A stretch of 36,933 nucleotides of DNA from a virus (Duplodnaviria > Caudoviricetes): IMG/VR virus record IMGVR_UViG_3300030376_002653, positions 1-36,933 of that record. The stretch is one strand, 5' to 3'. Of this stretch, positions 1 to 36,933 are shown in pieces (the stretch's first letter is position 1; the number at the start of each line of letters is the position of its first letter). The position numbers were made by a program, and so were the translations under genes. The notes under the pieces are model-generated. The model saw nothing but the letters and a program-made list of their open reading frames with translations, made no database searches and was not told where the DNA came from.

Positions 1-121
1 CTGATGAAGGTTCAGGTGCAACGAGACAGATTTGGGTAGACGAATGTTATATTAGGCTTGATGAGAATGGCGATGGTATAGCAGAACTTAGAAAGATTAC
101 TAAAGTAGGAAATGTTATCTT
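1..121. repeat. Terminal direct repeat, copy 1 (assembly circularity overlap)
   Basis: Identical to 36813-36933 except G23 vs A36835 (synonymous ACG/ACA in portal). Confidence 0.97.
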
Positions 122-1184
122 AGATAACGAAGAAATTGACATGATTCCTTTTTCTACTATTTGTCCCCTACCTATTCCTCATAAATTTTACGGAATGAGT
201 ATTGCTGACACAGTACAAGATATACAATTAATCAAGTCTACTATCATGCGTAATCTCTTGGATAACATGTATCTAACTAACAACGCAAGATACGCAGTAT
301 TAGCAGGACAAGTAGAGTTAGACGATTTGCTTTCATCAAAACCTGGTGGGATTGTACGAACAAGAAGTCCTGGAGCTGTTACAGCATTGCCTACTCCACA
401 AATACAACCTTATGCGTTCCAAATGGTTCAGTATTTAGATGGGATTAGAGAAGAAAGAAGTGGCGTATCTAAAATGTCGCAAGGATTAAATCCTGATGTA
501 TTAACATCTCATGTAACTTCAGGTGCAATCTCAGCAGCAACAGAATCATCTATGCAGAGAATTGAGCTGATTGCTCGTATATTCGCAGAGACAGGTATTA
601 AAGATATGTTTAGAAACGTATATTCTTTAGTACAAAAATATGAAGATAGAAAAAAAGTATTTTATTTAAACAACAAGTTTGTTCCGATTGATGTATCAAG
701 ATGGAAAGACAAATTAAATTGCACAGTCAATGTTGGTATTGGAAGTGGTAGTCAACAAACTAAACTACAATCTATGGGAAGTATTATGGGCATAATACAA
801 AAACTTATAGAAAATGGTGGTATGAACACCTTAGTAACATCTACAAACATTTACAATGCTGTAAGTGAATATGTTACACAGGCTGGATATAAAAATCCTG
901 ATGTGTTCGTTAGCAACCCTGCTATGATGCCTCCTCCACCTCCACCACAACCAACTGTTGATGAAAAAATTGCAACACAAAAACGTCAAGTAGAATTACA
1001 AAAACTACAAACAGACTCACAAGTATCTATGTTAGAACTAAAACTTAAAAAAGACATGGCGACTGTTGAACTAGCAATTAAACAACAAGAATTAGAAATA
1101 AATAAACAAGAATTAGAAATTAAAAAAGCTGAACTCGCATTAGAAGTTGTACAAGAAAGACCTGTAAAGATTGGCAATGACTAA
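1..1184 (+). CDS. Portal protein, C-terminal part
   Basis: PHKFYGMSIADTVQDIQLIKSTIMRNLLDNMYL, REERSGVSKMSQGL, C-terminal coiled coil; frame open from the window start. Confidence 0.9.
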   Translation, partial: DEGSGATRQIWVDECYIRLDENGDGIAELRKITKVGNVILDNEEIDMIPFSTICPLPIPHKFYGMSIADTVQDIQLIKSTIMRNLLDNMYLTNNARYAVLAGQVELDDLLSSKPGGIVRTRSPGAVTALPTPQIQPYAFQMVQYLDGIREERSGVSKMSQGLNPDVLTSHVTSGAISAATESSMQRIELIARIFAETGIKDMFRNVYSLVQKYEDRKKVFYLNNKFVPIDVSRWKDKLNCTVNVGIGSGSQQTKLQSMGSIMGIIQKLIENGGMNTLVTSTNIYNAVSEYVTQAGYKNPDVFVSNPAMMPPPPPPQPTVDEKIATQKRQVELQKLQTDSQVSMLELKLKKDMATVELAIKQQELEINKQELEIKKAELALEVVQERPVKIGND

Positions 1185-1314
1185 CAGAGTTAAAAACAGA
1201 AGACTTATTTCTAACAAAATAAGAAAATTAAGACAAGAAGGTAAGTCGCAAAAAGAAGCTGTAGCTATTGCTCTTTCTATGTTTTCTAAAAATAAAAAGA
1301 AGCCTTTAGCATGA
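1177..1314 (+). CDS. Small basic protein, 45 aa (KEAVAIALS motif)
   Basis: Hand-translated MTNRVKNRRLISNKIRKLRQEGKSQKEAVAIALSM...; overlaps portal stop; ATGA-coupled to the next gene. Confidence 0.7.
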   Translation: MTNRVKNRRLISNKIRKLRQEGKSQKEAVAIALSMFSKNKKKPLA

Positions 1315-1517
1315 AAGACACTAACGAACTCAATCTAGAAATAGAATTAATAAAAAAAGATATCAACGATATCAAAAATAATCATCTACAACACATAGAA
1401 GTAGATATGCGTGATGTAAAGATTGAAATATTTAGATTTAAGTACATTGTTTATGGAGCTGTAATTGTATTTGCTCTATTAAGCGATAACATAGAGAGAA
1501 TAATTAATTTGTTTTAG
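1311..1517 (+). CDS. Small coiled-coil protein with C-terminal TM helix (XhlA/holin-like topology)
   Basis: IKNNHLQHIEVDM plus hydrophobic YIVYGAVIVFALL. Confidence 0.7.
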   Translation: MKDTNELNLEIELIKKDINDIKNNHLQHIEVDMRDVKIEIFRFKYIVYGAVIVFALLSDNIERIINLF

Positions 1518-1523
1518 GAGAAT

Positions 1524-1613
1524 ATGATGGCATACGGTTACGGGAATAAAAAAAGTAATAAAAAGAATCAAAATAAAAACAAAAAGAAAAAGAAAAAAAT
1601 GGGTAAATGCTAA
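1524..1613 (+). CDS. Lys-rich micropeptide, 29 aa
   Basis: AGGAG RBS; MMAYGYGNKKSNKKNQNKNKKKKKKMGKC; TAATG coupling. Confidence 0.6.
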   Translation: MMAYGYGNKKSNKKNQNKNKKKKKKMGKC

Positions 1614-1783
1614 TGGCTAAAGGAACTAAACATTATTTTAAAACTGGCAAAGAATACAAAGGCAATGTTCATAAAATGCCTAATGGTCAAATACATACAG
1701 GCAAATCGCATGGCAAAACTTCTAAACAAGTAGTGCATTTTAAAGACTTGTCAGCGAGAGCAAAAAAGGTAGCTAAAGCATGA
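1613..1783 (+). CDS. Small basic His/Lys protein, 56 aa
   Basis: MAKGTKHYFKTGKEYKGNVHKMPNGQIHTGKSHGKTSKQVVHF...; coupled at both ends. Confidence 0.7.
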   Translation: MAKGTKHYFKTGKEYKGNVHKMPNGQIHTGKSHGKTSKQVVHFKDLSARAKKVAKA

Positions 1784-1905
1784 AAAAATTACACAAAACT
1801 AAAAAGAAAAAAAAGTTTCCTGATTTGAACAAAGACGGAAAAATAACTAGAGCAGATATTTTATTAGGAAGAAAAGTAATAAAAAATAAAAAGAGAAAAA
1901 CATAA
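1780..1905 (+). CDS. Small basic protein with EF-hand-like loop, 41 aa
   Basis: FPDLNKDGKITRADIL (DxNxDGxI loop); coupled at both ends. Confidence 0.7.
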   Translation: MKKLHKTKKKKKFPDLNKDGKITRADILLGRKVIKNKKRKT

Positions 1906-2066
1906 TGGCTAAATTGTGTGCAAAAGGCAAAGCTGCTGCAAAAAGAAAATTTAAAGTTTACCCAAGTGCTTATGCAAACATGTACGCATCAGGTGTTTGT
2001 TCAGGCAGAATTAAACCCAAAGCAAAAAAAGCAAAAGGTGTAAAACGTGGCAAAAAAAGGGCTTAG
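1905..2066 (+). CDS. Small basic protein, 53 aa
   Basis: MAKLCAKGKAAAKRKFKVYPSAYANMYASGVCSG; TAATG coupling. Confidence 0.7.
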   Translation: MAKLCAKGKAAAKRKFKVYPSAYANMYASGVCSGRIKPKAKKAKGVKRGKKRA

Positions 2067-2310
2067 AGAATGGGTAAAAGAAAAATGGGTAGATATAGGT
2101 TCTCCTAAAAAGAACGGAAAATATCAACCATGTGGAAGGTCGAAAGGTTCAGGTCGTGCTTATCCTAAATGTGTACCTTTAGCAAAAGCTAAAAGAATGA
2201 CAGCAGCACAAAAAGCATCAGCTGTATCACGTAAAAGAGCAAAAGCACAAGGAGTTGGAGGTAAACCGACAAATGTCTCAACTTTCAAAAAAAGAAGAAG
2301 GAAAGCATAG
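2047..2310 (+). CDS. Basic hypothetical protein (GLREWVKEKWVDI...PCGR...YPKCVP family)
   Basis: GTG start; motif pattern common in aquatic phage head modules. Confidence 0.8.
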   Translation: MAKKGLREWVKEKWVDIGSPKKNGKYQPCGRSKGSGRAYPKCVPLAKAKRMTAAQKASAVSRKRAKAQGVGGKPTNVSTFKKRRRKA

Positions 2311-2452
2311 GTCAGAGTTCTTTTCTAAAAGATTAGATTACTACGATTCAAAAGGGCATACTAACTTAGAGTCAATAATATTAGCCCATAGAGACTTAGC
2401 AAAAGAATTTAAACAAAAAAATCCAACTTTAGAAACTCCTAAACCGATATGA
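2273..2452 (+). CDS. Hypothetical protein (start uncertain)
   Basis: ATG 2273 downstream of GGAGG; ATGA-coupled to 2449. Confidence 0.5.
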   Translation: MSQLSKKEEGKHRSEFFSKRLDYYDSKGHTNLESIILAHRDLAKEFKQKNPTLETPKPI

Positions 2453-2616
2453 CTAACAAAGAATTACAAACATTATGTTTGAAACACCGACTTTCTGTCG
2501 AAGAGTTATTTGCACGTACAGGTCACAAGCCTAACGAAATACGTGGATATCTTAGAGGCAGCAAGAAGATACCTGAGTATTGGACTGAGGAATCTTTATT
2601 AAAAGCTAAATTCTAG
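2449..2616 (+). CDS. Small XRE/Cro-like HTH protein, 55 aa
   Basis: MTNKELQTLCLKHRLSVEELFARTGHKPNEIRGYLRGSKKIP matches the XRE HTH spacing pattern. Confidence 0.55.
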   Translation: MTNKELQTLCLKHRLSVEELFARTGHKPNEIRGYLRGSKKIPEYWTEESLLKAKF

Positions 2617-2660
2617 CGAAACACTACAACCGTGAAAACGGATAGAAATCAGGAGAAGAC

Positions 2661-2915
2661 ATGGCAGATAAAGACGCACAAATAAGAGAAGGGCAAGATG
2701 CAAAAACATTGCTGGAAAACCCTTTATTAATTAAATCGTATGAAGTTATACAGAACGATACTTTCCAAAAATGGATTAGGACAGATATAGGTGAGACAGA
2801 TGTAAGAGAGTCTCTATATCATCAGTTAAGAGGTATACTTACAGCACAAAACGTATTAGTGAACACAATGGAGAATGGTAAAATTCTCGAAGAAGAAAGA
2901 AAGGGGAGTAATTAA
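2661..2915 (+). CDS. Conserved head-module hypothetical protein
   Basis: AGGAG RBS; AKTLLENPLL...VRESLY; lies just before the scaffold gene. Confidence 0.8.
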   Translation: MADKDAQIREGQDAKTLLENPLLIKSYEVIQNDTFQKWIRTDIGETDVRESLYHQLRGILTAQNVLVNTMENGKILEEERKGSN

Positions 2916-2917
2916 TC

Positions 2918-3949
2918 ATGGCAAAAAATGATATCCCTACAAAAGAATCCACTCATCGTGGTGTGCCTTTTGATGGCTCTGTAAGAGGAGCAGAAGAGGC
3001 ACTTCGAGGTATTATGAGCAATCCTGAAGAGGAGACAGCTACAGAAGACCAAGAGCAAACAGAAACAACGGAAGAAGTTTCTGCACAGGACACGGAGTCC
3101 GAATCAGTCCAGGAAGAAGCAGATAATCCTGATGGATTAACTGCTGAAGACATAGTAGACGATACTCAAGAAGAAGAAATAGAGAAAACTGACACATACA
3201 CTATCAAAGTTGATGGTGAACAGGTAGAAGTAACCCTTGATGAGCTTCAGGCAGGTTATCGTAGACAAGCTGATTACACAAGAAACAGTCAAGTATTAGC
3301 AGAACAACGCAGAAAAGCTGATGAAGAACTAGCTGCGACTCAGCAAGAAAGACAGCGTTACTTATCACAACTTGAACAATTCAAAAATCAAGGTAAGAGT
3401 CAATTAGAGTCTTACAACAATATTGATTGGACGAAACTCAAGGAAGAAGACCCAATGGAATATATGGCTAAACGTGATGCTTTTAGAGATTTGCAAGAAA
3501 ATATACGTGCAAGTCAAGAAGAACAGCAGAAGGAACAAGTCAAATTTCAAGAACAACAATTGAAACAATTTGAAGAACTAAAAAAAGTTAATTATAGTGA
3601 TTTAATTGTTAGAGTTCCTCAATGGGCAGACCCTGAAAAAGGAGCTGAAGTTAAACAAAATGTTAAACAATATGCACAACAGAAAGGGTTTACTACAAAC
3701 GAACTCGATACATTAATAGACGCTAGGAGCATAGAAATGTTATACAAAGCGATGCTATATGATAAACTTTTAAGTTCTAAAATAAGTTCTAAGAAACAGA
3801 AAGTTGTACCTAAAGTTACAAAACCTGGTTCTGGAACATCAAAAGTTGATGTCGCAAGTGATAAAGTTAAGGCACAAAGAGCAAAATTAAGAAAAAGTGG
3901 ACATTACAAAGACGCAGCAAGTGTTATTGAAAGTATGTTCAATTCTTAA
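2918..3949 (+). CDS. Capsid scaffolding protein
   Basis: Acidic N-terminus; YTIKVDGEQVEVTLDELQAGYRRQADYTRNSQ; coiled coil; directly upstream of MCP. Confidence 0.88.
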   Translation: MAKNDIPTKESTHRGVPFDGSVRGAEEALRGIMSNPEEETATEDQEQTETTEEVSAQDTESESVQEEADNPDGLTAEDIVDDTQEEEIEKTDTYTIKVDGEQVEVTLDELQAGYRRQADYTRNSQVLAEQRRKADEELAATQQERQRYLSQLEQFKNQGKSQLESYNNIDWTKLKEEDPMEYMAKRDAFRDLQENIRASQEEQQKEQVKFQEQQLKQFEELKKVNYSDLIVRVPQWADPEKGAEVKQNVKQYAQQKGFTTNELDTLIDARSIEMLYKAMLYDKLLSSKISSKKQKVVPKVTKPGSGTSKVDVASDKVKAQRAKLRKSGHYKDAASVIESMFNS

Positions 3950-3981
3950 TTTATACATAACTTTTTTACATAGGTAATCAA

Positions 3982-4920
3982 ATGGCAATATATACAAACT
4001 CTTACGAGACTTTCGATAGTAACGATAAGAGAGAAGACTTGGCGAATGTTATTTACAACATTTCTCCAACAGAAACACCATTCATGTCAAGTATCGGTAC
4101 TGGTTCAGCTAACGGAACAAAACACGAATGGCAAACAGATAGTTTAGCAGCAGCAGCAGCTAACTTAGTAATAGAGGGAGATGACTCTCCTAACAGAGCA
4201 TTGGTAGCAACAACAAGACTACTTAACCATACGCAGATTTCAACAAAACCTGTAGTAGTTACTGGTACTCAAGAAGTTGTTAGCAAAGCAGGTGTAACAT
4301 CTGAAATGGCTTATCAAATCGCAAAAGCAGGTAAAGAACTGAAACGTGATATGGAACTAGACATGACAGGTAAACAAGAAGCAGCAGCAGGTTCTTCAGG
4401 AACAGGTCGTGCTTCAAGAGCATATGAATCTTGGATAACTACTAATGAACTTCATGGTTCAGGTGGTTCTACAAGTGGTTCAGGTGCTGTTACAGACGGA
4501 ACACAAAGGGTTCTTACCGAGACACTTTTGAAGTCTAATTTGAAAAAATGTTATGACGAAGGTGGAAACCCTGACTTATTGTTAGTTGGTTCATTCAACA
4601 AACAAAAAGTATCAGGATTTACTGGTAACTCAACTCGTATGGACATGGCAGAAGATAGAAGCTTAGTAGCTACTATTGATGTTTATGTTTCAGACTTTGG
4701 TGAAGTAAAAGTAGTATCTGATAGAATCTTGAGAAGTTCAGGTAGAACTGCATTAGTTGTAGACACAGAGTTTTGGGCTACAGCTTTCTTAAGACCTTTC
4801 CAAGTACAAGACTTAGCAAAAACTGGTGATGCTGACAAGAAACAATTACTCGTAGAGTATACACTTGTTTCTAAAAACGAAGCAGCTAGTGGTAAAATCG
4901 CTGATTTAACTACTTCATAA
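3982..4920 (+). CDS. Major capsid protein (DUF5309/SU10-like)
   Basis: REDLANVIYNISPTETPFMS, HEWQTDSL, NHTQI, KELKRDME, LAKTGDA...EYTL. Confidence 0.92.
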   Translation: MAIYTNSYETFDSNDKREDLANVIYNISPTETPFMSSIGTGSANGTKHEWQTDSLAAAAANLVIEGDDSPNRALVATTRLLNHTQISTKPVVVTGTQEVVSKAGVTSEMAYQIAKAGKELKRDMELDMTGKQEAAAGSSGTGRASRAYESWITTNELHGSGGSTSGSGAVTDGTQRVLTETLLKSNLKKCYDEGGNPDLLLVGSFNKQKVSGFTGNSTRMDMAEDRSLVATIDVYVSDFGEVKVVSDRILRSSGRTALVVDTEFWATAFLRPFQVQDLAKTGDADKKQLLVEYTLVSKNEAASGKIADLTTS

Positions 4921-4951
4921 TTTTTCATGTACTCCTCAAGTAGGTGAAAAA

Positions 4952-4988
4952 GGAGGAGGGTTTGTTCATTCCTCCCTCCTCCATTTAT
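4952..4988 (+). terminator. Hairpin after MCP (terminator/attenuator or stabiliser)
   Basis: GGAGGAGGG...CCCTCCTCC stem with only a weak U-tract (ATTTAT). Confidence 0.5.
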
Positions 4989-5056
4989 GATACGATTAAT
5001 AATGACCTTGAAGAGGTATCACTTCGGAACGAGGGTTATTAGACACGGAGACTTTA

Positions 5057-5404
5057 ATGAGAACATTAAACGATTATTTTTTAACAGCAGAGATAGAAGA
5101 TATTTCTACTGCATCTAGCACATTTGTAGCAGTACCTGATGGTGGTCGTATCATCAAGATTATTACTGCATTACAAGGAGCTATTGGAACTGCTAATGGT
5201 GGAATCAGCTTTGAAATTGGTGGTACTGCTATTACTGGTGGTGGCATAACAGTAACTCAATCAGGTTCAGCAGCAGGTGATGTAGATTCAGCAGAACCTA
5301 CAGCAGCTAACAGAGTTGAAGAAAACGGAACTATCGAAATGATTACAGATGGTGCATCATCAAATGCAGTCAAACTAGTAGTAACATTTGTAATTAGGAG
5401 ATAA
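5057..5404 (+). CDS. Putative head decoration/virion protein
   Basis: Beta-rich, G/A/T-rich, follows MCP. Confidence 0.65.
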   Translation: MRTLNDYFLTAEIEDISTASSTFVAVPDGGRIIKIITALQGAIGTANGGISFEIGGTAITGGGITVTQSGSAAGDVDSAEPTAANRVEENGTIEMITDGASSNAVKLVVTFVIRR

Positions 5405-5406
5405 GC

Positions 5407-5700
5407 ATGAGTAGTTGGAGTTTTGGACAAAGGGTTATAAAAAACCAAACAAGAACTGTAAATCAAACAGGTACACAAAGAAGCGATGCTTTTACAGATG
5501 GCGTAGTATATGTTAGATGTACTGCTGATACTACAGGAGTATTTATTGCTTTTGGCAAAACTCCCACAGCAGCAGTAGCTACAGGTATAAGATTGGTAGC
5601 AAATGAACCTAAAACATTTAAAGTAGACAACGCTGAGAAACTTGCAGCTATTATTGCAAGTGGTACAGCTAATGTTTTTATAGAGGAACTTAGTGAATGA
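5407..5700 (+). CDS. Putative virion protein
   Basis: AGGAG RBS; beta-rich; head module. Confidence 0.65.
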   Translation: MSSWSFGQRVIKNQTRTVNQTGTQRSDAFTDGVVYVRCTADTTGVFIAFGKTPTAAVATGIRLVANEPKTFKVDNAEKLAAIIASGTANVFIEELSE

Positions 5701-5999
5701 AAAGAAAACTTGGAGATGGTCAAACATTTTTATTTTCAGAACATTCAGGTGAATGGGCGATTAATCACAGGTCGCCTGACCTAACTAAATTGCTAGATAA
5801 TAATAAAAGATTGCAACAGGAAGACCATAGTATAAGAGATGAATTTCGTTTATCTGCTAGGATTCCTGTTACAATTTATTATGAGTGGAAAGAAAAATTT
5901 GGCGTAGATTTATATGATAAAAATCACAAAGACGCAGTAAGAAAATTATTAAACAGTCCTGATTACAGGTACTTAAAGACAACATCTAGGATAATATAA
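5697..5999 (+). CDS. Hypothetical protein
   Basis: ARIP...W...LLNSPDYRYLKT motif; coupled at both ends. Confidence 0.75.
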   Translation: MKRKLGDGQTFLFSEHSGEWAINHRSPDLTKLLDNNKRLQQEDHSIRDEFRLSARIPVTIYYEWKEKFGVDLYDKNHKDAVRKLLNSPDYRYLKTTSRII

Positions 6000-6625
6000 T
6001 GGCAATATCAAATTATTCAGAATTAAAAACATCAATAGCTAGTTGGTTAGATAGGTCTGACCTTACAGATATCATTCCTGATTTTATTGCACTTGCAGAA
6101 ACGAGGCACAAAAGAGATTTTAAGATAAGAAGAATGGAAACTAGGGTTACAACCAACACAATAGATGGCTCTGAGTTTTATACGTTACCTGATGATTATG
6201 TTGCTATGCGTAACATAAAACTTAATACAGACCCTAAAACGCCTCTAGACTTTTTAACACCTGAAATAATGGACAGATTAAACGCAGGAAGCTCAAAAGG
6301 TAAACCTAAAGCATACACAATCAAAGGCAACAATATAGAAATAAGACCTACTCCTGATGGCGTGTATCAAATAGAAGTATCGTATTACAAGCATTTTGCA
6401 GCTTTATCGGATTTAAATACAACCAATGACATGCTCACACATCACCCTGATGTTTATCTATATGGAGCATTAGTAGAAGCAGAACCTTATTTGCAAAATG
6501 ATAAAAGAATACAGGTTTGGTCAGGATATTATGACAGAGCAAAACAAGACATAATAACTTCAAATGAAAGAGACAGACATTCAGGAACAACACCTGTAAC
6601 AAGAATTGATTACGGATTATATTAA
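5999..6625 (+). CDS. Head-tail adaptor / tail tubular protein
   Basis: NYSELKTSIASWLDRSDLTDIIPDFIALAE...HPDVYLYGALVEAEPYLQND. Confidence 0.8.
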   Translation: MAISNYSELKTSIASWLDRSDLTDIIPDFIALAETRHKRDFKIRRMETRVTTNTIDGSEFYTLPDDYVAMRNIKLNTDPKTPLDFLTPEIMDRLNAGSSKGKPKAYTIKGNNIEIRPTPDGVYQIEVSYYKHFAALSDLNTTNDMLTHHPDVYLYGALVEAEPYLQNDKRIQVWSGYYDRAKQDIITSNERDRHSGTTPVTRIDYGLY

Positions 6626-6804
6626 TGACTACATGGACAGTAGTAGCTGAAACAGCAGCAGGATACATAGAAACAGAGGATAACCTTTTTGTTTTAGCAA
6701 CAGAAAATGGTGAATTAATTAGATTAGATGATGCAAGTGGTATAAATGCTGATGACTGGCAAGATGTTTCTCCACCTGCTACAACAACTTGGACGATACA
6801 ATAG
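6625..6804 (+). CDS. Small acidic virion-associated protein, 59 aa
   Basis: Hand-translated MTTWTVVAETAAGYIETEDNLFVLATENGELI...; fills the gap exactly. Confidence 0.65.
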   Translation: MTTWTVVAETAAGYIETEDNLFVLATENGELIRLDDASGINADDWQDVSPPATTTWTIQ

Positions 6805-8766
6805 ATGGCAACTAAAAAAATATCAGAACTGACCACAACCACTACTCCATCGAGTAGTGCATTATTTCCTATAGTACAAGATGGAGCTACACTTTCTGTA
6901 ACACTCGCAAATATAGCAGCAAACATGCCTAGCTTATCTGTTGCAAACTTAACAGCAGACGGTTTAACAGTTACAAATAATGCAACTATTGGTGGAGACC
7001 TAACTATAACAGGTGATGACCTGACTATGGGAACAAACACAAGTGGTGCTGCCCTAATAGCTGATGGAACGAATTTTAACCCTGTAGTTATATCAGGAGA
7101 TATTTCTATAGGCACGACAGGTACTGCTGCTATTGGAAGTGGCGTTATCGTAAACGCAGATGTTAATTCTAGTGCAGCAATAGCGTTTTCTAAGATGGCA
7201 GATTTGACTGCATCAAGAGCATTGGTCTCAGATGGTAGTGGTGATGTGTCAGTATCAGCAGTTACATCAACAGAGATTGGCTATTTAGATGGCGTATCTT
7301 CTGCAATACAAACACAATTAGATGGCAAAGCGTCATCAACTTATGTACCTACCACAATCACAGTAGCAGATGAATCAACAGATACTACATGCTTTCCGTT
7401 GTTTGTTACAGCAGCTACAGGCGACCTAGCTCCTAAATCAGGAAGTAATCTTGCTTTCGATTCTAATACAGGTGCTTTAACAGCTACTAGCTTTGTTGGA
7501 AACTTGACAGGAAATGTTACAGGAAATACAAGTGGCTCATCAGGAAGCACAACAGGAAATGCAGCAACTGCAACAGCTTTAGCTACTGGCAGAGAAATTT
7601 CTCTCACAGGAGATGTTACAGCTTCAGGTGTATCGTTTGACGGAACCGGTAATATAAGTTTATCTACAACTATAGCAGCAAACAGCGTAGCACTTAGCAC
7701 AGACACAACTGGTAACTATGTAGCAGGAGTAAGTGGCACAACCAATGAGATTGAAGTATCGGGTTCAGGAAGCGAGGGAGCAACTGTAACTATTGGATTG
7801 CCTGACAATGTAACGATTGCAGGTAACTTGACAGTAAATGGCACAACAACAAGTGTTGATACAACAAACCTTGAAGTTGAAGACCCATTAATTAAATTAG
7901 CAAAAAACAATAGTGCTGCTGATAGTCTTGATATAGGTTTTTATGGTCTATACGATACATCAGGTTCACAAGACTTATATTCAGGATTATTTAGAGACGC
8001 TAGTGATTCAGGCAAATACAAATTATTTAAAGATTTACAAGCAGAACCAACCACAACAGTAAACACAAGTGGTACAGGTTATGCTACAGGCACATTAGTT
8101 GCAACCTTTGAGGGAAATATTACAGGAAATGTAACAGGAACTTTATTGACAGCAGCACAACCGAATATTACAAGTGTTGGAACTCTTACAGGCTTAACTA
8201 CATCAGCAGATATAAACTTTGGTGATAACGATAAAGCTGTCTTTGGTGCAGGTTCAGACTTACAAATTTACCACAATGGCAGTCATAGTTTTTTAGATAA
8301 CAATACTGGTGATATGAACATTGAATCATCAAATGTTTATATTAAAACTAATAATACTGAAAATTCTATATCTGCAACTGCAAATGGTTCAGTAGAACTT
8401 TTTTACGATAATGTCAAAAAAGTAGAAACAACAACAGATGGTGTAGATATAACAAGTACAGGTTCTATCAAAGTACCTGTAGGCACAACAGCCCAAAGAA
8501 ATAGCTCACCTGCAAATGGTGATTTTAGATTTAACTCTACAACGACAGAATTCGAGGGCTACGATGGTAGTGCTTGGGGTTCAATCGGTGGTGGAGGTGG
8601 TGCTACTGGTGGTGGCTCAGATGAAGTATTTATGGAAAACGCAAGAGTTGTTACAACAAACTATACATTATCAAGCAACAAATCTGCACTATGTGTTGGA
8701 CCATTAACGATTAATACAGGGGTTACAGTAACAATCCCATCAGGAGAGAGGTTAGTAATACTATGA
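6805..8766 (+). CDS. Tail fibre protein
   Basis: MATKKISEL N-terminus; GNLTGNVTGN repeats; C-terminal GGGATGGGSDEVFMEN...GPLTINTGVTVTIPSG. Confidence 0.88.
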   Translation: MATKKISELTTTTTPSSSALFPIVQDGATLSVTLANIAANMPSLSVANLTADGLTVTNNATIGGDLTITGDDLTMGTNTSGAALIADGTNFNPVVISGDISIGTTGTAAIGSGVIVNADVNSSAAIAFSKMADLTASRALVSDGSGDVSVSAVTSTEIGYLDGVSSAIQTQLDGKASSTYVPTTITVADESTDTTCFPLFVTAATGDLAPKSGSNLAFDSNTGALTATSFVGNLTGNVTGNTSGSSGSTTGNAATATALATGREISLTGDVTASGVSFDGTGNISLSTTIAANSVALSTDTTGNYVAGVSGTTNEIEVSGSGSEGATVTIGLPDNVTIAGNLTVNGTTTSVDTTNLEVEDPLIKLAKNNSAADSLDIGFYGLYDTSGSQDLYSGLFRDASDSGKYKLFKDLQAEPTTTVNTSGTGYATGTLVATFEGNITGNVTGTLLTAAQPNITSVGTLTGLTTSADINFGDNDKAVFGAGSDLQIYHNGSHSFLDNNTGDMNIESSNVYIKTNNTENSISATANGSVELFYDNVKKVETTTDGVDITSTGSIKVPVGTTAQRNSSPANGDFRFNSTTTEFEGYDGSAWGSIGGGGGATGGGSDEVFMENARVVTTNYTLSSNKSALCVGPLTINTGVTVTIPSGERLVIL

Positions 8767-9695
8767 CTTGTAAACTTAACGCAGACACAAGCGATGGATT
8801 AAAGATAGTATCAGATACAAGTGGGGAAATAGACCTACAGATTGATGCTTCAACTAAAGTACACATGGCAAGTGATGGCAAAGTAGGTATAGGAACTACA
8901 AGTCCTGCACATATGCTTCATGTAAAAGCAGGTGATTCAAGAGTAAGAACAGAAGAAACGACTGGTAGCACAACATTTGACATGACTAATACATCAAGTG
9001 GACATTTTATAGATTCATCAGGTTCAAATAATCTTACTATCAACAAGCAGGGTGGAGCTGATATGGTATTCAAAACCAATAACACAGAAGCACACAGAAT
9101 AGATAGTTTTAGGCAATTTTTGTTTGGTGGGATTACAAGTGAACTTACAGGTAATGGTGGTTGTTTACAACTAAAAAGCAGAAATGGAAATGAGCATTGT
9201 GCTACATTTAGAAATGGAACATCAGATGGTGGTTTTGGTATTAATTTTCAAAGGACAACTGGTACTGAGGTAGGAAGCATACGTTGGACATCAACTGCAA
9301 CAAACTTTAACACCTCATCAGATTATAGACTAAAAGAAAATGTTACTTATACATTTGATGCAACAACAGAAGTTAAAAAGCTAAAACCTTGCAAATTTAA
9401 TTTTAAAGATGAATCAGAAACAATCGAAGGATTCTTAGCACATGAAGTATCAGATGTTGTGCCAGTAGCAGTATCAGGAACAAAAGATGCTACAAGAGAT
9501 TTAGGCACAGTTAAAGATGCAGATGGTAATGTAATACGAGAAAATGTTGTAGAATCTTCAAAAGAAGATGGACAAACTTGGACAAAAACATCAACAGAAG
9601 ATGTTTATCAATCAATAGACCAAAGCAAACTTGTACCTTTACTAGTCAAAACAATACAAGAATTAGAAGCTAGAATTACAGCATTGGAGAGTTAG
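8763..9695 (+). CDS. Tail fibre/spike with intramolecular chaperone (peptidase S74-like)
   Basis: GKVGIGTTSP; TSSDYRLKENV...GFLAHEV...IDQSKLVPLLVKTIQELEARITALE. Confidence 0.88.
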   Translation: MTCKLNADTSDGLKIVSDTSGEIDLQIDASTKVHMASDGKVGIGTTSPAHMLHVKAGDSRVRTEETTGSTTFDMTNTSSGHFIDSSGSNNLTINKQGGADMVFKTNNTEAHRIDSFRQFLFGGITSELTGNGGCLQLKSRNGNEHCATFRNGTSDGGFGINFQRTTGTEVGSIRWTSTATNFNTSSDYRLKENVTYTFDATTEVKKLKPCKFNFKDESETIEGFLAHEVSDVVPVAVSGTKDATRDLGTVKDADGNVIRENVVESSKEDGQTWTKTSTEDVYQSIDQSKLVPLLVKTIQELEARITALES

Positions 9696-10823
9696 ATGGC
9701 ATTAACATTACATGGTACAGTATCAGATAACACAGTAGTATTAAGTAGACCTAATGCTACACCTATTATTTATAATGGGGATATGTTATTAGCACAAAGA
9801 GGTACGAGTGCTACTAGCATTACAGGTGGTGGCTATCCTACTGTTGATAGATTTTATATGTCTATGTTAAGTGCAGGAACATTTACACAAACACAATCAA
9901 CAGATGTTCCAACAGGACAAGGTTTTACAAAATCGCTTAAATGGGATTGCACAACAGCTAATGGAAGTTTAGGTGCAGGTTCATATCTTTTACCATTGGA
10001 ACAACATTTTGAGGGGCAAGATTTACAATTATTAAGAAAAGGTACATCAAGTGCTAAAGGCATAACTATTGCTTTTTGGATTAAATCTAATTTGACAGGT
10101 AATTTTAATTTAGAAATTTGGGATAGAGAAAACGATAGGCAAATTACAAAAGCTGTTACTATTAATTCAGCAAACACTTGGGAGAAAAAAGTATCAAGTT
10201 TTCCTGCTGATACAACAGGCACATTGACAGCAGATAATTCTAATCGTTTACAAATTGCACTATGGGCAGGTGGTGGCACTAACTTTACTTCAGGTGGTAG
10301 TTTACAAACATCTTGGGGTGCAATCACACACACAAAAAGAGCATACAATACAGTTAATCTTGCAAGTAGCACAGATAACGAATTATATATTACAGGAGTT
10401 CAACTAGAAATTGGTGAGTTTGATTCTAACAGCATACCTGACTTTCAGTTTGAAGATGTAGGTACAAGTCTAGCTAGATGTCAGAGGTATTTTATTAGTC
10501 ATGCAGTTGCAGATGGTACAAGATTAGGTGATGGCATATTTAGAAGCACAACAAGAATAATAGGTAATGTGGATTGTATGGGGTTAGTGCCAAATATGAG
10601 AGCAACACCATCTGTTGCAACAACTATTACTTCGTTTCAAATTTATCATGGCTCAGATACAACTACAAACTGTGCAGCTTCATCAGGTAGTGGTCTTGCT
10701 ATGAGTGGTACTCAAGAGTGCAGAACAGATTTTACATTTTCATCAGGTTCTACAACAGGAGGACTACCTGGAAAGTTAAGAGCAAGTAGTGCAGGTGCTA
10801 TGCAATATGAAGCAGAATTATAG
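9696..10823 (+). CDS. Tail fibre / receptor-binding protein
   Basis: IYNGDMLLAQRGTS...ITGVQLEIG...LARCQRYF. Confidence 0.82.
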   Translation: MALTLHGTVSDNTVVLSRPNATPIIYNGDMLLAQRGTSATSITGGGYPTVDRFYMSMLSAGTFTQTQSTDVPTGQGFTKSLKWDCTTANGSLGAGSYLLPLEQHFEGQDLQLLRKGTSSAKGITIAFWIKSNLTGNFNLEIWDRENDRQITKAVTINSANTWEKKVSSFPADTTGTLTADNSNRLQIALWAGGGTNFTSGGSLQTSWGAITHTKRAYNTVNLASSTDNELYITGVQLEIGEFDSNSIPDFQFEDVGTSLARCQRYFISHAVADGTRLGDGIFRSTTRIIGNVDCMGLVPNMRATPSVATTITSFQIYHGSDTTTNCAASSGSGLAMSGTQECRTDFTFSSGSTTGGLPGKLRASSAGAMQYEAEL

Positions 10824-10831
10824 GAGATATT

Positions 10832-10999
10832 ATGGTAGTAACATCAGCAAAATACTTTAAACACGATAACCAAAATGCAGGAATAAATGCTGAAATAAAT
10901 GGCAAAAAATGGGCAGTTCCACTAGACACAGCAAACACACATTACCAAGCTATACAAGAATGGATAAAATCAGGTAACACAATAGAGGAAGCAGACTAA
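10832..10999 (+). CDS. Small tail-fibre-associated protein, 55 aa
   Basis: AGGAG RBS; VPLDTANTHYQAIQEWIKSGNTIEEAD. Confidence 0.75.
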   Translation: MVVTSAKYFKHDNQNAGINAEINGKKWAVPLDTANTHYQAIQEWIKSGNTIEEAD

Positions 11000-11562
11000 T
11001 GAGTAGTATTAAATTAAAAGGTTCTAGCTCAGGTGAAGCAATTATAACAACGTCTTCTGATGGTAGCACAGTAAATGTTGATAAAAACTTAGTATTACCT
11101 GCAGGACAAAATTTTTGTATAGGTGCAACTGATGATGTAGTTATCGGTAGAGCAACTGATGACAGAATGACTTTCAATACTGGTGGAACTGAAAGAGGAA
11201 GATTTGACGAAAATGGAAATTTTTATTTTAATTCTGGTATAGGTTCGGTTCAGATTGCTTATGGTGTTAGAGCATGGGTAAACTTTGACGGCACGAACAT
11301 GGGGATTAGAGCGAGTGGTAATGTAAGTAGCATAAGTGATAGAGGAACTGGAAAGTTTACAGTCAATCTTTCTGTAGCAGCACCTGATGATGATGGGGCT
11401 GTTTTAGTAACCTCATCAAATAGTTCTACAGCAAGTTCAGGTGAAAAAACCAATGCTACTGGTGTGCAAAACAGCACATCTGCTTTATATATTAATTTAA
11501 GAGATTCTAGCAACAACTCACAAAAAGATTCAAATTACGTTCATGTGGCTTATTTGAGGTAA
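10999..11562 (+). CDS. Short tail fibre-like protein
   Basis: RAWVNFDGT...IRASGNVSSISDRGTGKFTVN domain. Confidence 0.75.
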   Translation: MSSIKLKGSSSGEAIITTSSDGSTVNVDKNLVLPAGQNFCIGATDDVVIGRATDDRMTFNTGGTERGRFDENGNFYFNSGIGSVQIAYGVRAWVNFDGTNMGIRASGNVSSISDRGTGKFTVNLSVAAPDDDGAVLVTSSNSSTASSGEKTNATGVQNSTSALYINLRDSSNNSQKDSNYVHVAYLR

Positions 11563-11564
11563 AT

Positions 11565-11753
11565 ATGGATAAAAGAATAGTATATATAAATGAAGATGGA
11601 ACAATAGGTATTATTATACCTGCAGATATGGGCGAAATGACCATAGAACAATTAGCACAAAAAGATGTGCCAACAGGATTGACTTATCACATTGTAGATA
11701 AATCAGAAATACCAACAGATAGAACTTTTAGGGATGCATGGAAATGGCAATAG
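11565..11753 (+). CDS. Tail-fibre-assembly-like small protein
   Basis: AQKDVPTG...IPTDRTFRDAW. Confidence 0.7.
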   Translation: MDKRIVYINEDGTIGIIIPADMGEMTIEQLAQKDVPTGLTYHIVDKSEIPTDRTFRDAWKWQ

Positions 11754-11980
11754 TAACTGACATAACAAAAGCAAAAGCAATAGTAAAAGAAAAACTAAGA
11801 GCAGATAGAAAACCTTTGCTAGAAGAACAAGACATTCTATATCAAAGAGCATTAGAAACATCTGCTGATACAACAGCTATAGTTACAGAAAAACAAAGAT
11901 TGAGAGATATCACAAACGATGTCGATGCTATGAGTACAGAATCAGCATTAAAAACTAAAATGACAACATTAGAGGGATAA
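11744..11980 (+). CDS. Tail fibre assembly chaperone-like protein
   Basis: KAKAIVKEKLRADRKPLLEEQD...EKQRLRDIT; start 11738 or 11744. Confidence 0.7.
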   Translation: MAIVTDITKAKAIVKEKLRADRKPLLEEQDILYQRALETSADTTAIVTEKQRLRDITNDVDAMSTESALKTKMTTLEG

Positions 11981-11983
11981 CGA

Positions 11984-12709
11984 ATGGGATTAGAAACAGG
12001 AACATATATAGACAGTCTTAACAGCTCAAACCCTACAGCAGGTGATGCCGTATCTGAGGGTGATGACCATTTAAGACTTATTAAATCGACAGTAAAAGCA
12101 ACATTCCCAAATTTATCAGGTGCTGTAACAAGTACACAGGCAGAATTAAATTTACTTGATGGCGTAACAGCAAACACTACAGAACTTAATTATGTAGACA
12201 TAACAACACTTGGAACAACACAAGCGTCAAAAGCCGTAACTGCAGACGCAAACAAAGATATAACTGGCATAAGGAATCTAACAATTACAGGTGCATTATC
12301 AGCAGGTAGTGGGCTTGTAACAATGTCAGACATATATCCTGTAGGAAGTATTTATATAAATGCAGCAGTAACAACTAACCCTGCAACCTTATTAGGATTT
12401 GGAACATGGGCAGCATTTGGTTCAGGCAGAATGATGGTTGGTTATAACGCATCAGATAGTGATTTTGACGCATTACAAGAAACAGGTGGTGCAAAAACAC
12501 ATACATTGACTATTGACGAAATACCATCACATACTCACAACAGACCGAAAGGTTGGAAACCTGCTCCAAACTCGAATGATGTTGATATAACAGGTGGTAA
12601 TGGAGTTAATATTGCAGATAATATGCTAACAGACGCAACTGGTGGTGGACAAGCCCACAGTATTTTAAACCCATACATAGTTGCATATATGTGGAGAAGA
12701 ACTGCGTAA
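11984..12709 (+). CDS. Tail collar/baseplate-like structural protein
   Basis: GDDHLRLIKSTVKATFPN; IYPVGSIYI...NPATLLGFGTW...PYIVAYMWRRTA. Confidence 0.8.
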   Translation: MGLETGTYIDSLNSSNPTAGDAVSEGDDHLRLIKSTVKATFPNLSGAVTSTQAELNLLDGVTANTTELNYVDITTLGTTQASKAVTADANKDITGIRNLTITGALSAGSGLVTMSDIYPVGSIYINAAVTTNPATLLGFGTWAAFGSGRMMVGYNASDSDFDALQETGGAKTHTLTIDEIPSHTHNRPKGWKPAPNSNDVDITGGNGVNIADNMLTDATGGGQAHSILNPYIVAYMWRRTA

Positions 12710-14256
12710 TGGCAACATTTGTAGCACCTGCCCCAAAGGGCATGATAAAAGACACGAATAATACAATAATTCCTTTTGAGTTTTATTCAGAAGCATCTAA
12801 TATTAGATTTGCAGATAGTGCAGCTAAAAAAATAAAAGGACATGATATTGTTTTTGGAACACCTACAGTTGCCCCTTATTTTGTTATTAATTGGTCTTAT
12901 GGAACTAACTCTTACTGGTTTTATGCTGGTACAGCAAAAATTTATAGATTGAGTGGAAGCTCAACACATACAGATTTTACAAGAGCATCAGGTGGAGATT
13001 ACTCAACTAATCTAACAGCAATAGGAAATTGGACAGGAACTATTTATAATGGTCTACCTATTTTATGTAATGGAGTAGATGACCCACAAGCATTGTCTAC
13101 AACAGGAGCTAGTGCATTTGCAGATTTACCTAACTGGATATCTAATGGTACGTGCAAAACAATAAAAGCATATGGCAACTATTTGATGGCATTAAATTTA
13201 ACGGAAGGTGGCACAAACTTACCTAATAAAGTTAGATGGGGAGATACTGCTGAAGATTTTAGTTACCCTTCTACTTGGACTGCTGGTGCTACGAATGACG
13301 CTGGTGCTGTAACATTAGGCGATGAAGCAGATGAGATTATAGATGGTCTTGCATTAAAAGAATCATTCATAATTTATAAAGGTAATTCTACTTGGATTGC
13401 AAATTATATAGGTGGTAATTTAGTTTTTAGTTTTAAAAAACTTTTTAATGATACAGGAGTTTTAACTAGAAATTGTATAGAAGAATTTGATGGAAAACAT
13501 TTTGTAGTAACTCAAGGTGATGTAATTGTACACAATGGCGTATCTAAACAATCAGTTGCAACAAATTCTATAAAAAAACATTTATTCGATGACATAAGCG
13601 ATGCTTATTACCAATTGACTTTTGTTACACATAACGTACAACAATCAGAAATGTGGATATCTTATCCTAGTATAGGTTCTGAATTTTGTAATAAAGCGTT
13701 AATTTACAATTATGTTGATGGGAGTTTTACTTTTAGAGACTTGCCTAACATTTATCATATTGGTCCTGGAGTGGTAGATACAGGTGCAACTACTGTTGTA
13801 TGGTCAGGACAGAGTGCAACATGGACAAGTTATTCAGGAACATGGGGAGATAGGAGTTTTAATCCTACAGAAAGAAGCATTCTTATGGCAGGTGTAGCAG
13901 ATACTAAATTGTATCGTGGTGATTTTGGACAACAGTTTTCAGGAGAAAATTTTATATCTACAGTAGAACGTAAAGGCTTAACATTAGACGGAAACAACAA
14001 TACAGTAAAACAAGTTAGAAAAATTACACCTAGAGTTAAAGGCACAGGTTCAGTAAATATTTTAGTAGGAAGTTCTATGTCGCCTAATGGAACATACACT
14101 TTTGGTAGTCCACAATCATTTGACCCTAACTCACAAAATAAAGTAGACTGTAGAGTAACTGGCAAATTTATAGCAATAAGGTTTCAACATACTTCTAATA
14201 GTGAGTTTGAATTAAATGGCTATGACTTAGAGTATGAAGTTTTAGGAGAAAGATAA
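12709..14256 (+). CDS. Tail nozzle / packaged-DNA stabilisation protein (P22 gp10/T7 gp12-like by position and size)
   Basis: TAATG-coupled start at 12709; about 515 aa, beta-propeller-like composition. Confidence 0.7.
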   Translation: MATFVAPAPKGMIKDTNNTIIPFEFYSEASNIRFADSAAKKIKGHDIVFGTPTVAPYFVINWSYGTNSYWFYAGTAKIYRLSGSSTHTDFTRASGGDYSTNLTAIGNWTGTIYNGLPILCNGVDDPQALSTTGASAFADLPNWISNGTCKTIKAYGNYLMALNLTEGGTNLPNKVRWGDTAEDFSYPSTWTAGATNDAGAVTLGDEADEIIDGLALKESFIIYKGNSTWIANYIGGNLVFSFKKLFNDTGVLTRNCIEEFDGKHFVVTQGDVIVHNGVSKQSVATNSIKKHLFDDISDAYYQLTFVTHNVQQSEMWISYPSIGSEFCNKALIYNYVDGSFTFRDLPNIYHIGPGVVDTGATTVVWSGQSATWTSYSGTWGDRSFNPTERSILMAGVADTKLYRGDFGQQFSGENFISTVERKGLTLDGNNNTVKQVRKITPRVKGTGSVNILVGSSMSPNGTYTFGSPQSFDPNSQNKVDCRVTGKFIAIRFQHTSNSEFELNGYDLEYEVLGER

Positions 14257-14516
14257 TGGCAGAAGCACCTAGATATTCACCTAACCCTGTACCTAGTAAT
14301 CCTGAAGATTTACCTAGATATATCTTCGAGGAACTTACTAAGCTACAAGGTGCATTAGAAGAAAATCCAACAACATTTATAGAAGTAACAAACGCAACGC
14401 CTATTAGAAAAAAACAAGGAGATATCGTTTATGCTGATGGCTCTAACTTTAATCCTGGTAGTGCAGGTGAGGGCATATACTTTGTAAACGCAGCAGGTAA
14501 CTATACTAAGTTATGA
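14256..14516 (+). CDS. Hypothetical tail protein
   Basis: GDIVYADGSNFNPGSAGEGIYF; coupled. Confidence 0.7.
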   Translation: MAEAPRYSPNPVPSNPEDLPRYIFEELTKLQGALEENPTTFIEVTNATPIRKKQGDIVYADGSNFNPGSAGEGIYFVNAAGNYTKL

Positions 14517-14941
14517 TATACGTTAGTGGTATAAAGTCTAAAAAAATTCCTGATATTTGGAATCTTTGCAAACAATACGTTGAAATGGGAAACAACAAAA
14601 GCAAAGAAGAAATGAATATAGACGATATATATGAAAGATTAATTAATGCAGAAATGCAGTTATGGGTAGTTTTTGACGAAAACGATGACATAAAATCTGT
14701 CGTAACAACAGAAGTAATAAACTATCCTAGAAAAAGAACATGTAGAATAGTAACGCTTGGAGGGCGTGGACTCGATAATTGGGTTGACGAAGTACTAGAT
14801 GTTCTAGAAGGGTGGGCAATCGAAAATGGTTGTGTTGCTATGGAAACTGCATGTCGCAAAGGTTTTATAAAAAAACTTGAAAAGTATGGATATGAACATG
14901 CTTACACAATATTAGGTAAAGAATTAACAACATTACATTAG
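14513..14941 (+). CDS. GNAT-fold-like protein
   Basis: Position between nozzle and ejection genes; C-terminal RKGFIKKLEKYGY. Confidence 0.6.
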   Translation: MIYVSGIKSKKIPDIWNLCKQYVEMGNNKSKEEMNIDDIYERLINAEMQLWVVFDENDDIKSVVTTEVINYPRKRTCRIVTLGGRGLDNWVDEVLDVLEGWAIENGCVAMETACRKGFIKKLEKYGYEHAYTILGKELTTLH

Positions 14942-14950
14942 AGGTAAATT

Positions 14951-15877
14951 ATGAGTAAAGGAAGTGGTGGTGGTGGTGGCACACAAGTCACAAGAATAGA
15001 ACCATCTACGATAGCAGCACCTTATTTAAGTGGCTTATATTCTGACGCTAGAAATTTGTACAATCAAGGTGGTCCACAAGTATTTCAAGGACAAACATAT
15101 GCTAATCCTACAGACACGCAATTACTAGGTGAAAACCTAGCAATGATGAACGCATTAGGACCACAAGCAATGACTGCACAAAATTTAACTAACGCACAAA
15201 ACTTTGCATTGGCTGGTCCAGCAAACTTAGCTAGTAATCCTTATCTTGCAGATGCAACAGAAGCAGCTATTAGACCTCTATACTCACAAGCACAAGGTCT
15301 GTTACAACAAGCAAGAAGAGATGCAAACTCAGCAGGACAGTTGGGTGGTGATAGACAAGCAATTTTAGAACAAGGAGTTATAGGAGACTATTTACAACGA
15401 GCAGGTGATATTACATCTACTATGTATAGTGACGCATATAACAATGCACTATCCAACCAAGCAAAAGCTATTGGTTTAGCTCCAAGCACATTATCTAGCA
15501 TGTCTGCCCCTGCTACATCGTTGATGGCATTAGGTGGCGTACAACAAGCTAGAGACCAATTAGCGATAGATGATGCGAGAGCAAGATTTGAAGCTGAACA
15601 GGCAAGACCATATTCTAACCTAGCAGCCTATCAAGGTATTGTAGGTGGTGACGCATTAGGTAAAACTATGACAGCCTCTATGCCTGGACAATCGCCTTCT
15701 TTTGGACAAAGAGCATTAGGTGGAGCAGCTGCAGGTTTAGGTGCATATCAATTAGCAGGATTAACTACAGGTGCAGGTGCAGCAGCAGCCCCTGTTTTTG
15801 GTCCAGCAATAGCAGGAGCTGCAGGACCTATAGGACTCGCAGTTGGTATAGGGTCAGCATTAGGATTATTTGATTAG
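14951..15877 (+). CDS. Internal virion / DNA ejection protein
   Basis: MSKGSGGGG start; A/Q/G-rich; hydrophobic Gly-rich C-terminus. Confidence 0.7.
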   Translation: MSKGSGGGGGTQVTRIEPSTIAAPYLSGLYSDARNLYNQGGPQVFQGQTYANPTDTQLLGENLAMMNALGPQAMTAQNLTNAQNFALAGPANLASNPYLADATEAAIRPLYSQAQGLLQQARRDANSAGQLGGDRQAILEQGVIGDYLQRAGDITSTMYSDAYNNALSNQAKAIGLAPSTLSSMSAPATSLMALGGVQQARDQLAIDDARARFEAEQARPYSNLAAYQGIVGGDALGKTMTASMPGQSPSFGQRALGGAAAGLGAYQLAGLTTGAGAAAAPVFGPAIAGAAGPIGLAVGIGSALGLFD

Positions 15878-15887
15878 GAGATAAATT

Positions 15888-17522
15888 ATGGTTGCATTTG
15901 TACCAACATTAGTTCAATTAAGTTACGCAGGGCTAAGGTCTATTATGTCGAAATATGGCAGAAATAGAATAGCAGGAATAATGAAAGAACTTAAAGTAGA
16001 TAAAGCTACTGCACGTAAAATAAACGAAACTTATCAAAAGGTAACAAAAAAAGGAGATGTTACTCAGAAACTAGGTGGAAAAAATGTTGTTAGTAACAAA
16101 AATACTGTTAGCGTAAGAGTTGATAAACCACAAGCAGATGTTTTAAAAGGTAATCCTATAACAAGTATAGGAGGGACAGGGCAAAAAAGAAATCTTATTG
16201 GAACGCAACAGACAACGCAAAACAGGACTACGCCTGATAGTGTTAGAAAAAGTTTTGGATTTCCTAGTGCTAATGGACAAGGGTTTTTTGCATCAGCTAG
16301 AGACGCAGGTAGACAAGGCATGGGATTTTTATCAAGCCCTACTGGTTTGACTGTTGGTAGTTTAGGTTTATTAGGATATGCAGGTATGGACGCAGCAAAT
16401 CCTGACCAAGTTGTACAACAAGGAAATGTATCGCCTGATTCTCAACTAGTTACTGTGCAAAATCCTGATGGAAGCACATCGACTAGATTAATGTCGACAG
16501 CAGGTGGTGGTAGTTCTTACAGAGACCAAGTAAGGAGTGGGCAAATAGATTTACCTATGACAGAAAAGTCTTATAATGAATTTAAAAAACAACTTAACAT
16601 TTTTAATGCAAATTCTAGTGCATTTGATAGAGCAACCTCTTCATTAACAGGTAACGAGTCTGACCCTAGAAACAAACCTCAGTTTGCTAATGAAGCAGCA
16701 TTGTATCGACTAGAAATAGACAGTAGACCTGAAAATGCTGGTAAATTTGAAATAGCTTTTAATGCAATGAAAGATGTAGAAAAACAAGCAACAACTCCTG
16801 ACGCACCTTCTTTTTCAGTAGAAGACGCAAGAAAACAAATTCTTTCTGGAGCAGGTTTAACAAACCAAGACATACCTGAACCTAGATTTGGCGATAAAAC
16901 AGGACCTAATCAATTTGAACTCGTTAAAGGTGATGATAGAAACTTCCTTGAAAGAACATTAGGTATCGGCACTCCTGGAGTGTATGTAAGAAAAATATAT
17001 GACAATGAAACAGGAACATATAAAACTCCTGATGTTGGAGATGCTGGTTATCAAGAATTTACAGAAAGCGATTTGTCTTCAGGCATGACTACAAATAATG
17101 CGTCTAATGTAATGATACAAGACCCTACATCAGGTATACAAAGTGTTGCTAATAGAAACCCACAACCTGTAAACGTAGGTGAAGATATTCTTAATGCAGA
17201 AGGCAAAGTTATTGGTACACAAGGACCTATTACAAGCACTACTGTAACACCTGATATAACTACATTAGTTAGAGGACAAGGTGGAGAAACTTTAATAAAA
17301 GACCAACCAAGCATAGCTGGTAACGTATCTAATCAAGCACAGATATTTGGTCTAGCTAATTATTTAAGTTCTTTAGCACAAAACAACAATACTTTTATGG
17401 GACAACAACCAGGTTTTAACACAGGTTTTCTTGCAAGACCACCTATGCAACAATTCTATGGTACTAGAAGACCTGGATTATTTGATAAAGAGTTTTATGG
17501 AACAAGAATTGGATTTTTTTAG
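15888..17522 (+). CDS. Putative internal virion protein
   Basis: AGGAG RBS; 544 aa; ejection-module position. Confidence 0.6.
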   Translation: MVAFVPTLVQLSYAGLRSIMSKYGRNRIAGIMKELKVDKATARKINETYQKVTKKGDVTQKLGGKNVVSNKNTVSVRVDKPQADVLKGNPITSIGGTGQKRNLIGTQQTTQNRTTPDSVRKSFGFPSANGQGFFASARDAGRQGMGFLSSPTGLTVGSLGLLGYAGMDAANPDQVVQQGNVSPDSQLVTVQNPDGSTSTRLMSTAGGGSSYRDQVRSGQIDLPMTEKSYNEFKKQLNIFNANSSAFDRATSSLTGNESDPRNKPQFANEAALYRLEIDSRPENAGKFEIAFNAMKDVEKQATTPDAPSFSVEDARKQILSGAGLTNQDIPEPRFGDKTGPNQFELVKGDDRNFLERTLGIGTPGVYVRKIYDNETGTYKTPDVGDAGYQEFTESDLSSGMTTNNASNVMIQDPTSGIQSVANRNPQPVNVGEDILNAEGKVIGTQGPITSTTVTPDITTLVRGQGGETLIKDQPSIAGNVSNQAQIFGLANYLSSLAQNNNTFMGQQPGFNTGFLARPPMQQFYGTRRPGLFDKEFYGTRIGFF

Positions 17523-17533
17523 AGGTATAAATT

Positions 17534-18514
17534 ATGAGTATGTTTGATGATATAGCGTTAGTAGGAAGCAGGTTAGGTAGTTTTTTTGACGAAGACAACC
17601 AGCAAAAAATAGAACCTACAGTACCTAGCAGTATAAATGTATCTGATGTCGCAGGATATTTTAATCCTAAATTACATTTATTAGATGGTTTAGCTACAGG
17701 TCAGTTGACGCAAGAGTCTTTAAATAAATACAAAGAAGCAAAAGGTATACAAGACTTGTTTAAAGTAGCTTCAGAAGCTAGTTATACAGGTACAAAAAAG
17801 AACCCTTTTGAAACATCAGGACAAGCAATATCAAGAGCCTTAGATGCACCTACAGATGATAGCAAAACATTTGATGCTATTAGCAGAGCAAGGGTTGCAA
17901 GTGCAACATTTTTTGATAAAACAAATGCAGAACAAACACCTATAGTTTCTTCAAGAAGAGATTACGATGCACAAACACAAAAAAACGATGCTCTTATTCC
18001 TGAAGCCTTCGGTGCTTTTGACCAATTACAAATGGGAGCTGCGAGAGTAGGTTCTTATTTAGGTGTCGATAAAATTGTAGGACCATTCGAATCGAACTTA
18101 GCTTTAGCAGCAAGAGAAGGCTTGAATAGAGACATTCTTGCTATTGGAGCAAGTTTATACTCAGGTAGACCTTCTAAATTCTTGTTAGAACAAATACAAA
18201 AAACAATACCTGTTGGAGCTTCTGAAGGAGATGATTTAGCTTATTCTAAATATGTACAAGCAAAAAATATATTTAGAGACCAAATTAGACAAATGGAAGG
18301 TTTAAGAAACAATGCAAAAACTAAAGCTAAAAGAATTGAGTTTGAAAATAAACTTGGAGACCTCAACTATATGGTAGACAGACTTAGCGTTGTTACAGGT
18401 GCTTTTGAAAAAGCAGGAACTGGTAGAAAAGAATTTTATGAAAGCGAAGGTATGTTTGGTGGTGAGTTTACAGAACAAGATTTAAATGATTTAAATAATT
18501 ATTTTGAGCAATAA
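17534..18514 (+). CDS. Putative internal virion protein
   Basis: GAGG RBS; helical; position. Confidence 0.6.
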   Translation: MSMFDDIALVGSRLGSFFDEDNQQKIEPTVPSSINVSDVAGYFNPKLHLLDGLATGQLTQESLNKYKEAKGIQDLFKVASEASYTGTKKNPFETSGQAISRALDAPTDDSKTFDAISRARVASATFFDKTNAEQTPIVSSRRDYDAQTQKNDALIPEAFGAFDQLQMGAARVGSYLGVDKIVGPFESNLALAAREGLNRDILAIGASLYSGRPSKFLLEQIQKTIPVGASEGDDLAYSKYVQAKNIFRDQIRQMEGLRNNAKTKAKRIEFENKLGDLNYMVDRLSVVTGAFEKAGTGRKEFYESEGMFGGEFTEQDLNDLNNYFEQ

Positions 18515-18517
18515 AAT

Positions 18518-20974
18518 ATGGATTTATTAGAAAGACAAAGAAGAGAAGACCAAATACAGGCAGAATTTAATAACTATAAAAGAGCAGGGTCTACTTTGTT
18601 ACAAGCAGGTAGGATAGATGAAAAAAAATACTATGCAAATGTTAGAAACAAAGGTATACAACTAGGTCTTCTAACGGAAAACGATTATCCAACAGATTTA
18701 CCTGCTGCTGTAGAACCTTTATTTAGAATTACAGGTGCTACATTAGGTGCTATTGCAGGTGGAGTAGCTGGTATAGCAGGAAGACAGAATCCGTTAACAT
18801 CTGCATCAGTAGGAGCTGGTCTTGGTGGTGCTGGTGCTACAGCAATAGTCAGAGAAATGGCTGAATTGTTGAATCCTGACTTGCCTTTAGCTCCAATGGG
18901 TAAAAAAATATCTGACGCAGGTATGGCAGGTGCTATTGATTTTGGTGGAACTATGATTGTTGGAGGAGCTTTTAATCAAGTAGGTAAACTTATTGGTGAC
19001 GGAGCAAAATTGAGTGCAAGAGGTGCTGCAAACTTAGCTAACAAAACGCCTGAACAATTAAGAAAAATATCTGATGGTATTCCTAAAAAAATAGGTTTTC
19101 TGCAAAGAATGGCGACAGACAAAACAAAAGAATTAAACGGATTAGTTGAAAAAACTGTAAAAGAAATGGAAGAACAAGGTTTAACTCCATATATGGCTGC
19201 CATGTCACCTGAGATAATTAAAAGTTATTTTCAAGCAGCAGGAGTAATGCCTATTCTAGGGACTCCAGTACAAAAACTTTATAAAAAACAAGTAGACGAA
19301 CTGGTAACTAGATTAGTAGATGGAGTTAAAAAAGACATAGGAAGAAGTGCCGCAGAAGGCAAAGCACCTCTTTTAAGTCCAGGCTCTTTTAAAGCAGTAG
19401 ACGGAAAGATTATAAGAAATCCTAGTAATGTACCTGATGAATTAAACAATACACAACTCGGTACAACTTTTATACATGCAGTAGAAAAAAATATAAACAA
19501 AATAGTCGATGAAAAAAAATTAGCTTATCAAGCTTTTGATAAAAGCATAAATAAATTACCTACTATTTCTACAACAACAACAGGATTAAAAGGAACTGTA
19601 GATGGTACAGAAACTACGATTGCACAAGGAAAATCTTTAGAACAAATATTTGGAATAAAAAATGGGAAAACAACAAACAATGGCATTTTTGTAGGCAATA
19701 GACAATTAAATGAATCTGCAAACGCTATTGCAGATATGCAAAGAAGATACATAAAACCTAATTCAAAAGAATATGTTTTACGAAATGTAAAATTTAACAA
19801 AGATGGCACAATAACTGGTAAGAATTTAAATCAATTATATTCAAACGTAAGAGACGCTAAAGGTAGCTTACAAAGAAACTTAAAAGTTCCTGGACAAAGA
19901 AGTTTGCCTGGAGATGCAGTTGCTCTAGCAAGATTAGGTAATGCACAAGCAGCAATCGAAGCAAGTTTAAAAACTGCTGGTAGAGCAGGTGACGATGTTT
20001 TTAATCAATTATCAACAGCAAAAAATTTACAAAAACAACTTGATGCAGATATACAAGCAAATATACCTGCAATAAGAGTTATGGGTTCTGAAAATATGTA
20101 TAAAGTATTAGCTTCAGAAGCTCCTGAGTTTGCAGTAAAAGGCACAAATTTGGTTAGCAAAGCACAAGGCAATGTTACTTTGGGAACAGTTGTAAAAGAA
20201 TATTTTGATAGTCCTAGCATTTCTTCACAACAATATTTAAAAAAAATATTAGATGAACAATCAGGAACAGGCTTGAGTTCTTATAAAGCTTTAGTCACAC
20301 AAGAAATGGACGATGTTTTTTATAAAACAATTTTTGAAAAAGCAAATAGAACAGGAGATTTTGCGTCATCTGTACCTGACTTTAGAAAAGCAATGGGTAT
20401 TGATGGTAGAGGTGGTGGTTTAATGAAGTCTAGACTTACTGTGGCTTATGGTAAAGAAACTGCTAATAAAATGATATCTGAATTGCCTAAAGTAGCTAAA
20501 GTAATGGAAGAACACATGATAAAACAACCAAACATGAGTAACTTTGTTGTTAGAAATGCAATCTTGTCAGGAAGCATTGGCATAGGTTCTATAGGAATAC
20601 TAGGATATTCTATGGGTGGCGTTCTCGGTACTGCTGTATCTTTAGGAATTATGCGTAGTGTAACTAATTTTCTAGCACAACCTTATTCTAAACAGCTTTT
20701 ATCAACAGCAATAAGCAAAAGTGGCACACCTGCTGGTGATGTTGCAGCAACAAGAATTATGGACGAATTAAATGCAGGAACAAAAAGTTCACAAGCATTT
20801 AACAATGCAAAAATAAAAACATTAGCAAAAGTAAATCCTGATGCTTTTAGAAAACTAACAACAGCATTTGCTAGGGCAGGTGTCGAAATTCCTAGACAAG
20901 CAGGAATAGAGGCAACAGCACAAGCTACAGGTTTAATTGATAGACCTGATGAAGATATATTGAGGGCAAGATAA
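18518..20974 (+). CDS. Large internal virion / DNA ejection protein
   Basis: 818 aa with Gly-zipper hydrophobic segments near both ends. Confidence 0.65.
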   Translation: MDLLERQRREDQIQAEFNNYKRAGSTLLQAGRIDEKKYYANVRNKGIQLGLLTENDYPTDLPAAVEPLFRITGATLGAIAGGVAGIAGRQNPLTSASVGAGLGGAGATAIVREMAELLNPDLPLAPMGKKISDAGMAGAIDFGGTMIVGGAFNQVGKLIGDGAKLSARGAANLANKTPEQLRKISDGIPKKIGFLQRMATDKTKELNGLVEKTVKEMEEQGLTPYMAAMSPEIIKSYFQAAGVMPILGTPVQKLYKKQVDELVTRLVDGVKKDIGRSAAEGKAPLLSPGSFKAVDGKIIRNPSNVPDELNNTQLGTTFIHAVEKNINKIVDEKKLAYQAFDKSINKLPTISTTTTGLKGTVDGTETTIAQGKSLEQIFGIKNGKTTNNGIFVGNRQLNESANAIADMQRRYIKPNSKEYVLRNVKFNKDGTITGKNLNQLYSNVRDAKGSLQRNLKVPGQRSLPGDAVALARLGNAQAAIEASLKTAGRAGDDVFNQLSTAKNLQKQLDADIQANIPAIRVMGSENMYKVLASEAPEFAVKGTNLVSKAQGNVTLGTVVKEYFDSPSISSQQYLKKILDEQSGTGLSSYKALVTQEMDDVFYKTIFEKANRTGDFASSVPDFRKAMGIDGRGGGLMKSRLTVAYGKETANKMISELPKVAKVMEEHMIKQPNMSNFVVRNAILSGSIGIGSIGILGYSMGGVLGTAVSLGIMRSVTNFLAQPYSKQLLSTAISKSGTPAGDVAATRIMDELNAGTKSSQAFNNAKIKTLAKVNPDAFRKLTTAFARAGVEIPRQAGIEATAQATGLIDRPDEDILRAR

Positions 20975-21405
20975 TGATACCAATGGAACTTTTGTCAATG
21001 TTAGCTTCTACTGTGCTAGGTGGCATTATGTCTATTGTTGCACAGAAAGGACAAGCACAAGCAGAAAGAGAAAAGATGTTGATGCAAAGAGCAGAGTTTG
21101 CAGCTAAACAAACTGACAAAGCAAGACAAGTTACTGACCCTCATACAAAACACACAAGGCGTTGGATAGCATTGATGTGTGTATTCTCAATTATAGTAAT
21201 ACCAATCGTTGCACCAATATTTACTGATGTTAATGTTGCATATCAGATAGTAACTGAAGCTAGTAGTGGTTGGTGGATATTTGGCGAAACATACGAAACA
21301 TCTTACTTTGAAGAAGGTAATACAATTTACATAACTAACCTACAATCGCACACAATTTTCTCAATTATAGGGCTATATTTTGGTGGCTCACTAACAAGGA
21401 AATAA
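20974..21405 (+). CDS. Holin-like membrane protein (3 hydrophobic segments)
   Basis: N-terminal hydrophobic helix; TRRWIALMCVFSIIVIPIV; C-terminal IIGLYFG. Confidence 0.6.
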   Translation: MIPMELLSMLASTVLGGIMSIVAQKGQAQAEREKMLMQRAEFAAKQTDKARQVTDPHTKHTRRWIALMCVFSIIVIPIVAPIFTDVNVAYQIVTEASSGWWIFGETYETSYFEEGNTIYITNLQSHTIFSIIGLYFGGSLTRK

Positions 21406-21406
21406 G

Positions 21407-21655
21407 ATGGTAGCTAAGAAATATCAATCTAAAACAGGTGGATTAAACGAAGCAGGTAGAAAGTTCTTTAAAAGAACTACAGGCTCTAATTTAAAAAGAC
21501 CTGTTACAGGCAAAGTCAAACCAGGTTCAAAGGCAGCTAAAAGACGAGCAAGTTTTTGTGCAAGAATGTCAGGAGTCAAAGGTCCAATGAAAGACAGCAA
21601 AGGAAGACCAACACGTAAAGCGTTGGCATTAAAAAAATGGAAATGTCGCACATAA
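21407..21655 (+). CDS. Basic hypothetical protein (RRASFCARM family)
   Basis: GGLNEAGRK...KRRASFCARMSG...ALKKWKC. Confidence 0.8.
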   Translation: MVAKKYQSKTGGLNEAGRKFFKRTTGSNLKRPVTGKVKPGSKAAKRRASFCARMSGVKGPMKDSKGRPTRKALALKKWKCRT

Positions 21656-22269
21656 AAGGGGCTTTAATTCTACTCGCAATATTTATCGCAATGCTCAGTA
21701 TAGAGAATGCGTTTTCTGATGTAACATCTAGTGGAAGCACTACAAACACTCAGTCTAATAATGCTGGAAGTAATACAGCTATTACTGGTGGATATGAATC
21801 TAGCACTACATATCAATCAGGCAGTAGTTCAAACAGCACTACTAATAACGAGACAAATAATAGTACAAATCAAAAGACAGCCGTAAATAGTTCTACAGCA
21901 CCTGCAATGAGCGTTTATGGACAGGATAGTTGCGTTATACCACTTGCAGCAGGAGTGACTGTAATAGGCTTCTCAGGCTCATTTGGTAGCTATATGGTAG
22001 ATGAGGAGTGTGAACGTAGGAAAGCTACTTCAGTACTAGCTAAACTTGGTATGAAAGTAGCAGCAATATCTCTGATGTGTCAAGACGAAAATGTATGGCA
22101 ATCAATGTGGGACGCAGGGACTCCATGTCCTATTGAGGGTTTGATTGGAGAAGAAGCTAAAGCAAAGTGGACAGAAATAGGTGGCTTTCAAAAACCAAAT
22201 GTTAACAATTGGAATGGCAAACCTATACCATCAGGAATGATTAATGAAGATAATAATGTTAATAAGTAG
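21637..22269 (+). CDS. Secreted/envelope protein with S/T/N-rich linker and Cys-containing domain
   Basis: Signal-peptide-like N-terminus; DSC...ECERRK...LMCQD...AGTPCP. Confidence 0.75.
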   Translation: MEMSHIKGALILLAIFIAMLSIENAFSDVTSSGSTTNTQSNNAGSNTAITGGYESSTTYQSGSSSNSTTNNETNNSTNQKTAVNSSTAPAMSVYGQDSCVIPLAAGVTVIGFSGSFGSYMVDEECERRKATSVLAKLGMKVAAISLMCQDENVWQSMWDAGTPCPIEGLIGEEAKAKWTEIGGFQKPNVNNWNGKPIPSGMINEDNNVNK

Positions 22270-22369
22270 TTTATTGTTAGTAAGTTGTGCAACTCATAGT
22301 ATTACTCTAGGAGAAATGACAATTTACGGAAGTAATGAACAAGAAATACCAGCACCTGAAAGACGATGA
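22244..22369 (+). CDS. Small lipoprotein, 41 aa
   Basis: MKIIMLISSLLLVSCATH with lipobox LVSC; ATGA-coupled to 22366; below the ORF-track cutoff. Confidence 0.65.
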   Translation: MKIIMLISSLLLVSCATHSITLGEMTIYGSNEQEIPAPERR

Positions 22370-24039
22370 GATATTTAATTTTACTAATACCTGTTATAAC
22401 TTTTGCAGACATAAACACAACAGGTAATTTAATTACTAATGGTACATTCGATAACGGCACTACAGGTTGGACATTATCAGGTGATGCACAAAGAATTGGA
22501 GATTGTTGTCCTGGTGGACATGACTTAGAGTTTGGAGACAATGGTAGTATTGAGCAATCATTTAACCTTATAGGAACTTCTATAACACAACCTATGCTCG
22601 ACAATGGTATTACTCTAAATTCTACAGTTGAAGTACAAAATGGTGAGGGTGGTGTAGGCTCTTGGTGTTCAAGCTGTGGTGATGCTGATAGTTTTAGTAT
22701 TAGACTACAAATAAGAGATGAAAATAACGAAGTATTAACTTCAGTTATTCAGGAGAGATTTAATGTTACAGGAATTGATGGCAAAGATTTTAGCGATACT
22801 GTCTCGTATACAGGGACTGGTAGTAACATTGGAAATATTAATATTAGTGGTACCGATGCTGCTGCTCCTGCTAATCTTGGTGGTCCTAATGTAGATAACA
22901 TATCAGTCACAATGACTTATGATGATACTGTTCTTACTGCTATGCAAACAGCAATACTTAATACAGCATTTGAAGAAATAGAAGAAGTATTAACTACGAT
23001 TGAGCCTGAAGAATTATTTATATATGAAGAATTTATTGTAGAGGAAATCATACCTTTTGAAGAACCTCAGATAGCGACAGAGATGTTTAGTGAGGTTTAC
23101 ATAAAAGAGGTAGAGATAGAAGAAATAAACACAGGTATTGTAAATGTATTTCGACTAGCTCCACCTGAAGAAATTATAGAAATAAGCAGTTTACCTGCTA
23201 TAAAAACATTTGAAGAAATACCGATGGAGGTAAGTTATGGTAATCAAGAGACCATCGAAGAAATCGCAACAGAAATCCAAATTGAAGAAGAAGTTATTGA
23301 AGTCAGAGAAAACTCAAACATCGAAACAACCGAAAGTTTTGAAAACGCAGGAGAAGAATTGGTCGGACACCATGAATCTCAAGGCACAGGAAATGAGGAA
23401 GGAACACCTCAAACAACAGGAGGTGGAGTTGAACAAGAGCCTACTGAACAGGCTATTGAAGAAAACGAAACAAGTCCTGAACCTCCTGAAAGAGAAACTA
23501 CTGTTGCTTCTGCACAGGAAGTAAATGAAGCTGGAGGAGTTACTGAGGAAAATGAGATTAACGGAGAAGGAGAAACAAGAACAAGTCGAGATGGAGATGT
23601 TGGAGATGAAACTGATGCTAGAGCAGAAGAAGATGTCGAAGGCAGAAATCAAGAGGTGGAAGAAGGCAGGAATGAAAGAGTTTCTCCAAGAAATAATCAA
23701 ACTATTACAGTAGAAGCTATAAGAAAAAAGGTTAATGAAACAATAAAAAGAGTTGACCAAAGATTAGTAGCTACTTCAATGATAGTTGCAAAGTCAATGC
23801 AATCTAAACAAAACATAAACGAGTACTCTAATACAAATCAAAACATATTTAACAACCAATTGAATATAAATGGAGGTGATTACTTTGAAGCAAGACAATA
23901 TATTGATGCTAGAAATTTATATGCTGAAAATCAGAATGTTTATGATGACCCTGTTACACGATATCAAGAGAATCTTCAGGATAAAATAGACAACAGGATT
24001 AGAGCAGAAGAACACTTAAGGAGGATTCGTGGATATTAA
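22366..24039 (+). CDS. Secreted protein: beta-sandwich (CBM-like) N-domain, long Glu-rich linker, helical C-domain
   Basis: Short signal peptide; NLITNGTFDNGTTGW; GPNVDNISV; very acidic middle. Confidence 0.75.
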   Translation: MRYLILLIPVITFADINTTGNLITNGTFDNGTTGWTLSGDAQRIGDCCPGGHDLEFGDNGSIEQSFNLIGTSITQPMLDNGITLNSTVEVQNGEGGVGSWCSSCGDADSFSIRLQIRDENNEVLTSVIQERFNVTGIDGKDFSDTVSYTGTGSNIGNINISGTDAAAPANLGGPNVDNISVTMTYDDTVLTAMQTAILNTAFEEIEEVLTTIEPEELFIYEEFIVEEIIPFEEPQIATEMFSEVYIKEVEIEEINTGIVNVFRLAPPEEIIEISSLPAIKTFEEIPMEVSYGNQETIEEIATEIQIEEEVIEVRENSNIETTESFENAGEELVGHHESQGTGNEEGTPQTTGGGVEQEPTEQAIEENETSPEPPERETTVASAQEVNEAGGVTEENEINGEGETRTSRDGDVGDETDARAEEDVEGRNQEVEEGRNERVSPRNNQTITVEAIRKKVNETIKRVDQRLVATSMIVAKSMQSKQNINEYSNTNQNIFNNQLNINGGDYFEARQYIDARNLYAENQNVYDDPVTRYQENLQDKIDNRIRAEEHLRRIRGY

Positions 24040-24253
24040 AACCATAGCGACTGGCATAGGTCTAGTCATAACTATAGCTGGACTTTTTGTATATCAAGGA
24101 CAGTTAATACAAAGAATAGATGTTTTAGAGGCACAAACTGCACCAAATATAAAACCACTAGAACAAGATATAGCAATAAACAAAGCTGAAATAGCTGTAA
24201 TTAAATCTAAGATAGAAGAGATTAAAGCACGTTCAGATAATCCATTGAGGTAA
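24029..24253 (+). CDS. Membrane-anchored coiled-coil protein
   Basis: GAGGA RBS then GTG; N-terminal TM helix followed by coiled coil. Confidence 0.75.
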   Translation: MDIKTIATGIGLVITIAGLFVYQGQLIQRIDVLEAQTAPNIKPLEQDIAINKAEIAVIKSKIEEIKARSDNPLR

Positions 24254-24255
24254 TT

Positions 24256-24720
24256 ATGCCAAAAAGAGCAGATACAGAAAAAGAAACTAAGTTTATAAAT
24301 TATTTTTGTGAAGGAGAAACACAAGGTAATGCAACACAATCGGCAATAAAGGCTGGTTACAATAAAGATACAAAACCTGCACAAATGGGAGCTTATTTAA
24401 GAAAAAAATTATCTACAGATATAAGAAAGAAAAACGAAGAGATGATTGCTAATACTAGCAGTCGTGCAATATCTGTACTTAATAATTTATTAGAATCAGA
24501 ACAGGATAGTGTTAAGCTCAATACAGCTAAACTGTTGCTTGAGCTTGGAAACTTCCACAGTCAAAACATAAATATAAATGTTGACGATGTAAAAGAAAAG
24601 TCAGACGAAGAACTAATGTTAGAGTTGAAAACATTATTGATATCTAATCCTGATTTAAGAGAAGTTATAAAAGAACAGGCAGAAGAAGTTATTGACGAAT
24701 CAGAACAAACAAAACATTAA
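24256..24720 (+). CDS. terS: Terminase small subunit
   Basis: GNATQSAIKAGY HTH motif; VKLNTAKLLLELG. Confidence 0.8.
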   Translation: MPKRADTEKETKFINYFCEGETQGNATQSAIKAGYNKDTKPAQMGAYLRKKLSTDIRKKNEEMIANTSSRAISVLNNLLESEQDSVKLNTAKLLLELGNFHSQNININVDDVKEKSDEELMLELKTLLISNPDLREVIKEQAEEVIDESEQTKH

Positions 24721-25241
24721 CTAGTATCACCTATTTTTTCTAGAGCGTCTATTTCTATGCTTTCTATCTCTTCACGTATGTTTTTGTGCATTGGTGCAAT
24801 TTTTTTGTATTGTTTTTGATTCATTTTTAACAAGTTTGCTCTAATGTTATCTGTATATATAAAGTCACCATCTACGCAATGATGACATTTTTGTATATTA
24901 TTTTTTAATTTATAAAAACCTCTTCCAGAACAAAAAGGACATTTGATTACAGTTAACTCAATCAAAGAAGCTTTTACAACGGAACACACCAAATCTTTTT
25001 CCTCCGATTTATAAGTATTGTTATTATTTAATTCATATAAAAATACTTTATAAAAATGAGAGAGAGATTCATCATCATCTAAATATTTACCCAAAATAAA
25101 ATCCATTTCTTTATTGGTTAGTTTGCAATACGCCAATTTCAAAAGCACATCTTCTGTACTAAGGGCGTTGTGTATTTTACTTTTCTTCTCTGATATCTCA
25201 GGAGATGAAGGTGTCAGTTTTTTAATAATTTCAAGTTTCAT
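24717..25241 (-). CDS. Antiterminator Q-like Zn-finger protein
   Basis: CPFCSGRG...CHHCVDG zinc finger followed by an HTH-like segment; last gene of the leftward early operon. Confidence 0.55.
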   Translation of the reverse strand: MKLEIIKKLTPSSPEISEKKSKIHNALSTEDVLLKLAYCKLTNKEMDFILGKYLDDDESLSHFYKVFLYELNNNNTYKSEEKDLVCSVVKASLIELTVIKCPFCSGRGFYKLKNNIQKCHHCVDGDFIYTDNIRANLLKMNQKQYKKIAPMHKNIREEIESIEIDALEKIGDTS

Positions 25242-25515
25242 TTTTACTCTCGTACCAATCTAATAATTCTTGTTGTGAGCCAAATTTATTTTCCCAATTC
25301 CTAGTCCCTATGTGATGTATTCCTTCGATTCCTTGGTGATGAGTGTGACACAAGGGAATGTATTTTTCTGTCGATTTTAGCCCCATACCAGCCCCTGTAA
25401 AGTGATGTATACATGGTTCAGTATACACCCCATATACTTTTTGACAAACAACGCACCCAAAATCTACCATTCTGTTGTATTTTTCTTGTGTTTCCTTATT
25501 AGGTCTCTTAGCCAT
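25231..25515 (-). CDS. Ref-like (RecA-dependent)/DUF968-type HNH nuclease
   Basis: GCVVC...IHH...GMGLK...IPLCHTHH...GIH...WENKFG. Confidence 0.75.
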   Translation of the reverse strand: MAKRPNKETQEKYNRMVDFGCVVCQKVYGVYTEPCIHHFTGAGMGLKSTEKYIPLCHTHHQGIEGIHHIGTRNWENKFGSQQELLDWYESKNET

Positions 25516-25558
25516 TGTTTTAAATAATTGAATGTTAACAATTAGAAAGTAGATTCAA

Positions 25559-25915
25559 TTATAGTTCTTGATAAAATTTCTTTTCTCTACGTAAATTAGC
25601 AGATTGTGTTCTGAATAAATCGCAGAATAACTCAGCAGATTTCAGCTTGTACTTCAAATCTATGATTGTTTTCTTCAATTCTACTAGCTTTGGTATGTGA
25701 TTTATTACCTCTAGCTGTGTATTTGCCCATGCTTCCTTCTCTTTTTGAGTCATTTTTTTATCTGAGAGGCTAATATAGGCTTGGTCTCGCTCTAATTTCA
25801 TTTCCATTGAGTGCTTTTCGTACTCACTTTCAGCTTCAGCTAACTTGCTACCTAACTTTTCTATGTGAAAAACAGCTTTTTCTAGATTCTCATCTCCTAA
25901 TCTAATTGCACTCAT
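25559..25915 (-). CDS. Helical coiled-coil protein (possibly UvsY-like)
   Basis: KMTQKEKEAWAN...FRTQSANLR; family assignment weak. Confidence 0.55.
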   Translation of the reverse strand: MSAIRLGDENLEKAVFHIEKLGSKLAEAESEYEKHSMEMKLERDQAYISLSDKKMTQKEKEAWANTQLEVINHIPKLVELKKTIIDLKYKLKSAELFCDLFRTQSANLRREKKFYQEL

Positions 25916-26370
25916 TTCTTACACATGCCTACTAGCTTTTGTTTGACGTTTTGTGGCAAAGAATCATAGCTTTGATTATTCAATTCAGCTTTGTACATCT
26001 CCTTAAACTTCTCTGTCATCATATCAACCTCTGTCTCCAACATACCCCTAATCCTTTTCTCTCCAATTCTTCTAATCACATTCATAAATGGTTTGTTATT
26101 ATTTAATCTTTTTAGATTCTTTCTTGATATATAATCTCTGAACAAAGACTCATGTTCTGTTTCAGTTGCCATGTTTTTTGTAATATCACAGACTTGTGGT
26201 TTCCATTCAGAATCTTTTGTATGGTTCGATAGCGATTTTAAACAATCTTCTATCTGTTCGTCTTTGAAAGCTAACCAAAAAAATCCTTTTTGAACATCAT
26301 TTAACTTTTTTTGTTTAGGATATGCGTCATCAATTAGCCTAACGAACCCATTAAATTCTTGCTTGTTCAT
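25912..26370 (-). CDS. Helicase loader/inhibitor-like protein (G39P/lambda-P-like N-domain)
   Basis: MNKQEF...IDDAYP...W...HTKDSEWKPQVCDI pattern. Confidence 0.5.
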   Translation of the reverse strand: MNKQEFNGFVRLIDDAYPKQKKLNDVQKGFFWLAFKDEQIEDCLKSLSNHTKDSEWKPQVCDITKNMATETEHESLFRDYISRKNLKRLNNNKPFMNVIRRIGEKRIRGMLETEVDMMTEKFKEMYKAELNNQSYDSLPQNVKQKLVGMCKK

Positions 26371-26667
26371 CTAACTGTCCACTTCAAGCTGATTGTTTAT
26401 CGCTACTTGATTCCAATCTAACTCTTTCATGATTTCAATTAGGACTTCATCAGTCAAAAATAATGTTCCTGTCTCTGTTGTTCGCATTTTTCTCAAAACA
26501 GAATTGACTAATTCTTTGTAATCAGTCTCGCCTACCGACTCTTCAAGCTTATCTTCTGTCCATTCAATCATAGTATTCATAGGCGTTTCCCAACCATAAT
26601 TGTCTTGTGCTTTGTATTTTTCTAACTTTTCTTTAAAAGCTATTAATGTTTGTTTATCAAATTTCAT
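26371..26667 (-). CDS. Hypothetical protein, first gene of the leftward operon
   Basis: GAGGGG RBS upstream on the minus strand. Confidence 0.75.
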   Translation of the reverse strand: MKFDKQTLIAFKEKLEKYKAQDNYGWETPMNTMIEWTEDKLEESVGETDYKELVNSVLRKMRTTETGTLFLTDEVLIEIMKELDWNQVAINNQLEVDS

Positions 26668-26738
26668 TCGAACCCCTCAATTAATATTCATTCCTAATTA
26701 ATATTTATTATATTTAATATTAATTATATATGTTTATT

Positions 26739-26767
26739 AATATAGATATTAACTTATAGAAAGTCAA
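26739..26767 (-). promoter_or_regulatory. Sigma70-type leftward promoter
   Basis: TTGACT-17-TATATT on the minus strand. Confidence 0.7.
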
Positions 26768-26790
26768 ACTATTTATTTTTCAAAAAAGTC

Positions 26791-26819
26791 TTGCATGATT
26801 TAAAACATGATGTTATCTT
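26791..26819 (+). promoter_or_regulatory. Sigma70-type rightward promoter
   Basis: TTGCAT-17-TATCTT with extended TG. Confidence 0.65.
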
Positions 26820-26843
26820 AAAATCCTAACTTGAGGATAAATT

Positions 26844-27368
26844 ATGAGTACAGAAATCGCAGAACACTTGATGAAAGAGTATGACTTCCTTGTCAAAAAA
26901 GACTTTTGGGACTGTCATGGAACGCCAATCATAAAACATTACGCCTTATTGCAAGTTGCAGAAAAGAATCTGATAACTTTCGGTAGCCCTGATGTTTTGG
27001 ACATAGACCTAAAAAACAGAATATGTTGCATTGGCATACATGCCAAAATGGGAGATAAAATAGAATACGATATAGGAGAGGCTTGTCCTGAAAATTGTAC
27101 CAACGCATACACTACAGCTATGGCAATCAAACGTGCCAAAGACAGAGCCATAATTAAGATTTTAGGTTTGTATGGCAAAGTTTATTCTGACGCTGATGTT
27201 ATTCAAGACAAAGAGGGTAACAAAGCTTTTGCAGAAGATATACAAGTATGGCAAGGAACAACCGAAGAACAAGTAGCAAAGGCTAAAGCAGAGGTTGATA
27301 ACTTAAAAAAACAAACCAAAATTGATTTAAAAGAAAAAATACAAAAGGAAGTTGAAATAAATGAGTAG
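26844..27368 (+). CDS. Putative single-strand annealing protein (Rad52/Sak-like)
   Basis: AMAIKRAKDRAIIKILGLYGKVYSDAD; directly upstream of the exonuclease. Confidence 0.55.
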   Translation: MSTEIAEHLMKEYDFLVKKDFWDCHGTPIIKHYALLQVAEKNLITFGSPDVLDIDLKNRICCIGIHAKMGDKIEYDIGEACPENCTNAYTTAMAIKRAKDRAIIKILGLYGKVYSDADVIQDKEGNKAFAEDIQVWQGTTEEQVAKAKAEVDNLKKQTKIDLKEKIQKEVEINE

Positions 27369-28122
27369 AATAAATCTACGTTCAAGCTCGTTTGGAGACT
27401 ATTGTTTCGGCATGTATACCAAAAAAGACAAGAAAATGTTTAATGACCTTTATGATATACAAGAAGAATTTTCATGGTTTCAAAACTCTCTTATGCAGTA
27501 CGGAACAAAGCATGAAAGACATGGAATAGCAGAATTTGTTAATTGGTTTGGAGAAATGCCTGAAAATATATTAGGTGAACAGGTCAATTTGGTTGTGCCT
27601 GTAACCGAAGTAATGAGCATATCAAGTACGCCTGACGGATTTTGCATGGAAGGAAACGGATTGGTGGAGGTAAAATGTACCAAAACAAAGAAACAGGCAA
27701 AGCCTGACTTTGACGCTAGGTGGCTACCACAAATATACGGACAAATGTTGGTTGTAAATCAATATTACGCACTCAAAAAGATACCAAAAAAGATTGAGAA
27801 AACATTTTTAGTAAACTGGGCAGAGAAAAGCACAAAAATATATAAGGTAGAGAGAAACAAACAGGCAATAGATTTAATCTTGAGCCTTTTAAAACATTAC
27901 GGACACACACTAAGAAGTGTTAAAGAATGTGTTAAGGATTTACCAGCTTACATAGACTTGACAGATGAGCAAAAACGAAGTGTTTTAAAAATGATTAATG
28001 AAAAATATAATGAACATTTTATTCTTAATCTTACAAATCATGGAACGGAAGAAATGCAACATGAAATTATGGAAAAAGCATTAAAAGAAAACGTAATGCT
28101 GGTATATGAGTCATCGGTTTAA
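27361..28122 (+). CDS. YqaJ/lambda-exonuclease family nuclease
   Basis: MQYGTKHE, STPDG, VEVKC, QIYGQM. Confidence 0.85.
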   Translation: MSRINLRSSSFGDYCFGMYTKKDKKMFNDLYDIQEEFSWFQNSLMQYGTKHERHGIAEFVNWFGEMPENILGEQVNLVVPVTEVMSISSTPDGFCMEGNGLVEVKCTKTKKQAKPDFDARWLPQIYGQMLVVNQYYALKKIPKKIEKTFLVNWAEKSTKIYKVERNKQAIDLILSLLKHYGHTLRSVKECVKDLPAYIDLTDEQKRSVLKMINEKYNEHFILNLTNHGTEEMQHEIMEKALKENVMLVYESSV

Positions 28123-28156
28123 ATAATACAATGTTAACAAAAAAGGAGAGATAAAA

Positions 28157-28468
28157 ATGGCAGTTGAATATGAAAGTCTATTTCCCAACGATATTCTAAA
28201 AGACGAGGTAGACGCAATTTATGATAAGTTGAAGAAAATAAACGAAGAAACAGGTAAGAACCACCCTGTGTTTCAGAATGGAAACGTAGAAAGAGACGGC
28301 AAAGCTTATAGCGTAAGCCTGTGGTTTAATGAAAAAGAAGGCAAAAGGTTTTTAACTTACAAAAGAGAGCCAAAAGAAGCAAATACTAATTACAAACCAA
28401 AGAATAAAAGCTACCAAAAGCCAAATGAGTCTAAAAGTGGCGTAAAACCTTTTTGGGAGGAAGATTAA
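28157..28468 (+). CDS. Putative ssDNA-binding protein
   Basis: YSVSLWFNEKEGKRFLT and acidic PFWEED tail; follows SSAP and exonuclease. Confidence 0.55.
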   Translation: MAVEYESLFPNDILKDEVDAIYDKLKKINEETGKNHPVFQNGNVERDGKAYSVSLWFNEKEGKRFLTYKREPKEANTNYKPKNKSYQKPNESKSGVKPFWEED

Positions 28469-28723
28469 ATGTCTGTTGTAACCGACTACACCATTACGCA
28501 AGACCTAGAAAAGAGTCTTAAAGAATTGTTAGAAATAGTATATGAAAAGCTACCTGATGAGCATAAAGACACTAAATTACAGTTAGGAGCAAGGTGTGAG
28601 TTGTCATACAGGCAAGGACAAAGAGATGCATTGTTAAAAGCATTATGTGTATTGCAAAGCAAGGACGAACAAATCATGGGGTTATATGATGAAATGGCGA
28701 AACAAGTAAACGGAGAAAAATAA
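28469..28723 (+). CDS. Hypothetical protein
   Basis: GGAGG RBS; abuts both neighbours. Confidence 0.7.
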   Translation: MSVVTDYTITQDLEKSLKELLEIVYEKLPDEHKDTKLQLGARCELSYRQGQRDALLKALCVLQSKDEQIMGLYDEMAKQVNGEK

Positions 28724-29023
28724 ATGAGTTACCATAAACAATACTACAAAGACCACCCTGAGTTAAAAGAAAAACAAAAACTTAGATATGCAAGTCTAAC
28801 AGGACAAGAGAAGAGAGATTTTTTAAACAAACAGAAAGAAAAAAGAGCAAAAGAAACTTCTGAACAAAGAGAAACAAGATTAGCCTCACAAAGAATGAGA
28901 TACCAAAAAAACAGAGAAGACAGATTGATGTACCAAAAAAAGTACAACCAAAACAAGAACGAAAAAATTAAAAGCTTGGAAAAAGAAGTTAAAGAGTTAA
29001 AGAGTTCAATGTCCAAAAGTTAA
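28724..29023 (+). CDS. Basic coiled-coil hypothetical protein
   Basis: K/R/E/Y-rich; GGAG RBS. Confidence 0.7.
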   Translation: MSYHKQYYKDHPELKEKQKLRYASLTGQEKRDFLNKQKEKRAKETSEQRETRLASQRMRYQKNREDRLMYQKKYNQNKNEKIKSLEKEVKELKSSMSKS

Positions 29024-29050
29024 CATTGATGTATTTAAATCATATTAAAC

Positions 29051-29079
29051 TTGATTTTATTAAACAAATTGTTTATATT
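29051..29079 (+). promoter_or_regulatory. Sigma70-type promoter
   Basis: TTGATT-17-TATATT. Confidence 0.7.
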
Positions 29080-29085
29080 GATTAT

Positions 29086-29320
29086 AACAGGTTTATTAAT
29101 GGCTAATTTTCCTGTTGAGATAGAACTGTTAGGTGGAACGAAGCCCTAGCACTTCTTATAAGGTAGATAGTGTTGGTGGCATACTAGTATGCCGAGAGGG
29201 AATGTAAAAGCAGAACTGTTATGAGGTGTTAGATTGCCCGATTAACATAGATTAGTAGAACTAGTGGCTGTACAGAGAAAACTACTAATTGATGAACCAC
29301 TTTTCCCCTATCTACCACTA
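29086..29320 (+). ncRNA. Candidate structured RNA / long structured leader (RNA-1)
   Basis: Starts right after the promoter; several nested stems (see findings); no convincing ORF. Confidence 0.55.
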
Positions 29321-29334
29321 AAAAAGGAGGAGAT

Positions 29335-29490
29335 ATGAACAGAAACGAGTATTTGAAAGAAAGGCACGACAAAGCCAAAAATTCAAAAGGTAAAAGAAGA
29401 AAGTATGGAAGAATTAAACAATGTTTATCTAGGAAGAACAAAGGTGGTGGTGTGGTTTTAAACTTACTACGAGAGATTGAGGATAAATAA
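29335..29490 (+). CDS. Small basic protein, 51 aa
   Basis: AGGAGG RBS; MNRNEYLKERHDKAKNSKGKRRKYGRIK... Confidence 0.7.
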   Translation: MNRNEYLKERHDKAKNSKGKRRKYGRIKQCLSRKNKGGGVVLNLLREIEDK

Positions 29491-29491
29491 A

Positions 29492-29869
29492 ATGATTTCA
29501 ATGAGTACAACAATATATTTAACTAATGATTTCGCTGAGTGGATATTAGACGACTATTCGAAAGAAGAGATATTAGACGCTTGTATGGACGGAAAATATA
29601 GTCCGAGAGACTATGCTTTAGATTGTCAAGGTGATTGGATTCCGACTCAATATATAGATAATTGGGACGAAATAAGGTCTGTTCTTAATAAGATAGACGT
29701 TAAGTCTTTTATAAAGAAATATAAAAACTCTAAACTTTCTTATCGTTGGTGGGACAAGATAAAAGAGGGACAGTTAATCGGAGACTTTATGGACGAAGAT
29801 GGGGAGTTTCAAAACTGGCACGAAATTGGTGGGTTTAAATTTACAACAAAATACAAAAAGGACAAGTGA
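29492..29869 (+). CDS. Hypothetical protein
   Basis: ATG 29492 after GAGGA; in frame with listed ORF 29477. Confidence 0.7.
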   Translation: MISMSTTIYLTNDFAEWILDDYSKEEILDACMDGKYSPRDYALDCQGDWIPTQYIDNWDEIRSVLNKIDVKSFIKKYKNSKLSYRWWDKIKEGQLIGDFMDEDGEFQNWHEIGGFKFTTKYKKDK

Positions 29870-30025
29870 ATGAGTATAAATATTGACAAAAAAGAAGCAG
29901 TTTTTATTTCAAGCTGTTTGCAATTTGTAAGCAAACACAGAGAGATGTTTAATAATTGGAATGTTGATAAGTCAGTAATGGCGTATCACTTATACAAAAA
30001 GCTACAAAAAAGGATAACTAAATGA
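29870..30025 (+). CDS. Hypothetical protein, 51 aa
   Basis: MSINIDKKEAVFISSCLQF...; ATGA-coupled to 30022. Confidence 0.6.
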   Translation: MSINIDKKEAVFISSCLQFVSKHREMFNNWNVDKSVMAYHLYKKLQKRITK

Positions 30026-30348
30026 GTAAAGGTAGCAGACAAAGACCAATATCCAACAAAAAAAGTTTTAATGAAGGTTGGGACAGAATTTTTAACAAAG
30101 GAGAAAAAATGAACGAGCAAAACACAAACAAGCCAAATCAAAAAAAATACTATAAAGTAACTAGAATCTCAGACGTAACAGCTACTGATGAATATATAGT
30201 CAAGGCAGAAGATGAGGAAACTGCCGAATACATAGCCGAAAGCCAAAATGCTAATCCAAAATATTTTTGCGTACAAACGAAAGACGAAGACATAGAATAC
30301 AATGGAGATTCAGATTGGGCAGTACAAGAAATAAAAGAACCTGTTTAA
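30022..30348 (+). CDS. Hypothetical protein (internal start at 30109 likely)
   Basis: MSKGSRQRP...WDRIF N-peptide; second RBS AAGGAGA before ATG 30109. Confidence 0.7.
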   Translation: MSKGSRQRPISNKKSFNEGWDRIFNKGEKMNEQNTNKPNQKKYYKVTRISDVTATDEYIVKAEDEETAEYIAESQNANPKYFCVQTKDEDIEYNGDSDWAVQEIKEPV

Positions 30349-30389
30349 AATATGCAATGTTAACAAATACGTGTTAAAGCATAAAAAAG

Positions 30390-30418
30390 TTGACGTTATT
30401 ATATAATATTGTTACAAT
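30390..30418 (+). promoter_or_regulatory. Near-consensus sigma70-type promoter
   Basis: TTGACG-17-TACAAT with TGn extension. Confidence 0.75.
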
Positions 30419-30446
30419 AAAGTATGAAACATAGAGGAGTACAATT

Positions 30447-30701
30447 ATGAAGAACAATACACTATTTGGCTGGAACGTAGATAAGCCAAAATCAAAAATA
30501 GAAATGGTTTTAAAACATCTAATCAAAAGAGGAAACATAACGTCATGGGAGGCTATCACCAAGTACAAAGCCACAAGATTATCAGGAATCATATACAATC
30601 TAAGAGTTCACTTTGAGATAGAAACTGTAACTGAAAGAGACACCGAAGACGGAAGAAACAGTTACGCCATTTATAATTACGTGGGCAAAAAGAAAGTATG
30701 A
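30447..30701 (+). CDS. Winged HTH DNA-binding protein
   Basis: VLKHLIKRGNITSWEAITKYKATRLSGIIYNLR. Confidence 0.75.
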   Translation: MKNNTLFGWNVDKPKSKIEMVLKHLIKRGNITSWEAITKYKATRLSGIIYNLRVHFEIETVTERDTEDGRNSYAIYNYVGKKKV

Positions 30702-30940
30702 AGGTAATGTACAAAATGGTGGTTATAAAGCCACACCAAATCAGAGGCATCACGACTGAAAATATAAATCGTCTGTTGCCTCATGGGGTTCAGTTTTTGC
30801 CAAATTGTGCCGTTCTATTGGACGACAAGGGCAATGCCTCAGTCGTTTCAGAAGAAGGTTTCAGACACTTAGATAATTTAGAACATAGGGTAAATGACTC
30901 TCTATACCACTTATCTCAATTCTTAGATGTTAACAAATAG
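30698..30940 (+). CDS. Hypothetical protein
   Basis: ATGA-coupled to the HTH gene. Confidence 0.65.
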   Translation: MKVMYKMVVIKPHQIRGITTENINRLLPHGVQFLPNCAVLLDDKGNASVVSEEGFRHLDNLEHRVNDSLYHLSQFLDVNK

Positions 30941-31074
30941 ATTTATACACCAACCAATATACAATCCTGTTAGAACTTTCATGCCCTCTGATTCATACAA
31001 TCTTGTTTGAACTTTACTAAAACAAATACCTATTTTGTTAACATTTTATTATTGAATGATGTAGATTTTATGTG

Positions 31075-31358
31075 AAAAAAAAGTGCCTTAGACTTTTTGT
31101 TTGTAGAAATTGAGTAAAACTCTATCCACCTATAACCTGTCTAAGACACTTTAGCCGACTTCTACTTGTGGAGAGCAATAGATATTCGCACAGTAGCCCA
31201 GTCTAGTCTCTTCACCCTTTGATTATCCGTCCACATTATTATGTGCCGTTTTCTTCTACACCAAGTATATGTTTCGAACCATATAAATGACACCAAAGAG
31301 CGTATCACTTTTAAGCTTTCGAGGTACAACCTTGCGAGTTATACCGAGTTTCGAGCAT
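31075..31358 (-). ncRNA. Candidate standalone structured RNA (RNA-2)
   Basis: Minus-strand G.U-compatible stems, C-GCAA-G tetraloop, terminal 14-bp stem plus U-tract, upstream TTGCAT promoter-like element. Confidence 0.55.
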
Positions 31359-31451
31359 GATTATATTATTACACAGAAATAATAATAATGCAAACATTTA
31401 TTTTATTTAATTCATTTCAATTTAGATTTGTTAACATACAAAAATTAAGAC

Positions 31452-31480
31452 AAAAAAAAAGAGCCGTATTTCTACGGCTC
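31452..31480 (-). terminator. Rho-independent terminator
   Basis: GAGCCGTA-GAAA-TACGGCTC followed by T9 on the minus strand. Confidence 0.9.
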
Positions 31481-31486
31481 AATGTT

Positions 31487-31801
31487 TTATATCCATTCTT
31501 GCTTTACTGCATATCCATCATCAAACAAGAATCTTGAAAGCGTATAAATCAAGTGGAAACCCATATCCATTCCACAACCACCGACTTTTACGCCTCCTCC
31601 AGTCTTGTTTTTTCCTTCTTTCCAATCTAGAGCAACAGAAACAAACCTTGTTAAATTAATAGGCTTGTTGTCATCAATTGCTATAACGCTGATGTGTCGC
31701 ATCATTCCAGACTGAGAAACATGATTCAAGGTTGTAAACAATGAATCTCCTTCTTTTACGTAATTTTTCAAGACTTCTATAGCTTTATCTTTACTAATCA
31801 T
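31487..31801 (-). CDS. Conserved phage hypothetical protein (HVSQSGMMRHI...GCGMDMGFHL)
   Basis: AGGAG RBS; recognisable conserved motifs; function unknown. Confidence 0.8.
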   Translation of the reverse strand: MISKDKAIEVLKNYVKEGDSLFTTLNHVSQSGMMRHISVIAIDDNKPINLTRFVSVALDWKEGKNKTGGGVKVGGCGMDMGFHLIYTLSRFLFDDGYAVKQEWI

Positions 31802-31816
31802 TTTTTAAACTCCTAT

Positions 31817-31993
31817 TTAATAAATTAAAATATCTAATGCTATTAACATGAATGGAAAAAAACACACACATGCGACAGCAAAATACCACTTATAGCTTGT
31901 TACATCGTTCTTAAAAAGCTCATAAAGAGCGAAATAACAAGCACTAGCACAAATTAAGAAAAGAAATAAATACAGATTTATAATTAAATCCAT
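31817..31993 (-). CDS. Small two-TM membrane protein, 58 aa
   Basis: Hand-translated MDLIINLYLFLFLICASACYFALYELFKNDVTSYKWYFAVACVCFFPFMLIALDILIY; GAGG RBS. Confidence 0.6.
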   Translation of the reverse strand: MDLIINLYLFLFLICASACYFALYELFKNDVTSYKWYFAVACVCFFPFMLIALDILIY

Positions 31994-31995
31994 GC

Positions 31996-32160
31996 CTAAA
32001 ACCTCAATAATTCATAGTTGACAAATGCAAGATTGACAGAATCAATTCTGTATTTATCAACATTAAAATCATAAGTGTGTGAAGGATTATTTCTTAATTC
32101 ACTCTCTAGATAGCTTTTAATTTTTAATAAAAGTTTTTTATCAAATTTCAAAATTTCCAT
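31996..32160 (-). CDS. Hypothetical protein, 54 aa
   Basis: AGGA RBS; MEILKFDKKLLLKIKSYLESELRNNP... Confidence 0.55.
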   Translation of the reverse strand: MEILKFDKKLLLKIKSYLESELRNNPSHTYDFNVDKYRIDSVNLAFVNYELLRF

Positions 32161-32270
32161 AATAAAATTTCCTATGTAGTTAATTAATTAAGCTGAATTC
32201 ATTTACTATCGGTTGCTCTCCTTGAGTCTAAATCCATGCCTTATTTGTATAAGTGCATTTGCTTATAATA

Positions 32271-32299
32271 ATTATAATATTGATGTTATTTAAAAACAA
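32271..32299 (-). promoter_or_regulatory. Sigma70-type leftward promoter
   Basis: TTGTTT-17-TATAAT on the minus strand. Confidence 0.6.
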
Positions 32300-32391
32300 C
32301 ACATAAAACGCTATAAAATAAAATAAATTTATAAATGTTAACAATCATTATTTTAAAACATACATACAAATATGATTTAATAATGAATAGA

Positions 32392-32427
32392 TTTAAATTA
32401 TTTAATGTTAACATTTGAGATTTTAAA
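32392..32427. promoter_or_regulatory. Fully symmetric copy of the repeated motif TTTAAA-N8-TGTTAACA-N8-TTTAAA
   Basis: Best example of 14 copies (listed in findings). Confidence 0.75.
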
Positions 32428-32785
32428 ACATTGTTAAAGTCAATATTAAATAGTGCAAAATATTAAATTTTTATATTGACATTTTGAATTATTTAATTTT
32501 GTAAAATTCTGTAAGTCTTTGATTTTACGTTGCTCTTTAAAGGGTATTATTTGGCGTTTTTTAAACATTTAGATATGATACTATCACAATTTAAAAAACA
32601 TCAAAATAAGGTATTTAAGCTCAAAATATAACGTGTCAAGTGATTTGTGTAATAATTTCAATTTTGATACTTATATATACATATATATAGTATGATTTAA
32701 ATATTGATATGTTAACAAAAAAGCTTTTTAAATAACTTAAAATTTGATACAATTAAGCATGAAACATAAAAAAGGAGATATTAAA

Positions 32786-33958
32786 ATGGAAAAAAATATA
32801 TTAATAGAAAGAAAGAAAAAGCACGTTTCACGTGAAACATTTGCAAAATATAACAGCTTTAACAATGTAATGGGCAATAGCTGGAAATCATATAACGTTA
32901 TTGATTCATTAATTATTGAAGATAAAAACACGAAAAAAACTTTTAATAAATTCTATGCAACGTGCATTAGTAAAGCATTAAAAGACAATTTAACATCTAT
33001 TAGAGAGAGCAAGGAGTCTAATAAAAATAAAGTAGAATCAGATATCAAAAGATTATTTGATAATGCGATACTACAAGACTTCTTTAAATCTGTAGAAGTT
33101 AACAATGATGAAGAAGTTATACATTTTTTAAATAATGTTCCACGTGAAAAATGCTACAGAGTAGAACCTCATTATTTATTAGATAAGCATTTATCAAAAC
33201 AATGGGACTTATATAAAAACATGAATTATTTTGATAAGGATATTATTAAAAAACAAAAAATAGCTATTAAGAAATATAATGACGCTCCAGTACGTGAGAA
33301 AGTACTCAGAGATATAGTTACAAAATTAGTGCCTATATTCTCAGAGCGTGGTTATCATTTAGACTTATCAAAAGTAGATGTATCTTTTAACATTGAGATG
33401 TCAGGGAAAGTTTTAGGTCGTTGCTATCACGAATCATCAGATAAAGGAAATGATACTATTGCAAAAAATAAGCTTAGACAAATTGCAATACGTGGCAAAG
33501 TCTCCAAAACTATAGACGATGAAGGAAAAGAAACAATAACTTATAATCCGAATAATATAAGAGATGTGTTGCAAGTATTGGTTCATGAGCTAGTACACGC
33601 TTATCACGGAACAGAAGAAGGACACGGAACAAAGTTTAAAAACACGTGTAAAGATGTAGGATTGACTGGAAGTGGCAAAGACAATGCAAAATTTACAGCA
33701 ACAATTCCAGCTCCTGAATTTGATTCAATGTACAAGGACATATTAAAAATCAAATTGCCTAGTACAGAATTTCATTATGATAGTAAGGGACAATCTAAAA
33801 ATCAAAAATATAGATGCCCAATATGTAAAATGAGATGTACTGTAACTAATAGAAGTGCGAAACATTCAGAAACAAAAATGTTTTGTAATCATGAAGGAAC
33901 AGAATACGAAGGACACGACATAACACAAATGGAGCAATACGAAACAAAGAAAAAATAA
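32786..33958 (+). CDS. SprT-like zinc metalloprotease domain protein with C-terminal Zn ribbon, 390 aa
   Basis: AAGGAG RBS then ATG 32786; LGRCY, VLVHELVHAYHG..GHGTKFK..C..VGL, CPIC...CNH. Confidence 0.8.
   Translation: MEKNILIERKKKHVSRETFAKYNSFNNVMGNSWKSYNVIDSLIIEDKNTKKTFNKFYATCISKALKDNLTSIRESKESNKNKVESDIKRLFDNAILQDFFKSVEVNNDEEVIHFLNNVPREKCYRVEPHYLLDKHLSKQWDLYKNMNYFDKDIIKKQKIAIKKYNDAPVREKVLRDIVTKLVPIFSERGYHLDLSKVDVSFNIEMSGKVLGRCYHESSDKGNDTIAKNKLRQIAIRGKVSKTIDDEGKETITYNPNNIRDVLQVLVHELVHAYHGTEEGHGTKFKNTCKDVGLTGSGKDNAKFTATIPAPEFDSMYKDILKIKLPSTEFHYDSKGQSKNQKYRCPICKMRCTVTNRSAKHSETKMFCNHEGTEYEGHDITQMEQYETKKK
32824..32839. promoter_or_regulatory. parS: parS-like site 1 (CGTTTCACGTGAAACA)
   Basis: 15/16 match to the consensus TGTTTCACGTGAAACA; encodes the HVSRET peptide. 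Confidence 0.75.
33136..33151. promoter_or_regulatory. parS: parS-like site 2 (TGTTCCACGTGAAAAA)
   Basis: 15/16 match to the common variant TGTTCCACGTGAAACA; encodes NVPREK. Confidence 0.65.
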
Positions 33959-33980
33959 ATAAACTTACACACATAAAGAG

Positions 33981-34010
33981 AAGAGTCATATAAACGTGGC
34001 TCTTTTTTTT
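33981..34010 (+). terminator. Rho-independent terminator after the SprT-like gene
   Basis: AAGAGTCAT-ATAAAC-GTGGCTCTT followed by a T-run. Confidence 0.8.
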
Positions 34011-34435
34011 ATTTCAATTCTTTGATGTTAACATTAAATAATATAAAACTTTTAACAAGGTTTTGATTATAGACCTATAATAAAAAAACAAAGTCGGCAA
34101 AGGGTACTAATGCCTTATCCTTACTAGCCTATATATACTGAAAGCCTTTTATTATGGTTATATTTATTGTTAACATTTATTTGTTTAAATCATTTAATAA
34201 AGGTGGTACGCCACTCACTCACACGTAATAAATAAATTTAATGCCCATGAATAATTATTAAATAAAATAAATAAATAAAAAATAATTATTGATTCCAAAA
34301 TAATTCTCAACCGATTGCAAAATATTCTCAGACACCCACAACCCCCCATACACAAAAACAAATACAGGGTCGTCTCATTCACGCTATGGAGGGATAAATG
34401 AAGTCCATTAGCAACGTCTAATATACAAATAAATA

Positions 34436-34464
34436 TTGCAATAATTTAAATTTTTAATTATAGT
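34436..34464 (+). promoter_or_regulatory. Putative late-operon promoter
   Basis: TTGCAA-17-TATAGT, 72 nt upstream of terL. Confidence 0.7.
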
Positions 34465-34536
34465 TAGGAGTGGATAATTACGCATTATTCATTTGACCCC
34501 AAAGTAGGGTTATCTCGGTAGCCCTACATTAAAACT

Positions 34537-35955
34537 ATGAAAAATGACAAGATAAGTGAAATACTAAACACACTTAAAACAAGGCGTGTTGAAAATAAAC
34601 TCAATTACTATAAGCCCTATAAATTTCAAATGAATTTTCATGAGACAGGGAGTCAGGCTAATCAAAGACTACTAATGGCTGCTAATAGGGTTGGCAAGTC
34701 CTATGTGGGGGCGATGGAGATGGCTGTCCACTTAACAGGTAACTATCCTAAGTGGTGGAAAGGAAAACGCTATAATCAGCCTATTAGGGCGTGGGTGTGT
34801 GGTGCGAGTAATGAAACCACAAGAGATATCTGTCAAAAAGAATTATTTGGGCAACCAGACAACCCTAGAGATAAGGGAAAGGGAAGTATTCCTAAACATC
34901 TCATTGGTGAAACGACAAGAAAACCTGGAGTGCCAAACGCACATTCCTCCGTTCTTGTAAAACACAAAACTGGTGGGTGGTCTCGTGTTGCCTTTAAAGC
35001 CTATGAAATGGGTGCTGAAAAATTTATGGGGGAGTCGATTGACCTAGTATGGCTCGATGAAGAACCTCCACAAGACATTTATTCACAATGTATTACAAGG
35101 ACATTGGACAGACAAGGACAAGTATATCTAACCTTTACGCCTGAATCAGGCATGACAGAGGTAGTACAGAATTTTACAACGAGTTTGAAGCCTAAACAGG
35201 CATTGATTACAGCAGGTTGGGAAGATGCAGAACATCTAACTGACGATATGAAAGAACAGATTTTACAGGCATTACCTCCTCATGAGCGAGAAATGAGGTC
35301 AAAAGGTATTCCGATGATAGGGTCAGGGCTAGTATTTCCTATAGACGAGGACAAGATAGCATGTGAGCCTTTTCAAGTTCCTGAACATTTTGCTAGGATT
35401 GCAGGGCTTGATTTTGGTTATGACCACCCTACAGCCGTTGTATGGATTGCATGGGACAGAGATGAGGACGTTGTATACGTTTATGATTGTTATAGTCAGT
35501 CCAAACAAACAGCAGATTATCACGCATCACACATTAATGAGCGTGAAGGAAGTCATTACATACCTATAGCTTTTCCTCATGATGGTTTCCAACACGACAA
35601 AGGGTCAGGGATTACCCTTGCAGAACAGTACAGAAACGCTCACGTTAACATGTTGCCGTTTCATTTTGAAAATCCACCTGCTTTAGGCGAAAAAAAAGGT
35701 GGTAACAGCGTAGAAGCAGGACTAATGGAAATGTTGACACGTATGGAACAAGGAAAATTTAAAGTTTTTAATACTTTGTATGACTGGTTTCAAGAATATA
35801 GGCTTTATCATAGAAAAGATGGTAAATTAGTTAAAATTAAAGATGATTTAATGTCAGCAACAAGATATGCAGCGTTAAGTTTACGTTATGCAGACACAGA
35901 AACGTCAAAATGGAACAAAAAGGGTCGATTAGGTCCTGATGTAGCAATAGTTTAG
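34537..35955 (+). CDS. terL: Terminase large subunit (P22 gp2-like)
   Basis: Walker A AANRVGKS; Walker B VWLDEEPP; motif III TFTPE; nuclease GLDFGYDHPTA...DDLMSATRYA. Confidence 0.95.
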   Translation: MKNDKISEILNTLKTRRVENKLNYYKPYKFQMNFHETGSQANQRLLMAANRVGKSYVGAMEMAVHLTGNYPKWWKGKRYNQPIRAWVCGASNETTRDICQKELFGQPDNPRDKGKGSIPKHLIGETTRKPGVPNAHSSVLVKHKTGGWSRVAFKAYEMGAEKFMGESIDLVWLDEEPPQDIYSQCITRTLDRQGQVYLTFTPESGMTEVVQNFTTSLKPKQALITAGWEDAEHLTDDMKEQILQALPPHEREMRSKGIPMIGSGLVFPIDEDKIACEPFQVPEHFARIAGLDFGYDHPTAVVWIAWDRDEDVVYVYDCYSQSKQTADYHASHINEREGSHYIPIAFPHDGFQHDKGSGITLAEQYRNAHVNMLPFHFENPPALGEKKGGNSVEAGLMEMLTRMEQGKFKVFNTLYDWFQEYRLYHRKDGKLVKIKDDLMSATRYAALSLRYADTETSKWNKKGRLGPDVAIV

Positions 35956-35962
35956 GAGAAAA

Positions 35963-36933
35963 ATGGCAGATTACGGCAAAAAAATGACTAAAGAGGAGTT
36001 AGCAGCTCATTTAGAAATAGAAATACAGAATTCGACAGGTCATATGAATGGTGAACTCTCTAATCAAAGAGAAGACGCTATGAAATATTATTTGGGTGAG
36101 CCGTTTGGCAACGAAATAGATGGGCGTTCTGAAATTGTTACGACTGACGTTAGAGATACAGTCGAATACATTATGCCCAGTCTCATGCGTATATTTACGA
36201 CTCATAACAACATAGCTGAATTCGAGCCTCAAGGTCCTGAAGACATAGAAATGGCTAATCAGGCTACCCAATATGTCAATTATGTGTTTAACAAGCAAAA
36301 TAACGGCTTTAAGGTCCTTTATGACGCTTTTAAAGACGCATTGATATCTAAAACAGGCGTAATTAAGCATTATTGGGAAGAAAAAGAAGAAGTAAAGAAC
36401 GAAACCTACAAAAATTTGACTGATATCGAGTATCAGAGCATTTTAGCTAATGATGAGCTAGAAGTCATAGAACACACAGAAACAGTCCAATCTGAAGAGG
36501 TTTTAGACGAAAACGAGAATTTAATACAGCCTAAAGTCTCTACACATGACGTAAAAGTGCTTTGTGAAAAAAAATATGGGCAAGTTAAGATAGTTTCTGT
36601 TCCTCCTGAAGAGTTTTTGATATCAAGACGCTCAACAGACATAGAAACAGCACAATTTATATGCCATAGAGTTAAAAAAACAGCTTCTGACTTGATAGAA
36701 GAAGGCTACAGTAAGTCGATTATTGATTCTGTAAGAACTTATACGGCTTCTGAAGCAGAATACAATGAAGAAAGACTAGCAAGATTTAGCATGGACGATG
36801 ATTCTATGCCACCTGATGAAGGTTCAGGTGCAACAAGACAGATTTGGGTAGACGAATGTTATATTAGGCTTGATGAGAATGGCGATGGTATAGCAGAACT
36901 TAGAAAGATTACTAAAGTAGGAAATGTTATCTT
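35963..36933 (+). CDS. Portal protein, N-terminal part (continues across the junction into 1..1184; about 677 aa total)
   Basis: AGGAG RBS then ATG at 35963; MADYGKKM...REDAMKYYLGEPFGNEIDGRSEIVTTDVRDTVEYIMPSLMRIF is typical of podovirus portals; in frame with 141..1184 after circularisation; follows terL. Confidence 0.9.
   Translation, partial: MADYGKKMTKEELAAHLEIEIQNSTGHMNGELSNQREDAMKYYLGEPFGNEIDGRSEIVTTDVRDTVEYIMPSLMRIFTTHNNIAEFEPQGPEDIEMANQATQYVNYVFNKQNNGFKVLYDAFKDALISKTGVIKHYWEEKEEVKNETYKNLTDIEYQSILANDELEVIEHTETVQSEEVLDENENLIQPKVSTHDVKVLCEKKYGQVKIVSVPPEEFLISRRSTDIETAQFICHRVKKTASDLIEEGYSKSIIDSVRTYTASEAEYNEERLARFSMDDDSMPPDEGSGATRQIWVDECYIRLDENGDGIAELRKITKVGNVI
36813..36933. repeat. Terminal direct repeat, copy 2
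   Basis: 120/121 identical to 1-121. Confidence 0.97.

Follow-up and report, generated by a model that had tools for sequence, protein, structure and literature searches.

A two-part DNA motif, in which a TTT[A/C]AA arm is separated by an eight-nucleotide spacer (N8) from a palindromic core, is repeated 14 times in the window analysed here (positions 1 to 36,933 of the phage record IMGVR_UViG_3300030376_002653, 36,933 nt in length), and we think it very probable that these sites are read by the SprT-like protein that the phage itself encodes. When relatives are compared, no gene but this one follows both the presence of the array and the way it is spelled. We put the chances as even that the 14 sites are operators of a dimeric SprT-like repressor of early transcription; given this protein as the reader, repression is moderately favoured as the main output, and the protein would then be an undescribed kind of phage master repressor.

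A two-part motif concentrated in the early region

The motif is real. The core TGTTAACA occurs 12 times in the window and the variant AGTTAACA twice, all at the coordinates given in a preliminary description of this DNA, and the 8-nt distance reported there holds for every hexamer listed, including those of the mid-CDS copies at 22200 and 33097. An exact TTT[A/C]AA lies at spacer 8 in 12 of the 14 cores, while at other spacers up to 30 the same count gives one at 9, one at 22 and zero elsewhere (0-7 included). This spacing is significant against shuffled backgrounds: TTTMAA-N8-TGTTAACA has 11 exact matches in the window and none of 100 dinucleotide shuffles reached 11 (largest count 0), and in 300 shuffles of 500-bp blocks, which keep local AT content, arm plus core was observed 13 times versus a mean of 0.027 (maximum 1) and the core alone 12 times versus a mean of 1.85 (maximum 6). 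The clustering claimed for the early region likewise stands, as the TerS-TerL interval (26.6% of the genome) holds 12 of the 13 exact matches (binomial P 1.2e-6). The first ~22 kb were said to be free of exact cores and are so up to position 22186, the nearest approach being an armless CGTTAACA at 18792; a PWM scan gave no further copies in the window and nothing in it matched Rfam. One copy (32392-32427) is fully symmetric, as described, and two more (32696-32731 and 34012-34047) have a second near-arm. The spacers of 13 sites all differ, mostly with 2-5 of 8 positions identical. The sites are as follows.

22186..22207, plus strand: site 1, TTTCAA-N8-TGTTAACA, within CDS 21637-22269
25519..25540, plus strand: site 2, in the gap separating two leftward genes of the replication module, its arm 3 nt off the next ATG; orthologous in relative G001
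28118..28139, plus strand: site 3, arm overlapping the exonuclease-gene stop, core immediately 5' of the next RBS
29018..29039, minus strand: site 4, AGTTAACA with right-hand arm, centred at -64.5 relative to a promoter prediction (TTGATT 29051, TATATT 29074)
30344..30365, plus strand: site 5, centred at -63.5 relative to the early promoter that is predicted most strongly (TTGACG 30390, TG-n-TACAAT 30413)
30914..30935, plus strand: site 6, degenerate arm TCTCAA, 3' end of ORF 30698-30940
31036..31057, minus strand: site 7, degenerate arm TTGAAT, intergenic
31415..31436, plus strand: site 8, past the terminator of the leftward unit
32336..32357, minus strand: site 9, in the divergent control region
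32392..32427, no strand: site 10, 36 bp, fully symmetric arm-N8-core-N8-arm, in the divergent control region
32696..32731, plus strand: site 11, left arm exact and right arm a near match, at the predicted promoter of the SprT-like gene
33083..33104, plus strand: site 12, AGTTAACA, within the SprT-like CDS; kept in L186, not in L013
34012..34047, plus strand: site 13, directly 3' of the SprT terminator and 5' of terL, centred at about -58 relative to a conserved TATAAT (34076-34081)
34168..34189, minus strand: site 14, 5' of terL

Likenesses to dif/Xer, attC, CtrA, PrfA, IHF and Pho-box sites, compared by eye, failed on spacing or on conserved bases. The XerD arm is TTATGTTAAAT, and no dif-like arm was found in the window.

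The sites are under selection and are placed at early-region promoters and gene junctions. At 10 orthologous sites identity is 98% in the core, 72-75% in the arms, 52-56% in the spacers and 43-54% in the flanks, and in a relative sharing the motif cores and arms are retained while spacers drift. Site 1 is kept in G001 despite amino-acid changes in its spacer codons (GFQKPNVNNW versus GFQKLNVNKW). The earlier suggestion that copies lie just upstream of promoters was borne out: cores sit ~63-65 bases 5' of predicted early promoters, and sites also occur over or beside the SprT-like gene's own promoter and ahead of a putative late promoter 5' of terL. A core centre at -62.5 to -65.5 was found for 18 of 68 promoter matches (2.1 expected) and, in two genomes unseen when this range was chosen, for 8 of 29 (0.9 expected, P 2e-6). 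Three sets of AT-rich control words gave 0/6, 0/40 and 0/58 at this spacing, and the GTTTAAAC arrays that accompany a short form of SprT gave 0/61. In the window alone the -63.5 spacing is seen in only 2 of 13 cores (P 0.16), and no core lies near 20 of the 28 strong predicted promoters, many of which may be false predictions. A core centre at -63 to -65 is the usual position of an activator, outside the core promoter, and counts against repression.

A site lies 5' of the SprT operon in 11/11 loci, 3' of the SprT terminator in 10/10 loci listed (8/8 in a separate count) and 5' of terL in 9/10, where it stands at roughly -56 to -60 relative to a predicted promoter. Site 11 is centred at -46.5 of the predicted SprT-like promoter (TG-A-TACAAT 32745-32753), with its right arm covering the -35 position. 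Promoter spacings show a second peak at -46.5 to -49.5, in part because one arm type (type B, below) spells TTGAC. The arm as a general -35 element was rejected, since aligned sites have no conserved -10 behind it.

The SprT-like protein as the candidate reader

The gene in question lies between sites 11 and 13 and has palindromes, which we take to be parS sites, within it.

32759..33958, plus strand: SprT-like zinc metalloprotease/zinc-ribbon gene (Pfam PF10263, E 2.7e-6), likely start 32786
32824..32839, no strand: parS-like 16-bp palindrome within the first codons of the SprT-like gene
33136..33151, no strand: second, weaker parS-like site within the SprT-like gene, also in L013

The product of ~390 aa comprises an N-terminal extension of ~170 aa, a zincin domain and a C-terminal CxxC...CxH zinc ribbon. 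A Pfam scan gave only SprT-like (27.6 bits, cut-off 25.6) and a weak Peptidase_M91. The zincin motif HELVH...H (H276, E277, H280, H289) is invariant or nearly so in 24 homologues. The top-ranked fold match is SPRTN (6mdx_A, Z 8.7, rmsd 2.9, 99 aligned), Wss1 (5xbn) scores Z 7.4, and Foldseek gives E 2.7e-3 for a Spartan-type fold. The extension, confined to the long-form clade, matched no fold (the best hit, Z 4.5, covers one helix only), had no match in the viral structure library and no usable match in the Atlas; these negatives show neither that a known fold is absent nor that the fold is novel. A homodimer prediction scored 0.32 against a mark of 0.42 and is given no weight here.

Gene and array occur together. 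Across 53 loci the gene is present in 10, all with an array, and an array is in 0 of the 43 gene-less loci; seven of the ten positives seeded the profile used and many negative loci consist of only 1.5-5 kb 5' of terL. On a TerL tree, 59 of 59 terminase relatives are concordant, having both or neither, with 5 state changes; the 3/3 supported independent pairs agree in direction (p 0.25, pairs too few for significance). L015, with gene and array, has a TerL almost identical to those of L017 and L026, which lack both. When metagenome contigs were retrieved by means of the type-A protein, nine of nine had type-A sites, one of these being the window's own protein and several near copies. Starting from the DNA pattern, the 36-bp symmetric form hit 11 loci in viral contigs, with an array only in a known relative, and the type-B pattern plus TATAAT hit 31, with an array only on L009's contig.

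By the same kind of comparison, core and arm spelling follow the sub-lineage of the SprT protein. TGTTAACA is present in all 11 long-form loci, none of which has an array of GTTTAAAC; among 72 short-form loci GT[T/G]TA[A/C]AC is enriched in 45 and TGTTAACA in none. Of the 27 short-form loci without an array, 13 are nearly identical versions of a single phage; in Bordetella phage LK3 the word occurs once. The zinc ribbon differs between the two forms. The long forms make up one side of a tree branch (support 87) and may have a single origin, in which case the core-word switch is one event. Within the long forms, three arm types match three SprT sub-clades: type A, TT[T/G]AAA at N8 (the window, L013, L102); type B, TGAC at N9-10 (L009, L108); and a third, [T/A]TAAA[T/C] at N8 (L100, L103, L105). 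Short-form arrays are spread evenly genome-wide, CDS included, with one copy inside the loop of a conserved hairpin, and number 22 copies in an Arthrobacter phage, 39 in a Streptomyces phage, 9 in an Acinetobacter phage and 5 in an E. coli phage, hosts so varied that a single host factor is hard to invoke. Among the matches listed in the open literature no SprT-like phage protein is described as paired with TGTTAACA, GTTTAAAC or GTTTACAC, nor did we find among them a published description of one reading long-form two-part TGTTAACA sites.

These results support what the preliminary description proposed in outline, a dispersed array probably bound by one protein and linked to promoters and a parS region, and do not support the three phage-coded binders it named, while its recombination sites are unlikely; the SprT-like gene was absent from its candidates. 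Co-occurrence speaks against all three: the wHTH at 30447 has homologues in array-free L039 and L079 and was not found in array-bearing L108, L009 and L103, the XRE-like gene at 2449 is present in 8 of the 14 array-free loci examined, and ORF 26371 has no match in any of 24 loci, the motif-sharing relative included.

Proposed repression and competing explanations

We propose that a SprT-like dimer would read the palindromic core TGTTAACA with its two C-terminal zinc ribbons, and that the extension found only in the long clade would read the arm 15 bp away, on one or both sides; as the extension matches no known DNA-binding fold, the argument for arm reading is that of co-variation. Occupancy of the -35 region in the promoter of the protein's own gene would give autorepression, occupancy near -64 of early promoters would cover the UP-element region and hold them down, occupancy at about -56 to -60 would do likewise 5' of terL, and junction and intragenic copies would act as stoperator-like roadblocks. 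The intact protease site could serve in switching, self-cleavage or the cutting of a partner. As the preliminary description suspected, motif and parS are linked: in 8/8 long-form loci and in L044, one or two 16-bp palindromes matching the parS consensus lie no more than 0.75 kb from the start of SprT. As such palindromes accompany the gene throughout the long-form lineages and the phage has no recognisable integrase, repression would leave a carrier or prophage that is not integrated and is partitioned by host ParB. That no plasmid initiator was recognised either counts against such a dormant state. A GTDB scan with TerL found one distant locus (49%) and gave no clue to the host.

With the SprT-like protein still as reader but of opposite or mixed sign, the same placements could be those of an activator or early-to-late switch in a lytic phage, contacting the RNA polymerase alpha subunit from about -64 at early promoters and from about -56 to -60 at the promoter 5' of terL. 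The tight spacing at early promoters, the site 5' of terL, the missing integrase and the precedents of P2 Ogr and phi29 p4 upstream of promoters (PMC3152322) speak for this, yet many copies lie promoterless at junctions or in CDS, short-form arrays lack the spacing, the site at the gene's own promoter covers the -35 position, and the gene is missing from 43 of 53 relatives, unlike an essential activator. Loss of a homologue also goes with clear plaques: Arthrobacter phage Liebe, in which SprT is truncated alongside three other changes, forms clear plaques and its twin Maureen turbid ones (bioRxiv 10.1101/2025.05.26.655371). We regard activation as unlikely. Slightly less likely again is that the sites are docking pads for a DNA-guided protease that cuts host silencers, defence nucleases or alpha-CTD, with transcription affected through proteolysis, although the conserved HExxH and third His, the match to DNA-dependent SPRTN, the even short-form arrays with copies in CDS and a hairpin loop, and the antirestriction gene adjoining SprT in LK3 fit it. 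Against it, no substrate is known, occupancy is the simpler reading of autoregulatory placement and fixed promoter spacing, and SPRTN-type DNA activation has no known sequence specificity. A broader proposal, rather unlikely but marginally less so than either, is a family of Spartan-type protease regulators in which the ribbon would read an 8-bp palindrome, an exchangeable N-terminal domain would add an arm specific to the lineage, as in a modular code for immunity, and cleavage of proteins, for example alpha-CTD at -64 or host silencers, would take place only when the active site is docked, with shut-down or shielding of the phage as the result.

That a host protein or another phage protein is the reader, with SprT a fellow traveller in the module, seems improbable. 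Host proteins are indeed drawn to this region, by parS here and by clusters of DnaA boxes in L054, and the basic 99-aa ORF 28724-29023 has close homologues only in array-bearing relatives (6 lineages) and weak ones in array-free loci. This ORF ignores the word switch, however, keeping its close form in L044 and L069, which carry GTTTAAAC; it has only a weak form in L015 and no match in distant SprT loci. That sister phages have three different arms, and that a single word is shared across phyla, is consistent with a reader encoded by the phage, and 401 Pseudomonadota genomes hold at most 2 motif copies each (22 versus 11 for the control), though the host perhaps lies outside this set. Recombinase crossover points swapping gene cassettes are largely refuted: gene-content breakpoints do lie near sites, and an extra stretch in L193 is bounded by a duplicated site region, but the spacers, which must be identical in crossover partners, differ in 13/13, the proteins scanned include no recombinase, some copies are intragenic, and gene junctions are where the sites lie in any case; L193 is explained by homologous exchange involving repeated promoter blocks.

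A testable reader is now named for a conspicuous phage DNA word. Core and arm change where ribbon and N-terminus change, which is the cleanest kind of sequence-level evidence that SprT-like phage proteins read words, and with three naturally occurring pairs of arm and protein a direct swap can be made. If the proposal is true, the common 'SprT-like protease' gene would be an unrecognised repressor class filling the missing-repressor gap of Cluster AZ, and a dormant state without integration would be indicated for a group of uncultured marine podoviruses that are related to pelagiphages.

Relation to known systems

SPRTN/Spartan (6mdx) and Wss1 (5xbn) share the predicted catalytic fold. They remove DNA-protein crosslinks in eukaryotes, and neither is known to have a dispersed sequence motif. 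Lizalica gp46 of Cluster AZ Arthrobacter phages is a SprT-like protease with HExxH, a homologous protease domain and a small predicted DNA-binding C-terminal domain, put forward as a lysogeny-control candidate; the preprint's Lysogeny section names no binding site for it, and the cluster's repressor gene is there described as unidentified (bioRxiv 10.1101/2025.05.26.655371). The Cluster AZ protein is ~198 aa, in phages with genome-wide GTTTACAC, whereas that of the window has ~390 aa, another ribbon, the N-terminal extension and TGTTAACA plus arm. Binding upstream of promoters is also seen in P2 Ogr, a small protein with zinc whose inverted-repeat targets lie near -55 in late promoters, and in phi29 p4, which occupies -58 to -104 (PMC3152322). 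Both are small stand-alone late activators without a protease domain or dispersed array. Cluster A mycobacteriophages (L5, Bxb1) carry 20-30 asymmetric 13-bp stoperators genome-wide, oriented with transcription, and have in common with this phage many site copies, some in promoters but the majority elsewhere, and a motif that diverges with its protein among relatives (PMC6550527). Here there are 14 sites, of both orientations, in the early quarter (short-form relatives do have genome-wide arrays), the core and main arm are palindromic with the arm on either side, and the putative reader, unlike that of Cluster A, would combine a zinc ribbon with the fold of a zincin protease.

Two-part sites and their conservation

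The bipartite motif repeated across the early part of this genome in the preliminary description, an arm TTT[A/C]AA separated by eight nucleotides from a palindromic core, TGTTAACA, was confirmed in full, with 14 cores in the window. Both the fixed spacing and the early-region clustering claimed for it hold: an exact TTT[A/C]AA lies at spacer 8 in 12 of the 14 cores and almost never at other spacers, local shuffles (the AT-matched background) yield 0.03 copies, and 12 of 13 exact matches fall within 27% of the genome. The relative G001 has DNA ~72–80% identical to the window in alignable blocks, and 10 sites are orthologous between them, with identities of 98% in the core, 72–75% in the arms and 52–56% in the spacers. 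The site at 22186, inside a gene, is kept in G001 while amino-acid changes have occurred in the codons between its parts and next to it. It is the DNA word itself that is under selection.

The window is a complete virus record of 36.9 kb with genes for portal, scaffold, capsid, helicase loader and exonuclease, and the closest cultured TerL to its own is that of Pelagibacter phage EXVC032P (60%). The whole early region, with replication and small early genes, separates TerS from TerL:

window 24256–24720, TerS
window 32759–33958, SprT-like gene
window 34537–35955, TerL

A conserved block, TATAAT followed by TCG[G/C]CAAA...TAATGC, precedes terL, and ORF 24717–25241 has a zinc-ribbon pattern resembling Q antiterminators (unconfirmed).

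A SprT-like gene that accompanies the sites

Among 80 TerL relatives, L013 alone shares the two-part motif of the window; L009 has the same core with a different arm, and several others carry GTTTAAAC arrays in its place. In all array-bearing TerL relatives a SprT-like HExxH gene lies directly upstream of terL. Of 53 loci whose upstream sequence reaches 1.5 kb or more, ten carry this gene (seven of the ten seeded the profile and the other three are near copies); all ten have an array, and the remaining 43 have neither. The TerL tree covers rows with 1.8 kb or more upstream, apart from two distant ones. In all 59 of its rows gene and array are either both present or both absent, with five state changes, and the three supported independent pairs all agree, too few for significance. 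When 126 window reading frames were compared with 24 loci, the SprT-like gene was the sole frame with a match in every one of the seven TGTTAACA loci and no match in the 14 loci lacking an array; the binders proposed earlier (the wHTH, the XRE-like protein and ORF 26371) fail this co-occurrence. A second, weaker candidate is the very basic, helical 99-aa ORF 28724 (window 28724–29023), whose close form is confined to array-bearing relatives, with both words. It does not change along with the word and is a possible partner.

Searching with the SprT alignment gave 80 loci with GC contents of 30–71%. Across 83 loci compared, TGTTAACA occurs in all 11 encoding the long form (~390 aa, with an N-terminal extension), four of these being short contigs that show only two copies, both beside the SprT gene. 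Of the 72 short-form loci, 45 are enriched for GTTTAAAC, GTGTAAAC or GTGTACAC; the other 27 are without enrichment for these words, and 13 of them are near copies of one phage. In the near-identical phages L155–L171, KDGTR takes the place of KQ[G/T/S]TR ahead of the zinc ribbon, and an array is missing (0–1 copy), possibly representing a natural loss-of-binding or changed-specificity variant. The short-form word is also found in cultured phages that encode the short form, those of Arthrobacter (22 copies), Streptomyces (39), Acinetobacter (9) and E. coli (5), with a copy 17–81 bp before the SprT gene in all four, and once in Bordetella LK3.

Long and short proteins have homologous catalytic domains and differ in the zinc ribbon, and the long forms make up one side of a branch in the tree. 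Three sub-clades within the long clade have three arms: TT[T/G]AAA at N8, TGAC at N9–10 and [T/A]TAAA[T/C] at N8. Sites of the window's type were present in all nine metagenome contigs fetched with its type of protein, largely close relatives. An AlphaFold model of the window protein (mean pLDDT 74) has a helical N-terminal part, a zincin domain whose top structural match is human SPRTN (Z 8.7) and a C-terminal ribbon; its zinc ligands are conserved, and the N-terminal part folded alone gave nothing useful among structural matches. Co-variation suggests that the ribbon may read the core and the extension the arm.

Placement at predicted promoters, terminators and a parS-like palindrome

Using a simple sigma-70 score with approximate weights, we found that core centres gather between −62.5 and −65.5 relative to predicted start sites (18 of 68 matches versus 2.1 expected), an interval picked after inspecting the window and L009 and a count that includes duplicated promoter blocks in L009 and L108. 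Two held-out genomes gave 8 of 29 versus 0.9 expected (P 2e-6). In the window by itself the spacing is not significant; neither GTTTAAAC arrays (0 of 61) nor AT-rich control words show it. A site precedes the SprT operon in all 11 hand-picked loci listed, at −45.5 to −56.5 in eight of nine with a matched extended −10 and at −37.5 in one. Another directly follows the SprT terminator in 10 loci, and in nine of these ten it lies ~−56 to −60 from the conserved −10 before terL. A parS-like palindrome is present in or near the SprT-like gene in eight of eight long-form loci, but also in two loci lacking that gene.

Other elements occupy these early regions. Window 31075–31360 lacks genes and is structured, with a long hairpin (z −2.6) and no match in Rfam, possibly a small RNA; a homologous hairpin in L044 (~5980–6050) has GTTTAAAC written into its loop. 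In the close strains L186 (2902–3318) and L193 (433–820 and 2105–2302), inserted extra small genes separate the SprT gene from the site-11 promoter, and in L193 the site-8 region is duplicated around an inserted stretch. Among SprT-free relatives, L054 (9437–9711) has 12 clustered DnaA-box-like TTATCCACA copies directly upstream of terL; L039 (7240–8580) has four GTTTCG-N12-CTCATCAGTATTACTT blocks in its early region, another kind of repeat in the corresponding position; and L007, L025, L041 and L056 have short tandem-like ATTCAATC or TAGCCAAT repeats in control regions upstream of terL.

Possible roles of the array

On the favoured reading, to which we give a roughly even chance, the sites are operators of a SprT-like repressor in a phage able to persist without integrating. 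Such a protein would autoregulate its own gene, cover upstream promoter elements and block elongation at gene junctions. The repressor sign is based on overlap with its own promoter, copies outside promoters, dispensability in relatives and a clear-plaque phenotype: a preprint describes clear plaques for a SprT-truncated Arthrobacter phage that carries three further changes, and gives its cluster as having no known repressor (bioRxiv 10.1101/2025.05.26.655371). Counting against repression, −64 lies where activators sit, Ogr and p4 being examples (PMC3152322), and the protease site is intact. An activator or switch is unlikely, and a protease docked at the sites slightly less likely again. Binding by a host protein or another reader ranks a little lower still; as to the host, no more than two motif copies occur in any of 401 Pseudomonadota genomes. 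That the sites serve recombination is very improbable.

Literature searches found no paper tying SprT-like proteins to a DNA motif. The window adds a switch of word with protein clade, a second, lineage-specific arm, a fixed promoter spacing and a tie to parS. Compared with Cluster A mycobacteriophage stoperator arrays (PMC6550527), the array differs in orientation, symmetry and spread, which places it outside that class, yet it would resemble them in its working.

Follow-up and report, generated by a model that had tools for sequence, protein, structure and literature searches.

A chromosomal-type parS site was found in the early region of an uncultured marine podovirus, and the pattern of its conservation suggests that it is very probably read by the ParB protein of the host. 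The window, which is the whole stretch of 36,933 nucleotides that was analysed, carries this site (site 1) and a second, degenerate one (site 2) inside a gene for a SprT-like zinc metalloprotease (Table 1). The initial annotation had proposed that the phage DNA recruits host ParB, and recruitment was supported as likely, because the motif is conserved at the DNA level, occurs now in coding and now in non-coding DNA of the early region, and is found with no ParA, ParB or integrase of the phage. Since no phage reader was found, the host ParB is the likely one. If this binding is true, an uncultured marine podovirus family uses the centromere machinery of its hosts.

Table 1. Coordinates of the features discussed, as positions in the window
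Feature	Position	Strand	Remarks
parS site 1 (primary), CGTTTCACGTGAAACA	32824-32839	.	Perfect 14-bp palindromic core; codons 13-18 of the SprT-like gene
parS-like site 2 (secondary, degenerate), TGTTCCACGTGAAAAA	33136-33151	.	Codons 118-122 of the SprT-like gene
SprT-like zinc metalloprotease gene, 390 aa	32786..33958	+	Pfam PF10263 (residues 195-293, above cut-off); phrog_6361
AT-rich divergent control region	31994..32785	.	Upstream of the SprT-like gene; in most relatives parS sits in the equivalent non-coding DNA
C-run, then ~35 bases on CACGCTATGG(A/T)GGG element	34342..34393	+	Recurs upstream of terL in most of the relatives shown; ~1.5 kb away from site 1
Terminase large subunit gene (terL)	34537..35955	+	PHROGs and Pfam matches; marker for collecting the family

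Two parS-like 16-mers in a complete phage genome

Sites 1 and 2 lie 312 bp apart and each differs by one mismatch from the consensus TGTTNCACGTGAAACA; across the whole window, no other position came within two mismatches of it. A third-order Markov model of the window gave 0.0037 such sites expected and a probability of ~7e-6 for two or more, and a chance origin of the two 16-mers is excluded. The initial description of two 16-mers in excess of chance expectation, both placed in the SprT-like coding sequence, was thus borne out, together with the peptides that it gave for them (V14-S-R-E-T18 at site 1 and V118-P-R-E-K122 at site 2). Contigs from three other public runs (X1, X5 and X6), of which X5 and X6 are possibly one data set and one of the three is possibly the source of the window, covered both sites with no differing letter.

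The genome is 36.9 kb in length and circularly complete, with an end overlap of 121 bases that is 99% identical and a CheckV value of 100, and Pfam matches identified a podovirus with an SU10-type portal, capsid and adaptor. As the initial annotation had noted for an apparently complete genome, ParA, ParB and integrase gave no match when the 57 ORFs were scanned against PHROGs and Pfam. A six-frame search for PF02195 (ParB_N), PF13614 (AAA_31) and PF00589 (integrase) also found none in five parS-bearing genomes of the family, the window included; four of these five are complete, the controls were positive in 11-14 of 14 known genomes, and very divergent homologues could escape such a search. 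DNA polymerase and primase families were likewise without a match in the 57 ORFs (PHROGs, Pfam), so replication of the phage would lean on the host. The gene for the terminase small subunit (24256-24720) was located at the far end of the late operon, 10 kb from terL, and is split off likewise in relatives. Very small, highly basic ORFs, possibly encoding DNA-condensing virion proteins, were seen at 1607-2616, in the interval between portal and scaffold, and at 21407-21655, after the ejection proteins.

The sequence is present mostly in runs from marine metagenomes. Its closest cultured relatives are distant, the best terL match being 60% to pelagiphage Baldr and the best capsid match 51% to HTVC106P, and neither of these two nearest cultured pelagiphages has a close parS match. 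When the fragment with both sites was compared as DNA with cultured phages, only short chance matches were obtained. The search for a host among GTDB genomes gave a single distant match (49%), no host names were attached to the cluster members, and the literature searched gave nothing linking SAR11 to parS. The initial annotation had suggested matching the exact parS variant to candidate hosts in order to predict the host. The variant does not predict it, since the core GTTYCAYRTGRAAC was present in 374 of the 401 genomes of the bacterial class of an Emcibacteraceae genome (a tally that includes the unpublished, positive genomes G070 and G256, on which none of the claims rests), mostly two or three times and with few control matches, and is thus too widespread to type one.

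Host-type parS sites are also common in viral contigs at large, mostly without a ParB match. On the basis of 1 of 64 parts, IMG/VR is estimated to hold ~11,000 stretches with TGTTYCACGTGAAAC; the reversed control gave 34, so that the excess is ~300-fold. From the first 80 loci, 50 records were chosen, many of them fragments and some perhaps host DNA; among the 48 that could be searched, a ParB_N match was obtained in four and none in 44, and in two of the 11 near-complete ones. In the IMG/VR loci L093-L221 the parS sites often occurred in arrays (L103, L143, L148).

Conservation of site 1 as DNA

The 14-bp core of site 1, GTTTCACGTGAAAC, is exact within the 16-bp palindrome class TGTTYCACGTGRAACA, which places it among chromosomal-type parS sites. 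Orthologues of the SprT-like gene in L014 and L338, with 55% and 46% protein identity respectively, keep this core with one A>G change each, at a position that is degenerate in the bacterial consensus; the change replaces Glu by Gly. Of the 47 four-fold degenerate codons at residues identical in the window and L014, only 19 were the same, and a third Val-Arg-Glu stretch of the same gene is encoded by different codons. Twelve of the 13 full-length orthologue proteins read VSRET, VSRGT or VPRGT, which are three of the four peptides that the parS consensus can encode, and the remaining one reads VSRGA; they come from 14 cluster proteins, of which one is a 40-residue fragment without a match, one belongs to the window itself and many are nearly identical to each other. 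The full palindrome is present at site 1, with T at 32824, in a strain contig that shows 35 differences over 512 bases. The stretch encoded by site 1 belongs to the basic N-terminal tail of the protein model, where confidence is low (pLDDT <50, residues 1-20).

Across lineages the 16-mer is constant while its flanks differ, and the variation that it does show in the family (Y5, R12 and a rare CATG core) consists of variants present in bacterial genomes. Conservation as DNA, independent of coding, was thus evident both in the site-1 orthologues and in the intergenic location of the site in most relatives. The initial annotation had asked for conservation at the synonymous level or turnover of location inside the region, and site 1 provides both, being kept as DNA and passing between coding and non-coding DNA with the early region retained. 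The outcomes that it had named as refuting, kept residues with randomised codons and relatives devoid of any parS, were not encountered at site 1 and in the family, respectively. Judged by this pattern of variation, site 1 is a parS selected as DNA and not as peptide, and would offer a tidy case in which the amino-acid changes of an overlapping gene are set by a motif in the DNA.

Site 2 is a weaker site

The second site had been given equal standing with the first, which the comparison did not sustain. Site 2 has one intact half-site, the other half being without a conserved G:C pair owing to C15>A, at a position that is C in 13/13 primary sites of the family, and it thus lacks the intact core of a chromosomal-type parS. 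By our own alignment this position appears to correspond to guanine 1, one of the two bases that separate parS from the Noc site in the available text of PMC7383237. The exact variant was recorded in 2 of 151 bacterial genomes (the unpublished G070 among the 151) against three control matches, and is therefore not enriched. In L014 the 12-bp core of site 2 is kept with the same A>G change, in L338 the site is lost, and in two strain contigs it drifts further from the consensus. Site 2 also overlaps a Pro-Arg pair that is found in L010, whose gene holds no parS, so its conservation may be partly at the protein level. It is probably an auxiliary or decaying site.

The SprT-like protease

The encoded protein consists of a helical N-terminal extension of no known family, an HELVH..H motif (residues 267-271 and 280) and a C-terminal CxxC..CxH zinc-binding motif. 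H267, E268, H271 and H280 were invariant in 10/10 sequences, as were the columns of the cysteine motif. The best fold matches of the model (mean pLDDT 69) were SPRTN (6mdx; Z 9.2, rmsd 3.1, 100 residues aligned) and Wss1 (5xbn; Z 8.3), with a Foldseek match at E 6e-4. The HExxH motif, the third His and the minigluzincin-type fold are those of SprT/SPRTN/Wss1 metalloproteases, and the model thus predicts a SPRTN/Wss1-like protease by fold, a shared fold showing no function. A comparison of the N-terminal extension with the Atlas gave no usable match.

Distribution of parS across the terL family

Relatives were gathered in two overlapping sets, a viral set of 81 loci (the best 80 of 271 by terL and one by SprT) and a metagenome set of the best 80 of 287, in which the window's own virus is counted. 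A site with at most one mismatch was present upstream of terL in 6/81 viral loci (296 kb) and 10/80 metagenome loci; downstream of terL there was none in either set (438 kb and 424 kb). Clustering of terL at 95% gave 30 lineages, of which nine were dropped for short upstream DNA with no site, leaving 21 that could be scored. parS was found in 11 of these, comprising all six lineages with a SprT-like gene and five of the 15 without one (Fisher p 0.012, uncorrected for kinship), and in all six the site is either 5' of the SprT gene or inside its start. Among the 80 loci found through SprT, parS was present in 11 of the 12 that belong to the terL family, the twelfth being cut short, against 0/68 from other phages. 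The contrast between lineages with and without parS is weakened by one "negative" lineage, G008, which has a perfect site just beyond the stored locus.

In the relatives the sites precede terL by 0.2-4.7 kb; most of them fall in non-coding DNA, and their flanks are unrelated. Ten of the 21 scorable lineages had no site in the stored loci, and since many of these show the whole early region, parS is dispensable for the family, an accessory element, which thereby offers natural plus and minus lineages. No alternative palindrome was shared across the 22 parS-negative loci examined. A match in G002 was regarded as a chance one, its central CACGTG being broken. The terL tree, a quick and unfinished version with few supported forks from which we claim no order of gains and losses, places most SprT lineages in a single group. 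In L089 (1501), L270 (2314) and L292 (7723) a single block is present, made up of a G-rich run, parS, 16 bases, a TTGACA promoter and the same downstream gene; its occurrence in three different terL lineages suggests that it moves as a cassette.

Control region and neighbouring elements

The control region contains a sigma-70-like match, TTGATA-16-TATAGT, at 32664-32691, where promoter matches as a whole were not above shuffle level, and three copies of the motif TTTAAA-N7-ATGTTAACA. Copies of approximately this repeat occur in the window at 25534, 28133, 29019, 30359, 30929, 31037, 31430, 32337, 32407, 32711, 34027 and 34169, and 11/17 of the GTTAAC hexamers scored were intergenic in a genome that is 9% non-coding. 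Upstream of terL the repeat reaches 10-13 copies in L010, L014, L336 and L339, and 0-1 copies in most of the others; L045, in which SprT is without the N-terminal extension, is among the latter. The repeat likely serves as an operator for a regulator of phage or host origin, and one candidate for its reader is the N-terminal extension of the protease. The C-run and the element that follows it are a candidate for a pac site or genome end.

L055, whose genome contains parS as well, has a cluster of 12 DnaA-box matches of the TTATCCACA type, which we take to be the DnaA-box motif, within ~270 bases (561-295 bases upstream of terL); a cluster of three was seen in L048. The L055 cluster is a candidate for an oriC-like origin or a DnaA decoy on a phage with no integrase match. 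The TTAA-N7-TTAA motif, presumably of the CtrA type, was not enriched in the control region. A scan of 31001-34600 for the Spo0A box TGNCGAA gave none, against 0.8 expected, and no cluster, an absence that is weak evidence because the expectation is only 0.8.

A proposed role for the site

We favour, with a probability of about one half, a reading in which early ParB loading tethers the incoming genome to the nucleoid and titration follows later as the copies multiply. Site 1 would load the host ParB clamp on the phage genome soon after entry, and the loaded genome would be tethered to the nucleoid via host ParA and SMC, the host presumably having a chromosomal ParABS. The selected benefit would be the positioning of a single incoming genome, so that host enzymes can replicate it or so that it is retained when infection of a starved cell stalls. 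If the element upstream of terL marks the packaging start, packaging would begin just upstream of terL and the parS region would be packaged last and enter first. With multiplication, ParB would be drawn from the few sites of the chromosome, and as the sampled bacterial genomes mostly hold two or three of these, a single site on each replicating phage genome would exceed them in number; titration would thus be a later effect, as in SGI1. Against this reading, one or two sites are few next to the five of phi29, the step of the first-entering end draws on a candidate element and on analogy, and the early-region location could reflect where new sequence is tolerated. The absence of the site from 10 scorable lineages and of a close match from Baldr and HTVC106P also counts against it.

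Host ParB at parS could instead tune the neighbouring early promoter or the SprT-like gene, repressing it as ParB spreads or acting as a roadblock, and so allow the phage to sense the ParB/CTP status and delay or start lysis, which we regard as possible though unlikely. A -35-like hexamer begins 32-44 bases after the start of parS in six loci (L089, L270 and L292, which share the block described above, and separately L305, L055 and L010), in L001 and L161 parS is flanked by the -10 and the ribosome-binding site, and the position of the site relative to the SprT gene in all six SprT lineages points the same way, as does the silencing of genes near parS by plasmid ParBs in the available text of PMC7333895. 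However, that text also has B. subtilis ParB, at its native level, leaving adjacent genes unsilenced, and the proximity tests were not significant (6/15 against 3.5 expected and 8/14 against 5.6, with a null that ignores intergenic location). Site 1 of the window moreover lies inside a coding sequence, ~130 bases beyond the promoter-like match. A decoy whose position is irrelevant, in which replicated phage DNA would titrate ParB and block segregation and division, giving a larger cell or no dilution, is rather unlikely. It would fit the few parS sites of hosts, mostly two or three in the class sampled, the fitness cost that an additional parS at a distance from the origin has in Caulobacter and Pseudomonas (PMC7333895, in part), the destabilisation of the helper plasmid by amplified SGI1 parS mimics (PMC10954446, in part) and the additional DnaA-box array of L055. 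Yet a decoy could sit anywhere, and no site was seen in all the DNA downstream of terL in either set, while most genomes have a single site and no array.

The link with the SprT-like gene, in the lineages as in the loci found through SprT, would accord with parS-loaded ParB acting as bait beside a possibly DNA-activated protease that cuts ParB or DNA-bound host proteins. It would also accord with ParB spreading as a shield of the entering DNA against nucleases, as F-plasmid ParB spreading hinders the access of restriction enzymes in the available text of PMC7333895. The predicted fold is closest to DNA-protein-crosslink proteases. Kinship may nevertheless explain this link, because the terL tree groups most SprT lineages together; parS occurs without SprT in at least five lineages, and the shared fold shows no function. 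We hold bait or shield to be improbable, and a slightly bolder version quite improbable, in which parS and protease would form one early module: the bait would load ParB on the first-entering DNA, the protease would destroy or strip the clamps and so disable host segregation, and relatives would add cell-cycle decoys such as the DnaA-box array. A reading in which the palindrome is bound by some other protein of host or phage, or arises as a by-product of constraint on the encoded protein, is highly improbable. The Pro-Arg pair shared by site 2 and the parS-free gene of L010 argues for it, against which stand the intergenic location of site 1 in most relatives and a variation that follows that of bacterial genomes.

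Comparison with known systems

The phage-plasmids P1 and N15 encode ParA/ParB and plasmid-type centromeres. The present family resembles them in combining non-integrating phage DNA with a centromere, and differs in that no ParA/ParB was found in the five genomes searched. With the bacterial chromosomal ParABS-SMC centromere, at which ParB, once loaded at parS, spreads and cooperates with ParA and SMC (PMC7333895, in its available text), the family shares the 16-bp consensus and the tolerated variants (PMC7333895 and PMC7383237, both as available in part), whereas the phage is without parA, parB and an oriC context, and site 2 without the base aligned to guanine 1.

A closer likeness is offered by SGI1, whose two parS mimics, in the available text of PMC10954446, hijack the ParABS of an IncC plasmid, stabilising SGI1 and destabilising or expelling the helper plasmid once amplified. 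As in the window, there are two parS copies on an element without its own system, and the two-stage logic is that proposed here for the phage. In contrast, SGI1 is an integrative mobilisable element with a plasmid ParABS as its target and a helper protein, Sci, while the window is a phage with the chromosomal consensus.

The closest phage precedent is phi29, with five parS sites and Spo0J implicated in moving the genome into the prespore (PMC2731898, in its available text). Like phi29 and Nf, as far as that text describes them, the window is a lytic-type phage with chromosomal-type parS and no phage partition proteins found, the host ParB being the presumed reader. The five sites of phi29 are accompanied by Spo0A boxes at early promoters in a sporulating host, whereas in the window one site is strong and the other weak, the control region is free of 0A boxes and the source is marine, the nearest cultured relatives infecting Pelagibacter, Vibrio and Pseudomonas. 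In the present family the sites are moreover restricted to the early region and linked with a SprT-like gene. No literature on host-type parS in marine or other lytic phages of non-sporulating hosts was found in a search that covered mainly openly available papers. The principle, whose novelty the initial annotation had left to a literature check, is preceded by both phi29 (PMC2731898) and SGI1 (PMC10954446) on the available text of each, so that hijacking of a host centromere system is already known. Its purpose here is probably other than spore entry. If ParB binding is true, another benefit must exist, because spore entrapment, the only documented phage purpose found, is probably inapplicable; the candidates that would set this family apart from phi29 are a block of division, the positioning of the DNA as it comes in, and infection that stalls when cells are starved.
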